A DNA stretch of 64,000 nt, from assembly GCA_034521595.1 (NCBI GenBank), contig JAXHMG010000003.1, positions 2,144,001 through 2,208,000 of the forward strand. The letters are read 5' to 3'. Position 1 is the stretch's first letter, and each line of letters starts with the position of its first letter. The position numbers were made by a program, and so were the translations under genes. Below are positions 1 to 64,000 of this stretch, piece after piece. Below the pieces are notes generated by a model. It was not told where the DNA came from. It did no database searches and saw only the letters and a list, made by a program, of their open reading frames with translations. This DNA comes from Gemmatimonadota bacterium. GTDB taxonomy: Bacteria; Gemmatimonadota; Gemmatimonadetes; Longimicrobiales; Gaopeijiaceae.

Positions 1-279
1 CCCCACCCCACCTCCGGAGCCCGAGCCCGAGCCGGTCCTCGCCGCCATCGAGATGCGCCCGCCGGAGCGGCACTTCGGGATGCTCGGGGGTTCCATCCTC
101 GTCAGCGCGCGCCAGATCGCTGAGGACGGGAGTACGATTCCTACTGCTCGACGCTTTCCCGTGCGCTTTGCGTGGAGCACGGACGCGCCCGAGGTCGCCA
201 CGGTGAGCGACTCGGGCCGGGTGACGAGCGTGGGCGAGGGCACCGCGAACATCACCGCGACGAGTGAGGGGTTCAGTGG
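1..279 (+). pseudogene. Truncated Ig-like (Big_2) domain gene, homologous to the N-terminal half of the Ig+PQQ-propeller lipoproteins at 40852 and 45682; 5' end lies outside the window
   Basis: Frame reads PPPEPEPEPVLAAIEMRPPERHFGMLG...FAWSTDAPEVATVSDSGRVTSVGEGTANITATSEGFSG, paralleling SLEPPERTIGVLG...FSWSSAAPDIATV...GEGHTTITASSQGVTG. Similarity stops at about 279 and the frame closes at 358 with no propeller domain. Confidence 0.6.
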
Positions 280-516
280 ATGTCTATCGGAGGTGCTCGT
301 GCTACCCAGGACTTTGTGCAGGCACATGGACTGCCCGAAGCACGCGTGGGGCGCGTAGAAGGCGGCGCCGGTCTAGGTAGTCCTCGGGGCCTCGGGATTG
401 CTGCAGTTCCGACGGAGCTTTGGGTGGGACGAGATAAAACCGTATGGTACGTGGACTCGAGCCTACCAAGACTTGACTCCGTTCCCGTCGTCGAACCCGT
501 GTGTTCAGACAAATAG
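280..516 (+). pseudogene. Probable C-terminal fragment of a TlpA/redoxin-like thioredoxin-fold protein
   Basis: SIGG..ATQDFVQAHGLP...LGIAAVPTELWVGRDKTV resembles the C-terminal half of TlpA-like proteins (cis-Pro VPT motif); no CxxC-containing N-terminal half is present. Confidence 0.35.
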
Positions 517-742
517 GGCCTGAGGCAAGATGAGGGCAGATGGCGTGCCAAGATCAAGGGGAAGAAGGCAGAGCACCGGGTCCGAGGGTAAAGATGCGGG
601 ACGACCGCTGCTACGTCACCTCCCGCGAGGTGGGTGGATGAATGCTCATACGAGACGCTGTCGGCTGGCTCTGTCCTCCCGTGAGCGGGACACCGTCCCT
701 CACAACGGCACGTCCGAACCTCTCTGTCTGGACACGCTTCAC

Positions 743-1981
743 ATGTCGAGAAAGCTGTTCGGAAGTCGTCGGATCCTTCCTTATGTGCTCAGCCTCGTCT
801 TGGGTTCGTGTAATGCGTCGCCTGGACAGGACGAGCGCACAACGGGTGTGATTTTGACTAGCAGCGATTCCATTTGGCCTGAAGTCGTCGAGATGCCGCT
901 TGAGACACCAGAAAGAGTGTATCCGAGCGATGTGGCGTCGGGAGTGCAGCTAAGCCGTGTAACAGAGGCTCGGCTCCTCAGTGATGAGGGGATCGTCTTG
1001 GTCGATCGGGATCGCTCTCAGCTGATCATGTACGACTCCGTCGGCCAGGTGCAACACGTGCTCGGCGGACCCGGAGCGGGCCCGGGAGAGTTCCGACTCC
1101 TTAGTAGCCTTTCCGTGCTTCCTAGCGATACGGTAGTCGTGTACGATTCGAGCAATCGGCGGATAACCCGATTCTCACCGCCGTACTACGAGGCCTCGAC
1201 TCAGCCCCTGCCCGATGGATTGTTTGGAACGACGCCCGTTTCCGTTTGGCAGCTTCCAGATGGCTCCTGGATGACGTATGAAAGTGACCTCGACGCATAC
1301 GAAGTCCTGGCCCGAAGTCCAGAGGCGGATCTAGTGGGTACTAAGGCGGTTCTGCTCCGGGCAGCGCCAGAAACCTACGAGACCGACACGCTGGTCGCCG
1401 ACCTCATTGGATCTGAAGGCATCCGGGTTGGAAACATGTTTCTCACACCAGCCTTCGGTCGCTCAACCGATATTGACGTGTTAGGTCACACGGTCGCCAT
1501 CGCCATGCCTGATGGTTTCGAGGTCCGAGTATTCGACGGAGCACGACTGCGGCACATCGCGTCGATGCCGGACGCCCAGTCGCCGCTATCCCGAGCCGAA
1601 GTGCGTGACCTTCGCGATAGCACACGTGCCGCGGCAGCCGAAGCAGGCCAAGCGTTTATCGGGCGCCCGATGTTTACACCGGAGTTGCAACCTGAGATGC
1701 GACCGAGTTTTGCGCATATTGTGACTTCCAAGGCCGGGCGGTCACTATTACGCGAATTCGCCCCGCCGGGTCGCAGAGCTGAGAGCTGGTGGTTATTGCA
1801 GCCGAATGGCCGGTTCGAGGGGAAACTGCGCTTGCCCGTGGACGCAACAGTGCTAGAAGTTGGCCCAAGCCACCTCCTCGCCCTCCGACGCGACTCGCTA
1901 GACATACCACGAGTCGAACTCCACAAGGTCGCGTGGGATTCGTTGGCGTTCGCCACTCCTGGATCGGGCATGGGGAACTGA
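743..1981 (+). CDS. 6-bladed beta-propeller (NHL/TolB-like) lipoprotein
   Basis: Lipobox LVLGSC after MSRKLFGSRR; motif LGGPGAGPGEF..LSSL....DTVVVYD..NRRITRF; C-terminal RDSLDIPRV. Start chosen at ATG 743 inside ORF 530..1981. GC looks lower than the flanks. Confidence 0.75.
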   Translation: MSRKLFGSRRILPYVLSLVLGSCNASPGQDERTTGVILTSSDSIWPEVVEMPLETPERVYPSDVASGVQLSRVTEARLLSDEGIVLVDRDRSQLIMYDSVGQVQHVLGGPGAGPGEFRLLSSLSVLPSDTVVVYDSSNRRITRFSPPYYEASTQPLPDGLFGTTPVSVWQLPDGSWMTYESDLDAYEVLARSPEADLVGTKAVLLRAAPETYETDTLVADLIGSEGIRVGNMFLTPAFGRSTDIDVLGHTVAIAMPDGFEVRVFDGARLRHIASMPDAQSPLSRAEVRDLRDSTRAAAAEAGQAFIGRPMFTPELQPEMRPSFAHIVTSKAGRSLLREFAPPGRRAESWWLLQPNGRFEGKLRLPVDATVLEVGPSHLLALRRDSLDIPRVELHKVAWDSLAFATPGSGMGN

Positions 1982-2059
1982 ACCCTTTCCAGCGTCCTCG
2001 CACCCACGAGATCTTGACGGCACCCGGGCCCGAAACAAGCTTCGCTCCTACACGGTTTG

Positions 2060-2073
2060 TGCATTTTCGTGCA
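2060..2073. promoter_or_regulatory. Palindromic operator-like box TGCA-N6-TGCA directly before the antitoxin RBS
   Basis: tgcattttcgtgca (reverse complement tgcacgaaaatgca) abuts GGAGG and ATG 2083. Confidence 0.4.
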
Positions 2074-2082
2074 GGAGGCAAT

Positions 2083-2337
2083 ATGAGTGGTTCGACGCGG
2101 TTCAACGTTCAGCTTGACGAGGTGCGCGCGGCCAAGCTCCGTGCCCTCGCGGACCGAACGCATGTGAACCCGGGCACCCTCGCACGCTCACTTCTGTCTA
2201 CCGCACTGGACGCGGCCGACCCCGACCCAGCGTCGGTCGTAGCCCTACTCGACTCGACCCCGGGTGCGTTCGACCGGGCGCAGGAAGGTCTGCGCGAGAT
2301 CCGGGCGGGTGACACACTTCCGTTGGACGAGCTCTGA
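2083..2337 (+). CDS. Putative ribbon-helix-helix antitoxin
   Basis: GGAGG RBS; RFNVQLDE..AAKLRALA (RHH-like); acidic tail EGLREIRAGDTLPLDEL typical of RelB/ParD-like antitoxins; lies directly upstream of a RelE/ParE-like gene. Confidence 0.7.
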   Translation: MSGSTRFNVQLDEVRAAKLRALADRTHVNPGTLARSLLSTALDAADPDPASVVALLDSTPGAFDRAQEGLREIRAGDTLPLDEL

Positions 2338-2340
2338 CGA

Positions 2341-2640
2341 GTGCCGTCGGTCGTCGTTTCCCCCACCGCCAGAAAGCACCTCTCCCACATCATCGCCACC
2401 CACGATCTTCCCCGAGACACGCGAACAAGGGTCAGAGACCGGATCCTGCCCTTGACGGAGTTTCCGCTCATGGGAGCGGAGCTCGCCGGCCGCTGGCACC
2501 GCTTCCGTTTCATCCTCGGGCCGTGGGCGTAGATGCTGATCATCTACTCCTACGACCGGGACGAGGATCGAGTGAACGTGGTGACCATCGAAGATGCTCG
2601 GATGGCGACCTCCGCGACGTCCGGAGAAACCAGTCCCTGA
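2341..2640 (+). pseudogene. RelE/ParE-family toxin interrupted by an in-frame TAG at 2530-2532
   Basis: VVVSPTARKHL...L.EFPLMGAELAGRW..FRFILGPWA*MLIIYSYDRDEDRVNVVTIEDAR; the same frame continues past the stop to TGA at 2640. Confidence 0.75.
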
Positions 2641-2906
2641 GCTCACCTGTGCCCAGCCTGCCGATCGGGATCGCACGGACACAGGCCCTCACCGTTCCCC
2701 GTCGGTCTCCCTGCGCATGCCGGGCGCCGTGACCGCGCCGCGTCCCCGGAGCTCAACGCTCACGTGCCTCGCCGTGCTCGACCACCGGCCGCTCGATCCG
2801 GCGCGAGACGGCTTGGTGCGGAACAGCCGACAACGAAGTCCGGGCCCCACCCCGCCGAACCGGCGGAGCGGAGCCCGGAACGTGGCCTCGGCCGTGGGCA
2901 GCGAGC

Positions 2907-4178
2907 TCAGCCCTCCGCCGCGAACGTGATCGGGAACGAAACCCACACCGGCGTGGGCTGCTCACGGTTCAGCGCCGGCGTGAAGCGGTACACGGACGCC
3001 ACGTCGAGCGCCGCGCGGTCGAGCGCTTCATGTCCGGAGCTCTGGTCGATCCGGACGTCGGCGACGCGGCCGGTCTCCGAGATCAGGAAGTAGACGCGGA
3101 CCGTCCCTCCGATGCCGGCTTCCCTGAGCAGGGGCGGGTACTCCGCCTCCATCGAGGCGATCACCTCGTCGCGGTTGCGGATCTCGGGCGCGACGGTGAA
3201 GGGCGTGAACGTCGGCTCGGCGGCGAGCTCGGCCGGCACCTCCGCCAGCGCGGGCTCCGGAGACGCGGCGTCGTCGCTGGTGACCGGGCTCTCCACCCCG
3301 CACGCCTGCGCTCCGACGAGGATCGCGGCGGCGAGGAGGCCGGTCCCCGCCAGGCGGGTCCGTGGGTTGATGCGTGTGCTCATGGCCAGAATCCTCCGTT
3401 CGAGGGTGTGGGGTGCTTCGGTGAACGCGGCGAGCGCGAGCGTGGGCCGGCCTGCCCGGCCGGCCACGGTGAGGAGGCTCTCGCCGTAGGCGGCCGGGTC
3501 GGGCTCGCGACGCAGCACCCGCCGGTCGCAGTCGACCTCGACGGCACCCCGCAACCGGCGCAGCAGCCACCAACCGACGGGATTCCACGCGGTCGCGGCC
3601 ACCAGGGTGAGCGCCACGGCGAGCAGGGGGACGTCTCGGGCTCGGACGTGCTCCTCTTCGTGCGTCAGAATCATCCGTATCTGACGCCCGGGCAGTCCGA
3701 GCACCCAGTCGGGAAGCACGATCCGGGATCGAAAGGCTCCGGTGACGGCGGGCCCGAGGTCACGGGCGACGAGCACGTCGCGTCCCTGAACCCGTTCGGT
3801 CCGCCACCCGCCCATGGCTCGGGCGAGCCCCAACCGAGCCCTCAGAAGGACGGCGAGGAAGCCGAGGGTGGCGGCCGCCCACAGGCCGACCGCGAGGGGT
3901 TCGGCGAAGGCCGCCACGCTCGTGGCGCCGTTCCCGACCGTGAGGCCCTGCAGGTCCACGACACCGACCGGCAGCGATCCGACGTCCCCGACCACCCTCC
4001 CCACCGACCGGCGCAGCACCACCGCCGCGATCAGGAGGCTCGGGCCGAGCGCGAGCGCGACCAACCAGACCAGCCGCGTGGGCGCCCCGAAGCCGCGCAG
4101 TCCCCGTTCGGCGCACCAGGCCGCGATCGCAGCGAGCCCGCTCACGACGAGCAAAAACGTCATCACGGAGAGGATCAT
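2907..4178 (-). CDS. BlaR1-like M56 metallopeptidase with C-terminal TonB_C domain
   Basis: TM helices; GPAVTG...IVLP; HEEEH zincin motif; WNP..W; EVDCDRRVL; LERRI; C-terminal YPPLLREAGIGGTVRVYFLISETGRV..SSGHEALDRAAL..FTPA (TonB_C). Confidence 0.9.
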   Translation of the reverse strand: MILSVMTFLLVVSGLAAIAAWCAERGLRGFGAPTRLVWLVALALGPSLLIAAVVLRRSVGRVVGDVGSLPVGVVDLQGLTVGNGATSVAAFAEPLAVGLWAAATLGFLAVLLRARLGLARAMGGWRTERVQGRDVLVARDLGPAVTGAFRSRIVLPDWVLGLPGRQIRMILTHEEEHVRARDVPLLAVALTLVAATAWNPVGWWLLRRLRGAVEVDCDRRVLRREPDPAAYGESLLTVAGRAGRPTLALAAFTEAPHTLERRILAMSTRINPRTRLAGTGLLAAAILVGAQACGVESPVTSDDAASPEPALAEVPAELAAEPTFTPFTVAPEIRNRDEVIASMEAEYPPLLREAGIGGTVRVYFLISETGRVADVRIDQSSGHEALDRAALDVASVYRFTPALNREQPTPVWVSFPITFAAEG

Positions 4179-4555
4179 TGGTCCTCCTCTTCCTCGCCCA
4201 GCCGGCTCGCGAGAAGGTCCCGCATGCGGCGGAGCTCGTCGTCCGAGAGGGGCTGATCGTCGACGAGTCGGGTGAGCAGGAGCTCCGAGGAGCCGGAGAA
4301 GAGGCGTTCCCGCACCCGCTTTAGCGCGCTGCTCGCAGCCTCGTCCCGCTCGACGAGCGGCCGGTACCGGTGGGCCCGCCCCTCCTCTTCGTGGGTCACG
4401 TGTCCCTTCTCCTCGAGCACCCGCAGCACGGTCAGCACCGTCGTGTACGCGAGGTCGTCGGCCAGCGCCCGCTGCACCTCCGCGACCGTCGAGGGGCCTC
4501 GATCCCAGAGCACGTTCATCAGGTCGAGCTCACGCGCCGTGAAGCGAACGTCCAT
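4175..4555 (-). CDS. BlaI/MecI/CopY family transcriptional repressor
   Basis: TARELDLMNVLW..GPSTVAEV..LAYTTVLTVLRVLEEKGHV..GRAHRYRP; ATGA overlap with the M56 gene. Confidence 0.93.
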   Translation of the reverse strand: MDVRFTARELDLMNVLWDRGPSTVAEVQRALADDLAYTTVLTVLRVLEEKGHVTHEEEGRAHRYRPLVERDEAASSALKRVRERLFSGSSELLLTRLVDDQPLSDDELRRMRDLLASRLGEEEEDQ

Positions 4556-4578
4556 GCATCGCCTCCTTGCCTGCGTCT

Positions 4579-4637
4579 ACTAATGAGATAGTCGCATACT
4601 ACAACCGGACTCGCGACATGTCAACTATCTTGTTAGT
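4579..4637 (-). promoter_or_regulatory. Sigma70 promoter of the blaI-M56 operon flanked by two BlaI-type operators
   Basis: Minus strand TTGACA (4624-4619), 17 nt, TAGTAT (4601-4596). Palindromes ACTA-N6-TAGT at 4579-4592 and 4624-4637 match the outer bases of the BlaI consensus ACTACAnnTGTAGT. Confidence 0.8.
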
Positions 4638-4673
4638 AATGAGCCGATCGACCCCCACGGCGACCGCCGTGGG

Positions 4674-7337
4674 CTATTCCGCCTGCAACGCCTCCTTCGG
4701 ATCCACGCGGGCGGCAGCGCGCGCGGGCACCCACGAGGCCAGGACGGCCACGGCCAGGAAGAGGAGCCCGACCCCGGCGTAGGTCGGCAGGTCCAGGGCC
4801 GGCACACCGAACAGCATGCCGCGCAGGAGGGACGAGAGCGCCGCCGCTCCCAACAGCCCCACGCCGAGCCCGAGCACCACGGGCTTCAAGGCCCGCGACA
4901 CCACCAGCCGCTGAACCCCGGCCAGGTCCGCCCCGAGAGCGACCCGGACCCCGATCTCGTGCGTCCGCCGGCGCACCGAGTACGCCACCACGCCGTAGAT
5001 CCCCACGACCGCCAGGAGGGTGGCTCCGGCCGCGAATAGGGTCATCACGAACGCGAAGAACCGCGGCTGCGCGACGGCGTCGGCGTACGCGCTCCCGGCG
5101 GTGTAGACGGACCGAACGGGTTGGCGCTCGTCCACCTCCTCGACCGCTCGCCGGAGCGGTGCGACGAACGAGACGGGATCGCCGTCGACCCGGACGATGA
5201 AGGAGAAGACCCTCCTGGCGTTGACCCGGTCGTCGATGTAGGCCATCGGCGGCGGGGGCTCCGCGGGGTCGGTGTGGAGGACGTCCCCGACGACGGCCCG
5301 AACCGGAACGTCGTACTCGCCCACGCGCAGGGTGGCGTCCACCGCGTCCGCCGCGCTTCCGAACGCTTCACGGGCGAGGCGCTCGTTGACCACCAACGCC
5401 AGCTCCGGATCGCCTTCCGGAAGCGTGCCGCGCAGAACGGGGATCTCCATGACCTCGAAGAAGTCGTGGTGCACGTTCAGGAGCTGCGCGGTCCGCTCCT
5501 CTCCGGGAACGGGTGGAGGGTCGCCGGGCAGGGCCCAGGACATGCGCTCGCCCGTTCCGCGCGTCGGAAACTCCTTGGCCGTGGTGGCGCCCGTCACGCC
5601 CGGAATCGCCTCGAGCTCCGCGAGGAGTCGGTCCCGAAAGCCGAGGTAGGCGTCCGCCTCCTCGTAGCCCGACACGACCATGTCGGCGACGAGCAAGCCG
5701 TCGGGCTCGAATCCCGGATCGATGGCGGTCAGCTCGGCGAAGCTCCGCATGAGCAAGCCCCCACCGACCAGGAGCACGACCGCGAGGCCGACCTCGGCGA
5801 ACACCAGGCCGCCGAGCACCCCCCTGGCCTCGCCGGCTCCGGCGCCCGCCGTGCCCCGGCCGCTCCCGAGCCCGGTCCCTCCGACCCGGAGCGCGGGGAG
5901 CAGCCCGACCAGCAGGCCGGTCCCGACCGCCGCCGCGAGGGCGACGAGCAGCATGCCACCGTCGACGGAGATCGCTTCGGCGCGGGGGAGCAGACCGTCC
6001 GCGCCCGAGACGAGAACGGGCACGGCGAGGACGGCCAAGCCGGCCCCGACCAAACCGCCGGAGATGCTCAGAAACAGGCTTTCCACCAGGACCTGTCGCA
6101 CCAGGCGGCCGCGTCCGGCGCCGAGGGAAGCGCGCAGCTCGAACTCCCGGCGCCGCATGACGCCACGCGCCAGGAGCAGATTCGCGACGTTCGCGCACGC
6201 GATCAGGAGCGTGAGCACGATGGCTCCGGCCACCAGCGCCAAGGGGGTGCGCACGTCGCCGACGATCGCCTCGCGGACGGGCATGAGCTCGACCGAGGTG
6301 ATGCCTTCGTTCGTGTCCGGCACGTCCCGGGCGAGGGAGCGGGCCACACTCCCGAGCTCCTCCTCCGCGGCCGCGAGGTCGGTCGGGGCGCCACCCGGGC
6401 CCGCGGCGACGCGCGCGACGCCCTCGAACACCCGCACCTGGCGAAGCCGCCAGGGAACGGAGCTCTGCGAGACGTTCGCGAGGAAGGTCCAGAGCTCGGT
6501 CTCGGGCGACGGGAACGCGAAGCCCGGCGGCATCACGCCGGCGATCCGGTAGCCGCCCTGCTGGGTCTCGAGCGTGCCGCCGATGACCGACGGATCCGCC
6601 CCGAATCTCCGGCGCCAATACCCGTCCGAGAGCACCACGACCCGAGGCTCCGTCTCCTCGGCCTCGGCGGGCAGCGCGGCTCCGAGCGCGGGCGGCGTGC
6701 CGAGCGCCTCGAAGAAGCCGGGCGTCACGTAGGCCGTCGGCACTTCCTCGGGACTGCCGCCCCCGTCGGCCACCACCAGGCCTCCGAGCTCGGTGGAGTA
6801 CGCCCCGATCGCCGTCAGCGACTCCGACCGCTCCCGCCAGTCTCTCATGTCCGGGATGGACCACGACTGCCGCCCTCCGTCCGGATCCCCGGGCGCCGCC
6901 GGCCAGATCCGGACGACGCGCTCCTCGTCGGGGTACGGGAGCGGTTGAAGCAACACTCCGTGGACGACCGAATACATGGCGGTCGTCCCACCCACGCCGA
7001 GTGCCAGCGTGAGCAATGCCGCCACAAAGAGTCCCGGGCTCGAGCGTACCTGGCGCACCGCGACCACCAGGTCCCGTCCCGCTTCAGCCATCCATCGCGC
7101 GATCCCCATCGTCATCCTCCCCCATCCACGTGATTCCCTGCGGGCGCGCCGCACGGCCCGGTCCCGGTCGCCGAACTCCGCGCACGCGCGCCGCCGCGCC
7201 TCCGATGCGTCGAGGCCCTCGGCCACGAGCTCTCGCGTCCGGCTCTCGATGTGGAACCGGATTTCCTCCTCGATGTCGTCTCCGTCGGACACCCAATCGG
7301 GCGGCGGAGTCCGCCGGAAGCCCTCGGGGAGCCTCAC
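4674..7337 (-). CDS. ABC transporter permease, duplicated MacB/FtsX type (ADOP family) with permease-prefix domain
   Basis: DIEEEIRFHIE..EARRRA..FG prefix; TLALGVGGTTAMYSVV; LLIACANVANLLLARG..RRREF..RASLGAGRGRLVRQ; GIYGVVAYSVRRRTHEIGVRVALGA; PARAAARVDP. Confidence 0.92.
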   Translation of the reverse strand: MRLPEGFRRTPPPDWVSDGDDIEEEIRFHIESRTRELVAEGLDASEARRRACAEFGDRDRAVRRARRESRGWGRMTMGIARWMAEAGRDLVVAVRQVRSSPGLFVAALLTLALGVGGTTAMYSVVHGVLLQPLPYPDEERVVRIWPAAPGDPDGGRQSWSIPDMRDWRERSESLTAIGAYSTELGGLVVADGGGSPEEVPTAYVTPGFFEALGTPPALGAALPAEAEETEPRVVVLSDGYWRRRFGADPSVIGGTLETQQGGYRIAGVMPPGFAFPSPETELWTFLANVSQSSVPWRLRQVRVFEGVARVAAGPGGAPTDLAAAEEELGSVARSLARDVPDTNEGITSVELMPVREAIVGDVRTPLALVAGAIVLTLLIACANVANLLLARGVMRRREFELRASLGAGRGRLVRQVLVESLFLSISGGLVGAGLAVLAVPVLVSGADGLLPRAEAISVDGGMLLVALAAAVGTGLLVGLLPALRVGGTGLGSGRGTAGAGAGEARGVLGGLVFAEVGLAVVLLVGGGLLMRSFAELTAIDPGFEPDGLLVADMVVSGYEEADAYLGFRDRLLAELEAIPGVTGATTAKEFPTRGTGERMSWALPGDPPPVPGEERTAQLLNVHHDFFEVMEIPVLRGTLPEGDPELALVVNERLAREAFGSAADAVDATLRVGEYDVPVRAVVGDVLHTDPAEPPPPMAYIDDRVNARRVFSFIVRVDGDPVSFVAPLRRAVEEVDERQPVRSVYTAGSAYADAVAQPRFFAFVMTLFAAGATLLAVVGIYGVVAYSVRRRTHEIGVRVALGADLAGVQRLVVSRALKPVVLGLGVGLLGAAALSSLLRGMLFGVPALDLPTYAGVGLLFLAVAVLASWVPARAAARVDPKEALQAE

Positions 7338-7340
7338 CCC

Positions 7341-7673
7341 TCACCCCTCCTCGGGCGCGTCCGCCTTCAACACGCGCCCGACCGCCCGGGCGTAGGTCTC
7401 CCAGCTCCGGGTCCCCTCGGCCAGCGCCCGCCGTCCCTTCGGCGTGAGCTGATAGAACTTCGCGCGGCGGTTGTTCTCCGAGACGCCCCAGTCCGACTCC
7501 ACCAGGCCCTTGCGTCGGAGCCGGTGGAGGGCCGGGTAGAGGGCGCCTTCCTCCACGGTCAGCACGTCTTCGGTCGTCCGCTTGATCCAGCGGCTGATCG
7601 CGTAACCGTGCAGCGGGCCCCATTGCAGGGCCTTCAGGATCATGACATCGAGGGTTCCCTGCACCAGCTCCAC
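7341..7673 (-). CDS. PadR family transcriptional regulator (type usually linked to ADOP permeases)
   Basis: QGTLDVMILKAL..GPLHGYAI..VEEGALYPALHRL..WGVSENNRRAKFYQLT; GTG start. Confidence 0.93.
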   Translation of the reverse strand: MELVQGTLDVMILKALQWGPLHGYAISRWIKRTTEDVLTVEEGALYPALHRLRRKGLVESDWGVSENNRRAKFYQLTPKGRRALAEGTRSWETYARAVGRVLKADAPEEG

Positions 7674-7705
7674 GCGGCGGCCTCCCTGACGGCCCCTCGG
7701 GCCGT

Positions 7706-7724
7706 CCCCTAAGATGAGCAGGGG
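7706..7724. promoter_or_regulatory. Inverted repeat CCCCT-N9-AGGGG, candidate PadR operator
   Basis: cccctaagatgagcagggg about 30 bp upstream of the padR start; a minus-strand TTGACG lies at 7762-7757. Confidence 0.45.
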
Positions 7725-7924
7725 TGTTATTCGAGAATCGGCCCCTTCCCCTCAGGCGTCAAGGGGGCATGACTCGCCGCACGCACGCTCCTCGCCTATC
7801 AGCCCGTGTAGAAGTCGGTGGTCCGCATTCCCGGACGGGCCGATCAAGTCCGCCGACCCGGAGGCGGGATGGGGCGGGCTCCCGGAAGCGTGGGCGCCCG
7901 CGGTCGAGTCACGGTGTCCGGCGG

Positions 7925-8158
7925 CTACGGCTCGTCCAGAGTGGTGACGTCCACCGTGGGCGTGCCATCCTGGTCCACAGCGACTCGGACCTCCCACGGC
8001 CGACAGCACACCTCGCAGTCCTCCACGTACTCCTGGGAGCTTCCACCCCCCGGATCGACGAGCACCTCCACGGCTTCGCCGCAGTACGGGCACTGGACCG
8101 TGACGGCCTCGTCGAGGCCGGCCAGAGGTGGCTCGGGCTCGTCCCGATCACGCCGCAT
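7925..8158 (-). CDS. CPXCG-motif cysteine-rich small protein
   Basis: VQCPYCGE..VLVD...QEYVEDCEVCCRPW. Confidence 0.88.
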   Translation of the reverse strand: MRRDRDEPEPPLAGLDEAVTVQCPYCGEAVEVLVDPGGGSSQEYVEDCEVCCRPWEVRVAVDQDGTPTVDVTTLDEP

Positions 8159-8169
8159 CGCGTGGCTCC

Positions 8170-8613
8170 TCAGGCGGTGGCGGAGGAGGAGGAGGAGGCC
8201 GCCTCATGCAGCTCGAGGGCCGGACCCTGTTCCCCGTCGGCCCGCGCGACCGCGTCCTCGCCCATGCGCACGTTGGCGTTGACGACCGCGCCCTCGCCCA
8301 CCTGGACCGTTCGCGCGAACACGTCGCCGTCGACTCGGCTGGATTCCTGGAGCTCGAGCCGCCCTTCGGCGACCAGCGTTCCACGGACGCTGCCCGCGAT
8401 GGTCGCGTCGCGGGCGCGCACGTCTCCGGTCACGAGGCCGCCCGGCCCGATGGCGACGGCCCGGCCGGCCCGAATCGAGCCTTCGACCGTCCCTTCGACC
8501 CGAATACTCCCCTGGGTCGTGCAATCTCCCACGAACGTCATTCCCGGTCCGACGATCGAGATCGTCTCCGTGTTCTCGTGACTCTGACTTTCCTTCGCGC
8601 GGTCGCGGCCCAT
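8170..8613 (-). CDS. Bactofilin (polymer-forming cytoskeletal protein)
   Basis: ISIVGPGMTFVGD..GSIRVEGTVEGSI..IG..G.V.GDV.A..I.G.V.G..L....RV.GDV repeats; GGAGG RBS before ATG 8613. Confidence 0.88.
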   Translation of the reverse strand: MGRDRAKESQSHENTETISIVGPGMTFVGDCTTQGSIRVEGTVEGSIRAGRAVAIGPGGLVTGDVRARDATIAGSVRGTLVAEGRLELQESSRVDGDVFARTVQVGEGAVVNANVRMGEDAVARADGEQGPALELHEAASSSSSATA

Positions 8614-8804
8614 GGCGCACCTCCCGTGTACGTTGGATCTTCGGTGGCGCGACGAGGGGGGTTGCCGGGAGTGGACGCCATCAGGCCCTTTCCCGACATC
8701 GACGCTGTGTACCGTACCTGAAGCTGCAAACAACGTGCCCGGGGCGAAGCAGGACCGACACCCACTAACCTCACTCACCACACCCCACACACCCGGAGAC
8801 CATC

Positions 8805-9299
8805 ATGCTCGACGCCATTCGCGACTTCTTCAGCTCGACGATGACTCCCGAGGACACACGGGAAACGGAAGGAACCACCGCGCATCCGGAGTCGGAGCCC
8901 GACTTGAAGCTCGCCGCGTGCGCCCTCCTCCTCGAGCTCGCGCATGCGGACGAGGAGTTCACGGGGGAGGAACGTCAACACGTGGAGTCCGCCGTACGGC
9001 GTCACTTCGGGCTCGATCCCGACGACGCCGAGCAACTCCTCCAGCTCGCCGAAGCGGAGCGGCGCGAGGCCGTCGATCTCTGGCAGTTCACCAACCTCGT
9101 CGACGAGAGCTACTCCCTCGGCCAGAAGACCCTGCTCGCGGAAGTGATGTGGGGGCTGGTCTACGCCGACGGGGAGTTGGCCCAGAAGGAAGCCCATCTC
9201 ATGCGGAAGATCTCCTACCTATTGCACCTGAAGCCGGGCTACCTGGCGGAGGCCCGGAAGCGCGTGAAGCGCCGCCGCGAGGACCTCGACGTAGACTGA
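8805..9299 (+). CDS. TerB family (tellurite-resistance-like) protein
   Basis: LKLAACALLLELAHADEEF..EERQ..VDLWQFT..MWGLVYADGEL..EAHLMRKISYLL. Confidence 0.85.
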   Translation: MLDAIRDFFSSTMTPEDTRETEGTTAHPESEPDLKLAACALLLELAHADEEFTGEERQHVESAVRRHFGLDPDDAEQLLQLAEAERREAVDLWQFTNLVDESYSLGQKTLLAEVMWGLVYADGELAQKEAHLMRKISYLLHLKPGYLAEARKRVKRRREDLDVD

Positions 9300-9502
9300 C
9301 GGTGGGCTCCGACGCGGGTCGACGCCGGCGGCAAGATTTACGCGAGCTTGACATTTGACCTCCTCCCTCGTCCTATGAGCGATATGCTCTGGGACAGGGG
9401 TCACAGGGTTCGATGGCGGCTTGGCGTCTCCCTCGCATCACGGCGTGGAGACTGAAGGACATAGAAGAAAAAGATGAACGTCTCCAGCCGGAGGAGGGTC
9501 CC

Positions 9503-12460
9503 ATGTCATCGACCCATGTCCGAGACACTCGGAAGCACCCCTTCCGACCGCGCCGATCGTATGGCGTAGTCGGAACCATCGCGGCAGTCGCCGCGATGCT
9601 CGTCACGGTTCCCGCGGCCGCCCAGACCGGGCAGGTCACCGGAACCGTGACGAACGCGGCGTCGGGCGCCGTGGTCAGCGAAGCCCAGGTCTACCTCGTA
9701 GGCGAGGACCTCGGTGCGCTCAGCAGGAGCGACGGACGCTTCCTGCTCCTCAACGTTCCCGCCGGAACCCACGAGCTCAGAGCCGAGCGGATCGGGTTCG
9801 CGTCGACTACGGAAACCATCACCGTGACCGCGGGTGAGACCACCACGGTCGATTTCGCGCTCGCGTCCGAGGCGCTCGGGCTCGACGAGATCGTTGTGAC
9901 AGGCACCGCCGGCGCCTCCCGACGCCGTGAGATCGGTAACACCATCTCCCAGGTCAACGCCGACGATATCCCGGACGCTCCCGTCCAGGTATCGGACATG
10001 CTTCAGGGAAGCGCGCCCGGTCTCGACATCTACGGAGGCGGCGCGGCCGGCCAGGGTAAGACCGTGCGCCTGCGCGGAACGAATAGCGCTCTGCTCAACG
10101 AGCGCCCCATCGTCTACATCGACGGCGTCCGTATCCGGAGCCAACGGATTCCCGACGCGAACCCACCCGACCGCCGGGGCGGGCGAAGCGGCAACACCTC
10201 AGCGGACCCACTCGACCAGATCAACCCGAACGACATCGAGCGCATCGAGGTCATCAAGGGCTCGGCTGCGACGACGCTGTACGGCACCGAGGCCGCGGGC
10301 GGCGTGATCCAGGTGTTCACGAAGCAGGGAACCGGCGGAGCCCCCCAGTGGACCGCCGAGGTCGGGGGCGGAACGGAATGGAGCCGAGCCTTTGGCGTCG
10401 ACGGCTCCGGCGTTCCGCACAACAACATGGAGCACTGGTTGTGCACGGGCGTTTTCGAGTGCGGTCAGTTCGCGAACCAATCCTACGCCCAGGACTACTC
10501 GCTCTCCGTGCGCGGGGGGGCCGGTGGGGTCAACTACATGATCTCGGGTTCCTTCAGCGACGCTCAGGGGTTCATCACGAACGACACCCAGCAGCGGTAC
10601 ACCGCCACGTCGAACCTGAACTTCTCGCCGGCCGACGGGCTGCAGATCCAGTGGAACACGACGTACGGAAATCGCCTGTTGACGATGACGGCGCAGCAGA
10701 ACAACGCGCAGGGCATCACCCTGAACGCGTTCCGAGCCGAGCGGAACTACTTCGGCACCGGTGATCCGGAAGTGCTCAACGAGTTGATGGAACAGGACAT
10801 CAACGAGGACATCGAGCGCCTGACCACCGGCGCCACCATCACCTATTCGCCGGTCTCCGATCTCACGAACCGCTTCACCGTCGGGTACGATTGGACCGCC
10901 CGCGAGCACCGGAACCTTCGGCCGTATGCATGGGAGCAGGTGCCCGAAGGCGCGCTCCTGAACAACACCTTCCAGAACCGCGTGCTCTCGCTCGACTACG
11001 TGGGCACCTACAGCTTCTCGATCACCGACGCGATCGGAAGCAGCTTCTCGTGGGGCGGGCAAGCCGTCGGCAACGACGAACGCCTGCTCGAGGGCTTCGG
11101 AGAGAACTTCCCCGGAGCGGCCAATCCCACGCTCAACTCCGCGGCCACGGTCCAGTCCTTCGAGGAGCGTTCGAAGATCTGGAACGCGGGCTTCTTCTTC
11201 CAGAACGTCTTCGACGTCGCGGACAAGTACTTCATCACCGCCGGCCTCCGCGTCGACGGCAACAGCGCGTTCGGTGAAGGCTTCGGCCTGCAGGTGTACC
11301 CGAAGGTCAGCGGCTCGTGGATCGTCTCCGACGAGGACTTCTACCCGGACGTGGGTGAGTTCAAGCTACGGGCCGCCTTCGGGCAGTCCGGTCGCGCGCC
11401 GGGGCCGTTCGACCAGGTCCGCACGTGGTCACCCGAAGGACTGGCCGGAAACCCGGCCTTCGTGCCGGAGAACGTCGGCAACCCCGACATCGGCCCCGAG
11501 GTCACGACCGAGTTCGAAGGCGGGTTCGACGCCACGTGGTTCAACGACCGTCTCTCGACCTCCTTCACCTACTACAAGCAGGTCACGGAGGAAGCCCTCT
11601 TCAACGTGCCGCAGCTCCCCTCGAGCGGCTTCTCCAGCAGCCAGCTCACGAACATCGGGGAGCTCGAGAACGACGGCCTCGAGGTACAGGTCGACGCGAC
11701 GGTGCTCCAGACCGCCGACTGGACGGTGGACCTGGGCTTGAACGTCAGCACAAACGAGGGAATCATCACGGCGCTCGACGATCCGAGCCTGGAAACCAGT
11801 GACCGCAGGGTCGGCTACCCCATCCGTGCGGTGACCAACGAGAAGATCGCGAACCCGAACGAGCCCGCGAACTCGCTGGACGACGTCCGGTTCCTCCAGC
11901 CGGAGGATGCGGAGTGGCAGGGGACCGGCACGCAGCCGAACCAGTACCTGTACGGCTCGAACCTTCCCAAGACGTTCATCGATCCGTCCATCACCGTCCG
12001 CACGCCGGGAGGCGTCACTCTGGCGGCCCGGGGAGCCTACAGAGGCGGGTTCTACATGAACGAGAGCGTGTTCTCGATCGGGCGTAGCGTGCGCTCGCCG
12101 CTCTGCTTCCCCTACTACCAGAACCCTGAGGAATCGATCGACCTCCAGTCGGACATTCCGGCCCTCTGGTACGCGCGCTGCAACCCGGCCGACACCGAGG
12201 GCTACGTCTGGGACGCGAGCTACTTCAAGCTGCGGAGCGTGTCGGCCTCGATTCCGATGGACTTCGCGTTTCCCGAGCGGGTCAACAGCTCAGTGCTCAC
12301 GCTCGCGCTCAACAACTCCTACCTGTGGATGAAGGAGATGCCGTTCATGGATCCCGAGACGGCCTCCGACCCGAGCGGCGGTGCGCAGCAGGGCTACGAC
12401 TTCGAGGAGACGGTGCCACCACCGATTTCGCTCCGTATCTCCCTCCGGATCACCTTTTGA
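9503..12460 (+). CDS. SusC/RagA-like TonB-dependent receptor
   Basis: Signal peptide; carboxypeptidase-regulatory-like N-domain; LDEIVVTG TonB box; [35 protein letters not shown] plug motif; C-terminal Phe; GAGGAG RBS before ATG 9503. Confidence 0.92.
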
Positions 12461-12474
12461 GTGGGCGCGATATC

Positions 12475-13923
12475 ATGAAACGGCAAGAAACAGTCAAGAC
12501 GAGACACCGCGTCCGGACCGGGGCCATGCTCATCATGGGCGTAGCGCTCACGACCGGGTGCGAAGTGACGAACCCCGGCCCCATCGAGGAAGAGTTTCTC
12601 ATTGAACCGGAGTCACGAGAGGGCCTCGTGAACGGCTCCCAGCGGCAGCTCGTGGTCGCGCTCGCCGGACCGGGCGGCATGGCCCGAAGCGGCGCGCTCG
12701 TGGCGCGCGAGATCACACCCGGGGGCCAGACCGGCTCCCACGGCCACGACGTGATCGAGCAAGCCGGACACATTCTTCCGGGTGAGGGGGGCGAGTTCGA
12801 CGAGCTCCAGGAGGCCCGCTTCATCGCGGAAACGGGGATCAACCTCTTCGAAGGCGAGGATGTCGACCCCGACCTCGTCGCCATGGCCAACATCTGGGCC
12901 GGCTTCTCGAACCGTGCGCTCGGGGAGCACTACTGCCAGGGCACGATCGACGGCAGCCCACCGTTCGACGCCACGGAGTATCTGACGCGCGCGGAGGGTC
13001 AGTTCACGGCCGCGATCAACGCGGCGTCCGACCCCGAGGTGCAGACGATCGCGCGAGCGGGGCGCGCGCAGGTGCGCGCGTTCCTGGCGACGTACGGAAT
13101 GAGCAATTGGTCCGACGCCGCCTCCGACGCGAGTGGCGTTCCCAACGGATTCACGTTCGAAGCCGACATGGACGGGAACAACTCGACCACGCGCAACTCG
13201 CTGTACTGGGCCATCGCCGGCACGCCGTACGGCTCGTACAGCATGTGGGCCTCGTACTACGGGAACGAGCCCGACCTGACGCAGCCGCAGCCTCACGACG
13301 AGGACGGTGGCTTCGGTCACCCGATCGAGGGCACGGGATACTTCGAGGAGTACGGCGATCCCCGGGTCGAGTGGACGACCGACCAACAGTTCTGGTCGGT
13401 CGGAGCGCTCGATGGATACGGTCAGGTCTACCGTCACATCCCGACGAAGTACACCAGCCAGAGCGACCCCTTCCCGTTGGCGGAGGGTCGGGAGATGCGG
13501 CTCATCGAGGCCGAGGCAGAGCTCGCGGCCGGTAATTACGAGGATGCTGTCGACATCATCAACGAGATGCGGGAGACGATCGAGACGGTCGAGACGATGA
13601 ACGTCGACGCCGGTGAAACGCTGGCTCCGTGGCCTGATCCCGCGAACGAAGACGAAGCGTGGATGCGCCTCAAGCGTGAGCGCGCGATCGAGCTCTTCTG
13701 GGAAGCCCGCACCATGGGCGACCAGCGTCGCTGGGCCCAGAACGACGTTCCGGGCGACCTCCAGCTGCCGAATTGGGAGGCCCTCTCGGACCTCTTCATC
13801 ACATGGCCGCGTGGCCTGGATCCCGTGGAATCGAACATTCCGGGTTACACGGAGCGTCAGCTCTGCTACGACATCCCGAACGACGAGCGGGAGCTGAACG
13901 AGAACATGGAGGAAGTCGGATAA
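12475..13923 (+). CDS. SusD/RagB-like outer-membrane lipoprotein
   Basis: Lipobox [47 protein letters not shown]; follows the SusC-like gene. Confidence 0.88.
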
Positions 13924-13963
13924 CCACCTAAGCCCGGGTCGCCTGACGCGACACCGGTGAACC

Positions 13964-14005
13964 AAAGAGGGGCCGCACCCGGATCCGGGTGCGGCCCCTC
14001 TTTTT
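13964..14005. terminator. Intrinsic terminator, probably bidirectional
   Basis: aaagaggggccgcacccgg-at-ccgggtgcggcccctcttttt between convergent genes. Confidence 0.9.
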
Positions 14006-15827
14006 ATTGCTGCGCCGCCATCCCGCGCAGCGTCTCCGCGAGCCGTGACAGCTTCTCGGCATCGCCGCCGAGCTGCGCCGTGCGCACCGCCTCCGCGTCA
14101 GCCTCGAGCGCCGCGGCCACCTCGTTCAGCCTGGCGGCCGACGCGCTTCCGTCGAGCGCCTCCTCGACCTGGCGGGCCCGCTCGTCGAGAATGCGCTTCT
14201 CACGCACGAGCTGCTCCAGATACGCCCGGGCCACCGGCTCCGCGGCCGGCCAGGTGAACTTGGGCTGCATCTGCGCGTTGAACTCGTCGACCGTCGCGAG
14301 CTTCGCCGCTTCGACCTCGGCTTCGGACAGGTGCTCGCTCGGCACGATTTCGAAGACGTCGATCCCGCGGGAGATCTCGGCGCCGTAGATGGCCCCGTTG
14401 TACCAGTACGTCGACCAGTAACCACCGGTGAAGAGCTGCTCGTCGCTCAGCGGGCCACGGTCGAAGTAGGCGATCTCGTACGGATTCTCGGGGTCGGTGA
14501 AGTCGAGCACCGACACCCCACCCTGGTACCAGGCCTGGACCATGATGTCGCGGCCGGGCACCGGAATGAGCGAGCCGTTGTGCGCCACGCAGTTCTCCAT
14601 CTCGCTCTGGGGCACGGGCAGCTTGTAGTACCCGGCCAGATCGAGCTCCCCGTCGACGAGGCGGAAGATGGCGTTCGCACCCCACGTGTCCGGATCGGTG
14701 GCGCGGCAGCGGGGCGCGGAGCCTCCGCCCCACTCGTCCGTGAAGAGGACCTTGGTCGCGTCGTTGTTGAACGTGGCGGAGTGCCAGTAGGCGAAGTTCG
14801 GGTCGATCACCTCGTGCACACGCGTCGGGTTCACCGGATCCGTGATGTCGAGGAGGATGCCGTTTCCGGAGCACGCGCCCGCGGCGAGTCCGATCTCCGG
14901 ATACGCCGTGATGTCGTGGCACTGGTTGGTGCGGCGCGACGCCTGCGTGCCCGGGCCGTGATCGCCACCCGACCAGAGGCCGGCGATCTCCCCCGTCTCC
15001 GCGTCCGCGAAGATGCGGGGCATGTTCACGATCTCGGCCTCGTCGGGCGCGTCGAGGGGTACGCGCACGACCTCGATGCGGAAGAGCGCCGTGTTCTCGT
15101 CCTCCTCGGGCTCCGCGGCGGTGCATCCCGGAAGTTCGTCGGCGGGCCGTACGCTGCCGGTGCCCTGAATGTAGATGTAGATGTGCTCGGGGTCGTTCGG
15201 ATCCTCGACCAGAGTATGCGTGTGCGAGCCGCGGCAGGACTGTACGGCCGCTACCTGGCGGGGATCGGAGAGGTCGGAGATGTCGAAGATGCGCACGCCC
15301 AGCATCCGCACCTCGCTCACCGTCTCCTCGACCCCCTCGGTCCCACAATCGAGCCGCCCCCGATTCTCCTGGGCCGACATGACGAGGAGGTCACCGAGCA
15401 CGGAGACGTCACCCTGGCCTCCGGGGCAAACCACCGCCACTTCGAGCTCGGGATTCGCGGGGTCCGAGATATCGAAGACCTGGAAGCCGTTGTAGTTGCC
15501 CTGGAAGAGACGGTCGCCCTGAAACGCCACGTCGGTGTTGTTGAACCGTCCGTCCCCGGGCGTCTCGGGATTGCGGAAATCGTCCGGCCGCTCGAGGCTC
15601 GTCACGAGCTCCATGTTCCAGATCGCCTGCTCGGCATCCAACCAGCCGGCGCCGAGGTCGATCCTGGGATCGTTCGGATCCCATGTCATGCGCGGCTCGT
15701 TCGACTGCATCGCCTGCGCGTCCAGGGAAGCGCCGGGCACGGCGATGGTGAGCAGAAGCAAAGCCGCGACGAACGGCCAGCCCGCGCCTCCACGGATCCG
15801 GAGTGGGTGTGCAAAGGGTCGTCTCAT
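14004..15827 (-). CDS. LVIVD-repeat secreted protein
   Basis: Signal peptide; NTDVAFQG..GNYNGFQVFDISDP; CPGGQGDVSV; QSCRGSHTHT; CHDIT; YWHSATFNND; NCVAHNGS; QAWYQGG; YWSTYWYNG. Confidence 0.88.
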   Translation of the reverse strand: MRRPFAHPLRIRGGAGWPFVAALLLLTIAVPGASLDAQAMQSNEPRMTWDPNDPRIDLGAGWLDAEQAIWNMELVTSLERPDDFRNPETPGDGRFNNTDVAFQGDRLFQGNYNGFQVFDISDPANPELEVAVVCPGGQGDVSVLGDLLVMSAQENRGRLDCGTEGVEETVSEVRMLGVRIFDISDLSDPRQVAAVQSCRGSHTHTLVEDPNDPEHIYIYIQGTGSVRPADELPGCTAAEPEEDENTALFRIEVVRVPLDAPDEAEIVNMPRIFADAETGEIAGLWSGGDHGPGTQASRRTNQCHDITAYPEIGLAAGACSGNGILLDITDPVNPTRVHEVIDPNFAYWHSATFNNDATKVLFTDEWGGGSAPRCRATDPDTWGANAIFRLVDGELDLAGYYKLPVPQSEMENCVAHNGSLIPVPGRDIMVQAWYQGGVSVLDFTDPENPYEIAYFDRGPLSDEQLFTGGYWSTYWYNGAIYGAEISRGIDVFEIVPSEHLSEAEVEAAKLATVDEFNAQMQPKFTWPAAEPVARAYLEQLVREKRILDERARQVEEALDGSASAARLNEVAAALEADAEAVRTAQLGGDAEKLSRLAETLRGMAAQQ

Positions 15828-15904
15828 GGTGATCCTCGTGTGCTCGTGTGGTAAACGGCGGATGGAAGTGAGCGTGTTGCTACGGGTGGTGCCGGTGGAA
15901 GCGG

Positions 15905-16663
15905 CTACCGCCACGCTTCGAGAACCTCCTGCATGCGGCGGATCTCGATCGTTTGGTCGGCGTCGATCTCGCTGGCGAACAGATAGACGGTCGATTCCTG
16001 GGCGGCACCGGCCGAGTTGTACAGGTCCATGACCATGGTGAGCGCCCCCTGATGGTGTTGGATCATCAGCTCGAGGAAAAGCTGGTCGAACGCACGGCCC
16101 TCGGCGTCCTCGAGACGCTCCATCTGCTCGGGGGTGAGCATGCCGGGCATCATGTCCCCGTGATCCATGTCGGCATGGTCCGCCCCCTGGTGAGCGGCCC
16201 GTCCGGTCTCGGCGACTTGCTGCCAGTCCGGCACCTCGAGATCACGCTCGCGCAGCCAGCGTTCCATGATGCCGATCTCGTCCGCCTGAGAGATCTCCAT
16301 GCGCAGACCCATCTGGTGGACCGCCCGTGTGTCCGTGCGCTCCGGGATGAGCGCCGTCATCGCCAGGGCTTGCGCGTGGTGGGTGATCATGCCCTGCATG
16401 AAGTCCACATCCGCCTGGGTATGCTCGGTTCCTTCCACCTCGTCGAGCGAGGCGCCCTCGTAGGCCCGCGACGGCTCCCCGGGCGCGCCGGCCTGCACGA
16501 CGCGGGGCCCGCCGGAGGGTGTGGCGGGCTCGCCGGCGGACGTCGACGTCGCCGGACCGCCACAGGCCAGAGACGAGAGAAGCACGCCACCGGCCAGCCC
16601 CGCGCGAGTCAGTCGGGCTGCGGTCCGGCGGGCGGAGGACTGTTGGGACTCCTGCTTGATCAC
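15905..16663 (-). CDS. DUF305 (ferritin-like) domain lipoprotein
   Basis: AGGAGG before GTG 16663; lipobox SLAC; ADVDFMQGMITHHAQALAM; MPGMLTPEQM..L..AEG..FD.LFLELMIQHHQGALTM. Confidence 0.88.
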   Translation of the reverse strand: MIKQESQQSSARRTAARLTRAGLAGGVLLSSLACGGPATSTSAGEPATPSGGPRVVQAGAPGEPSRAYEGASLDEVEGTEHTQADVDFMQGMITHHAQALAMTALIPERTDTRAVHQMGLRMEISQADEIGIMERWLRERDLEVPDWQQVAETGRAAHQGADHADMDHGDMMPGMLTPEQMERLEDAEGRAFDQLFLELMIQHHQGALTMVMDLYNSAGAAQESTVYLFASEIDADQTIEIRRMQEVLEAWR

Positions 16664-16862
16664 GGCGACCTCCTGCGATGGGCGATGGGGTGACCCATGA
16701 AGATAAGTCGGAACCTCGCCTGACGCAGAATGGACTTTCGTCGAAGCGGGCGACCGGTCGCATGAAGGACTCCCCACCAACGAGTGCACGGAGCGGATCC
16801 CCTCGTGCCACAGGATGTAGAAGGGTTCGAGAGCCTGCAGACCATAGCCGACGGGGTGGGTA

Positions 16863-17771
16863 ATGTCTGACGCCTCGCTCATCTGGTCCCCTCGCTACGA
16901 GGTGGACATCGGCGCGCACGTCTTCCCGACACGCAAGTACCGGCTCGTGCGCGACCGCCTGATCGAGGGCGGCACGGTGGCGCCGGACACCTTCACCGCT
17001 CCCGAACCGGTCGACGACGAGACCCTCGGGCTCGCGCACACGCCGGAGTACCTGCGGAAGATCGCCGAGGACGACTTCTCCACGGCCGAACGGCTGCAGC
17101 TCGAGGTCCCGTTCTCACCCGAGCTCGCCGACGCCATGCGCCTCTGCTGCGGGGGCACGGTGCTCGCCGCTCACCGCGCTTTGGAGCAAGGGGTCGCCGT
17201 CCACCTCGGTGGGGGGTTCCACCATGCGTTCGCCGATCACGGCGAGGGCTTCTGCCTGCTCAACGACATCGCCGTGGCCACCTTGGCCCTCCTCGAGGCC
17301 GGCCCGGCACGTAGGGTGACGGTCGTCGACCTCGACGTGCACCACGGCAACGGGACGGCCGCGATCCTCGCGGGGCACGACCGCGTGACGACCTTCTCCA
17401 TGCACCAGGAGAACAACTATCCGGCGGTCAAGCCACCGTCCGACCTGGACGTCGGGCTGCCGGACCGCATCGAGGACGACGCGTACCTCGACCTCCTCGG
17501 CCGGCACCTCCCCCGCGTGCTCGAGCCCGCGCCCGACCTGATCCTGTACCTCGCCGGGGCGGATCCGTACCGGGAAGACGTCCTGGGAGGTCTCTCGCTC
17601 AGCATGGAGGGGCTCAGGACGCGGGATCGCGTGGTGTTGGAGTCGGCCCACCGGGTGGGCGCGGGCATCGCGGTCACGCTCGCCGGTGGCTACGCCCAGC
17701 ACACCGACGACACGGTCGCGATCCACGCCGCGACGGTGGACGAAGCCGTCAGCGCGGCCTCGCGCGCCTGA
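16863..17771 (+). CDS. Histone deacetylase family protein
   Basis: HVFP..KY; GGGFHHA..GEGFCLLNDIA; VDLDVHHGNGT; AGADPY.ED.LG; LAGGY. Confidence 0.93.
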   Translation: MSDASLIWSPRYEVDIGAHVFPTRKYRLVRDRLIEGGTVAPDTFTAPEPVDDETLGLAHTPEYLRKIAEDDFSTAERLQLEVPFSPELADAMRLCCGGTVLAAHRALEQGVAVHLGGGFHHAFADHGEGFCLLNDIAVATLALLEAGPARRVTVVDLDVHHGNGTAAILAGHDRVTTFSMHQENNYPAVKPPSDLDVGLPDRIEDDAYLDLLGRHLPRVLEPAPDLILYLAGADPYREDVLGGLSLSMEGLRTRDRVVLESAHRVGAGIAVTLAGGYAQHTDDTVAIHAATVDEAVSAASRA

Positions 17772-17774
17772 GGC

Positions 17775-19190
17775 TCAGGCCGGCACGTGGCTTCCCGGTT
17801 CCGTGCACTCCGACAAGTCGGACGCACTGCCGCCCGGCACCTCTCGCGCGAGGTCACGCAGCGCCCCGCGCAGGCCTTCCTCGAGCACGGGGTGATAGAA
17901 CGGCATCCCGAGCAGCTCGTGCACCGTCAACTCCCGGTGCATCGCGAGCGCCAGGAGGTGGGCCATGTGCTCCGCATCCGGCACGCACATCTCGGCTCCC
18001 GTCAGACGCCCCGAGTCCTTGTCCGCGTAGATCCGCATCAGCCCTTCCGCGCGCTCGGCGGTTCTAGCGCGAGCCTGCTTGGTGAAGTCGGCCGCGCCGA
18101 CCGCGATCGTGTCCGGATCCAGGTCGCTCCACGCCGTGCCCACCCGGGCGACTCCCGGTGACGAGAACACCACGGCCAGCGCGGTGCGCCGGCAATACGC
18201 GGTGGGCGCCTCGGCCGTCGCGTTCCGACCGGCGATGTGCCCCTCGTCGGCCGCTTCATGCAGGATGGCCGCCTGTCCGTTCGCGTCACCCACCAACCAC
18301 ACCGGCAAATCCCCGATCTGCAGGGTCGAGGGGTCGACCGGGGGCATCCCCTTCTCGTCGAGCTCGACCCCGAGCGTGTCGAGGCCGAAGTCGTCGATGT
18401 TCGGCCGGCGCCCCATCGCGGCCAGCACGGCATCCGCCGTGAAGCTTCCCGCGGCGCCGGTGACCGCGATGCCGCCGTCCACCTCGGACAACTCGGCGGG
18501 AGCGCCCAGATGAACGGGGAATTCGCGGCCCAGTGCCTCGCGGAACGCAGCACTCACCTCGGGATCACTCAGCCCGGCCAGCGATTCGAGCGCATCGAAG
18601 CCCGCCACCTCCACCCCCAGCCGCGACAACGCCTGGGCCATCTCCACGCCAACGGCCCCCAGGCCCACGACCGCCACGCGGCCCGGCAGGTCGGGCTGCT
18701 CGAACAAGCTGTCCGTGGTCAAAATCCGGTCACCGAAGCGCGCCCACGCGCCCGGCACCACCGGGCGGCTGCCGGGCGCCAGGATGATCCGACGGGCGGT
18801 GAGCTCGCGTCCCTCCACCACCACGCGATCCGGTCCGAGGAGGCGTGCACGGCCCGACACCGCTCGCTCGCCGAGCTCACCGGGCACGGATTCCGGACCC
18901 TTCACGAACCCGTCACGGAGCCTGCGGACACGCTCCAGAACAGAGGGGATATCGACCGTGACGCTCTCGGCCCCGCCGATCCCGAAGGCCGCGAAATCGT
19001 GCCGGCGGTGGAACGCATTCGCGGCCTCGATCAGGGCTTTCGACGGCATGCAGCCCCGCGCCGCGCAGGTCGTCCCCCAATCCCCTTCGTTGATCACCAG
19101 GAAATCGTCCGTGGCCTTCCGCACTTCCCGCAGTGCCGAGAGCCCGGCGGTACCGGATCCGATGATGATGACGTCCGCGTGGTCTTTCAT
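17775..19190 (-). CDS. Dihydrolipoyl dehydrogenase-like flavoprotein disulfide reductase
   Basis: GSGTAG FAD motif; GTTCAARGCMPSK redox disulfide; GLGAVGVE; C-terminal YHPVLEEG. Confidence 0.9.
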   Translation of the reverse strand: MKDHADVIIIGSGTAGLSALREVRKATDDFLVINEGDWGTTCAARGCMPSKALIEAANAFHRRHDFAAFGIGGAESVTVDIPSVLERVRRLRDGFVKGPESVPGELGERAVSGRARLLGPDRVVVEGRELTARRIILAPGSRPVVPGAWARFGDRILTTDSLFEQPDLPGRVAVVGLGAVGVEMAQALSRLGVEVAGFDALESLAGLSDPEVSAAFREALGREFPVHLGAPAELSEVDGGIAVTGAAGSFTADAVLAAMGRRPNIDDFGLDTLGVELDEKGMPPVDPSTLQIGDLPVWLVGDANGQAAILHEAADEGHIAGRNATAEAPTAYCRRTALAVVFSSPGVARVGTAWSDLDPDTIAVGAADFTKQARARTAERAEGLMRIYADKDSGRLTGAEMCVPDAEHMAHLLALAMHRELTVHELLGMPFYHPVLEEGLRGALRDLAREVPGGSASDLSECTEPGSHVPA

Positions 19191-19330
19191 GGCTCGAACA
19201 CAGCTCCCTTGGTAATCGGTGCTTCAAAAGCTTCTGCGCGCCGGCCCGCCGGCCTGCCCGCGTTGTCGCCCCACAAGTCCTCTTTTAGCTTGCACTTGAG
19301 CTGTTTCCATCTGCAAGGGATAGCCTCGGG

Positions 19331-20954
19331 ATGGATGAACAATCCCACGAGCCGGAAGAGCCGGAACGCAGCAAAATAGAGGGTGAGACCGTCTACCTGA
19401 CGGCTCAGCTCGAGACGCGGACCCGTTTCGAGATCCGCCCACAGGTGTTCGTCCCGGCCGCGTTCATCGTCGTGGTCTTCGCTCTCCTCGGAGCGGTGTT
19501 TCCCGATACGCTCGCCGAGGCGTTCGCGGCGCTCCAGGGATCGATCGTCGAGGGGCTCGGTTGGTTCTACAAGCTGGCCGTGAGCGTCTTCCTCGTGTTC
19601 GTCGTCTGGCTCGCGTTGAGCCGCCACGGCAAGAAGCGACTGGGGCCCGACGACGCACGTCCCGATTTCGGCGTGTTCTCGTGGTTCGCGATGCTCTTCA
19701 GCGCGGGCATGGGCATCGGTCTCCTCTTCTTCAGCGTCGCCGAGCCGATCTCTCACTTCGGGGTCAGCCCGCCTCCCGGAGCGCCGGCCGAAGCCGGTAC
19801 GCCGGAAGCCGCCCAGCACGCGATGACCATCACGTTCTTCCACTGGGGTCTCCACGCGTGGGCGATCTACATCGTGGTCGGTCTCGCACTCTGCTACTTC
19901 GCGTACCGACGCGGGCTGCCCCTCGCGCTGCGTTCCGCCTTCCACCCGCTCCTGGGCGACCGCATCTACGGTTGGGGCGGCGACGCGATCGACGTGCTGG
20001 CCATCGTCGGCACCCTCTTCGGCGTGGCGACCTCGCTCGGCATCGGAGCCATCCAGATCAGCGCCGGAATCGGGTTCCTCTCCGGAATCGAAGCGGGGCT
20101 CGGATGGCAGCTCAGCCTGGTCGCCGTCATCACGGTCATCGCCACCGGCTCGGTCGTGTCCGGGCTCGATCGGGGCATCCGTCGCTTGAGCCTGCTCAAC
20201 GTGGTGCTCTCCGGGCTGCTCACGCTCTTCGTGCTGGTGGCGGGCCCGACCGTGTTCATCCTGGACGGGCTCGTGCACAGCCTGGGAGACTACGCGGTGC
20301 AGGTCGCCGGGCTCTCCCTCGAGACCTACCCGTTCGCCACCGGCGATTGGGAGGCGCTCTGGACGCTCTTCTACTGGGGATGGTGGGTCTCGTGGTCTCC
20401 GTTCGTGGGGATGTTCATCGCACGGATCTCGCGCGGCCGCACGATCCGCGAGTTCATCACCGGCGTGCTCCTGGCGCCGACGGTGGTCACGTTCATCTTC
20501 CTGGCGGTGTTCGGGTGGGCCGCCTTCGACGCCGACATGGCGGGCTCCGGGAGCATCACGGCCGCCGTGGAAGCCAACCCCGACGTGGCGCTCTTCGCGC
20601 TCCTCGACGGTCTGCCCGATCGCCGAGCTCACCTCCCTGCTCGCGATCTTCGCCATCACGGTCTTCTTCGTCACGTCGTCGGACTCCGGATCCCTCGTCG
20701 ACGACATCCACGCTTCAGGGGGCAACGTGGAGCCGCATCAAGCGACTCGCATCTTCTGGGCGCTCATGGAAGGGGCCGTGGCCGCCACCCTCCTGGCCGC
20801 CGGAGGGGCGACCGGTCTCGACGCACTCCAGCAAGCGTCCATCGCGACCGGGGTGCCGCTGGCCATCCTCATTCTGGGCGCGTGTTGGGCGCTGGTGCGC
20901 GCGTTCCGGCTGGAGGAGGAGGATCCTTCATTGATCGTGGCGTCGGACGATTGA
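19331..20954 (+). pseudogene. BCCT (betaine/choline/carnitine) transporter with a frameshift near 20618
   Basis: SWFAMLFSAGMGIGLLFFSVAEP; HWGLHAWAIY; WTLFYWGWWVSWSPFVGMFIARISRGRTIREF. After DGLP the conserved tail IAELTSLLAIFAITVFFVTSSDSGSLV..RIFW..ALQQASI continues in the +1 frame to the stop at 20954. Confidence 0.85.
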
Positions 20955-20967
20955 GGGCGGCCCCATA

Positions 20968-22665
20968 TCACCGCTGGTCGACGTGCAACGCTTTGAGACG
21001 CTCGATCCCCTCCGCCGTCCACCCCGGCGGATCCGTCACCTCGAGCCACGCATCGATGTAGTCCTCGAACGCGTAAACGTGGCCGTAGCCCGGAGGGGCC
21101 GTGTCGCCGACGGCCAGGTCGGCGGCGAGCTGCATCATCGTCACGACCGGATACCACCGGAGCTCCTCGGCGATTTCCGGCCCCCGGGGCTCCTCCATCC
21201 ATTCGGGCGTCCGGTACAACGCCGCGGGCTCGAAGAAGGTGATCGGGTCACTCGCGTACTGGAGGTAGAGCATCCGGACCGGGCCCCACTCGGCGGCGGG
21301 CGGGCTCGACGTACCGTTCTGATTCATGAAGCGGACGATGGAGCCGTCACGGAACCGGGGGAGCCAGGCGGGTGAAGCGGGATCGCGCTGCCGCGTGAGC
21401 GACCGCCACGTCTCGCTCCGAAAGGGCGGTCCGGTCCAGAGGGCGCCGTCGAACGGATCGGCGATGATGTCGTAAAAGTCGGTGGCCTGCTGGGAGTTGA
21501 GCGCCCCGAGGCTCAGCCCGTGCAGGTAGAGCTCCGGACGGTCGTCGGCGGGCAGCTCCGTCCAGCGGCTGTACACGGCATCGAACAGGGCGTCGGCCGT
21601 GTCGGCGCCGTACTGCGGCTCCACGAGGAGCGACAGCCAGCTCGGCAGGTACGAGTACTGCACGGCCACGCTCGCGACGTCGCCCCGGTGAAGGTATTCG
21701 ACGGCGCTCATCGCCTTGGGATCGACCCAACCCGTACCGGTGGGGGTGACCACGATCAAAACCGAGCGCTCGAAGGCACCCACCCGCTCGAGCTCCTGCA
21801 AGGCGAGCGCCACCCGCTCCTCGATCGTCTCCGCGGCGTTCAGGCCCACGTAGACGCGGAGCGGCTCCGCGGTCTGATTTCCGTCGAAGAACGCGTCCAG
21901 GTCTTCGGAGCGCGGCCCCGACGACACGAAGTCGCGCCCGGTTCGACCCAGGCTCCTCCAATCGACCAGCGATGCCGCGCTTCCCGTGCGCATGGGCTCG
22001 GTCGGCGGCTCGAGGTCCGTCTCCATGGCAGCGTCCACCCGCTGGAACGACCGGTCGGCCGCCTCCAACGCGTAGCGGAAGAACACGCCGTCCAGCACGG
22101 ACCAGAAGACGGCCACGGCCAGAACGAGACCCACGAGGTTCGCGACCCGCCTCGGCACTCCTCGACCCAAGCGCCCGGACACGAACCGGAAGGTGAGGTG
22201 GAAGAGGCGCGCCAACGCGAGGGCGACGCTGAAGAGCAAGACCGCGATGCCTCCAACGCGGACCGGCCGTCTCGTGTCGACGGGCTCGAGCTCCATGAGC
22301 CGCCGAATCGAGTTCTGCCACTCGGACGCCTGCCACAGGAACACCAGCGCGGTTGCCACGGATACGCCCGCGGCGCACCAGAGGATGATCCGCTGCGTGC
22401 GCGGCGCCGGCAATGGGAGCTCCAGGTACGACCAGACCCATCGGTACACCACCCCGATGCCGTACCCGCTCGCCAACGCCAACCCCGACACGATCCCCTG
22501 CATTGCCCAGTCCCTGGGGAGCAGGCTCGGGCTGAGGGACGCCGCGAAGAGGAGCGTGCCCGTCAGGAGACCGGGCGTGGAGAGCGACGCCGTGAAGCGC
22601 CGCGCCCACTCGGGGGCGCCCGCCGCCGCGTTCCGCACACTCCGTTTCAAGGGCTCCGTGGCCAT
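20968..22665 (-). CDS. Membrane-anchored alpha/beta hydrolase (Abhydrolase_9 type)
   Basis: SLSPSLLPR; LGRTGRDFV; EPLRVYVGL; TPTGTGWVD; QYSYLPSW; LYLHGLSLGA nucleophile elbow; ASDPI; GYGHVY. Confidence 0.88.
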   Translation of the reverse strand: MATEPLKRSVRNAAAGAPEWARRFTASLSTPGLLTGTLLFAASLSPSLLPRDWAMQGIVSGLALASGYGIGVVYRWVWSYLELPLPAPRTQRIILWCAAGVSVATALVFLWQASEWQNSIRRLMELEPVDTRRPVRVGGIAVLLFSVALALARLFHLTFRFVSGRLGRGVPRRVANLVGLVLAVAVFWSVLDGVFFRYALEAADRSFQRVDAAMETDLEPPTEPMRTGSAASLVDWRSLGRTGRDFVSSGPRSEDLDAFFDGNQTAEPLRVYVGLNAAETIEERVALALQELERVGAFERSVLIVVTPTGTGWVDPKAMSAVEYLHRGDVASVAVQYSYLPSWLSLLVEPQYGADTADALFDAVYSRWTELPADDRPELYLHGLSLGALNSQQATDFYDIIADPFDGALWTGPPFRSETWRSLTRQRDPASPAWLPRFRDGSIVRFMNQNGTSSPPAAEWGPVRMLYLQYASDPITFFEPAALYRTPEWMEEPRGPEIAEELRWYPVVTMMQLAADLAVGDTAPPGYGHVYAFEDYIDAWLEVTDPPGWTAEGIERLKALHVDQR

Positions 22666-22723
22666 GGACTCAGGGGGCCCCGCAATGTCGGAAGAGCCGG
22701 GGCGGATGTCACGTCGGAACTGG

Positions 22724-22942
22724 TCAGTGCCAGTGATCGTGCACCGGCGACCATACGGCTCCGGGCCACGGCGGCTCTCCCGGTCCCGAATCGCCTCCCA
22801 GAACCGTCACCCCGACGACGACCAGGACGATCGCGGCGGCGATGGCCAGGATGAACATGACGGCCGGATTCGTCCGCTGGCGGGCCCGCTCCTCCCGCTC
22901 CTTCTCCTGGCGCTTCTTCCGATGTTGCTTCTTCGACGACAT
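22724..22942 (-). CDS. Small single-TM protein with basic N-terminus and C-terminal PG.VWSP.H.HWH motif
   Basis: 72 aa: Lys/Arg-rich start, one hydrophobic helix, then PPWPGAVWSPVHDHWH; co-oriented with the hydrolase gene. Confidence 0.65.
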   Translation of the reverse strand: MSSKKQHRKKRQEKEREERARQRTNPAVMFILAIAAAIVLVVVGVTVLGGDSGPGEPPWPGAVWSPVHDHWH

Positions 22943-23135
22943 GGCTCATCCGTATTCATCGATTCGGGCTTCCCGAGGTTGAATTACGCCAGGAGTCGGG
23001 GTAGCGCAACCAAACGTCCGGATCCTCGAGGGCTTGAACACTACGGCTCGAATCCTTCCGTTCAAGGGTCGGACCGTCCGAAGCCCGAGGTCGATCCCGG
23101 TCCGGGATTGCTCACGCAGGATAAGGAGCGCCACG

Positions 23136-24155
23136 GTGTCCTCTTCCTCCCCAGCCCCCCGCTCGCTCCAGGACCGCTTCCGCGGCGCGCTTCTGGGCAC
23201 GCTCGCGGGCGACGCTCTGGGCATGCCCGTCGAAGGGTGGCCCGCCGAGGAGATCCGCCGAGAGCTGGGCGAGGTGCGGGAGATGCTCCCGGCCCGCCTC
23301 GGTGCCGGAACCTTCACCGACGACACGCAGATGTGCTGCGCGCTCGCCGAAGCGCTCGTCGAGAGCGAAGACCCCGCCCGCCCCGACCTCGACTTGATCG
23401 CTCGCCGCTTCGCCGAGCGGTTCGATCCCGAGCGTGGTTACGGGGGCAACACGGCCAAGCTTCTCACGGCCATCCGGGCGGGCGCACCGTGGCGGGAGGT
23501 CGTGGCGGAGCACCGGCTCCCGGGCGGCTCCTTCGCGAACGGGGCCGCGATGCGGGTGGCGCCCGCGGCGCTCGCGTGCTATCCCGACGCCGAGGCGGTC
23601 GTGCGGCTGGCGGAGCTTCAAGCCGAGGTCACCGGGCACGAGCATCCCGAAGGTCGGTTCGGGGCCCGCCTTCAGGCGGCCGGCGTCCTCACGTGCCTCG
23701 GCTCGGCGTCCGACGCGAACGCGGGCGCCCCGTCCGCCTCGGAGATCCTGGAGGTCGCGTCCACGGGATGGGACGGCGGGATCCCGGCGCCGTTCCCGGA
23801 CTGTATCGCCTGGATCGGGGCACACCCGGACGCGGCACCCGAAGCCGCGGCCCGAGCGCTGGGGACCAGCGTCCGGGCGAGCGAAGCCGTCCCGGCGGCC
23901 CTTCACGCGTTCCTCGCGCACCCGGACGACGCCGAGGAAGCGACCGTGACCGCGGTCGCGATGGGCGGCGACACCGACACCATCGGCGCCATGGCGGGCG
24001 CGCTGGCGGGTGCCCGCAACGGGGCCGCGAGCCTTCCTCCCCGGTGGATGGACGTCCTGGAGGACGGGCCGTGCGGCAAGGACGGACTGACCGAGCTCGC
24101 GGACCGATTCTACCGACGGAACCACGCCGCCCGTTCGGGTCCCGACACCCGCTGA
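23136..24155 (+). CDS. ADP-ribosylglycohydrolase (DraG/ARH) family protein
   Basis: AAGGAG RBS with GTG; GALLG.LAGDALGMPVE; FTDDTQM; RGYG; SFANGAAMRVAP; GGDTDTIGAMAGALAGA. Confidence 0.92.
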   Translation: MSSSSPAPRSLQDRFRGALLGTLAGDALGMPVEGWPAEEIRRELGEVREMLPARLGAGTFTDDTQMCCALAEALVESEDPARPDLDLIARRFAERFDPERGYGGNTAKLLTAIRAGAPWREVVAEHRLPGGSFANGAAMRVAPAALACYPDAEAVVRLAELQAEVTGHEHPEGRFGARLQAAGVLTCLGSASDANAGAPSASEILEVASTGWDGGIPAPFPDCIAWIGAHPDAAPEAAARALGTSVRASEAVPAALHAFLAHPDDAEEATVTAVAMGGDTDTIGAMAGALAGARNGAASLPPRWMDVLEDGPCGKDGLTELADRFYRRNHAARSGPDTR

Positions 24156-24192
24156 CGCGTTGGAAGGCGAGGCTCGAGCCGAGCGCGGGCCG

Positions 24193-24390
24193 TCACCGGT
24201 ACGTCAGCACCTGCAAGCCATCGACTCGTTCGAAGTCCTTCGCATTCGCGGTCACGAGAGGTAGGTCGTGGCGAAGGCTGGCGGCGGCGATCCACAGATC
24301 GTTCGCTCCGATCAGCCGTCCTTCACCCCGCAGCATTCTGGCGGTGCGCCCGTATGTGAGAGCCGTGCGCTCGAGCCTTCGGATCGCTTC
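24193..24390 (-). pseudogene. vapC: C-terminal remnant of a VapC/PIN-domain toxin
   Basis: YG....LRGEGRLIGANDLWIAAASLRHDLPLVTANAKDFERVDGL; the N-terminal LDT motif and the antitoxin gene are absent. Confidence 0.75.
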
Positions 24391-24473
24391 ACGACGGACG
24401 GGGGTAGCAAGCCGCCAGCGCATCACGCGACGGCGGCGCCCGTAGACCAGCCACGAAACCGAGAGACGACGAC

Positions 24474-25688
24474 ATGGATCACCTCCGCTCCCTCCTCTCC
24501 ATCCTCGTGCCGACCCTCGTGTTGGCCTTCGCCACGCTCCCCGCGCCGCTCACCGCGCAGTTCCGCGAGACCGTGGAGATCGAGCCCGGAGAGCGCTGCC
24601 CGACGGGCATGACCGAGATCCGCCCGCAGCGGTGCATGGCCCCGGAGTTCGAGCCGCCCTTCATCACGGACTATCACCCCCGCTCCATGCTGGTGACCGA
24701 GGAGACGGCCACGCCCAGGGCGAAGTTTCCGGTCGTCGATGTCCACGGCCACACGCGCGGCTTCGCGGGGGGCGTGAGCACACTGAACGAGATGATCGGC
24801 CACCTCGACGACCTCAACATCCAGGTCTACATCTCCGCCGACAACGTTACCGGCGACCGGCTCCGGCAGGCGCTCGACGCCATCGAAGCCAGCCCGCACT
24901 CCGAGCGCTTCCGGGTCATGGCCGGCATCGAATTCGACGGTGTGGGCACGCCGGGCTGGGCAGAGCGCGCAGCGCGACAGCTCGACGAAGACCTCTCGGC
25001 CGGCGCGGTCGCTCTCGGGGAAGTCTCCAAGAGCTTCGGTATGACCCTTCGCAAGGCCGACGGCAGCCGGCTACGCGTCGACGATCCGGAACTCGACCCG
25101 ATCTGGGAGACGGTCGCCCGACACGACGTTCCGGCGTTCATCCACACGGCGGAGCCGCCGGCGTTCTTCGAGCCACTCGACCTCGAGAACGAGCGTTGGC
25201 TCGAGCTGGCGCTCTTCCCGAACCGACGCAAATACGGGCCCGACAACGTCTCCTTCGAGCAGCTCATGGAGGAGCGGAACAACCTCTTCCGGCGGCATCC
25301 GGAGACCACCTTCATCGCCGCGCACTTCGGCTGGCACGGCAACGACCTCGAGCGCGCCGGCGCGCTCCTCGACGAGTTCCCGAACGTCTACTACGAGGTC
25401 GGCGCGGTCCTCTACGAGTTCGGCCGCCAGCCCCGCGCCGCGCGCGAGTTCTTCATCGAGTACCAGGACCGGATCCTCTTCGGCAAGGACAGCTTCCAGC
25501 CCTCGGAGTATCCCTACTTCTACCGCGTCTTCGAGACGACGGACGAGTACTTCGACTACTACCGTGACTACCACGCGTTCTGGAAGATGTACGGGATGAA
25601 CCTGCCCGACGACGTGCTGCGGAAGCTCTACTACGAGAACGCGCTCCGTCTCATGGACGGGCTTCCGCGGGAGGGGTTTCCGGAGTGA
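24474..25688 (+). CDS. Secreted amidohydrolase (Amidohydro_2) family protein
   Basis: Signal peptide; VVDVHGH; FIHTAEP; FIAAHFG; DRILFGKD; LRKLYYENA. Confidence 0.88.
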   Translation: MDHLRSLLSILVPTLVLAFATLPAPLTAQFRETVEIEPGERCPTGMTEIRPQRCMAPEFEPPFITDYHPRSMLVTEETATPRAKFPVVDVHGHTRGFAGGVSTLNEMIGHLDDLNIQVYISADNVTGDRLRQALDAIEASPHSERFRVMAGIEFDGVGTPGWAERAARQLDEDLSAGAVALGEVSKSFGMTLRKADGSRLRVDDPELDPIWETVARHDVPAFIHTAEPPAFFEPLDLENERWLELALFPNRRKYGPDNVSFEQLMEERNNLFRRHPETTFIAAHFGWHGNDLERAGALLDEFPNVYYEVGAVLYEFGRQPRAAREFFIEYQDRILFGKDSFQPSEYPYFYRVFETTDEYFDYYRDYHAFWKMYGMNLPDDVLRKLYYENALRLMDGLPREGFPE

Positions 25689-25789
25689 GGTGACACGGCC
25701 GGAGGCGCCGTGATGATCGAGCACCGCGAACGTGCACCCGGACTCCCAGCGGATCCTTTCGACCCCGACGATCCGTAGTCTCGTCGCTC

Positions 25790-26200
25790 CTATCGCCCCT
25801 CCACCAACCGCCCCCGTCGGTACTCGACGGACCGGCGCAGCTTGATGAGCCGCCTTTCGTCGAACGGCAGGTCGGCGAGCCCATCGATCCACGAGTCGAC
25901 CCGGTGGCACAGCTCGTCGAGGGCGCGGGACACGGCCCTGGGCTTCAGACCCACGGCGGCGCCCAGCGCAAGGAAGTCGCGGCGGCCGATGTCCTCCCTG
26001 GTGCGTTCGTTGATGGGGAGCGCCATCGTCGTATCGCCGTACGGGTATGACGAGGGAAGGTCGTACGCGGGCGCGAACGGGTTGCGCGCGACAGGCCCCG
26101 CTCAACGCGCCGACGACCTCTTCCGTGCTGACCCGGTACTTGTCGGCGGGGTAGCGGCCGAGCACCTGGCAACCGTCCTCTTGCGCCAGAGGCACGACCT
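25790..26200 (-). pseudogene. hipA: HipA-family kinase toxin remnant (5'-truncated, internal deletion with frame change near 26080)
   Basis: LAQEDGCQVLGRYPADKY in one frame joins FAPAYDLPSSYPYGDTTMAL...DFLALG in another. The GNxDxHxKN catalytic loop expected between them is missing. Confidence 0.75.
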
Positions 26201-26237
26201 GAAATGATGGGTGCATGGGGCCAACACAAGACTGATA

Positions 26238-26311
26238 TGCACGAATGTGCAGTTACGACACAAGGCCATCGGTTCCCGGGGCATCACAGCGGGTATATGC
26301 ACGATCATGCA
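26238..26311. promoter_or_regulatory. Two operator-like palindromes TGCACGA-N3-TGCA, 60 bp apart, upstream of the hipA remnant
   Basis: tgcacgaatgtgca at 26238-26251 and tgcacgatcatgca at 26298-26311, both preceded by ATA, in an AT-richer patch. Confidence 0.5.
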
Positions 26312-26451
26312 ACCGACTTCGAGTCTGCTGGGCGGCAGCTGGAGCGTGGCATTTCCGGAGGAAGTGGACTCTGCCTTGGTATTCCAGCCCCTGACGGTCC
26401 ACGGAAAGGTCCCTGGCGCATGCAGGCGACGCCCTGGGCGGGCCGCGCCCC

Positions 26452-26751
26452 TCAGCGACTTCGAGCCGTGACGAGCCCACCGTTCTCCCCGAGCGCCGTG
26501 GCCGGCAGATAGATCCCCTCCGGGGTGCGCGACCACCAGGCGCCCGTCTCACGCCGCTCCGCCGGCGTGGTGAACCGGTAGCGCCAGAACCCGGCCCGGA
26601 TCCAGCGGGGCGGGCCCTCCGGGAACGGATCGCCGGCCATGAGCGCGAGGGTGGCCGATTCGCCCTGGAGGAGCTTCCGGATCAGCGGCACGAACCAGTG
26701 CTGGTGCGCCGGCGGCGAGAGGGGCACGAACCACATCAGCCAGTCGAGGCG
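26452..26751 (-). pseudogene. 3' fragment of the lipase maturation factor gene (286-bp direct repeat of 37194-37479)
   Basis: 26466-26751 matches 37194-37479 with about 10 mismatches counted by eye; encodes RLDWLMWFVPLSPPAHQHWF...GLVTARSR* with its own stop. Confidence 0.92.
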
Positions 26752-27186
26752 TATCTGGCCAAGTACATGGAGTTTAGAGACGAGCGTGGACACGCGCTGG
26801 TGGTCCGCAACGGCAGAGCTCGGCCGCAGAAGGTGACGGTGGGCTCGGGCACGGTGGAGGTCGAGGCGCCGCGGGTGCACGACCGGCGGCCGGGCGAGAA
26901 GTTCACGAGCCGGATCCTGCCGCCGTGGATGCGGCGGAGCCCGAAGGTCGACGAGGTGATCCCGGTGCTGTACCTGCGGGGTCTGTCGACACGGGACTTC
27001 CGGGAGGCGTTGCCGGTGCTGCTGGGTGAAGCGGCGAGCGGGCTCTCGCCGTCGAGCATCAGTCGCAAGCTCGAGGCATGGGAGGCGGAAGTGGCGGCCC
27101 GGAAGAAGCGAGACCTCTCGGACGTGGACTACGTGTACATGTGGGCCGACGGGGTGCACGTGAACGTGCGGCTGGGTGAGCAGGAC
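26743..27186 (+). mobile_element. Internal fragment of an IS256-family transposase
   Basis: VVRNG....VTVGSGTVEVEAPRVHDRR..FTSRILPPWMRRSPKV..V..LYLRGLSTRDF..AL..LLG..ASGLS.SSISR..YVYMWADGVHVNVRL; both ends missing and no terminal repeats seen. Confidence 0.88.
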
Positions 27187-27431
27187 GGCACCGCTGGCTC
27201 GACGCTGTCGCTCAGGTGAGCAGTCGGTACACCGTGCTCGAGCGAACCCGAACGCGAGAATCCCGCACGTCAGGTAGCGATGGTCCGGGGGGCATCCGAG
27301 CGGAGGAAGGTCGAGGAGGGTGGCCTCGGTCGCGACATGGTTCTGGGCGAGGCCATTGCGGCGGCCCGCCCTAGGATGTCGATTCGCGGCGGGCCCACCC
27401 CCTTCGCACTCCCCAGCTCGAGGAATCTCCC

Positions 27432-28913
27432 ATGCCCTGGCAGCCCCGCGCGAAAGGCGACCGCCAGATCGGCAGCCTCCGCGACGCCCTCACGCGTCTT
27501 CCCGACGGATACTTCGACGGCCTCGGCCTTCCCCGGGGTGCCGTGGAGGAGCTGCAAGCGGGCATGGAAGGCCCGGTGTTGGTTCCCGGGATGGCCGGGT
27601 ATGACGAAGCCCGCTGGCGGGGCTCCCACTACCCCGACTTGGACACTCCCGGCATCATCGCGCTCTGCGAGGTCGTGCCGGACATCGCGTCCTGCCTGCG
27701 TGTCGCGCGCGGGTACGGCCTGGACTTCGCTCCGCGGTCGGGAGGTCACAGCACCGTGGGGTACGGGGTCGCCCAGGGCTTGGTGGTGGACCTGAGCCCC
27801 CTGCACGGCGTGCTCATGGAGGGCGATGGGCGCACCGTCCGGGTCCAGGCCGGCGCCAACCTTTCCAAGGTGTACAGGACCCTGGAGATGGACGGACTCC
27901 ACATTCCCGGCGGAGAGTGCGACACGGTGGGTGTGGCGGGACACATGCAGGGGGGCGGCTACGGCTTCACGTCACGGCAGTTCGGGCTGAACTGCGATCA
28001 GGTGGTGGCGGTGGACGTGATGCTGGCCGACGGCCGCGTGGTGCGGGCGACGGGGGACCAGGAGCCCGATCTGTTCTGGGCGGTGCGTGGGGGTACGGGA
28101 AACAACTTCGGCGTCCTCACCGAGGTGCGCTATCGGACGGCCGAGCTGGGCGCGCTCTGGGGTGGGACTTTCCAGTGGCCCATGGACGCGGCTCCCGCCC
28201 TCCTGACCGAAATCCAGCGAAGCTACATCTTCACCGGCGCTCCGCCGGAGCTGGGCTTCCAACTCGCGTTCAGCTTTTGGGAGGGCGAGCCGGTGTTCAC
28301 GCTCATGTGCATGTTCGATGGGAGCGAGGAGGCGGGGCGGAGCGAGATGGAGCGGCTGTTCGCCGTACACCAGCCACACCGGGAGATCTTCTCGAAGGTG
28401 GACCGCTACTTCGATCTGAACCGCGACCTCATTCAGAGCTTCTATCCGGAGATGCCGCCGCCGGGCACGTTCGAGCTCAAGAGCTCGGCCTACGTCGACC
28501 GGGAGCTGGCGCCGGGTGCGTGGCAGGACATCCTCGAGCTCTTCCTGAAGAGCCCGAACCCCTACAACGTGATGGCCATGGAGGTATATGGCGGCCGCAT
28601 CTCGGCGGTGGACCCCGCCGATACGGCGTTCGTGCACCGCAAGGCGCATGGAGACCTGTTCGTCGATTCGTTCTTCAACGAAGACTGGGAGCACAACGGA
28701 CGTCAGGAGGCCGAGGCCTGGCTCGCGGCCATGAGCGACGTCCTGGTCAGGCACGGCAACGGACGCCGGTACCAGAACTACCCCGAGCGGGGCATCGAGC
28801 GCCCTCTCGAAGCGTACTTCGGAGAGAATCTGAAGCGGCTGAAGGACGTCAAGAAGGCCTACGACCCGGAGTCCTTCTTCCGCTTCGAGCAGAGCATCCC
28901 GCCCGCCGACTGA
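27432..28913 (+). CDS. FAD-binding oxidoreductase, berberine-bridge-enzyme-like
   Basis: RSGGHS (His flavinylation); GECDTVGVAGHMQGGGYG (second, Cys attachment site); DLFWAVRGGTGNNFGV; YQNY...YFGENLKRLKDVKKAYDP. Confidence 0.9.
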   Translation: MPWQPRAKGDRQIGSLRDALTRLPDGYFDGLGLPRGAVEELQAGMEGPVLVPGMAGYDEARWRGSHYPDLDTPGIIALCEVVPDIASCLRVARGYGLDFAPRSGGHSTVGYGVAQGLVVDLSPLHGVLMEGDGRTVRVQAGANLSKVYRTLEMDGLHIPGGECDTVGVAGHMQGGGYGFTSRQFGLNCDQVVAVDVMLADGRVVRATGDQEPDLFWAVRGGTGNNFGVLTEVRYRTAELGALWGGTFQWPMDAAPALLTEIQRSYIFTGAPPELGFQLAFSFWEGEPVFTLMCMFDGSEEAGRSEMERLFAVHQPHREIFSKVDRYFDLNRDLIQSFYPEMPPPGTFELKSSAYVDRELAPGAWQDILELFLKSPNPYNVMAMEVYGGRISAVDPADTAFVHRKAHGDLFVDSFFNEDWEHNGRQEAEAWLAAMSDVLVRHGNGRRYQNYPERGIERPLEAYFGENLKRLKDVKKAYDPESFFRFEQSIPPAD

Positions 28914-28940
28914 CGAGGCTCGACAGTCCGCGGGAGACGC

Positions 28941-31616
28941 CTATCGCGGGCTGTCACTCTCCCACCGGACCCGCCAGAGGTCGGCCTCGGTGACGGTGCG
29001 GGAGAAATAGATCCAGCGCCCGTCCGCCGAGACGCTCCCCAGACCCAGCACATCGTTCCCGAGGCCGAAGATCTCACGGACGTCTCCCGTGCGGGTATCG
29101 GCGAGGTACAGTCGGCTCCCCCAGGCGAAGACGAGCCGGCGGCCGTCCGGAAGCCACTGGGGAGCGTCTCCGAACTCGGAGATGGTCTCCAACCCCCGGG
29201 ACGCCAGCGTGTACACAACGATGCCGCTTCCGCCGGCCGCCGGTGGAAGCACCCCGGCGATGCGAGCTCCGTCGGGGGACCAGGTGGGGCGCACCATCCG
29301 ATCACCGGGGATCAGCATCTCGGGGCCCGCGCCCTCGTCCTCCACCGATACCGCGGATACGCCCCGTCCGATCTCGACGAAGCCGACGCGCCGGCTGGTG
29401 GGCTCCCAGAACGAATAGATGGTGATCACGCTGGAAGACGTGAGACGGCGGAGGGGCACCTCCTCGAAGGCTTCGGAGACACCGACTCGTGGAGCGAGGG
29501 CGCCGGACACGAGGCCGGTGACGTCTGCCTCCCAGATTTGGTAGCCATCGCTGCGATCCGAGTGAAAGGCCAACCTGCGGCCGTCGGGGGCCCACTGAGG
29601 CGAGCGGTCGTTTCCGGCGTCGTCGGTGATACGGCGTGAGCCCGTTCCGTCGGTGGCGGCGACGTGCAGCGCCATGGGCTCTTCGAGGGTGTAGAAGGCG
29701 ACCCACAGGCCGTCCGGGGAGACCGAGGGCTCGATGGCCATCATGCCACCGGACGTGACGGGCTCGGGCGGGCCGGTGACGGAGCCGGTCTCGGGATCGA
29801 AGGGAATCCTGTGGATGTTGGAGGTGGTGAGACGCTCCACATAGAGCGCGTCACCGGTGTGCCGGGCGATGGTCGCATGCTCGTGGGATCCGGCGGCTCC
29901 GCTGGTGAGGGGTACGGCGGGCCCGAGCACACGCCTCCCCTCGGAAGCGACGGGCACCGACCAAAGGCTCCGGCTCCCCCCTCGGTCGCTCGAGAACAGG
30001 AGATGCCTGCCGTCCGCGGACCATACGGGATTCCAGTCGACCCAGCGGTCGTCCGTCATCATGACGGGATCACTCCCATCGGCGGCGATGGTCCAGATAT
30101 CCCGCTGGCTGGTGAGCCTTCCGTCCCGCATGACGCTCCAGAAGGCGATCCGCGTCCCGTCCGGCGACCAGCTGGGCTGCACCGCGTCGATGTCGCTCAC
30201 CCGCCGCTGCTCACCCGTGGCGAGATCGAAGACGAACAGGTTGCTGAGGCTGCGCCGGGTGGAGGGATCCGTGACACCCTCGGTAGCGAAGAGGATACGG
30301 CCGCCATCCGGGGACCAGACGGGATTGTACCCGAAGTTGGTGAGCCTCGCCGGAGCTCCGCCGTCCAGCTCCATGACGAAGAGCCCGCCCCCGTTCCGCT
30401 CGGAGCGGAACACCACGCTGTGGCCGTCCGGCGAGAGGGTGGGCTGGGTGTTGCCGAGGGAGGGATCGTGGGTCAGCCTCTCCTCCGTCCCGTCCACCAG
30501 GGACCTGAGGTAGAGGTCGCCACGGCGTTCGAAGACCACCGTGTCTCCGGACGCCGTGAGCGCCGGAAAGAGCTCCGGCGCCGCGTCCCGTGTGACGCGC
30601 TCGAAGGACGCCGGTGGAAGACCGGGCACCGCGGGCCGGTTCAGCACGAAGAGGACGGCCAGGGCGACGGCGGCGACCCCGAGGATGGCGAGCCCTCGAC
30701 CGTACGAGGCCCGGGGAGACCCGGATGTGGGGGCGGCGCCTTCGGCCGCGACTCCTGGAGCACCTGCCGCAGCGCCGCGGGCCTCCACCAGGGCGTCGGC
30801 GAAGGCTTCCGCCGAATCGAAGCGGTCCACCGGGAGCTTCTGTAGCGCCCGCGTCAGCACCGCGTCGACCTCGGGTGGAACCGCCTCCCTGAGCCTCCGG
30901 ACCGACGGAATCGGATCCGTCATCCGCTTGATGGTCACCATACGCGCCGTGGGACCGGTGTAGGGAGGCTCCCCCGCGAGCATCTGGTAGAGGACGCACG
31001 CCAGGCCGTAGACGTCGCTTCGCGCGGTCACGTCGTCGGCCCCGGAAGCCTGCTCCGGGCTCATGTACAGGGGCGTGCCCACGGTGATGCCCGTCGACGT
31101 GAGGGCCGCTCCACCGGCATCGTCCACCACGATGTGCGCGATGCCGAAGTCGCACACGAAGGTGCGCCCTCCCGAAAGCATGATGTTGCCGGGCTTCACG
31201 TCGCGGTGGATGACACCGGACCGGTGCGCGTGGTCCAGCCCTCGGGCAACATCCACGGCGATGTCGATGGCTTCGTCCACGGGCAGGGGACCGTCCCGCT
31301 CCAGGCGGTCTGCGAGGGTCTCGCCCGACAGGAAAGGCATGACGTAGTAGACGAGCCCATCGGCCTCCCCCGAGTCGTAGAGAGTAAGGATATGCGGGTG
31401 CTGGAGCCCCGCGGTGACTCGAATCTCGTGGAGGAAGCGCTGCGTCCCCACGGCAGCCGCTATTTCGGGGTGGAGCACCTTGAGCGCCACGTCCCGATGG
31501 TGCTTCACATCCCGAGCGCGATACACGCTCGCCATGCCGCCTCGACCGACGAGGCTGAGCTTTTCGTAGCGGCCGTCCAGAGCTCGCGTAAGTCGTTCGA
31601 GGGTCGGGTCGGTCAC
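28941..31616 (-). CDS. Hanks-type Ser/Thr protein kinase with TM helix and extracytoplasmic PD40/TolB-like propellers
   Basis: GRGGMASVY; VALKVL; IHRDVKPGNI; DFGIA; GTPLYMSPEQ; TM LAILGVAAVALAVLFVL; repeated P.WSPDG motifs. GTG start 31616 inferred. Confidence 0.92.
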   Translation of the reverse strand: MTDPTLERLTRALDGRYEKLSLVGRGGMASVYRARDVKHHRDVALKVLHPEIAAAVGTQRFLHEIRVTAGLQHPHILTLYDSGEADGLVYYVMPFLSGETLADRLERDGPLPVDEAIDIAVDVARGLDHAHRSGVIHRDVKPGNIMLSGGRTFVCDFGIAHIVVDDAGGAALTSTGITVGTPLYMSPEQASGADDVTARSDVYGLACVLYQMLAGEPPYTGPTARMVTIKRMTDPIPSVRRLREAVPPEVDAVLTRALQKLPVDRFDSAEAFADALVEARGAAAGAPGVAAEGAAPTSGSPRASYGRGLAILGVAAVALAVLFVLNRPAVPGLPPASFERVTRDAAPELFPALTASGDTVVFERRGDLYLRSLVDGTEERLTHDPSLGNTQPTLSPDGHSVVFRSERNGGGLFVMELDGGAPARLTNFGYNPVWSPDGGRILFATEGVTDPSTRRSLSNLFVFDLATGEQRRVSDIDAVQPSWSPDGTRIAFWSVMRDGRLTSQRDIWTIAADGSDPVMMTDDRWVDWNPVWSADGRHLLFSSDRGGSRSLWSVPVASEGRRVLGPAVPLTSGAAGSHEHATIARHTGDALYVERLTTSNIHRIPFDPETGSVTGPPEPVTSGGMMAIEPSVSPDGLWVAFYTLEEPMALHVAATDGTGSRRITDDAGNDRSPQWAPDGRRLAFHSDRSDGYQIWEADVTGLVSGALAPRVGVSEAFEEVPLRRLTSSSVITIYSFWEPTSRRVGFVEIGRGVSAVSVEDEGAGPEMLIPGDRMVRPTWSPDGARIAGVLPPAAGGSGIVVYTLASRGLETISEFGDAPQWLPDGRRLVFAWGSRLYLADTRTGDVREIFGLGNDVLGLGSVSADGRWIYFSRTVTEADLWRVRWESDSPR

Positions 31617-31703
31617 GGGTATGGGGTAGAGAGGGACGTCATTCTTGCAATGCGCTACCCGCACAGGGTAGCGTGGAACACACACGCTATCACACGGGAG
31701 ATC

Positions 31704-32252
31704 ATGGAGCGAGACACCGAGGGAGGGGAGGACACCGCCGTCGAACGCTTGCTCCCGATGGTTTACGACGAGCTGCATCGGCTCGCCCACGCGGCCATGC
31801 GCGGTGAATCCACCGGCCACACGCTGCAGACCACGGCGCTGGTGCACGAAGCCTACGTGCGGCTGGTGAGCGCGGATCTCGAGTGGGAGGGATCCGCCCA
31901 CTTCCTGAGGATTGCCGCCCGCGCCATGCGCAGGGTTCTGGTGGATCACGCCAGGGCTCGGAAGGCGGCGAAGCGAGGAAGCGGGGCTCCGGTGATGCTC
32001 CTGGACGCTCTGGAGGGTGTGGTCGCCACCGACTCCCGTCCCGACGATGTCCTCGCCCTCGATGACGCCCTCGAGCGTCTTTTTGCGCTTGATGAGAGGA
32101 AGGGGCGCATCGTGGAGCTCTGTTACTTCGGAGGGCTCACCTACAACGAGATCGCAGACACACTCGACGTGTCCGCGGCCACGGTGCACCGAGACCTCCG
32201 CATGGCGAGGGCGTGGCTATATGATGAGCTTCGAGACGACGAGGGATCCTGA
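31704..32252 (+). CDS. ECF sigma factor of the kinase-associated type (TIGR02999/ECF43-like)
   Basis: LLPMVYDELHRLA; HTLQTTALVHEAYVRL; HFLRIAARAMRRVLVDHARARKAAKRG; LALDDALERL; IVELCYFGGLT; VHRDLRMARAWL. The true start may be up to about 18 codons earlier. Confidence 0.92.
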   Translation: MERDTEGGEDTAVERLLPMVYDELHRLAHAAMRGESTGHTLQTTALVHEAYVRLVSADLEWEGSAHFLRIAARAMRRVLVDHARARKAAKRGSGAPVMLLDALEGVVATDSRPDDVLALDDALERLFALDERKGRIVELCYFGGLTYNEIADTLDVSAATVHRDLRMARAWLYDELRDDEGS

Positions 32253-32508
32253 GCGTTTCCGCCTCCTGAACCAGCTGTTCGAGATCCTCCTCCGCACCCA
32301 TCCGGCCCGCTGGGACGAGGTCGTGGCCGACCGGGCCCTCGACCCGCGCCTGGCCGCGGAGGCCCGAAGACTCCTCGTGCTCGACCGGTCCGGGGCACCT
32401 GATCGATACCTGAAGCATCTGGTCACCACGGCCCAGGCAGTGGTGAGAACGGAGGCGCTGGAGACGGACGGAGCCTGGCCCACCGGGAACCGATCCGAGC
32501 ACACGTGA
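32221..32508 (+). CDS. Small protein resembling the pre-kinase N-terminal helical segment of ECF43-linked kinases
   Basis: DPERFRLLNQLFE..L...PARW......DPRLAAEARRLL parallels the TPERW..I..LF..AL..P..R......D..L..EV..LL segment; overlaps the sigma 3' end; no kinase domain follows. Confidence 0.55.
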   Translation: MMSFETTRDPERFRLLNQLFEILLRTHPARWDEVVADRALDPRLAAEARRLLVLDRSGAPDRYLKHLVTTAQAVVRTEALETDGAWPTGNRSEHT

Positions 32509-32612
32509 GGGGATTCAGCCGGGTTTGACGCCTGTTGATGTGAATACCCCGGCCATGCCGGGCGAGCATCGATCCTGCCGGCACGGCCGGCGTCAACATC
32601 CGGAGTCATCTC

Positions 32613-34634
32613 ATGAGTCACTCACGTCTGCCCCGGGCACGGGCCTTCGCCTTCGCCCTGATCGCCGGCCTGATGTCCGCCTGCGGAGGAAGCGAGGCGC
32701 CGGCCTGCAGCCCCACGGATCCCGGATGCGATGCCGGTGACGGAAATGGGGACGGCAATGGCAACCCGACTGCCCTCGCGGTGACGCAGGTCTCGCCCAA
32801 CGACGGCACGACGGGCGTCGCGACGGACGCCGCCGTCACCATCACGTTCTCGCGCGCCGTAGCCGCGGCCTCGGTCACGTCGACGTCCGTCACCGTCGGG
32901 TCGCTGGCGGGGACCCGGGACGTGAGCGGCTCCACCGTCACGTTCACACCCGACGACGCCATGGCGGAAGCGACGAGCTACACCGTCTCCGTGACCGGCG
33001 TCACCGACGCCGACGGCGTGGGACTCGACGGGGCGTTCAGCTCGTCGTTCACGACGGTATCGAGCCCGGCTATGGCCGACGCGGGTCCGGACGTGAGCAT
33101 TACCGCCGGCGCCGAATCGACCCTCGACGGGAGCGCCAGCACCGGGTCGGGCGCGACCTACACGTGGACGGTGCTCGAAGGCCCCAGCGTGGGATCGCTC
33201 AGCGGCGCCACGCCGACCTTCACAGCGCCGGACGAGATCGGGAAGATGGTGGTGGAGCTGAGCGTCTCCGGTGGCTCGGGCTCGGACGCGGACACGGTGC
33301 AGGTCTGGATCCTCGAGGACGCGGACCACGCGCTGTGGGTGAGCCCTGCGGGCTCCGACTCGAATCCCGGCACGCGTGAGGCGCCGATAGCCACGATCCA
33401 GGCGGCCATCGACGCGGCGGACGGCGCCGGGAACGGCGCGGACGTCTACATCGCCGGCGGTGAGTACATGGAGTCCGTCACGCTCCGGTCGCGGGTGAGC
33501 CTCTACGCTGGCTGGGACGAGGCCGACTGGTCCCGGAACATCGAGACGCGCCGAGCGGTGGTGCGCGGAGGCGCCACGGCCGTCCAGGGCACGGAGTCCA
33601 ACAACCTGGTGCTGGAAGGCCTGGAGGTCATCGCGGCAGACGCCACGGATCCGGGCGAGAGCTCCGTCGCGGTGTGGCTGCTGAACTCCACCGGCGTCGA
33701 CATCCGCAGAAACATCATCCGTGCGGGCGCCGGGGCCATGGGGGTGTCCGGGACCACGCCGAACCGGACCCGAACCGGATCCACCGGCTCACGGGGCGGC
33801 AATGCGCGGTTGTGTGTGAGCCGCACGTCCGGAGGATCGGGTGGCTCGAATTACCGGAGCGGTGGCAACGGCGGTCTCGGTGGCGGCACCAACCCCACCG
33901 GAGGATCGTCGGGCTCGACGTCCAACGGTGGTGGCGGGGGAAGTGCCGGGACGTCGGGTTCCAAGAACGGCGGACGCGGTAGAACCGCCGCGACGACTGG
34001 ACCCGTGGGCGGAAACGGCGCCGCCGGATCCGCGTTCGGAGCCATCAACGAGAGCGGTGAGTACGTCGCGGAGGCTGCGGGCGGCAACACGGGCACCAAC
34101 GGCAGTGCGGGCTACGGCGGTGGTGGTGGCGGCGGCGCCTACGGCCTGGTGGGTCTCTGCGGCGGCAGCGGCGGCGGGGGGGGTGGCGGCGGCGAGGGCG
34201 GCCAGCCCGGCACCGGTGGCATGGGCGGCGGCGCCTCCTTCGCGGTGCTGGCGGTGGGTCCGGGCTCGATCTCCATCGGGGACAACGAGCTGCACACCGC
34301 GGACGGCGGTGTGGGCGGCCGAGGAGCGACCGGAGGCGCCGGTGGCTTAGGCGGGTCCGGAAACGTGGGCGGGACCCGGGGATGCGACTCCCTATTCCCC
34401 TCCATCTGCACCGGTACGGGCGGTCGGGGTGGGAACGGCAGTGCCGGCGGGCGGGGCGGACATGGCGGCGGCGGCGGCGGCGGTCCGAGCATCGCCGTCA
34501 TCGAGGGCCCGACGACCACCATCACGTTGAGCGGGAACACCTTCATGCTCGGCGAAGGCGGGGCCGGAGGCCCGAGCTCCGGCAACAGCGGCCCAGCCGG
34601 CGAAGCCGCCGAGCAGAAGAAGCTCACGCCGTGA
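32613..34634 (+). CDS. Surface lipoprotein: Ig-like (Big_5), PKD-like and DUF1565-like domains plus a long Gly-rich region
   Basis: Lipobox LMSAC; VSPNDGTTGV..ITFS; ADAGPD..TLDGSAS..YTW; WVSPAGSDSNPGTREAPIATIQAAI; GGxGG repeats with scattered Cys. Confidence 0.85.
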   Translation: MSHSRLPRARAFAFALIAGLMSACGGSEAPACSPTDPGCDAGDGNGDGNGNPTALAVTQVSPNDGTTGVATDAAVTITFSRAVAAASVTSTSVTVGSLAGTRDVSGSTVTFTPDDAMAEATSYTVSVTGVTDADGVGLDGAFSSSFTTVSSPAMADAGPDVSITAGAESTLDGSASTGSGATYTWTVLEGPSVGSLSGATPTFTAPDEIGKMVVELSVSGGSGSDADTVQVWILEDADHALWVSPAGSDSNPGTREAPIATIQAAIDAADGAGNGADVYIAGGEYMESVTLRSRVSLYAGWDEADWSRNIETRRAVVRGGATAVQGTESNNLVLEGLEVIAADATDPGESSVAVWLLNSTGVDIRRNIIRAGAGAMGVSGTTPNRTRTGSTGSRGGNARLCVSRTSGGSGGSNYRSGGNGGLGGGTNPTGGSSGSTSNGGGGGSAGTSGSKNGGRGRTAATTGPVGGNGAAGSAFGAINESGEYVAEAAGGNTGTNGSAGYGGGGGGGAYGLVGLCGGSGGGGGGGGEGGQPGTGGMGGGASFAVLAVGPGSISIGDNELHTADGGVGGRGATGGAGGLGGSGNVGGTRGCDSLFPSICTGTGGRGGNGSAGGRGGHGGGGGGGPSIAVIEGPTTTITLSGNTFMLGEGGAGGPSSGNSGPAGEAAEQKKLTP

Positions 34635-34674
34635 CCCGACGCGTTCCTGAGTTCCGGGGGGCGGCATGCTCCCC

Positions 34675-34726
34675 GGGACGCCCATCCCGAGCATCATTTC
34701 GGGACGCCCATCCCGAGCATCATTTC
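34675..34726 (+). repeat. Perfect 26-bp tandem duplication
   Basis: gggacgcccatcccgagcatcatttc twice, immediately before the GGAG RBS of the cytolysin-like gene. Confidence 0.95.
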
Positions 34727-34737
34727 CGGAGCACCCC

Positions 34738-37143
34738 ATGAGTAAGCATCTCAGAACCAGCTGGAGAGCCATTCTCGGCGCCCTCCTGCTCCTCTCCATC
34801 CCCACCGCCTGCTCGGAGAGTCCGACGGACCCCGGCGACGGCAACGGAATCGCCGACCAGAGCGTCAGCGACTACATGCAGAGTCTGGGGTCGTGGGCGG
34901 CATTCGCCCCCTCCGAGCCCGACCAGCCGCCCACCGCTACAGGAGACCCGGTGGAGCTCCCCCCGGACACCCTCAACGTTCCGGAGGTGGTGGAGGATGA
35001 GGATGGCAGCGCCCGGGTGGAGGTGATCCCGAACGTGGTCTATCAGTGCACGGAGACGCCACACACCCTGACGAAGAACCCGCAGCAGATCGTCATGTAC
35101 AACCCCGACCGCGAGATCCTTTGGGCGGGGTCCCTCATCCAGGGCCGGAGCCACCGGGACGGACGGGGGGCGCTTCTCGGCCTCACCATCGCCGAGCGGA
35201 CACCCATCCAGGTGTCGATCCCCGATCTACCCACGGGCGCCAACTTCCGTGAGGTGGCGAATCCCTCCCTGGCCACCGTGGAAGCAGCCGTCGGAGAGAT
35301 GCGCGGGAACGCGACCGTCTCGGGACTCGCCGCCCCCTCCACCATCACATTCCGACAGACCGTCTCCCACTCGGAGCGGCAGTTCGCGCTCTCCGTGGAC
35401 GTCTCCGGGCACTACATGGGCTTCTCGGCGGCGGCCAGCGCCGACTACAGCAGGAACGCGTCCGAGACCACCATCACCGCCCACTTCTTCCAGCGGATGT
35501 TCGAGGTGGTGGTGGCGCCCCCGCAGACCCCCGGGGCCTTCTTCAGCGACACCTTCACCCAGGAGAAGCTCCAGCAGCAGGTCGACCTCGGGCGCATCGG
35601 GCCGGACAACCTCCCTGTCTACGTGTCGAACATCGTGTACGGGCGCATGATGACGTTTTCCATTACGTCCAGCGCCAGTGAGGAAGAGCTCCGCGGCACC
35701 TTGCAGGCGGCGTACAACAGCATCGGCGGCGGGGCCGAAGCCTCCATCTCCGCGAAGCAGAGGACCATCCTCCGGGAATCGCGGATCTCGGTGACGTCGC
35801 TGGGCGGACCGGCGGAGGCCACCCTCGCGGTGATCCGCTCCGGCGACTGGTCCCGGTACTTCACCGACGACGCGCCCATCTCCAGCGCGGCGCCCCTGTC
35901 CTACACCTTCAGGAATCTGTCCGACGGCAGCATCGCCTCGGTGACCGAGGCCACGGAGTACAACCTGAAGGAGTGCACGCCCCGCCCGTCGAGTCCGGGT
36001 CTCTTCGATTTCGCGTCGCTCCAGGCCACCAGCCTGGGGATCCCCACACCGGTACGTACGCGCATCGCCGACATCGACGGCGACGGCGACGGCCGCATGG
36101 ATATGGTGTGGAACCACATGGGCGCGACGAACCAGGTGGTCGTGGGCCTGTCCAATGGCGATGGGACCTTCGACATGATGTCTCCGGTGACGCATCCCGA
36201 GAGCCCGGTGGAGGGGTGGGCCAACTACGAGACCGTGGTGGGCGACTTCAACGGCGACGGCACCTCCGACCTGGGATGGGCCTATGCGGGAACGGCCGGG
36301 AACAAGGTCTATCTGGGCCTGGGGAACGGTGACGGGAGCTTCGGCACACCGAGCGTGCGGATCCTGGGGACGACGAACGTCACCGGGTACGAGGCGCTGA
36401 CCGGCGACGTGAACGGCGACGAAGACGACGACCTGATCTTCAATCGGCGGGGTGGGACGTACAACGACGTCTACACCGCCGTCTCCGACGGCTCCGGGAA
36501 CTTCAGCCTGACCGCGGTTCGCAGGCACCCCAACACGAGAGGATGGCCTACCTTCGATCCGTTCGTGGGCGACGTGAACGCGGACGGCCGCGCCGACCTC
36601 CTATGGGCGAGGTTCAACCGCTCGTACTTCGCGCCCGGCAACATCGATGGGACGCACAGTCTGCCCTCGACCTTCTACGATCCGCCCAGCACCGGCGCCT
36701 CGTTGCCCGTGCGCGTGGCGGGCGACGTCGACGGTGACGGCCGCACGGACCTCGTCTGGGCCGACACGACCACCGCCGGCACGAATGGCGTGGTGGTGGG
36801 CCGCTCCACGGGCACCGGTATCTCGTTCCTGTCCCGCACCGACGGAAACCTGCAGAACGGAGTGCCCCTCAGCGTGCGCTCCGGCGACATCAACGGAGAC
36901 GGCCGGGCCGACCTGCTCTGGAACACCCAGGGCGCGGTGAACCGGGTGTATGGAAGCCTCGGTACCGCCAGCGGCGGGCTCGACTTCTCACCGGCCAACC
37001 AGCTCCACCCGGTGTCCACCGACTGGGATCAGTTCACCGTGTACCTCGCCGATGTGAACGGCAACGGCAGGCAGGACGTGATCTGGAACCATGCCGCGTC
37101 CGAGAACCGCATCTACGTGGGGATCTCGAGAAGGCAGAACTGA
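34738..37143 (+). CDS. Thiol-activated/cholesterol-dependent cytolysin-like lipoprotein with C-terminal FG-GAP repeats
   Basis: Lipobox IPTAC; ILWAGSLIQG..ERTPIQVSI.DL; V.NPS...V..AV; F.QRMFEV.V.PP..PGAFF...PVYVSNIVYGRM; LGG; PLSYTFRNLSD. Then seven or more (G)D.NGDG..DL.W repeats. Confidence 0.85.
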   Translation: MSKHLRTSWRAILGALLLLSIPTACSESPTDPGDGNGIADQSVSDYMQSLGSWAAFAPSEPDQPPTATGDPVELPPDTLNVPEVVEDEDGSARVEVIPNVVYQCTETPHTLTKNPQQIVMYNPDREILWAGSLIQGRSHRDGRGALLGLTIAERTPIQVSIPDLPTGANFREVANPSLATVEAAVGEMRGNATVSGLAAPSTITFRQTVSHSERQFALSVDVSGHYMGFSAAASADYSRNASETTITAHFFQRMFEVVVAPPQTPGAFFSDTFTQEKLQQQVDLGRIGPDNLPVYVSNIVYGRMMTFSITSSASEEELRGTLQAAYNSIGGGAEASISAKQRTILRESRISVTSLGGPAEATLAVIRSGDWSRYFTDDAPISSAAPLSYTFRNLSDGSIASVTEATEYNLKECTPRPSSPGLFDFASLQATSLGIPTPVRTRIADIDGDGDGRMDMVWNHMGATNQVVVGLSNGDGTFDMMSPVTHPESPVEGWANYETVVGDFNGDGTSDLGWAYAGTAGNKVYLGLGNGDGSFGTPSVRILGTTNVTGYEALTGDVNGDEDDDLIFNRRGGTYNDVYTAVSDGSGNFSLTAVRRHPNTRGWPTFDPFVGDVNADGRADLLWARFNRSYFAPGNIDGTHSLPSTFYDPPSTGASLPVRVAGDVDGDGRTDLVWADTTTAGTNGVVVGRSTGTGISFLSRTDGNLQNGVPLSVRSGDINGDGRADLLWNTQGAVNRVYGSLGTASGGLDFSPANQLHPVSTDWDQFTVYLADVNGNGRQDVIWNHAASENRIYVGISRRQN

Positions 37144-37146
37144 CGC

Positions 37147-38631
37147 TCATCGACCCGCGGCGCCAGGGAAGCGCCCGTCGGGTGTGTCCCTATCCGTGAC
37201 GAGCCGACCGCCCTCCCCGAGCGCCGTGGCCGGCAGATAGACCCCCTCCGGGGTGCGCAACCACCAGGCGCCCGTCTCACGCCGCTCCGCCGGCGTGGTG
37301 AACCGGTAGCGCCAGAACCCGGCCCGGATCCAACGGGGCGGCCCCTCCGGGAACGGATCGCCGGCCATGAGGGCGAGGGTGGCCGATTCGCCCTGGAGGA
37401 GCTTCCGGATCAGCGGGACGAACCAGTGCTGGTGCGCCGGCGGCGAGAGGGGCACGAACCACAGCAGCCAGTCGAGGCGCAGGTGGTAGGGCGCCACCTG
37501 ACGCGGTCGCCGCAGCGGGTCGCCGGGCTTGGCCTTGAACGTGTACGGCCGCCACGTCGCCGTCTCCGGGTCGTCGTCCCGGGTCCCTTCGATCACCAGC
37601 TCGTGGCGCGTGCGCGTCACGCTCCCGAACGCCCCGTACGATCCCACGAGATGGAACGGGTTGTAGTGCACGTTCATGCGTTGGCGGCGCGAGACGAGGT
37701 TGCGCACCGGCCGCCAGCTCAGGACGAGCACCACGAGCCCGACCACCACGGTCAGGGCGAAAAACCCCACCGGGAGCGCAGCCTCCACCGGCGGCGTGCC
37801 CGGGAGCACCGGCGCGAGCCACCCGTCCGGAACCGCCGAGAACGCCAACACGAGCGTGAGCGCGTTCAGCCACGCGAAGTTGCCGGAGAGGAGGAGGTAG
37901 CTCTGCGTGAGCACGATCAGGCAGGCGGCCGCCCCGGCGACGGGCTGCGGAAGGAAGAGCGCGAAGGGCGCGGCGAGCTGGGTCAGGTGATTCCCCGCCA
38001 CCTCGAGGCGGTGGAGCGGCTTCGGGAGGTGGTGGAAGTACCAGCTCAACGGGTTCGGGATCGGCTGGGTCTCGTGGTGATAGTCGAGACAGGTCAGGTC
38101 CCTCCAGCACCGATCGCCCCGCAGCTTGATGAGCCCCGCCCCGAGCTCCACACGGAAGAGCAGCCAGCGGAAGCAGAAGATCGTGATCACGGGCGGCGCG
38201 AGGTGGGCCGGGCCGAGGAACGCCGCGAAGAAGCCCGCTTCCAGCAGGATCGACTCCCATCCGAACGAATAGAACGTCTGACCCACGTTCACGATCGAGA
38301 GGTAGAGCGCCCAGAGGGCGAGCCAGACCGCCACCCCGACCCACACCGAAGCCCGCTCCGGAAGCCCCGCGATCACCGCGGCCGACAGCAAGATCCCTAT
38401 CCAACACACGCCGGCGAACAGCCGATCCGAGTAGCGAAGGTGGAAGAGCGACGGCGCTTGCTTCCACGACACCCGCGCCAGAAACCGTGGCACGGGAAGC
38501 AGACCCCGAGCCCCGATCAGCGCCCGGAACTGGTTGAGCGCCGAGACGAAGGCGATCAGGTAGACGAGGCCGAGGCCCCGGAGCAGGACCAGACGACCGA
38601 GCGCGTAGTCGGGAGCGGTGAAGACGTCCAT
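37147..38631 (-). CDS. Lipase maturation factor (LMF) family membrane protein
   Basis: RGLGLVYLIAFVS; LYLSIVNVGQTFYSFGWESILLEAGF; RWLLFR..GAGLIKLRGD.CWRDLTCL.YHHETQP.PNPLSW; YGAFGSVT; APYHLRLDWLLWF. Confidence 0.93.
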   Translation of the reverse strand: MDVFTAPDYALGRLVLLRGLGLVYLIAFVSALNQFRALIGARGLLPVPRFLARVSWKQAPSLFHLRYSDRLFAGVCWIGILLSAAVIAGLPERASVWVGVAVWLALWALYLSIVNVGQTFYSFGWESILLEAGFFAAFLGPAHLAPPVITIFCFRWLLFRVELGAGLIKLRGDRCWRDLTCLDYHHETQPIPNPLSWYFHHLPKPLHRLEVAGNHLTQLAAPFALFLPQPVAGAAACLIVLTQSYLLLSGNFAWLNALTLVLAFSAVPDGWLAPVLPGTPPVEAALPVGFFALTVVVGLVVLVLSWRPVRNLVSRRQRMNVHYNPFHLVGSYGAFGSVTRTRHELVIEGTRDDDPETATWRPYTFKAKPGDPLRRPRQVAPYHLRLDWLLWFVPLSPPAHQHWFVPLIRKLLQGESATLALMAGDPFPEGPPRWIRAGFWRYRFTTPAERRETGAWWLRTPEGVYLPATALGEGGRLVTDRDTPDGRFPGAAGR

Positions 38632-38670
38632 CGGCGGAGGACATGGTAGCCGCGGGGCCGGGGCTGCGCA

Positions 38671-38870
38671 CGTGGGGTCCGTTCCCCGACCAAGTCACCG
38701 AGGCACTCTTCACCGTGAGCCTCGCGAACGCCTTCACCTGGTACGAGGACGTGCCCTGATGGGACGTCGAGATCCCGGGCAACGAGGGCGCGAACGACGA
38801 CGGCGTCGGGACGTCCGAGCGCGTGCCGGCGCCGACGACGCTGACGTTCAGCTTGCGGATGCGGTTCTGA
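38671..38870 (+). pseudogene. 3' remnant of a TonB-dependent receptor, a close copy of 50027-50228
   Basis: Encodes FPDQVTEALFTVSLANAFTWYEDVP*WDVEIPGNEGANDDGVGTSERVPAPTTLTFSLRMRF*. TGA at 38757 stands where the intact gene has TGG at 50115; most other differences are synonymous. Confidence 0.92.
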
Positions 38871-39067
38871 GGAAGTTCGGCGGTCGTGACCCGGCCCATG
38901 ACCGCCACCGCTACGTGACGGTCTTCTTCATGTGCTCGTCCAAACTATAACCGAAGCCCACGCCCAGGCTGGCGAACGCGCGCTCCAACACGGCTCGGTT
39001 AACGCCGCCACCCGGTAGCGCATCGAATAGTTGTCAACGGACGGCGACGACACGCCCCAGAAGCGTC

Positions 39068-39907
39068 TTGCACGCGATGGCGTGGTCCAAAGCGTCTCTT
39101 CTTTGGAAGGTGTGGCCCGTGCTCTATGGTTCCGTACCCCTAATGTTTGATTCGGACGTCCTGGCATACCGGGTCGCACGCGCCTTGACCACACGGGGTC
39201 TCGAGGCCCGACGGGTGGTCTCGGCGGCAGAGATGCGGGCACTCGCCGGGCAAAGTGAGGGCGTCCAGGTACTCACCGTCGCTGCCTTGAGCCAGTCCGA
39301 GATGAGGACAGCCGTCGATGAGATCAGGGGTCTCGAGCACGACGTCCGGTTCATTCTTCTCGCCCACCCGGAGGAACTGACGCCCATCAATCGGCTCCCG
39401 GACCCATGCGAAGTCTGCCTCCTCCCCTTCGAGCTAGGTCTTCTTCCAGAGACGATTCTGCGGACTCGATTCGAGCTCTGGAGGACGGAGATGGTTCGCC
39501 GGATCCGGACCGCCGATCGGCTGCCCTTCATCCTACGGGCGGCACTCGTCGGCATCGTGCGTCAGCGGATGCCGCCGGTGGGCGCTCCGGGGCGCCGCCT
39601 GCGCACGGTGACAGACATCGCCGAACACATCGGAATGTCTCGCGTCCACCTCTCCCGGATCGCGAGCACCAGGAAGTGGGATCTGCCTCGACTGGCCGAT
39701 TCGTACCTGGCCCTGCTCGCTGTCCGATCTCGTGAGATCGGAAGACACTCCTGGGATGCCATCGCGTGGCAGCTCGGCTACGAGTCCCAGGCGGGGCTGA
39801 GTCGACTGATGACGCGGGCCGTGGGCGCGGAATTGCGGAGTGAGCCGACTCTGGAATCCGCGATGGCGGCCTGGGACGATCGACTCGAAGAGCATCTGGC
39901 GGGTTGA
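39068..39907 (+). CDS. AraC-like transcriptional regulator with a degenerate receiver-like N-terminal domain; start uncertain
   Basis: Two HTH-like segments, TVTDIAEHIGMSRVHLSR and SWDAIAWQLGYESQAGLSRLMTRAVG; N-terminal alpha/beta pattern ending CLLPFELG. Confidence 0.65.
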   Translation: MHAMAWSKASLLWKVWPVLYGSVPLMFDSDVLAYRVARALTTRGLEARRVVSAAEMRALAGQSEGVQVLTVAALSQSEMRTAVDEIRGLEHDVRFILLAHPEELTPINRLPDPCEVCLLPFELGLLPETILRTRFELWRTEMVRRIRTADRLPFILRAALVGIVRQRMPPVGAPGRRLRTVTDIAEHIGMSRVHLSRIASTRKWDLPRLADSYLALLAVRSREIGRHSWDAIAWQLGYESQAGLSRLMTRAVGAELRSEPTLESAMAAWDDRLEEHLAG

Positions 39908-39985
39908 GACCGCGGAACTCACCCTGCCTCTGACCCAACCGGACCGCATCGCTGAGGATGGGTGGTGTCTCCTCCATCGGATGCA

Positions 39986-40262
39986 CGCTCCACGCGGCTC
40001 GAACCATGCCCGGCATCGACGCTCACATCCCACCAAAGATCGAATGTTACGCATGGTGCGGTTTTGTTACACCCGCGCAAGCAGGGCCCCAGCCGTAACC
40101 CCAATAATGATCTCACACTCGGAATGCACCATCGCGGGCCGATGGTGCGACTCCGATTCTTCATCCCATCTTGGAGGCATCATGTCTGACCAACAGAAGT
40201 CCCTCGCGAAGCGGCTCGTCGGGATCACCCTGGGCGCCCTTGTCCTCGCGATCGGCCTGTGG
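39986..40262 (+). repeat. Conserved leader plus signal-peptide block, copy 1 (copy 2 at 44884-45159)
   Basis: Collinear match from cgctccacgcggctcgaacca to atcggcctgtgg; includes two TGTTAC boxes (40045, 40065), a TAATGAT -10-like element, a hairpin at 40126-40148 and a GGAGG RBS. Confidence 0.92.
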
Positions 40263-40634
40263 GCGATCCCAGGGCCGGGGATCGCTGACGCTTCGGGCGC
40301 GGCTGATCACCAGACACTCACGACGGAGGACGGGGTCTTCGAAGTCTTCGCAAACATCCCCGTAGACGAGATCAAGACTGGCCAGTTCTGCCAGGGGTAT
40401 GCCAATATCTACAACGGTACGCCTCCGTATGACATCACATGGAGCGGACAATTCACCAATGCCGATGCGGGGCCCGGTCCGCTGGACGACGAGCAGATCG
40501 TCAACGGCTACGTGGACGAATCAGCACAGTACCTGACCCTCGAGGTCATAGATAGCACCCCGGACACGGCCACGCACACGGCGTTTCTGAATATCGACGA
40601 CAACAACGATTTCAACGACGACTGCGGGGCGTAA
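40182..40634 (+). CDS. Small secreted acidic protein with a single PKD/SprB-like Ig domain and two Cys (module 1)
   Basis: GGAGG RBS; signal MSDQQKSLAKRLVGITLGALVLAIGLW; GQFCQ..NGTPPYDITWSGQF..QIVNGY.D..YLTLEV.D..FLNI..FNDDCGA; paralog at 45079. Confidence 0.85.
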   Translation: MSDQQKSLAKRLVGITLGALVLAIGLWAIPGPGIADASGAADHQTLTTEDGVFEVFANIPVDEIKTGQFCQGYANIYNGTPPYDITWSGQFTNADAGPGPLDDEQIVNGYVDESAQYLTLEVIDSTPDTATHTAFLNIDDNNDFNDDCGA

Positions 40635-40851
40635 CGCTCCGACCCGGTGATGCGGTGTCAGGGTTGCCCTGGAGCCCGGGGGCCGCCCTGACGCTCGCCA
40701 CGTTAAAGATTCCGGCAGGTTCGGCTGGGCAGTGTCAGGGCGCCACCAGCTTCGCTGTGCAGCGGCACTTTCGGCCATGATCGAACGTGTGCTTCAATAA
40801 CGCCGTAGGTGATGACGACATGATCGCTGGAAGAGCAGCTAGGAGGCTTCC

Positions 40852-42399
40852 TTGGGCATGCAACGGATGATCCAGCGCAGAGCGGCCGATGTGCTACCCA
40901 TCGGGATTCTTTGCGTGTGGATTACCGTCGGCGCCTGCAACGATGACGAGACCACTCCGCCGGTGGGCCCTCAAGGCCCTGATACCGTCGTCGACTCCAT
41001 CAGCCTCGAGCCACCCGAGCGAACCATCGGTGTCCTCGGAGCACAGATCGGAGTCCGAGCAGCAGCGCTCAACAAGGACGGCGAAGCCCTCTACCGCTCG
41101 CCGCTGGATCCCGGCCGGTTCTCATGGTCATCCGCCGCGCCCGACATCGCGACCGTGGGCCCGGATACCCTTATCCACAACGATGCGCATCTCCGCTTGG
41201 TCGAAGGTATGGGTGAAGGTCACACGACCATCACGGCGAGCAGTCAGGGTGTCACCGGCAGCATGACGGTCCACGTGTGGGATCGCGCACGTCTCGCGTG
41301 GTCTGTTCCGCGAGACACCGGATCGACGCTGGCGGGATCGATGCTCGCTGGTGTCGCGATCGGACCCGACGGCACCATCTACGTCGGGACGAACAACCCG
41401 CTCGCGGACCGAAGTGTCTGGCGCGCCCTCTCGCCGCAGGGAGCTGTCCGCTGGACCCGCGACCTCCCGCTCACGGACTTCTCGACGCCAGCCATCGGAG
41501 ACGACGGAACGCTGTATATCGGCTCCAGGTCCGCGAACGGCTCAGCCGGTCGCCTGATCGCCGTGGATCCCGGCGGCACGGTCCGGTGGATGCTGGAAGA
41601 TGTCGCCGAAATCCGATCCTCTCCGGCGATCGGGCCGGACGGCACGATCTACGCGGCCGGCGGTCGCCATGTCTACGCGGTCGACCCACGCGGCGAGATC
41701 CGGTGGACGTACGAGGTCGACGACGACCTTTTCGTCTTCTCCTCGCCAGGGGTCGCGAGCGACGGCACGGTCTACGTAGGTGGCGCGGACAACCTCCTGT
41801 ATGCGATCCACCCCGACGGCTCCCTGCGGTGGAGGTTCGAAACCGGCGATGTCATTCAGTCCTCTCCGTCGATCGGCATGGACGGGACCATCTACGTCGG
41901 CTCCCTGGATGGTCGGCTCTATGCCGTGGGTCCCGACGGGACCGAGCGATGGAGCGTGGAGCTGGACTGGAGAGGGATCAGCTCCTCGCCGTCGATCGGG
42001 CCGGACGGCACGATCTACGTGGGAGCCGGCGGCGTGTTTGCCGTCGATCCCGGCGGCTCGGTCCGCTGGAACTATGCGCCATCCGGTTGGGTCTCGACCA
42101 CACCGCTCCTGGGGGCGGACGGAACCGTTTACGTTGGCGCTTGCTGCGGTATCACCGCTCTCGACACCCAGGGCAGGCTTCTGTGGGACTACGGGACCGG
42201 TGGAACCATCATGGGCTCGCCCGCCATCGGTCTCGATGGTGCGATCATCGCGGGTTCCTTCTCGCAACCCTCCCCAGACTCATGGGAAGGCACCGTCCAT
42301 GCAATCGTGGAGACCACATCGACGAACGGCGGCTACGAGGGCGCGCCCTGGCCGACGACGCGCGGGGGGCGCGCCAACACCGGCCGGGCTGGCGGATGA
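40852..42399 (+). CDS. Lipoprotein with Ig-like domain and PQQ-like beta-propeller repeats (module 1)
   Basis: AGGAGG RBS; lipobox VGAC; Ig segment ending GHTTITAS; repeated SSP.IG.DGTIYVG...LYA..PDG...W; C-terminal PWPT.RG.RANTGR. Confidence 0.88.
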   Translation: MGMQRMIQRRAADVLPIGILCVWITVGACNDDETTPPVGPQGPDTVVDSISLEPPERTIGVLGAQIGVRAAALNKDGEALYRSPLDPGRFSWSSAAPDIATVGPDTLIHNDAHLRLVEGMGEGHTTITASSQGVTGSMTVHVWDRARLAWSVPRDTGSTLAGSMLAGVAIGPDGTIYVGTNNPLADRSVWRALSPQGAVRWTRDLPLTDFSTPAIGDDGTLYIGSRSANGSAGRLIAVDPGGTVRWMLEDVAEIRSSPAIGPDGTIYAAGGRHVYAVDPRGEIRWTYEVDDDLFVFSSPGVASDGTVYVGGADNLLYAIHPDGSLRWRFETGDVIQSSPSIGMDGTIYVGSLDGRLYAVGPDGTERWSVELDWRGISSSPSIGPDGTIYVGAGGVFAVDPGGSVRWNYAPSGWVSTTPLLGADGTVYVGACCGITALDTQGRLLWDYGTGGTIMGSPAIGLDGAIIAGSFSQPSPDSWEGTVHAIVETTSTNGGYEGAPWPTTRGGRANTGRAGG

Positions 42400-44861
42400 G
42401 GCGCCGGCCTTCCTTCGCGGTCGCCACCTTGGCGCTGCTCCTAGCCACCAGCCTCGCGCCACGCCATTGGGCGCTCTTGGCGGCTCCCCTCGGCGCACAG
42501 GAGCCCGAGCCGCCGGCCGTGCCCTCCGGCTCCGCGGTCGTCACGGGCAAGGTATTCGGCGAGGAGGTGGAGGTGGCGGTCCGCTCGGCCGAAGTCACCC
42601 TCCACCTCGCGGACGACTCGACCTTGGTGGGCACGGCGGTGACCGACACCCGGGGCCGCTTCCGCATCGAGGACGCCCCGGAGGGCACCTTCTTCGTCCG
42701 GCTCCGGAGCCTGGGGTACGGGACCGTCGCCACCGAGCCCTTCGAGGTGGCGGCCGCGGAGGTGCGGGCGCTGGGCGAGCTCCGGATGCCGGTCGACGCC
42801 CTGGAGGTCGACCGGGTCACGGTCTCGACCGAGCGCTCCGTCGTCACCCACGAGGCCGACCGGGACGTCTACAACGTCGGCGTGATGCCCGGCACCGGGG
42901 GCGCCCCGGTGACCGAGACCCTGTCGCGGATCGCCGACCTCCAGGTGGACATCGACGGCCGCGTCACCCTCCGGGGCCAGGGCGTGACGATCTACATCGA
43001 CGGCCGCGATGCGCCCCTGTCCGGCGAGACGCTGACGCTCTTCATGGAGCAGTTCCCCTCGGACCTCATCCAGGAGATCGAGGTGATCCACAATCCGCCG
43101 GCCCGCTACGACGCCGAGGGCACCGGCGGGATCGTGAACCTGGTGACGCGGGAGGGGGTCGAGCTCGGCGTGAGCGGGACGGTGTTCTCCCGGGCGGACA
43201 CCCGGGGCCAGTACACGGTCGGCGGGCACGGCGTCTTCCAGCGGGGCGCGTGGACCGTGAACGGCCGTGGCTCCGTGGGGCTCTCGGACCGAGAGCGCAG
43301 CGACTACCAGCTGAGGCAGAACCTCGACGTGGAGCCGGCTTACCTGCGGCAAGACGCGTGGTCGGATCGCTCGGGCCTCTCCACCAGCGGAAACCTTGAG
43401 GTCGCCTACGAGCCGACGGAGCGCGCGCGGCTCTATCTGGAGGGTGGAGCCTGGCGCTCCGGCCATGACCAGGAGGGCGCCACGACCACCACGCACTTGG
43501 CCGACCTGGAGACGCCGATCCTGGCCTACGACCGCTCCCGCGCCTCGGACTCCCGGAGCCTCAACTTCGACCTCGCCACCGGCTTCCAGCGGTCATGGAC
43601 ACGCGCCGACCAGGAGCTGGAGGTGGAGGTGGCGCTGGAGCGGGGCCGGGACCGACAGGAGCGCCGGGAGGAGGTCACCGACGGCACCGGACTCGAGGGC
43701 GACCAGCTGATCCCCGCCGAGCTCACCCTGGAGGACGAGAACGAGCTGGAGACCGCCCTGTCCGGCCAGGCGGACTACGTGCGGGCGTGGGGCGAGGACG
43801 CCGAGATCGAGCTGGGCTACCAGGGCGAGCGCACGGAGGCAGACCAGGACCGTCTGCTCCGCTTCGTGGAGGACCCCGGAACCGCCACCGACGAAGGCAT
43901 CGAGCGCGGCCACCGGGTGCGGGAGCGGAGCCACGCCCTTTACGGCACCGTGGAGCGGCGCCTCGGGCCCGCGAGCGTGCAGGTCGGGCTCCGAGCCGAG
44001 ACGGCCGCGCTCGACTTCGAGTTGCCGGACGGACGCACCTTCGACAACCGCTACCTGAACCTCTTCCCCAGCGCCAACGTCTCGTACCGGATCGACGACG
44101 AGCGCCGCCTCCGGATCTCCTACTCCAGGCGTGTGAACCGTCCCGGGCTCTCGGTGCTGAACCCCGTCGACACCTCCACCGACCCCCTGGAGCGGCGGGT
44201 CGGGAACCCGGACATCGAGCCGCAGCTCACGCACCGCCTCACCATGAGCGCGACCTGGTCCACCTCCACCGGCAGCCTCCGGCTCTCGCCCCATCTGAGC
44301 GCGACCCGGAACGGCTGGTCCCGCCTCACCACCGTGGACGATCGCGGGGTCTCGACCCGGACCTACGGCAACGTCACCTCGCGGGAGAGCTACGGCGCGT
44401 CGCTAAGCTACCGGATCCACCGGTGGCACGGCTGGGCCGGCGACGTCTCCCTCTCTGCCCGTCGGCAGAACCGGGACGCCAGCAACCTGGAAGAGCGGTA
44501 TTCCGGGACTGCGACCCGCCTCTCGAGCCGCGTCAACATCGACGGCCGCGTCACCGACGACTTCCGCGTCCAAGGCAGCTTCTCCTACCAGCCGGGACAG
44601 GACCTGCCCCAGGGCCGCACCGACGCCCGCATCCGGGCCGACTTCGGCGCGCGCTACCGCCTCCTCGACGATCGGGCCTCGGTCCGGCTCTCGCTCCGCG
44701 ACCCCTTCGCCCTCCAGCAGTCCTCGAGCCGGCTCCGGGACACCGACTACGTCCTCATCGGACGAAGCCAACAATCGACCCGGAGCGCCCAGATCAGCGT
44801 GTCCTACACGTTCGTGAGCGGCGGGGCGTCGAGGGGCGGCCGCAGGCGCGGACGGCCTTAG
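42396..44861 (+). CDS. TonB-dependent receptor (outer-membrane beta-barrel family 3 type) with carboxypeptidase-regulatory-like N-domain (module 1)
   Basis: ATGA overlap with the upstream stop; signal peptide; VDIDGRVTLRG..V.IYIDGR; IQEIEVIHNPPARYDAEG.GGIVN; LFPSA; SYSRRVNRP..LNP..GNPD..P; SVSYTF. Confidence 0.88.
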   Translation: MRRRPSFAVATLALLLATSLAPRHWALLAAPLGAQEPEPPAVPSGSAVVTGKVFGEEVEVAVRSAEVTLHLADDSTLVGTAVTDTRGRFRIEDAPEGTFFVRLRSLGYGTVATEPFEVAAAEVRALGELRMPVDALEVDRVTVSTERSVVTHEADRDVYNVGVMPGTGGAPVTETLSRIADLQVDIDGRVTLRGQGVTIYIDGRDAPLSGETLTLFMEQFPSDLIQEIEVIHNPPARYDAEGTGGIVNLVTREGVELGVSGTVFSRADTRGQYTVGGHGVFQRGAWTVNGRGSVGLSDRERSDYQLRQNLDVEPAYLRQDAWSDRSGLSTSGNLEVAYEPTERARLYLEGGAWRSGHDQEGATTTTHLADLETPILAYDRSRASDSRSLNFDLATGFQRSWTRADQELEVEVALERGRDRQERREEVTDGTGLEGDQLIPAELTLEDENELETALSGQADYVRAWGEDAEIELGYQGERTEADQDRLLRFVEDPGTATDEGIERGHRVRERSHALYGTVERRLGPASVQVGLRAETAALDFELPDGRTFDNRYLNLFPSANVSYRIDDERRLRISYSRRVNRPGLSVLNPVDTSTDPLERRVGNPDIEPQLTHRLTMSATWSTSTGSLRLSPHLSATRNGWSRLTTVDDRGVSTRTYGNVTSRESYGASLSYRIHRWHGWAGDVSLSARRQNRDASNLEERYSGTATRLSSRVNIDGRVTDDFRVQGSFSYQPGQDLPQGRTDARIRADFGARYRLLDDRASVRLSLRDPFALQQSSSRLRDTDYVLIGRSQQSTRSAQISVSYTFVSGGASRGGRRRGRP

Positions 44862-44883
44862 AGGCCGGGCCGAGCGGCCCAGC

Positions 44884-45159
44884 CGCTCCACGCGGCTCGA
44901 ACCAGGCCCAGCATAGACGCTCACAGCCCGTCGAAGATCGAATGTTACACGTGGTAAGGTTTTGTTACACCCGCGCAAGCAGGGCTCGAGCCAGGACCCT
45001 AATGATGATGGACCGTAAGAACGCACCATCGCGGGCCGGTGGTGCGACTCCGATTCTTCATTCCTTCTTGGAGGCATCATGTCTGACCAACAGAAGTCCC
45101 TCGCGAAGCGGCTCGTCGGGATCACCCTGGGCGCCCTTGTCCTGGCGATCGGCCTGTGG
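44884..45159 (+). repeat. Conserved leader plus signal-peptide block, copy 2
   Basis: Matches 39986-40262; TGTTAC at 44943 and 44963; hairpin gcaccatcg-cgggc-cggtggtgc. Confidence 0.92.
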
Positions 45160-45507
45160 ACGGTGCCGGGGATCGCCGGCGCTTCGTCGAATGCCGCGAA
45201 TAACAAGGCCCTGTCCGTGTCCATCAACGTTCCCCTCAGCGAAATCAAAGACGGGCAGTTCTGCCAAGCCTATGCCGTCGTGAGTGGCGGGACAGGCCCC
45301 TATGTGTTCACATGGGACGGACAGTTCGACAACTCCGATGGGCAATTCGGGCCACTGGGCGAGGACCAAATCGTCAACGGCTACATCGACGGGAGCGGCG
45401 ATCACTATCTGGACTTGACGGTTCAGGACACCATCAACAACCGGTCAGGCGACGACTTGGTTTTCCTCAACATCGGTGACGAGTTCAATGATGATTGCGA
45501 GGCGTAG
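45079..45507 (+). CDS. Small secreted acidic PKD/SprB-like protein (module 2)
   Basis: First 27 aa identical to 40182; GQFCQAYAVVSGGTGPYVFTWDGQF..QIVNGYID..YLDLTVQD..FLNI..FNDDCEA. Confidence 0.85.
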   Translation: MSDQQKSLAKRLVGITLGALVLAIGLWTVPGIAGASSNAANNKALSVSINVPLSEIKDGQFCQAYAVVSGGTGPYVFTWDGQFDNSDGQFGPLGEDQIVNGYIDGSGDHYLDLTVQDTINNRSGDDLVFLNIGDEFNDDCEA

Positions 45508-45542
45508 AACCCCGATCCTTTAGAAGGCGGCTAGAAGGCGGC

Positions 45543-45581
45543 GGCAGGATTGGCTGGCGGAGACAGCAGGCCAATCCTGCC
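45543..45581 (+). other. Intercistronic stem-loop (12-bp stem)
   Basis: ggcaggattggc ... gccaatcctgcc between the small gene and the propeller gene; no U-tract. Confidence 0.5.
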
Positions 45582-45681
45582 ACTGCCTCCCAGGGAACTC
45601 CTGTAGGCCCCATTCAAAATGGAGATGGGGAAGCCGCATGGGCCTTAAGTCTTCGCCAGCGCAGAAGAGGTTTCTCACGGC

Positions 45682-47250
45682 ATGCAAGAGTCCAGCCACC
45701 GCCGAGCCACGACGGTTCTGCCGGCCCTGCTCCTATCCGCGGGGCTCATCATTGGCGCCTGCCGTGATGATACAATCACTCCGCCCGTCGACTCCGAGAG
45801 TCCCGACACGGTCCCCAGTTCACTCAGGATGCGGCCAGCGGAGCAGTTGACCGTAGGTATGCTCGGCATCAGTGCCGTGCGGGTGGGAGCAGAGGCGTTG
45901 TCCAAGGACGGCGACATCCTCTACCGCTCGTGGCTGGACCGCGACCGTTTCGTTTGGTCGGTCTCCGACCCCGACATCGTGACGCTGACCGACACCACCT
46001 GCCTACCGACCGGTCGTCGCTGCCGCCTAATCACTAGTGTAAGCGAGGGCGAAGGGACCATCACCGCGACGACGCAAGGCCTGACCGACTCCATATCAAT
46101 CACCGTGCGAGATCGTGCACGTGTCGCATGGTCTGTTCCGATCGGACTCGGGAGGAGCTTCTCGGACGTTGCCGTCGCAATTGACGGCACTATCTACGTC
46201 GGCACCGATGAGCCCGCTCTAGCTCGAAGCCGCTGGTCCGCCCTTTCGCCGCAAGGAGGCGTTGTTTGGACGGTGGACTTGCCCCTCACATTTAAGTCAA
46301 GTCCCGCTATCGGGGAGGATGGGACGCTCTATCTCGGGTCCAGGTCCGCGGGCGCTGATGGTTCTGTGGGTCGCCTGATCGCCGTAAACCCCGGTGGAAG
46401 CGTGAGGTGGATGCTAGAGGGGATCGATGGTATTCGCTCGTCGCCATCAATCGGACCGGATGGAACCGTATATGTAGCTGGCGAGCGCCACATCTACGCA
46501 GTCGATCCGCAAGGAGAGATCCGTTGGGTTTACGAGGCCGCCAGTGACGTATTCGCCTTCTCCTCCCCGGCGGTCGCGGGTGACGGTACGATCTACGTAG
46601 GCGCGGAGGATTATCACTTATATGCTATCAATCCAGACGGCTCCTTGCAGTGGAGGTTCCAAACCGATGACCGGATTCGATCCTCTCCGTCCATCGGCCC
46701 GGACGGAGCCATCTACGTTGGGTCGCACGACGGAAGGCTCTACTCCGTTAATCCCGACGGGACCGAACGATGGAACATCCCAATCCATTGTGGCCTCGAC
46801 TGGGGCTGCGAACCGATTCAATCAACGCCTTCCATCGGCGTGGATGGTACGATCTACGTAGGAGCCGACGCCATATATGCCATCGATCCCGCGGGCTCGA
46901 TTCGCTGGAGCCTACTCGGTGGCGGGGTCGTCTGGACTCCGGTCGTGGGCGCAAACGGGACGATATACTTCACCGATCTCTCTACACCCGTCGGCGGGAA
47001 GCTCTACGCCGCCGACGCCCAGGGCAGGATTCTGTGGGAGTATCCAACCGGTGGACGGGTTTCCGCTTCACCGGCCATCGGCGTCGATGGCAGTATCATC
47101 GCGGTTTCCTTCGGGGGTTCCTCAGGGTCGGGCGATGAAGGTCGGGCTCATGCGATCATCGAGACCGTCTCGACGAACGGCGGTTATGCAGGGTCACCCT
47201 GGCCGACAGCGCGTGGTGACCGAGGCAACACCGGGAGGGCCGGTAGATGA
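45682..47250 (+). CDS. Lipoprotein with Ig-like domain and PQQ-like beta-propeller repeats (module 2)
   Basis: Lipobox IGAC; same architecture and motifs as 40852 (DRAR.AWSVP, GRLIAV.PGG.VRWMLE, STNGGY.G.PWPT.RG.R.NTGRAG); visibly more A/T at third codon positions. Confidence 0.88.
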   Translation: MQESSHRRATTVLPALLLSAGLIIGACRDDTITPPVDSESPDTVPSSLRMRPAEQLTVGMLGISAVRVGAEALSKDGDILYRSWLDRDRFVWSVSDPDIVTLTDTTCLPTGRRCRLITSVSEGEGTITATTQGLTDSISITVRDRARVAWSVPIGLGRSFSDVAVAIDGTIYVGTDEPALARSRWSALSPQGGVVWTVDLPLTFKSSPAIGEDGTLYLGSRSAGADGSVGRLIAVNPGGSVRWMLEGIDGIRSSPSIGPDGTVYVAGERHIYAVDPQGEIRWVYEAASDVFAFSSPAVAGDGTIYVGAEDYHLYAINPDGSLQWRFQTDDRIRSSPSIGPDGAIYVGSHDGRLYSVNPDGTERWNIPIHCGLDWGCEPIQSTPSIGVDGTIYVGADAIYAIDPAGSIRWSLLGGGVVWTPVVGANGTIYFTDLSTPVGGKLYAADAQGRILWEYPTGGRVSASPAIGVDGSIIAVSFGGSSGSGDEGRAHAIIETVSTNGGYAGSPWPTARGDRGNTGRAGR

Positions 47251-50228
47251 CTCGCCGATACTCGATCATCACCAGAGTCCTGGCACTGCTCCTCACGGCC
47301 ATCACCTCCCCCGCCCTCTCCGCGCAGACCGGCACCATCGTCGGCACCGTGACCGACGCGCAGTCGGGAGGGGCCGTGACCGGCGCGGTCCTCGTCCTGG
47401 AAGGCACGGATCACTCCGGCCTGTCCCGGAACGACGGCCGCTTCGTGCTCGACGCAGTCCCGGCCGGGGACGGCGTCGTGGGTGTCGAGCGCATCGGCTA
47501 CCGCCCCGTCCGGCGCGAGGTGAGCGTCCCGGCCGACGGCACCGTGGTCGTCGACTTCGTGCTCACCCCGGCGCCGTTCTCGCTGGACGAGCTCGTGGTG
47601 ACGGGCGCGGCGGGAAGTCGACGACGGCGCGAGCTCGGCAATACCGTCTCGCGGCTGGAGATCGACGAGGTGACGGACCGCCCGGCCACGCTCTCGGACT
47701 TCCTGCAGGGCGCGGCCGTGGGCATCGAGGTGACGGGCGCGAGCGGCGAGGCGGGCCAGGGCAAGCAGATCCGACTGCGCGGGAGCGGCAGCATGCTGCT
47801 CTCCAGCCAACCGCTCGTCTACATCGACGGGATCCGGATGATGGAGGGCGCGTTCCCCTCCGAGGTGTTCGAGGACCCCTCGGCCAACCTGCTCCCGTCG
47901 GGCGCCAACGTCACGACGAGTCCGCTGGACCTGGTGAGCGTGGGCGATATCGACCGGATCGAGGTCGCCAAGGGCGCGGCGGCGACGACACTGTTCGGCA
48001 CGGGCTCGGCGAACGGCGTCATCCAGATCTTCACGAAGCGCGGCGTGAGCGGTCCGCCCCGCTGGACGGCCGACATCTCACAGGGCACGGGCTGGGTCCA
48101 ACCGTTCGGCGCGAACGGGGTCGACTATCTCCACGTCGAGCATTTCCTGCGCGATGCATGGTGGGGCGGCGGCTACGACGGGGGCGAAGGCTCCCGCGAC
48201 TGCGTGACCGACGACCCGCGCTGGGACGACGCGAACGCCTCCGCCGAAGGCGCCTGTAGCTGGCCGGGCGCGCAGTGGTACCAGCGCTACCGGTTGGCCG
48301 TGGACGGCGGCACCGAGCGCTTCGACTACTTCGTCTCGGGCGAGTACCAGGACGACAGCTACGCCCTGCCCCTGGACGAGCTCCAGCGCTACGCGTTCCG
48401 GACCAACCTGGGCGCGACGCTCACGCCCCGCATCGAGACGCGCCTCAACGCCTCATTCACTGACTTTCGGACGTCCAACACCGCCTCGGGCGGGACCTTC
48501 GAGGGCATCCTGCTGAGCACGATGCGGCAGGAGCGGAACTACCTGAGCTCGCCGGACCCGCGGGACATCGCCGACCTGCTGGGCAACCGGAACGATCAGT
48601 GGATCGACCGCCTCACGGCAGGCCTGAGCACGACGTTCAGCCAGAGCGCCCGGGCATCCCATCGTCTGACGCTCGGCTACGACTACTCGGTGCAGGATCT
48701 CCGGTCGGTGCACGACGGCGGCATCATCGCGAACGGAGCCGCGACGACACGGGCGTGGGATCGTCACCTGCGGACGGTCGACTACCTCGGGAGCCTCGGG
48801 CTCCGGGCCGGCCCGGAGCTCAGCGCGACGCTCTCGTTCGGCGCGCAGCTCGTATCGGACGACCTCGGCTGGACGGTCGTGTCCGGGACGGGGTTCCCCG
48901 AAGGCGTGCCGACAGAGCCCGCCGACGCCGAGAGCGTGGACACGCTCGACGCCGGCGGCGGCACCACCACTGCGGGGCTCTTCGCCCAGAACGTGCTCGG
49001 GCTCCGGGACCGGTACTTCCTGACCACCGGCCTCCGAGTGGACCGGCACGCGACGCAGGGCGAGTCATTCCTCCGGCTCGACCCCCGGGCCGGCCTCGCC
49101 TGGGTCGCCAGCGAGGAGGACTTTTGGCCCGAATCGCTCGGGGCGCTCCGTCTGCGGGCCGCCTACGGACACTCGAGCACCGCGCCCAGCCCGTTCGTGC
49201 AGGCGGTGCGGTACTTCGGCGGCCCGGCTCCGGAGGACGCCGAGCCGGGTGCGGTGCCGGAGCCCGAGTCGAGCGCCGAGTGGGAGGTCGGGCTCGACGC
49301 GACCGTGCTCGGTGAACGGGTCAACCTCGGCCTCACCCGCTACGTGCAGACCACCACCAACGCGCTCGTCCCCGTGACCGTCGACCCCGAAGCGACGCCC
49401 GAGCGCCGAGAGCTCCGGAGCATCGGCGAGCTCCGCAACCAGGGCTGGGAGGTCGAGCTCGACGCCTCCGTCGTGAGCACGCCCGACTGGGCCCTCGACG
49501 TCGGGCTCGGGTTCGGCACGAACGACTCGGAGGTCCTCGACCTCGGCGGCACCGAGCGCTTCAACGAGCAGGTGACCCAGTTCCTCGTCGGCTACCCCGC
49601 GCCCGTCGCCCGCGGCCGCAGGGTCGCCGATCCGGACGCCGTCAACGGGCCATGGAGCCCCGACCGGTACCGGACCGACGCGAGCGGCAACACCCGCCTC
49701 CCGCTCGGCTCCCAGCTCCCGACGCGCTTCGTCATCCCGTCCCTCACGGCGCGCGTCCCCGGCGGCATCGTCGTCTCCGCCCGCGGCGAGTACCGGGGCG
49801 GACACGTGCGGTTCGTGAACCCCGTGCCGGTCAGCAGGAGCGTCCGCTCCCCGCTCTGCGAACCCTGGTACGCGAACCCGGTGGACCCCGAAGACCCGTT
49901 CGCACCCCTCGAGCTGCGCGCCGACACCCCGGACCTCTGGCGCGAGCGCTGCACCCCGCAAGCGGCCAACGACTACTGGTTCGACGCCGACTACTTCAAG
50001 CTGCGCAGCGCATCCGCGACGGTGCCCGTGGGGTTCGCGTTCCCCGACCGGGTCACCGAGGCGCTGTTCACGGTGAGCCTCGCCAACGCATTCACCTGGT
50101 ACGAGGACGTCCCGTGGTGGGACGTCGAGATCCCGGGCAACGAGGGGGCGAACGACGACGGCGTCGGAACGTCCGAGCGCGTGCCGGCGCCGACGAGGCT
50201 GACGTTCAGCTTGCGGATGCGGTTCTGA
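47247..50228 (+). CDS. SusC-like TonB-dependent receptor with no downstream SusD (module 2)
   Basis: ATGA overlap; LDELVVTG; DIDRIEVAKGAAATTLFGTGSANGVIQIFTK. Shares RSVRSPLC and DA.YFKLRS..FAFP.RV with 9503-12460; C-terminal Phe. Confidence 0.9.
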   Translation: MTRRYSIITRVLALLLTAITSPALSAQTGTIVGTVTDAQSGGAVTGAVLVLEGTDHSGLSRNDGRFVLDAVPAGDGVVGVERIGYRPVRREVSVPADGTVVVDFVLTPAPFSLDELVVTGAAGSRRRRELGNTVSRLEIDEVTDRPATLSDFLQGAAVGIEVTGASGEAGQGKQIRLRGSGSMLLSSQPLVYIDGIRMMEGAFPSEVFEDPSANLLPSGANVTTSPLDLVSVGDIDRIEVAKGAAATTLFGTGSANGVIQIFTKRGVSGPPRWTADISQGTGWVQPFGANGVDYLHVEHFLRDAWWGGGYDGGEGSRDCVTDDPRWDDANASAEGACSWPGAQWYQRYRLAVDGGTERFDYFVSGEYQDDSYALPLDELQRYAFRTNLGATLTPRIETRLNASFTDFRTSNTASGGTFEGILLSTMRQERNYLSSPDPRDIADLLGNRNDQWIDRLTAGLSTTFSQSARASHRLTLGYDYSVQDLRSVHDGGIIANGAATTRAWDRHLRTVDYLGSLGLRAGPELSATLSFGAQLVSDDLGWTVVSGTGFPEGVPTEPADAESVDTLDAGGGTTTAGLFAQNVLGLRDRYFLTTGLRVDRHATQGESFLRLDPRAGLAWVASEEDFWPESLGALRLRAAYGHSSTAPSPFVQAVRYFGGPAPEDAEPGAVPEPESSAEWEVGLDATVLGERVNLGLTRYVQTTTNALVPVTVDPEATPERRELRSIGELRNQGWEVELDASVVSTPDWALDVGLGFGTNDSEVLDLGGTERFNEQVTQFLVGYPAPVARGRRVADPDAVNGPWSPDRYRTDASGNTRLPLGSQLPTRFVIPSLTARVPGGIVVSARGEYRGGHVRFVNPVPVSRSVRSPLCEPWYANPVDPEDPFAPLELRADTPDLWRERCTPQAANDYWFDADYFKLRSASATVPVGFAFPDRVTEALFTVSLANAFTWYEDVPWWDVEIPGNEGANDDGVGTSERVPAPTRLTFSLRMRF

Positions 50229-50381
50229 GAGAAGAGGGGATCGGCTAAACCCATTCTTGCGCGGATCTCGTTTCCACCGCGAACAGCGCGCGCTCCGAAT
50301 CTCGTCGGCCGTCCGGTTTGCCCGCCGGCGAGGCCCCTCGCTATGGTGGTGATCCAAGTCACCACAGATGCGAGCAGTCGA

Positions 50382-52907
50382 ATGAGCATCCGCCGCCGGT
50401 TCCCGAGTCCCGTTTCCTTTTCGTACCGCGATGTCGTGGCCGCGACGCTCGCCGCCTTGGCCGCCCTCGCCTGGACGTTGCCGGGCGCCGCCCAGCAGGA
50501 GGTCGTGGGCGAGCAGGGCTACCTCACACCGCCCTCCGCGATCGCTGAAGCGCTTGCCGCTCCGTGGCAGCAGAACGCGGAGCTCGAGACACCCAGCCCG
50601 GATGGCCGCCGCTTCGTGGTCGAGACCCGTGAGCGGCGCATGCCGCCTCTCGCCCTGCTGGCCAGACGCCATCATCACATCGGCGGTCTCCAGGTCGATC
50701 CCGCGGCGGACCGGGAGCGAGACCTGACCGTCGAATCGCCGGACGGCATCCGCATCGTCGACGTGGAGACCGGCGAGCGGGTCGACATGCAGATCCCCGA
50801 CGACGCCCGCGTGAGCGATCCTGCGTGGTCGCCCGATGGCAGCCGGCTCGCTTTCTTCGTGCACACGGACGATGCGACGCGGGTGTACGTGGCGGATCCC
50901 ACGACCGGCGAGTCCCGCCGGCTCACGGATCGACGCGTGCTGGCCACGCTCACGACCGACTTCGACTGGACCGCCGACGGAAGCGCGATCGTCACGGTGC
51001 TCGTGCCGGACGGACGCGGCTCCGAGCCGGAGGCGCCCCTGGTCCCGACGACGCCCCGAGTCGACGTCACCTCCGACGAGGAAAACAAGCTGCGCACCTA
51101 TCCCGACCTGCTCGAGACCCCGCACGAGCGGGCGCTCCTCGAGCACTACGGCACGGGCCAGCCCGCACGGGTGGACGTGCAGAGCGGTGAGGTGGACGAG
51201 ATCGGCGATCCCGACCTCGTCGAGATGGTGGACGTGTCGCCGGACGGACAGTGGATCCGGATCCGGACGCTCCAACGACCCTTCTCGAAGATCGTCCCGG
51301 TCAACGACCACGGCTCGCTCGAGGTTATTCGGGACATGAACGGGCAGATGGTCGCCGAAGTCGTGCGCGAGCCGGTCGACGACGGGTCGGACGACGACGA
51401 GGAGACCGAGTCGCGACGCGAGGTCGCGTGGCGGCCGGACGGTGCCGGGCTCGGCTTCCTCCGGAGTGCCGAGACGGAGGACACGGAGAACGGGGAGAGC
51501 ACGGACCGCGTCTTCCAGTGGACGCCCCCCTTCGACGAGGGGAGCGAGCGAATCCTCTACGAGAGCGAGCACGACCTCGAGGACCTGAGCTACGCTCCCG
51601 ACGGAAGTCTCCTGTTCGTGTGGGAAGCGGACGGGGAGGAGGGCGTGGACCGGCTTCTCGCGGTCTCGGCCGACGGCACCACCAGCGTGGTCGCCAGTCA
51701 CGACCCGGACGAGGTACGGGACGACCCCGGCGACCTGGTGATGCGCCCCGGGGGCTCGGGCGCGCCCGTCGCGCGTGTGTCCGGCGACGGGGAGGTCTAC
51801 CTCGAGGGCACCGTCTACGGAGACGACCCGCTCACGCAGGCGCCCCGCCCGTTCCTCGACCGGGTCGACATAGAGAGCGGCGAGGCGACCCGGCTCTTCG
51901 AGAGCAGCCCGCAGGCGTACGAGGAGGTCGCGGCGGTGCTCGACGACGAGGCCGAGCGCATCGTCATCACGCGCGAGTCGCCGAACGACGTGCCGGATTG
52001 GTTCGTCCGCGCCCCGGACGGGAGCGGTGAGCGTGCGCTCACCTCCAACGTCGATCACAACCCCGAGATCACCGGCGCCCGGCGGGAGACGATCATGGTC
52101 GAGCGGGCCGACGGCCTGCGCTTCAAGGTCGAGATCACGCTGCCCGTGGGGCACACCGAGGGGGACCGTGTCCCGGCGATCTTCTGGCACTACCCCTCCG
52201 AATTCGAGGACGAGGACGCATACCGCCAGGATCTGATCGAGGACTACAACAGCAACGAGTTCCCCGGCATCCGCCCGCGGTCCATGGAGCACCTCGTCCT
52301 GGCCGGGTACGCGGTCGTGGAGCCGGACGTGCCGATCGTGGGCGCCCCCGAGGAGTGGAACGACTACTACCCGGCGCACCTCAGGAACTCGCTGTCGGCG
52401 GCGATCGACGCCCTCGACGAGCGCGGTTGGATCGACCGGAGCCGGCTCGCGATCGGAGGCCACAGCTACGGCGGGTTCGGCACCATCAACGCGATGATCC
52501 AGACGCCGTTCTTCAAGGCCGGGATCGCCGGGTCGGCGAACTCGAACCGTAGCCTCACGCCCGCGGGCTTCCAGAGGGAGGACCGCACGCTGTGGCAGGC
52601 ACGAGAGACCTACATGCGCATGTCGCCGCTCTTCTTCATGAACGAGCTGAACGGCGCGCTCCTGTTGTACCACGGCCTCGATGACCAGAACGTGGGCACC
52701 TTCCCCGATCACTCGATGCGATCCTTCCACGCCTTGAACGCCCTCGGCAAGACCGGAGCGCTGTACATGTATCCGTACGAGGCGCACGGCCCCGCCGCCG
52801 AGGAGACGATCCACGACCTGTGGGCCCGTTGGTCGGCGTGGCTGGACCGCTACGTGAAGGAGGCCGACGGTCCCGTGGCCACCGTCGAGGAGCCGGAGGG
52901 GGGCTAG
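50382..52907 (+). CDS. Secreted S9 (prolyl oligopeptidase family) peptidase
   Basis: Signal peptide; propeller WSPDG repeats; GGHSYGG nucleophile; HGLDDQNVGT (Asp); YPYEAHG (His). Confidence 0.9.
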   Translation: MSIRRRFPSPVSFSYRDVVAATLAALAALAWTLPGAAQQEVVGEQGYLTPPSAIAEALAAPWQQNAELETPSPDGRRFVVETRERRMPPLALLARRHHHIGGLQVDPAADRERDLTVESPDGIRIVDVETGERVDMQIPDDARVSDPAWSPDGSRLAFFVHTDDATRVYVADPTTGESRRLTDRRVLATLTTDFDWTADGSAIVTVLVPDGRGSEPEAPLVPTTPRVDVTSDEENKLRTYPDLLETPHERALLEHYGTGQPARVDVQSGEVDEIGDPDLVEMVDVSPDGQWIRIRTLQRPFSKIVPVNDHGSLEVIRDMNGQMVAEVVREPVDDGSDDDEETESRREVAWRPDGAGLGFLRSAETEDTENGESTDRVFQWTPPFDEGSERILYESEHDLEDLSYAPDGSLLFVWEADGEEGVDRLLAVSADGTTSVVASHDPDEVRDDPGDLVMRPGGSGAPVARVSGDGEVYLEGTVYGDDPLTQAPRPFLDRVDIESGEATRLFESSPQAYEEVAAVLDDEAERIVITRESPNDVPDWFVRAPDGSGERALTSNVDHNPEITGARRETIMVERADGLRFKVEITLPVGHTEGDRVPAIFWHYPSEFEDEDAYRQDLIEDYNSNEFPGIRPRSMEHLVLAGYAVVEPDVPIVGAPEEWNDYYPAHLRNSLSAAIDALDERGWIDRSRLAIGGHSYGGFGTINAMIQTPFFKAGIAGSANSNRSLTPAGFQREDRTLWQARETYMRMSPLFFMNELNGALLLYHGLDDQNVGTFPDHSMRSFHALNALGKTGALYMYPYEAHGPAAEETIHDLWARWSAWLDRYVKEADGPVATVEEPEGG

Positions 52908-53100
52908 CCAGGGGCCACCGCCCTTCCTTCCGTGCCGGTGGCCGCGCTGCTACCGTGTTTCCCGCTGGTGCTGAACCCGCACGCGTGGAGCCACCCTTGA
53001 GGCGCGAGATCGACGACAGGCACACCCGGGGCGCCTGCCCCTTTTGCGGTGAGAGCGACCCGCCGGGCTCGAGCTACGTGTCGCCGCGAAGGGACGAGCC

Positions 53101-53595
53101 ATGAGGTGGCAGGAGATCGTGGAGCGGCTGGGTCTCGAGCCCCACCCCTACGAGGGCGGATACTACCGGGAGATGTATCGCGCCCCGGCTCGGTTCCGGC
53201 CCGGAGACCCGTTCGAGGGTGATCGGCCGGTGAGCACGGCCATCTACTTCCTCCTCACCCCGGACACCTACTCGGCCATGCACCGCCTGCCGGGCGACGA
53301 GATCTACCACCACTATCTCGGAGATCCGGTGGAGATGCTCCTGCTCCGGCCCGACGGATCCAGCGAGGTCGTCCACTTGGCGTCGGACCTCGAAGCCGGG
53401 ACGCCCCAGCAGATGGTGCCCGGAGGAGTCTGGCAGGGCTCGCGCCTGGTGGAGGGTGGCTCGTTCGCGCTCCTCGGGACGACCATGGCGCCGGGGTTCG
53501 AGTTCGCCGACTTCGAGGCGGGCGCGCCCGCCCTGGTGGAAGCGTTCCCGGAGCGGGAGCAAATGATCGTAGAGCTGCTCCCATCCACCGAGTAG
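53101..53595 (+). CDS. Cupin_5 (DUF985) protein
   Basis: LGLEPHP.EGGYYRE; STAIYFLL..S.MHRL..DEIYHHYLGDP; VPGGVWQGS; MAPGFEFADF. Confidence 0.9.
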   Translation: MRWQEIVERLGLEPHPYEGGYYREMYRAPARFRPGDPFEGDRPVSTAIYFLLTPDTYSAMHRLPGDEIYHHYLGDPVEMLLLRPDGSSEVVHLASDLEAGTPQQMVPGGVWQGSRLVEGGSFALLGTTMAPGFEFADFEAGAPALVEAFPEREQMIVELLPSTE

Positions 53596-53796
53596 CGAGG
53601 CCGTGGATCCGGCCGAGGCCTTGAGGGCGGAATGAGGACCATCTTGACGGGCAGGCTCATGCTTCCCCATGCTCCGGGCATGATGGCCCCACACTGCGCA
53701 CCGGCTCGATTTACGTCACACCTCCGCGAATCTTCGCCGGGGTGTGGCGCCGTCTGCAGATGATCTAGCGGTGTCCATCAGACGCCTCCCGGAAGC

Positions 53797-53833
53797 AGGG
53801 CGGCCCGGCGTTGCGCCGGGCCGCCCTTTTTTT
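53797..53833 (+). terminator. Intrinsic terminator in the pheA leader (candidate attenuator)
   Basis: agggcggcccggcg-ttg-cgccgggccgccct plus T-run, 25 nt before the pheA ATG and about 200 nt after the previous stop. Confidence 0.8.
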
Positions 53834-53858
53834 CGTACCCCATCCGGAACCCCCGACC

Positions 53859-54704
53859 ATGAGCACCCAACCCATTACCACGGTGGCCATCCAAGGTGAG
53901 CGTGGTGCCTTCAGCCATGCGGCCGCGATCCAGATCGTCGGACCGTCCGTACGGATCGTGGCATGCCGTACCTTCGAAGACGTGTTTCGGGCGGTTGCAT
54001 CGGGCGATGCCGACGTGGGCATCGTGCCGGTCGAGAACACACTGGCTGGCGCCGTACAACGGCCCATGGATCTACTCGCGAGCCGCGACGTGCTCGCGGT
54101 GGCCGAGACGCGGGTGCCCATCCGCCTCTGCCTGGCCACCCCTCCGGAGACACGGCTGGAAGACATCGAAACCGTGGCCTCTCATCCCGTGGCGCTCGAG
54201 CAGTGCCTCCGGTTCTTCGACGCCCACCCGGCCATACAGCCCCATGCCGTGTACGACACCGCCGGAAGCATCCGGGATCTCATGGCGGGGGGAGCGGATT
54301 ATCAGGCCGCCATCGGTTCAGAGCTGGCCGCCGAGCTCTATGGTGCCCGGATCCTACAGCGCGCCCTCGAGGATGACCCGGCCAACTACACGCGATTCCT
54401 GGCGGTCACGCAGGACGGTGAAGTGATGGACCCGGACCGCCCCAAGACGTCCCTGGCCTTCACGGTACCCCACGTCCCGGGGTCCCTCCATCGCGCCCTC
54501 GGGTGTTTCGCGGAGGAAGCCGTGGATCTGGCCCGCTTGGAATCCCGTCCCATCCCCGGGCATCCCTGGGAGTACCGCTTCTTCGCCGACCTCCGCGGAT
54601 CGAACGGAGCCGCGCACGACCGCGCGATCGCGGCACTCGAGGCGGTGTCCGGGAACGTGAGGATCATCGGACGATACGAGGAGGTCCCGGAAGGGGATTC
54701 CTGA
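53859..54704 (+). CDS. pheA: Prephenate dehydratase (PDT + ACT)
   Basis: VAIQGERGAFSH.AA; VPVENTLAG; SHPVALEQC; NYTRF; KTSLAF..PGSL..L; LESRP..PWEY.F. Confidence 0.93.
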   Translation: MSTQPITTVAIQGERGAFSHAAAIQIVGPSVRIVACRTFEDVFRAVASGDADVGIVPVENTLAGAVQRPMDLLASRDVLAVAETRVPIRLCLATPPETRLEDIETVASHPVALEQCLRFFDAHPAIQPHAVYDTAGSIRDLMAGGADYQAAIGSELAAELYGARILQRALEDDPANYTRFLAVTQDGEVMDPDRPKTSLAFTVPHVPGSLHRALGCFAEEAVDLARLESRPIPGHPWEYRFFADLRGSNGAAHDRAIAALEAVSGNVRIIGRYEEVPEGDS

Positions 54705-54866
54705 ACCCCGCGGAAGCCGGAATCGGGCAAGGCGCGCCTCCAGGACCTCGACCACCCGCGTCCGTGCATGTAGCCGTCCGAATCTCCGGATTGCGCCCCC
54801 GGAGCGGCCTCGCCACTCTCGAAGCGGACGGACGCGGAAATCACCCGGCATCGCGGAGCAAGCACC

Positions 54867-55928
54867 ATGAGAGGCCCCCTATCCACGGTCGTTCCACTCC
54901 TATCCGCGCTCCTGGTGTCCGCCGCGGAAGCGCAGGAACGGAGCCCCTTCCAGGTCGGCGAGATCCAAACCGCCCCGGGCCAGCGGAGCTCCGGATTTCT
55001 GGAAATCCCCGAAGGCGTGGATGAGGGCACGCGGGTGCCCGTCACCGTCGTCCACGGTCGGGAGCCCGGCCCGGTCCTGGGGCTCATCGCGGGGACGCAC
55101 GGCTACGAGTATCCGCCCATCCTGGCGCTCCAGAACCTGCGTGACGCGGTGGATCCCCGAAGCCTTTCGGGCACGCTGATCCTGGTGCACGTAGCGAACA
55201 TGCCCTCCTTCCTGGGGCGCACGATCTACCGCAGCCCCATCGACGGGAAGAATCTCAACCGAGTCTTCCCCGGCAACCCGGAGGGCACCGTGAGCGAGCG
55301 CATCGCCGACGTTCTCACCCGGGAGGTCATCGAGCCCGCCGACGTCGTCCTGGACATGCATGCCGGGGACGGGAACGAGGACCTCCGGCCCTTCATTTAC
55401 ATGCCGGTCACGGGAGAAGGAGCCCTCGACCGGGAGGTGCGGGAGCTGGCTCGGGCCTTCGGCATCGACCACATCGTCGTCGACGAGGCCCCCGACGTGA
55501 ACCCCGAGCAGTCTCAGTTCGTGGACCACACCGCCATCAGCCGCGGCGTCCCTGCCCTGACCACCGAGACGGGGAAGCTCGGCTCCACCGACAGGGCATG
55601 GGTGGCCATGGCCGAGGAGGGTGTGTGGAGGGTCATGGCCCACCTCGATATGGTGGACCGCGAGCCCGAGCGCACGGAGGGGGTGGTCTGGCTCGACGAC
55701 TACGAGGTCATCGCCTCGCCGGCCACCGGCCTGTTCCGCCCGGCGGTCGAGGCCGGATACGCCGTGGCCGAGGGGACCCTCCTCGGCACGCTGGTGGACC
55801 TGTTCGGCGATCCGGTCGCCGAGATCCGGGCCCCCTTCGCCGGGGTGGTCAACTACGTCGTGAGCACGCCCCCCGTCTCCGAGGGCGAGCCCTTGGCCAT
55901 GGTGAGCCGGGTCCGGGACGGGGGCTAG
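54867..55928 (+). CDS. Succinylglutamate desuccinylase/aspartoacylase (M14-like) family secreted protein
   Basis: AGTHGYEY; DGKNLNRVFPG..GT.SER; LDMHAGD; C-terminal barrel-sandwich-like domain. Confidence 0.88.
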   Translation: MRGPLSTVVPLLSALLVSAAEAQERSPFQVGEIQTAPGQRSSGFLEIPEGVDEGTRVPVTVVHGREPGPVLGLIAGTHGYEYPPILALQNLRDAVDPRSLSGTLILVHVANMPSFLGRTIYRSPIDGKNLNRVFPGNPEGTVSERIADVLTREVIEPADVVLDMHAGDGNEDLRPFIYMPVTGEGALDREVRELARAFGIDHIVVDEAPDVNPEQSQFVDHTAISRGVPALTTETGKLGSTDRAWVAMAEEGVWRVMAHLDMVDREPERTEGVVWLDDYEVIASPATGLFRPAVEAGYAVAEGTLLGTLVDLFGDPVAEIRAPFAGVVNYVVSTPPVSEGEPLAMVSRVRDGG

Positions 55929-55970
55929 CTCCGCCGCGGCAGCGCCAGCCAGCGCTCCCGATAGGACGGC

Positions 55971-57461
55971 TCAGGGCCGGTTTCGTGCTGGGACTTCGCT
56001 CGGCAACCTCAGTCGTCGATCGCCGGATTCGTCCATGGCGTTCGTCGCGTTCAAGAGCTCGACCGTCCGCTCGTAGTCGCTCCACGGAAGCTCCGAGACG
56101 AGCTGTTGCGCGCGGTCGAGCATCCGAACGAACGGCTGGGCGTTGGACTGGTGCGAGAGGGCCTTGAGCGCTCTGAGATAGTCATCCCGGTAGCCGGTCG
56201 GGACGATGATCCGAGTGTGGCCAGGCGCCACCATCGCTGCGTTCATGATGGCACGCGCTACTCGCCCGTTGCCGTCGGCATAGGGGTGGACTTCGCTGAT
56301 CACGAACATGAGGTATGCGGCCCGAGCGAAACCGTCGGGGAGGCTGTCCAGGAGCCCGTGTGCCTCCCGTAAGGTCCCTCGCACCAGGTCAGGGACCACG
56401 AATTGTGTGCTTCCGGCCCGATTCGGCTTCCTCTTGAAGACGCCCGGAGTATGCTCGGGGCGTCCCGCCATGATGCGAGCGTGCGCTTCATGCAAAACGT
56501 CGATGAAGGCCTCCGGACCCGACGAAATGCGATCCATGGCCTCCCTCATGAAGCTCGGGTCGCTCACGAGCGAAAAGGTGCCGAGGATATCGTGGCCGTC
56601 GGCGGGACGCGCTTCGGGGACGGATCCGCGTAGCACGATGTCCCGGGCCTCCTCGAGCTCGAACTCCGTGCCTTCGATCCAGTTGGAGAAGTAGGCGTCG
56701 AAGAACGAGGCGTTGGAAAAGCCGTCCGTTCCGGGCGAGTACGGATCAGGGCGATCCCGGGTCGGTGCATCCAGGAGCGTTCGATGCAGCTCCTGAAAGA
56801 GCGGCAGTCGGTCGGAGTCGTACGGATGACCGGCGACGCGGGAGCGCCCCGCGTCGGAAACCGGCGCGTCGCCCCGCGTTCTCAGCAACGTGCCGATCAT
56901 GGCGTCGAGTCGTGCGAGCTCCTCTGCCGCGTCCAAGTCGTCGCGTAGGCGCCGAGCTTGATCCCGAAGGCTGTTCAAATCCGCTTCCCCACGCGCTTGC
57001 AGCCGCCGCTCGAGTCGTTCTTCGATCTCCTCCATCGGGAGGCCCTTGTCTCCGAACTTCTTGCCCGAGCGACTCGGCTTGAGGCACTCGAGGAACGCCC
57101 TGGGACGCGAAGCCAGATACAGCGTTTCCATGTACGGCTGATCACCGTCCAGCGGCCCGGGCCCCTCGTGGATCCACAGCTTGGTCCCGTGAAGATCGAG
57201 CCGCTTCTCGGTCGGCGCGACCAGATGGACGACGCCCTCGGGCGACGGCGCCAGCTCGAGCGCCGTGCGATAGCCGATCACGGTGCCCGGGGCGACGAGC
57301 CGCACGATCTCCCAGATGTGCTGCCGCACGAGCGTCGGGAGGGGCGTGACGAGATCGGTCGTGTACAGACCCCTCCGAATCCGACGCACGTCACCACGAG
57401 CAAGAGCCCGGCTGACCGCGCTCGCGTTTTCGCTCGTGCTCGTGAAGAATCGTTCGAACAT
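55971..57461 (-). CDS. Fic-domain protein with N-terminal AbiEi/wHTH-like region
   Basis: HPYADGNGRVAR Fic motif; AYFSNWIEGT; N-terminal LARGDVRRIRRGLY. Confidence 0.88.
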   Translation of the reverse strand: MFERFFTSTSENASAVSRALARGDVRRIRRGLYTTDLVTPLPTLVRQHIWEIVRLVAPGTVIGYRTALELAPSPEGVVHLVAPTEKRLDLHGTKLWIHEGPGPLDGDQPYMETLYLASRPRAFLECLKPSRSGKKFGDKGLPMEEIEERLERRLQARGEADLNSLRDQARRLRDDLDAAEELARLDAMIGTLLRTRGDAPVSDAGRSRVAGHPYDSDRLPLFQELHRTLLDAPTRDRPDPYSPGTDGFSNASFFDAYFSNWIEGTEFELEEARDIVLRGSVPEARPADGHDILGTFSLVSDPSFMREAMDRISSGPEAFIDVLHEAHARIMAGRPEHTPGVFKRKPNRAGSTQFVVPDLVRGTLREAHGLLDSLPDGFARAAYLMFVISEVHPYADGNGRVARAIMNAAMVAPGHTRIIVPTGYRDDYLRALKALSHQSNAQPFVRMLDRAQQLVSELPWSDYERTVELLNATNAMDESGDRRLRLPSEVPARNRP

Positions 57462-57499
57462 TTGGGGCCCGGAGGCAGGCTAGAATGAAATCAAATAAA

Positions 57500-57533
57500 G
57501 TTTTGTGAACCGATTGTGCAATCTTTCATAAAA
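57500..57533. promoter_or_regulatory. AT-rich nested inverted repeat upstream of the fic gene (candidate operator)
   Basis: ttttgtgaa..gattg-tg-caatc..ttcataaaa. Confidence 0.4.
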
Positions 57534-57668
57534 CAAACACCCCATATCGACACCCGAAGTGACTTTGGCGGGTCCGGCCCTCGACCGCGACCGGAGCCAC
57601 GCATTACGATGGAGCGTCCCGCTCCGCTCGTAGCGGGCGCTCGCCTCCCTCCCCAGCAGGAGCCCCAC

Positions 57669-58163
57669 ATGCTCGTCGGCGTGCTCTCCGACATCCACGA
57701 CCAGCTCGCCAACCTCGACCGCGCGCTCGATCTCCTCGCCCGGGAGCGCGTCGAGACCATCCTCTTCTGCGGAGATTTCTGCTCGCCGATCCCGGCGCGC
57801 GTGCTCGGGACGTGGGACGGCGTCGTGCACGCCGTGTTCGGCAACGGAGACGGCGACCGGTACAGGATCCTCGACGCCGCCCACAGCGGCGAGGCCCCCG
57901 CGCTCCGCCTGCACGCCGAGCACGCGGAGCTGGACATCGGAGAGCGCCGGGTGGCCCTCACCCACTTCCCGCTCTACGGCCAGGCGCTCGCCCGCACGGG
58001 CGACTACGACGCGGTGTTCAGCGGCCACACCCACGAAATCCACGAGGAACGCTTCGGGGACGTGCTGTGGGTGAACCCGGGTGAGATCCTGGGATGGAAG
58101 GGCGACCCGACCCTCTGTCTCTGGGACACCGCCGAGAACGTCGGTAGGATCGTCGCGGTGTGA
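57669..58163 (+). CDS. Metallophosphoesterase (YfcE/MJ0936 family)
   Basis: AGGAG RBS; SDIHD; CGD; GNGD; THFP; GHTH; NPGE. Confidence 0.9.
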   Translation: MLVGVLSDIHDQLANLDRALDLLARERVETILFCGDFCSPIPARVLGTWDGVVHAVFGNGDGDRYRILDAAHSGEAPALRLHAEHAELDIGERRVALTHFPLYGQALARTGDYDAVFSGHTHEIHEERFGDVLWVNPGEILGWKGDPTLCLWDTAENVGRIVAV

Positions 58164-58210
58164 GGGGGCCACGACTCGTTCCCGAGAATCGTAGATATAG
58201 GCGAGCGGGT

Positions 58211-58597
58211 TAGCAGCCCGTGGCAGAAGTCTGGTGGTCCGGACCCGTGCTGCGCCCGGGTGCCCCGGGAGCGCCACGGCCCGTGCTCCTATGGCGGAGT
58301 CCCGAAGGCATAGCCGTAGCGGCGCACCCGCGCGCCGAAGGCCGTGGTCCGAGGGGCTCTGACGGGGGCACCCGCGCCCGGAGGGCGTGGGTCGGGCCGA
58401 TGCCGCCATCGGGCACCGCCGCGCCAGCGGTGGTCCGAGGGCACTAGGGGACCAGACGCTATCGCGTCGGTGCCCGCGGCCGCATGCGGCGTTGGCTCCA
58501 TTCGCCGATGCTACGGCATCGCCTTCAAGAAGCCGCCTTGCCTGCGACACGCAAGACCCTCGTGCGCGGACCACCAGACTTCTGCCACGGGCTGCTA
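58211..58597. mobile_element. MITE-like non-autonomous element (about 385 bp)
   Basis: tagcagcccgtggcagaagtctggtggtccg (58211-58241) is the exact reverse complement of 58567-58597; flanks TTAG/CTAG; no transposase inside. Confidence 0.85.
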
Positions 58598-58738
58598 GTC
58601 CACGGGTCCCAAGGCTTCGGAGATCCGTACCACATAGGTCCGCACGTCGTCCAGCGAGGTTCCAGCGGCCCGCTCGAGCCTCGATAGCCGCTGCTCGACG
58701 GTTTCCAGTAGGCGGCGGACCGTCCCGGCCTCAACCAC
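58595..58738 (-). pseudogene. hepT: HepT (HEPN/DUF86) toxin remnant with internal deletion
   Basis: 47 aa VVEAGTVRRLLETVEQRLSRLERAAGTSLDDVRTYVVRISEALGPVD overlapping the mntA stop. Resembles joined N- and C-terminal helices of DUF86 proteins with no RX4-6H motif. Confidence 0.6.
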
Positions 58739-59192
58739 CGAACGTGCCCTCGCGGATCCGCTCTCGTTGCCTGCGACTGAAGAGCGCCCGGGCGGGCGCC
58801 ATGTCGTAGTACCGGCGACCGGTGTCTACATAGAACGCCCGCCTCGCGGGGAGGTCCTGGGCGCACAGGGGGATGCCGTGGGCGAGGACGTTGAAGCGGA
58901 GCTCGAGCGGAGCATCGTCGAGGACGACCACCTGGACCGGGCGCCCCGTCGCGCGCTCGAGCCTGCCCTCGAGGTCCAGCGCCAGGTCCACGCGTTTGGC
59001 GGCCGAGAGACGTCCTCCCATATGGACCGCGACATCGACGTCGCTCGCTCCGCGTGTTCGGCGTTTAGCCACGGAACCGAACAAGTATGCGAAGGCCACC
59101 TCCGAGGCGCCCGAGAGGATGTCCCGGAGCGTGGCAACGAGCTCCGCGTCAGGGCCGGGGCCGGAAGGGGGGTGGGCAAGGCTCATGGACAC
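58731..59192 (-). CDS. mntA: MNT minimal nucleotidyltransferase antitoxin (type VII TA)
   Basis: VAFAYLFGSVA......SDVDVAV (GSX10DXD); VQVVVLDDAPLELRFNVL..G..L; RYYD. Confidence 0.88.
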   Translation of the reverse strand: MSMSLAHPPSGPGPDAELVATLRDILSGASEVAFAYLFGSVAKRRTRGASDVDVAVHMGGRLSAAKRVDLALDLEGRLERATGRPVQVVVLDDAPLELRFNVLAHGIPLCAQDLPARRAFYVDTGRRYYDMAPARALFSRRQRERIREGTFGG

Positions 59193-59394
59193 AATCTACC
59201 CGGCGTGAGTGGCGGTATCCAGCCGGCGGATGGAACGGCCGCTCGGGAACTCTCGCGCCAGGTCCATAGTTTCAGCAGGTGGATCCTGCGGCCACGCCAT
59301 GTGCGCCGAAGCCACGGCTTGGCGAGCGGCCTTCGAATCATAGAGCGCACGTCGAGCTCCGCAGGGAATCGCGACTTTGTCGGGGAGCACCGTG

Positions 59395-59832
59395 ATGGGC
59401 CTTTTCTCGAGGATCAAGAGCGCTTTCGTCGGAGGCGGCGAAAAAACACCTCTATGGCAGGTCCCGACCTCGGACGGCGACATCGACCGGATCTTCGACG
59501 CCTCCCTCGAGAGACCGCAGTTGATCTACAAGCACAGCAGCGCGTGCACTCTTTCTTGGGCCTCGAGATCCAACCTGGAGGCGGAGTCGCGGGCCATTCG
59601 TGACGAGGCTGACGCGCACTACATCGATGTCCTGCGGGATCGCGCCTTGTCCGACAGGGTAGCCGAAATGGCCGAGGTGCCGCATCAGTCGCCCCAGGGA
59701 CTGCTCGTATACGGTGGCGAAGTCGTCTGGGAAGCGTCCCACCTCTCTGTCCGCGCGGAGGCCGTTCTCGATGCGCTGCGTCGGATCGGACCGGCCCCTC
59801 GAGTCGGCGACGACCACAGCTCGTCGGCGTAG
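59395..59832 (+). CDS. ytxJ: YtxJ/DUF2847 monothiol thioredoxin-like protein
   Basis: IYKHSSACTLS; R.LS..VA....VPHQSPQ; VVW.ASH. Confidence 0.85.
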   Translation: MGLFSRIKSAFVGGGEKTPLWQVPTSDGDIDRIFDASLERPQLIYKHSSACTLSWASRSNLEAESRAIRDEADAHYIDVLRDRALSDRVAEMAEVPHQSPQGLLVYGGEVVWEASHLSVRAEAVLDALRRIGPAPRVGDDHSSSA

Positions 59833-59886
59833 CTCGCCCCCGACACCACCGAGTCTCGAAGTCACGACCGAGCGAGGAGGAACGAG

Positions 59887-60507
59887 ATGAAGGTCGAGAT
59901 CTGGTCCGACGTCGTGTGCCCCTGGTGTTATATCGGCAAGCGTCGGCTCGAGCAGGCCCTGAACGACTACACGTCCGACGTGGACATCGTCTGGCGCAGC
60001 TTCGAGCTGGACCCGGCCGAGTCCACCGAGCCCGCGGAAGCGCTCGATGAGGCGCTCGCGGCCAAGTATGGGACGCCGATCGAGAACGCTCGTGCGATGC
60101 TGGAGCAGATGGCCCGCACAGGCGCCGAGGAAGGGCTCGAGCTCAACTTCGACGTGGCCCGGCGGGGTAACACACTCGACGCGCACAGGCTTCTTCACTT
60201 CGCGGCGGGCCGCGGCATGCAGCCCGAGATGAAGGAGCGTCTCTTCCGGGCCTACATGACCGAAGGGGTCCCGATCGCCGACCGCGGCGAGCTGGCCCGC
60301 CTCGCGGGCGAGCTCGGACTCGACGCTCACGAGGTCGGTGCGATGCTGGAGACGGACCAGTTCGTCGACGAGGTCCGGGCAGACCAACTCCGAGCGCGGC
60401 AGCTCGGCATACGGGGCGTTCCGTTCTTCGTGTTCGCCGGACGGGTCGGGGTGTCCGGCGCTCAGCCGGCCGGCGTGCTCCTGGACGCAATGCGTCAGGC
60501 CGCGTGA
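59887..60507 (+). CDS. DsbA family oxidoreductase (FrnE-like)
   Basis: MKVEIWSDVVCPWCYIGKRRL; NTLDAHRL; GIRGVPFFV..VSGAQP. Confidence 0.92.
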   Translation: MKVEIWSDVVCPWCYIGKRRLEQALNDYTSDVDIVWRSFELDPAESTEPAEALDEALAAKYGTPIENARAMLEQMARTGAEEGLELNFDVARRGNTLDAHRLLHFAAGRGMQPEMKERLFRAYMTEGVPIADRGELARLAGELGLDAHEVGAMLETDQFVDEVRADQLRARQLGIRGVPFFVFAGRVGVSGAQPAGVLLDAMRQAA

Positions 60508-60844
60508 TTCTCGGAGCGATCGGGTAGGGCGCGGCGGTCACGAGGACCGCCGCCGCCCTCCCACACCACCGGACGTACGGTTCCAAATTCTTGGAAAGAT
60601 GGGCCACGGCCGGATCTCGATGGGCGTCTGCATGAGATAGGGCACGAGGCACACGGCCGTGAGCGCGAGGTATCTCGGGTTCTCGGGGGAGGGCTGCATC
60701 AGAGGCATGTCGGCAACGACGGTGGTCGGCCCCGCACCTCTACGAATCTCTAACGTCCCCGGGAGGCCCCGGCCCGGCTCCTCGCCGGAGGCCCACCGTC
60801 CGTACTCATTGTCCGCCGCTCCGCGCCGGCGTTGCGTTGGTCGT

Positions 60845-61324
60845 TCAGTTGCCTATGACGAACGGCAGGTGCCCGAATAACACGAGCCCTTTCCCGCCGC
60901 CTACCTCCGCCTTGACGCCGACCGTGGGACGGAGGCGGCCGAGGTTGAGGTAGATGCCGCCGCCGAGATTGACGCCGAGCCTAGTCTCGCTTTCGGCCAT
61001 CAGTCCGCCCGACACGTTGGCCACGTTGACACCTCCGAGGATGTATGGCGCCACGCGCGCTCCATCGGAGAAGGCATACGTGAGATTTCCGTTGAACTCC
61101 AGGTAATCGACGCCACCCTCGGGAAAGAAGTAGAGAAAGTCCGACATGATGGCGACGCCGGCGCCGAACTCCGTGAGGGGTACGTTGAGCGCCGCGCCGA
61201 TGCCGACGTCGTAGTCGTCGTGCCAGCCGATGGCGGGGCCCAGGGTGGCCTGCGCCTGACCAGCCTTCGGGGCGACCAGGAGGATGCCGAGGGAGAACAC
61301 GGTGAGACGAACGAAGGGACGCAT
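60845..61324 (-). CDS. Small outer-membrane beta-barrel protein (OmpA-TM-like)
   Basis: GGAGG RBS; signal ending AGQAQ; alternating strands FLYFFP..EFNGNLTY..PYILGGVN..GVNLGGG. Confidence 0.75.
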   Translation of the reverse strand: MRPFVRLTVFSLGILLVAPKAGQAQATLGPAIGWHDDYDVGIGAALNVPLTEFGAGVAIMSDFLYFFPEGGVDYLEFNGNLTYAFSDGARVAPYILGGVNVANVSGGLMAESETRLGVNLGGGIYLNLGRLRPTVGVKAEVGGGKGLVLFGHLPFVIGN

Positions 61325-61643
61325 ACTGAGCCTCCAGAGGTAGAGTCCTGCCTTCAGGCGCCCTCGGGTCCGCCGGGGGAGGCAACGGCCGAGCGCGGAA
61401 CATGCAGAAATATATCGTGATACCCGAGGTTTGGGGATCACGCCCCCATGGCGGACGTCACCGGGGCCGAAGTGGCTGAAGGCGTATCCCGGGAGCGATT
61501 CGGATGGTGCGGCCTTCCAGTCACGGCGCTGCCGCGCCATGCCTGGCGTACATGCCCAAAGAGCCCCAGCCCGCACCTGGCGAGCTGGGGCTCTTCTTTT
61601 GGCAACGGTCCCGGCAGGAACGGTCCGGGATCAAGCGACCCTT

Positions 61644-63695
61644 CTAGGGCGTGTTCTGGTTGCCGTTCTGGTTGTTGTCATACGTCGTGCCCACTTCCGT
61701 GATCACCGAAGTGTCGGAATCGCGCCAGATGCCATACGTGGAGCTGTGGCGGACCGTGGCGTTCGTAAGGCTCAGGCTCGTGCCGGCATCCATGCGGAGG
61801 TTCCCTGCTCCACTCACGTTGCTCATGTCGCCGCTTCCGGCGTACTCGATGGTGAACTCCGTCAACTCGTGCGTGAGCGCATTCGTGTCGAACACCACGC
61901 CGCGCCAGTCGCCCTGTGCCGGCACATCGGCGGCCGACGTGAACAGGACGCCGTCGGAACCGGTGCCATTCGCGACGAGCTTGCTCGAACCCGCGAAGAA
62001 GAAGCCGGCCGCCTCTTCGAACTCGACCTCCACGCCATCGGCGAAAGTGATCTCGCCACCGAAGCGAAGCACGTCTCCACGCTCGATCCGATACGGGACA
62101 TCGCCGAGCAGCGGCGTCACGGTCCCATCGACCCCGGTGGCGCCGTCATCGACCAGGACGTGGGCGGCCGTGTTGTTGGTGAAGTCCGAAGCCGCGTCGA
62201 TGGCGATCATCTGGCTGGGCAGGATGTAGGCCGGCGCCTCGGTGTTCTCGGCGAACAGGTTCGACGCGAAATCCGGCAGCGTCGCGTTCTCCAATTCCAC
62301 ATAGAGACCGTACGAGCCACTGTGGCGGACCGTCGAGTTCGTCAGCTCCAGAACGTTGTCTTCGATGGCGATGTTCGCCGATTGGTCGAGGCCGGAATGG
62401 GTCGCCGCGTTGCCGCCGTACTCGACCGCGGTATGCCGGATGACGTGGCGTACCGGGCTGGAATCGAAGCCGATGCCTCTCCAGAACCCGGCCGTCTTCT
62501 CCGTTCCCGTGAGCAGCACGCTCGACGTCGCATCACCGCTGATGGTCAGCGTTCCGCCGCCCGTGATGTACAGCCCGGCGGCTTCGCCGAACTCGATGTG
62601 CGTGCCCGCGGTGATCGTGAACTCGTCGGAAGCGCGCAAGACGTCGTTGCCGTCGATGCGATAGGGCACGTCGAGCGCCGCGATGGTCGATGCGTCGCCG
62701 AACGTCTCGGACTCGTAGATACGCACCACGGAAGGCGTGGACGGGTCCCCGTCGTCAAAGGTCGAGCCCGAATCCATCGCGGTCATGAGCGCCGACGGCA
62801 GGTAGGCCGACGCAGCGGCGTTGCCCGAGAACGTGTTACCCGCGAAGCCCGGCAAGCCGGCTCCGTTGTCGGCGTAAAGCCCGAAGACCTCGCTGTCACG
62901 AATCGTCGTGTTCGTGATCTCCACATTGACGTCGCGATCCAATACCACGGCAGCGGCGTCGTCGATGTTCGGGTACGTGACGCCCACCTGGCCGCCGTAC
63001 CCGATCTCGACGTAGCCCAACTCGTGCGTGTTGCTGTTGGGCGCGAAGCCGAGTCCACGCCAGTGGCCGGCGACTTCGCTGGTGCCGGTCATGAGGATCG
63101 GGTCGGACGCGGTGCCGTTCGCGAGCAAGTGGCTCGATCCACCTCGGATGAACAGACCGGCGTCTTCCTCGAACTCCACGCGCACGTCGGGCTCGATCGT
63201 CAGCGTCGCACCGTCGAGATCGATCGCGGCCGTGACGCGATAGGTCGTGCCCGACATCCACGTCGTGTTCGCCGTGATGTCGGCGTCGACGATGATGAGG
63301 TTCGCCGACTCGGCCGTGACGGTGACACTCGCGACGTCGGTGCCATTGTTACCGTCGTCCACGGTGACGGTCGCGGTATAGTCGCCCGTGACGTCCGGCG
63401 TGAAGGTCGGTTGCTCGGCGGTGTCGTCCGAGAGCTGCGCACCGGCTCCAGCCGGGGTATCGAGGCTCCAGGAGAAGGCGAGGCCGTCGTTGTCCGGGTC
63501 GGACGAGCCGGACGCGTCGAGCGTGACCTCCGTGCCGACCGGGACCGTGGCTTCGGCAACGCTCACGTCGGCAGTGGGGTCACCGTTCCCCGTCGAGTCG
63601 TCGGGCTCGGTGACGCTTCCGGAGTCACAGGCCGTGAGATAAAAAAGGCTCGTAGCGAGACTGAGTACGAAAAATCGGCTTGAGAGTTTGGGCAC
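61644..63695 (-). CDS. Lipoprotein with PKD domain and three repeated beta-helix-like units
   Basis: Lipobox LTAC; VTLDASGSSDPDNDGL.FSW..F.PD..G.Y...VTVDDG; three units of VEFEE.AG..I.G...L.A.G.....L.T.....G.WRG..F......I.Y.G. GTG start inferred. Confidence 0.82.
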   Translation of the reverse strand: MPKLSSRFFVLSLATSLFYLTACDSGSVTEPDDSTGNGDPTADVSVAEATVPVGTEVTLDASGSSDPDNDGLAFSWSLDTPAGAGAQLSDDTAEQPTFTPDVTGDYTATVTVDDGNNGTDVASVTVTAESANLIIVDADITANTTWMSGTTYRVTAAIDLDGATLTIEPDVRVEFEEDAGLFIRGGSSHLLANGTASDPILMTGTSEVAGHWRGLGFAPNSNTHELGYVEIGYGGQVGVTYPNIDDAAAVVLDRDVNVEITNTTIRDSEVFGLYADNGAGLPGFAGNTFSGNAAASAYLPSALMTAMDSGSTFDDGDPSTPSVVRIYESETFGDASTIAALDVPYRIDGNDVLRASDEFTITAGTHIEFGEAAGLYITGGGTLTISGDATSSVLLTGTEKTAGFWRGIGFDSSPVRHVIRHTAVEYGGNAATHSGLDQSANIAIEDNVLELTNSTVRHSGSYGLYVELENATLPDFASNLFAENTEAPAYILPSQMIAIDAASDFTNNTAAHVLVDDGATGVDGTVTPLLGDVPYRIERGDVLRFGGEITFADGVEVEFEEAAGFFFAGSSKLVANGTGSDGVLFTSAADVPAQGDWRGVVFDTNALTHELTEFTIEYAGSGDMSNVSGAGNLRMDAGTSLSLTNATVRHSSTYGIWRDSDTSVITEVGTTYDNNQNGNQNTP

Positions 63696-64000
63696 TTGGG
63701 TATCGGCATTCGGGTGACAGGAACGCGAAGCGTGCTGTGCATCTGTACAGCACTCGGCATCGCAACTTGCGCGGAAAGCCTGAGTTAGCCGCACCTCGCA
63801 GAGCGAGGGGAAAGCTTAGCCGCCGCCACTGACCCTAACAGCAGACGAGCATAGGCGCACCGGGGCACGCGGCCACGGGGGCCATCGAGGGCAAGTCGTT
63901 GATGTCTACGAGGCGGCTTGCGCTTGGAGCGCGCTTTGTCATCGTGTCTTGGCACCGCACCGGGCCAGGCGGCGGGCCGGTAACCCGAAACACGGCGAGG

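Follow-up and report, generated by a model that had tools for sequence, protein, structure and literature searches.

The gene at positions 34738-37143 (+ strand) of the window, by which we mean the whole 64,000-nucleotide stretch of Gemmatimonadota DNA that was analyzed, encodes a lipoprotein that joins the pore-forming core of the cholesterol-dependent cytolysins (CDCs) to an FG-GAP beta-propeller, and it is a new variety of the CDC-like (CDCL) kind. We think it probable that this surface or outer-membrane lipoprotein is a single-gene, lectin-targeted CDC/CDCL pore former under the control of a sigma factor and a kinase. The first-pass annotation of this DNA had described the same architecture and had read it as a pore-forming toxin aimed by its propeller and not by sterol binding. 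The architecture was confirmed as a whole, and the reading gained support from the CDC fold, from the lack of CDC domain 4 and from the homology of the propeller to lectins. Pore formation, the ligand and any Ca dependence of its binding are what we infer from these features.

The open frame around the toxin gene runs from 34666 to 37143 (+). A start at 34738, which the N-termini of aligned relatives match, gives a lipoprotein of 801 aa. The lipoprotein signal claimed for it was borne out, as the signal peptide ends in LLLSIPTAC and the Cys25 column is unchanged in 65/65 aligned relatives. The GC content of the gene (~0.69-0.70) is similar to that of its flanks, giving no compositional sign of horizontal transfer, and RNA structure in the 5' region (34625-34745) was not unusual (z -1.22). 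An NCBIfam search of the protein returned sub-threshold noise only. When public sequencing runs were searched for the gene, no RNA run was found, and the two DNA runs came from one study, one of them possibly the source sample. Coordinates of the features are collected in Table 1.

Table 1. Features of the toxin gene and of its upstream neighbors (positions in the window; residues are those of the 801-aa protein).
Feature	Position	Strand	Basis
Hanks-type Ser/Thr kinase with C-terminal PD40 (TolB-like) propeller region; start approximate	28941..31580	-	Pkinase 8.4e-46, PD40 1.9e-42
ECF43-type sigma factor with QTTA motif (LQTTALVHEAY); start codon approximate	31704..32252	+	PF07638 E 1.8e-50
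Upstream 673-aa lipoprotein with Big_5 and PKD-like domains and Gly-rich C-terminal region	32613..34634	+	Pfam
Signal peptide with lipobox LLLSIPTAC, Cys25	34738..34812	+	Translation; export and lipidation signal
CDC/CDCL pore-forming core (residues 40-418), matching domains 1-3 of CDCs	34855..35991	+	PF01289, phmmer, AF2, structural alignment
Transmembrane-hairpin 1 region, residues 210-243	35365..35466	+	Column hydrophobicity, 65 sequences
Met254-Phe255, position of the CDC F/Y-F/Y motif	35497..35502	+	HMMER alignment
YGR motif, residues 301-303	35638..35646	+	Invariant, 65/65 sequences
Transmembrane-hairpin 2 region, residues 312-348	35671..35781	+	Column hydrophobicity, 65 sequences
Gly356-Gly357 pair, start of the alpha-beta loop	35803..35808	+	Invariant, 65/65 sequences
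Seven-bladed FG-GAP/VCBS beta-propeller, residues 419-801, replacing CDC domain 4	35992..37140	+	Pfam, blade analysis, model

The N-terminal half of the protein was recognized as a CDC core by sequence and by structure, as the first-pass annotation had proposed. Pfam placed Thiol_cytolysin (PF01289) on residues 108-408 (E 7.4e-24; score 84.7 bits, cut-off 25 bits), covering profile positions 46-345 of 353. A phmmer search of the PDB matched 28 CDC/CDCL sequences, the best being intermedilysin (7e-16); perfringolysin scored 4e-14, the CDCL short form 9e-9 and the CDCL long form 2e-4. The AF2 model (pLDDT 83.5) found pneumolysin in Foldseek at E 3e-22, and structural alignment to pneumolysin covered 339 residues (Z 27.4, rmsd 3.4 A), stopping exactly at the domain 3/4 border. 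Perfringolysin aligned with Z 24.9 (model 40-416 against chain 35-389), and the CDCL short and long forms with Z 21.2 and 20.2. The absence of the CDC undecapeptide was also upheld, as Pfam returned no family beyond PF01289 and FG-GAP-type repeats at E <= 1, and the CDC structural alignments end at the domain 3/4 border.

The first-pass annotation had staked its reading on a CDC fold with two hairpin-forming bundles in this half of the protein, and alternating hairpin segments were found alongside the fold. Across 65 sequences, hydrophobic residues in hairpin 1 alternate at 216/218/220/222 and 229/231/233/237, between model core strands 202-209 and 244-259. In hairpin 2 they alternate at 318-326 and 333-339, flanking a Gly-rich turn between model strands 293-311 and 349-355. 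By sequence pattern alone, the amphipathic segments 216-237 and 318-339 match what is expected of CDCL transmembrane hairpins. The signature motifs named earlier stood in part. YGR and the Gly-Gly pair are present, as is PLSY (residues 386-389), but the 'FF' at 250-251 is not the CDC F/Y-F/Y pair, which falls on Met254-Phe255, aligned by HMMER with YY of intermedilysin and FY of anthrolysin. Met254 is unchanged among the 65 aligned relatives and Phe205 is invariant or nearly so. Cys104 and Cys413 are invariant as well and may be paired in a disulfide. The YGR motif and the role of the Gly-Gly pair in CDCs have been defined previously, and just 62% of CDCLs have an aromatic residue at the first place of the F/Y-F/Y motif (PMC7527733).

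Positions that act as the trigger in perfringolysin O (PFO) were mapped through HMMER alignments, with PFO numbering taken from the supplementary alignment of PMC7527733. Glu183 corresponds to Gln207 (Met or Gln across the family), Phe230 to Met254, Phe318 to Ile350 and Lys336 to Ser368, which is adjoined by a conserved Arg367; the trigger must therefore differ in detail. A homo-oligomer prediction for two copies of residues 40-418 scored 0.00, which speaks neither for nor against self-assembly. The pneumolysin alignment begins at model residues 35-37, about 12 residues past Cys25, which in the model would leave no space for a long N-terminal pro-region.

In its core, then, the protein shares with classical CDCs (pneumolysin, perfringolysin O, intermedilysin) the fold of domains 1-3 (Z 24-27 over ~330-340 residues), the PF01289 match, the YGR motif, the Gly-Gly pair, a PxSY segment and two amphipathic hairpin regions; in the model no pro-region is evident. 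Unlike them it comes from a diderm bacterium and is a lipoprotein, has no domain 4, undecapeptide or cholesterol-recognition Thr-Leu pair, begins the F/Y-F/Y motif with Met and does not keep the residues at PFO positions Glu183, Phe318 and Lys336. With CDCLs (PMC7527733) it has in common the conserved motif and Gly-Gly pair, the lack of an undecapeptide, an SPII signal and a C-terminal 'binding' domain that is not of CDC type, and it thus falls within the published CDCL definition. Its C-terminal domain is a recognizable lectin-type propeller, whereas those of CDCLs are unclassified.

The FG-GAP region, earlier put at about 390 aa, comprises 383 aa in seven repeats (residues 419-801), modeled with pLDDT mostly above 90 (AF2). 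The HMM search detected FG-GAP_3 (PF13517, 1.1e-31, five stretches) and FG-GAP (PF01839, 7.6e-17). A Pfam match to TcdB_toxin_midN (3e-6) falls on the same repeats and was read as a repeat cross-match, not as a relation to Tc toxins. A Ca-type motif, D-x-[DN]-x-[DN]-[GE]-x-x-D, occurs in 7/7 blades (starting at 447, 503, 557, 612, 663, 717 and 772), as in integrin-type FG-GAP repeats with Ca loops, and these motifs look structural rather than ligand-binding. Three of the seven inter-blade segments carry an HP..(G/D)W..[YF] motif (W494, W603, W763). Among 65 relatives, two of these three sites always have the lectin-pocket Trp and the third almost always does.

The propeller had been called lectin- or integrin-like, and the comparisons both supported and sharpened that call. 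Searched against the PDB, its profile matched UmbA4 at 5e-26, PVL at 5.6e-17 and AAL2 at 8.2e-16, whereas integrins reached only ~1e-6. Structural alignment gave Z 26.4 for AAL2 and 26.1 for PVL (330 residues, rmsd 3.2-3.4 A, 20% identity), 20.6 for UmbA4 and 17.6 for integrin alpha-V, so the relation to integrins is one of superfamily level. On sequence evidence the propeller is homologous to the lectin propellers UmbA4 and PVL/AAL2. The fungal GlcNAc lectins PVL, PAL and AAL2 have the same seven-bladed fold (Z ~26) and the pocket Trp, and the conserved Trp of the family aligns with the GlcNAc-contacting Trp of PVL/AAL2. However, their full GlcNAc pocket (Asn/Asp, Trp, His) was not found here: the Asn/Asp position of AAL2 aligns with His486, the AAL2 His with Tyr or Phe, the Trp motif occupies 3/7 segments against six of seven sites in AAL2, and all seven blades have a Ca motif where AAL2 has two bound ions. 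The pocket Asn/Asp is essential for GlcNAc binding in AAL2 (PMC4483166). With these residues replaced and the Trp motif in only 3/7 segments, GlcNAc specificity is unsupported.

UmbA4 of the Streptomyces umbrella toxin (PDB 9oee), to which the propeller is closer in sequence than to anything else in the PDB, is likewise a propeller lectin and directs its toxin to a glycopolymer of the cell wall. It binds teichuronic acid and so confers species-specific toxin targeting (PMC13274773). UmbA4 is described as a separate, six-bladed subunit of a multiprotein particle that delivers enzymatic toxins, unlike the seven-bladed propeller here, which is fused to a predicted pore former.

The loss of the AAL2 Asn/Asp and His leaves room for an alternative, an integrin-like propeller whose ligand is a protein or peptide, or which binds lipid directly, so that targeting does not involve a glycan. 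The Pfam name of the repeats and the match to integrin alpha propellers point the same way. We consider this unlikely, given the far stronger profile matches to lectin propellers than to integrins, the conservation of the pocket Trp, and sister cores that carry ricin-B, ConA-like, MVL and tectonin modules, families named as carbohydrate-binding.

As the first-pass annotation had noted for its own stretch of DNA, there is only one such gene; PF01289 has a single match in the whole genome (3.49 Mb, 93% complete). This bears on a second alternative, to which we give little credence: a two-component, complement-like CDCL of the kind known from Elizabethkingia and Bacteroides, in which this protein would be the 'long' subunit that binds the membrane and would require activation by proteolysis and a second, unrecognized pore subunit. 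Like the Bacteroidota CDCLs it is an SPII lipoprotein (PMC11169675), its structural matches to the long and short forms are clear, and in 12/79 related loci another CDC-core gene is found close by, so other lineages have, or could have, paralogues that work together. Against this, the paralogues at those loci are long (594-855 aa) with C-terminal modules of their own and are not short forms, the core is nearer to classical CDCs in both E value and Z score than to either CDCL form, and no pro-region is evident; with the genome 93% complete, a partner gene may still have been missed. The earlier comparison with Bacteroidota CDCL pairs thus held for the lipoprotein and CDCL likeness but not for the partner gene nor, going by the model, for the pro-region. 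Further differences set the protein apart from the Bacteroidota long/short toxins (PMC11169675, PMC11952106): it is a solo gene with no adjacent short partner, it is longer (~800 aa against 117-674 aa in the data set of PMC11169675), and it is linked to an ECF43 sigma factor and kinase instead of a BcdI-type immunity gene.

The protein belongs to a family of ~800-aa lipoproteins that forms at least 496 clusters at 90% identity in several phyla. Within its own phylum, the Gemmatimonadota, the gene family was found in 6/201 sampled genomes, a patchy distribution that fits either transfer or loss. Of 65 representatives of the same core clade, 32 have FG-GAP C-terminal modules and in 22 only PF01289 was recognized, while the remaining 11 have ricin-B (1), Laminin_B (2), ConA-like Laminin_G_3 (2), MVL (1), tectonin (1), PD40 (1), SLH/Ig/PKD (2) or fn3 (1). 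Among the literature matches listed, and within PMC7527733 and PMC11952106, we saw no CDC/CDCL core combined with FG-GAP, VCBS or a propeller, and we could not find the family described in print. The Rhodohalobacter and Salisaeta CDCLs in the alignment of PMC7527733 end in a short C-terminus that is not FG-GAP; of six taxon names sought in the supplementary text of that paper, only Rhodohalobacter was found, and the species list in its Fig. S4 may include family members.

The direct neighbors of the toxin gene are the upstream Ig/PKD-type lipoprotein gene and an LMF1 homolog. The former lies beside the toxin gene in 6/79 loci (tblastn), all of Gemmatimonadota type, and may be co-transcribed with it; no + strand terminator was found between the two. 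Given how few loci keep it, we did not favor it as an immunity protein. FG-GAP propellers often function in adhesion. That, the surface lipoprotein next door and the loss of some CDC trigger residues would suit a non-lytic surface protein (an adhesin or a matrix or envelope component) with a retained CDC-like fold, a reading that we regard as very improbable because a core 58-93% identical between phyla, with YGR and the Gly-Gly pair invariant and alternation kept in both hairpin regions, is hard to explain without a refolding mechanism.

Further upstream lie a sigma factor gene and, divergent from it, a kinase gene. The sigma factor matches PF07638, which we take to be group ECF43, and there are only two strong PF07638 matches in the source genome. 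The hallmarks of ECF43, namely QTTA in region 2.2 and an adjoining Ser/Thr kinase gene (PMC13147305), are both present (LQTTAL, with the PF07638 and Pkinase scores of Table 1). In six genomes checked there were 1-9 ECF43-type sigma factors per genome, and one always adjoined the toxin gene. More widely, an ECF43-type sigma factor lay within 5.5 kb in 26/69 FG-GAP loci, 22 of which also had a kinase, and in 0/10 non-FG-GAP loci. Where at least 5 kb was available on both sides of an FG-GAP gene, 15 of 25 loci had the sigma factor and 10 had none. Similar pairs, in which a QTTA sigma factor lies beside a Ser/Thr kinase, are EcfP-PknT of Vibrio parahaemolyticus and EcfK-PknS of Xanthomonas citri, with known regulons in polymyxin resistance and in type VI secretion protecting against amoebae (PMC13147305). 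The linkage to a CDC-like gene is new here, and in none of the literature matches listed did we see a CDC-like toxin named as the output of an ECF43 sigma factor and kinase.

In Balneolales-type loci, a bipartite promoter-like motif, TTTCGCCAGTT-N13-TGCGCGTA, was found upstream of the toxin genes, toxin paralogues and the kinase gene. A position weight matrix of this motif (threshold 12) had no match within the window, and the motif was not found in other high-GC loci. A relaxed -35/-10 pattern had four matches in the window, none upstream of the operon, and across 22 other loci it marked no site consistently. A search of 31400-37400 for sigma-70-like promoters had no match (0.4 expected). The case for sigma control in this genome is therefore made by gene neighborhood alone. 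Expression is probably governed by the neighboring ECF43-type sigma factor, which the partner kinase would activate.

Taken as a single-gene, lectin-targeted pore former, the protein would be exported through Sec/SPII, lipidated at Cys25 and displayed on the cell or its vesicles, or released from them. The Ser/Thr kinase, with its PD40 sensor region, would activate the ECF43-type sigma factor and so control expression. The propeller would bind a glycan on the surface of the target cell through inter-blade pockets at the conserved Trp494, Trp603 and Trp763. Monomers would then assemble into oligomers on the target cell, where both helical bundles of domain 3 would be remodeled into a beta-barrel in the manner of CDCs. 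The toxin probably acts as a single component, since the genome has no other CDC-family gene and no N-terminal pro-region is evident. Its target could with about the same likelihood be a competing bacterium or a eukaryotic grazer.

The CDC-like proteins are said to outnumber every other group in the CDC/MACPF superfamily, yet receptors are not known even for the two studied systems (PMC11169675, PMC11952106), and a lectin-type propeller with candidate pockets makes the question of a CDCL ligand directly testable. Because the nearest core relatives carry ricin-B, ConA-like, MVL and tectonin modules, our data suggest, as a general rule, that exchangeable lectins aim the CDC pore machine in environmental bacteria. 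The link to the ECF43 sigma factor and kinase hints at deployment of the toxin upon an outside cue and, together with the motif shared in one clade, would give a poorly understood signaling family a defined output. Experiments are feasible, as Rhodohalobacter mucosus is a cultured, non-pathogenic carrier of the family. More tentatively, and with considerable doubt, the large multi-phylum family may consist of single-component CDC toxins in which sterol recognition has been swapped for lectin propellers, switched on by the ECF43 sigma factor/Ser-Thr kinase sensor; environmental diderm bacteria would use them as inducible weapons against grazers (protists) or competitors. If this is true, the CDC pore would be a general, glycan-programmable weapon outside the Gram-positive pathogens, with its own signaling module and promoter.

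Computational analysis established the architecture, fold and conserved motifs of the toxin, the homology of its propeller to lectins, its solo status and the linkage of its gene to a sigma factor/kinase pair. Thiol_cytolysin (PF01289) matched residues 108–408 over profile positions 46–345 of 353 (Pfam, E 7.4e-24), and phmmer against PDB sequences matched 28 CDC/CDCL chains, with E-values of 7e-16 for intermedilysin, 4e-14 for perfringolysin O (PFO), 2e-12 for pneumolysin, and 9e-9 and 2e-4 for the short and long Elizabethkingia CDC-like proteins (CDCLs). An AlphaFold2 model from a 65-sequence alignment (mean pLDDT 83.5, pTM 0.61) matched pneumolysin in Foldseek (E 3e-22). Structure alignment (VIA-align) gave Z 27.4 for pneumolysin (rmsd 3.4 Å, 339 aligned, model 36–416 on chain -1 to 356), Z 24.9 for PFO (model 40–416 on chain 35–389), Z 21.2 for CDCL short (259 aligned) and Z 20.2 for CDCL long. 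Going by the ranges aligned on pneumolysin and PFO, the match in the model spans domains 1–3 and ends at the domain 3/4 border. It starts approximately 12 residues past the lipid Cys, leaving no sign of a pro-region.

Residues Y301-G302-R303 and G356-G357 were invariant across the 65 sequences of the family alignment. A YGR-type motif and a Gly-Gly pair are the criteria of Evans et al. for CDCLs, according to the available text of PMC7527733, and the toxin fits this published definition. The CDC pore core proposed in the first-pass annotation was confirmed, but the F/Y-F/Y pair, which had been put at F250-F251, was placed by the alignments at M254-F255. Met254 is invariant in the family, and the same text gives the first position as aromatic in only 62% of CDCLs. 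In segments 210–243 and 312–348, which lie between core strands of the model, hydrophobicity alternates from one residue to the next throughout the 65-sequence alignment; the two transmembrane hairpins would be expected to show such a pattern. PFO equivalences come from the phmmer alignments, with PFO residues numbered according to the supplementary alignment of PMC7527733. PFO Tyr181 corresponds to an invariant Phe205, Glu183 to Gln207 (Met or Gln in the family), Phe318 to Ile350, and Lys336 to Ser368, which adjoins a conserved Arg367; judging from the last three replacements, the assembly trigger must differ in detail from that of CDCs. Cys104 and Cys413, invariant in all 65 relatives, are placed by the model in the two long strands of domain 2, close to the propeller junction, and may form a disulfide of a kind that classical CDCs are without.

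The Pfam scan found no CDC domain-4 family in the protein. As had been read from the FG-GAP repeats, residues 419–801 take its place, modelled as seven blades (pLDDT mostly >90), each with a Ca-type motif D-x-[DN]-x-[DN]-[GE]-x-x-D that is conserved across the family. Structure alignment gave Z 26.4 for AAL2 and 26.1 for PVL, both fungal GlcNAc lectins (each ~330 aligned, rmsd 3.2–3.4 Å, 20% identity), 20.6 for UmbA4, the lectin of Streptomyces umbrella toxins, and 17.6 for integrin alpha-V. A profile of 19 propeller sequences, searched against PDB sequences, matched UmbA4 (E 5e-26), PVL (5.6e-17), the related fungal lectin PAL (2.2e-16), AAL2 (8.2e-16), CRTAC1 (3.9e-12) and integrins (about 1e-6). 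The propeller had been called lectin- or integrin-like; because of these E-values, we regard it as homologous to propeller lectins and nearer to them than to integrins.

In the profile alignments the family motif HP..eGW..Y aligns on NNFCIGAGGW..SAH of PVL. The GlcNAc pocket of AAL2 is described in the accessible part of PMC4483166 as Asn104 (Asn/Asp in every blade, and essential), Trp112 and His117. The pocket Trp is kept in three of the seven inter-blade segments (W494 and W763 are invariant and W603 is at least 90% conserved), whereas His486 of the toxin protein stands at the Asn/Asp position of AAL2/PVL, and its family has Tyr or Phe in place of the His. From these differences we concluded that the predicted pockets occupy the same place by homology but have another chemistry. 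The ligand is likely a glycan, but the pockets lend no support to GlcNAc specificity. Propeller-directed toxin targeting has a functional precedent in UmbA4, whose propeller recognises teichuronic acid and confers species specificity on umbrella toxins (PMC13274773, in the part available).

Translation of the toxin gene from its ATG gives 801 residues, and the alignment of relatives starts where this ATG does. As Cys25 of the lipobox LLLSIPTAC is also invariant in 65/65 aligned family members, the product is very probably an SPII lipoprotein, in line with the signal first noted. GC content (~0.69–0.70) is the same as in flanking DNA, and the nearest named relatives (79% identity) are from MAGs labelled Longimicrobiales and Gemmatimonadota. 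A longer open frame arises from a 26-bp tandem duplication upstream, which is absent from the upstream sequence of L003, among the closest related loci; RNA folding of the region gave nothing out of the ordinary (z -1.22).

Features of the window at and around the toxin gene
Feature	Position	Strand	Details
Ser/Thr kinase gene	28941–31580	-	PD40 repeats; divergent from sigma gene; start provisional
ECF sigma gene	31704–32252	+	Upstream, first of three (5' to 3'); PF07638 1.8e-50; QTTA motif; start codon provisional
95-aa ORF	32221–32508	+	Upstream, second of three; overlaps sigma stop codon
673-aa lipoprotein gene	32613–34634	+	Upstream, third of three; Big_5/PKD/Gly-rich
Start of open frame holding toxin gene	34666	+	
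Perfect tandem duplication, 26-bp unit	34675–34726		12–63 nt 5' of ATG 34738
Toxin gene	34738–37143	+	
Cys104 codon	35047–35049	+	
Cys413 codon	35974–35976	+	
LMF1 homologue	37147–38631	-	LMF1 1.4e-60; LMF1_C 3.6e-45; downstream, convergent, stop codons 3 nt apart
First gene pair	40852–44861	+	PQQ-like/ACSF4-type beta-propeller protein, then CarboxypepD_reg outer-membrane barrel or TonB-dependent receptor
Second gene pair	45682–50228	+	As first pair, in succession

The window's genome (93% complete) holds a single PF01289 match, which upholds the earlier statement that only one such gene is present. A second CDC-core stretch was seen near the toxin homologue in 12/79 related loci. Six of these second genes were examined and proved to be long lipoprotein-like ORFs (594–855 aa) with C-termini of their own (two carry Laminin_G_3, one carries FG-GAP, and in three no module was recognised), which rules them out as short CDCLs. 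The ConA-like Laminin_G_3 modules were those of L030 and L032. The Bacteroidota two-component CDCL data set spans 117–674 aa (PMC11169675), and the ~800-aa class therefore falls outside it.

A word-indexed search, which scored 8000 proteins, returned 584 at E ≤ 1e-3; the 120 matches listed all combined PF01289 with PF13517, at 552–846 aa (most ~785–846) and 46–100% identity. A core-only query returned 496 proteins at E ≤ 1e-10, with FG-GAP in 119 of the 120 listed; across listed matches the core was 58–93% identical, exceeding the conservation of the whole protein. In a 50%-identity library the core matched 2207 clusters at ≤ 1e-3, 1414 at ≤ 1e-10 and 358 at ≤ 1e-30. Pfam was run on 65 of the best 150 library rows, leaving out 11 short or fragmentary rows and five already seen; six long rows from lower in the list were included, which biases the sample to unusual architectures. 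These 65 comprised FG-GAP (32), PF01289 alone (22) and other modules (11: ricin-B 1, Laminin_B 2, Laminin_G_3 2, MVL 1, tectonin 1, PD40 1, SLH/Ig/PKD 2, fn3 1). Judged by these domain matches, the pore core in this clade carries exchangeable modules, several of carbohydrate-binding families, with FG-GAP the commonest.

Genome contigs encoded a relative at 109 places, of which 79 loci were kept, titled Gemmatimonadota, Calditrichota, Rhodothermales/Balneolales, Bacteroidota, Krumholzibacteria, a Fibrobacteraceae MAG, Nannocystales/Myxococcota and some Gammaproteobacteria; Rhodohalobacter mucosus is a cultured species named among the relatives. Ten loci, given as L046, L057, L070–L075 and L077–L079 and mostly Burkholderiales-type, match the core only. 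Four ORFs scanned from core-only loci have a different C-terminus, with weak Laminin_B-like matches in three. In Burkholderiales-type proteins (L070, L074, L077) a weak Laminin_B-like region ends in a conserved RASYPV...GY(V/I)GGYFDE. Within its own phylum the toxin gene is rare (6/201 sampled genomes, the window's own included, and 5/99 genera), and it was found in none of 23 other genomes of the window's family.

The hallmarks of ECF43 are an adjoining Hanks kinase gene and a QTTA motif (PMC13147305, available portion). Such a sigma gene lies within 5.5 kb in 26/69 FG-GAP loci, with a kinase match too in 22 of the 26; it is nearby in 15 of the 25 loci that have 5 kb or more of sequence on either side, and in 0/10 loci without FG-GAP. 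Strong matches to this sigma type number two in the window's genome and 9, 2, 5, 2 and 1 in five other carriers (4.2–11 Mb), and in each of these genomes one adjoins the toxin gene; by our own arithmetic, chance adjacency at one locus is expected at the order of 0.2–3%. The 95-aa ORF is conserved at the same place in the related loci L002 and L003 (63–81% identity); it could encode a small protein that partners the sigma/kinase module. The LMF1 homologue is conserved beside the toxin gene in 0/79 related loci; the lipase maturation factor family is known mainly from eukaryotes. Further downstream, the two successive gene pairs resemble an uptake module that has been duplicated.

A bipartite motif, TTTCGCCAGTT-N13-TGCGCGTA, was found 38–176 nt 5' of the gene in Balneolales-type and some Bacteroidia-type loci. 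A matrix built from 16 such sites and applied to both strands of all 79 loci (822 kb) gave 31 sites in 19 loci (L016, L027, L028, L031, L034–L037, L039, L041, L042, L044, L045, L050, L052–L054, L057, L058). Fifteen were outside the building set: three before further FG-GAP toxin genes, three before second CDC paralogues, seven on the opposite strand just 5' of the kinase gene (six of them between sigma and kinase genes), one before another gene and one weak. The motif looks like an ECF-type promoter common to toxins and kinase, and is a candidate for ECF43 dependence. Scans of the window and of other high-GC loci did not find it, so the proposed sigma control of this toxin gene rests on synteny. 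Bacteroidales-type loci without the sigma gene carry a tandem direct repeat, TGTCCACC-N3-TGTCCACC, ~80–200 nt 5' of the toxin gene (L014, L015, L020, L022, L023, L025, L026, L029, L038, L040, L056; variant TGTCCAG/TGTCCAT in L040 and L056), to which some other regulator may bind.

Family members already bear the database label "thiol-activated cytolysin family protein", and CDCLs have been noted for diverse binding domains (PMC7527733, available text). Our literature search found no published account of an FG-GAP/lectin-propeller CDC class, its size or spread, of other lectin modules joined to this core, or of the ECF43/kinase link. The target could be bacteria: among solved structures the propeller is most closely related to UmbA4, and Bacteroidota CDCLs kill bacteria (PMC11169675). 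Alternatively it could be eukaryotic grazers, given that the core is nearer to classical CDCs, that the genes flanking the toxin in related loci include no immunity gene conserved from phylum to phylum, and that a Xanthomonas ECF43/kinase pair governs defence against amoebae (PMC13147305, available portion). Kinase-dependent activation of the sigma factor would induce the toxin, which would be lipidated and displayed on the surface or on vesicles, bind a surface glycan through its Trp pockets, oligomerise as CDCs do and then insert its hairpins. In CDCs the N-terminus sits atop domain 1, remote from the end that binds membrane; a short N-terminal lipid tether would then leave the propeller pointing outward from the membrane of the producing cell.
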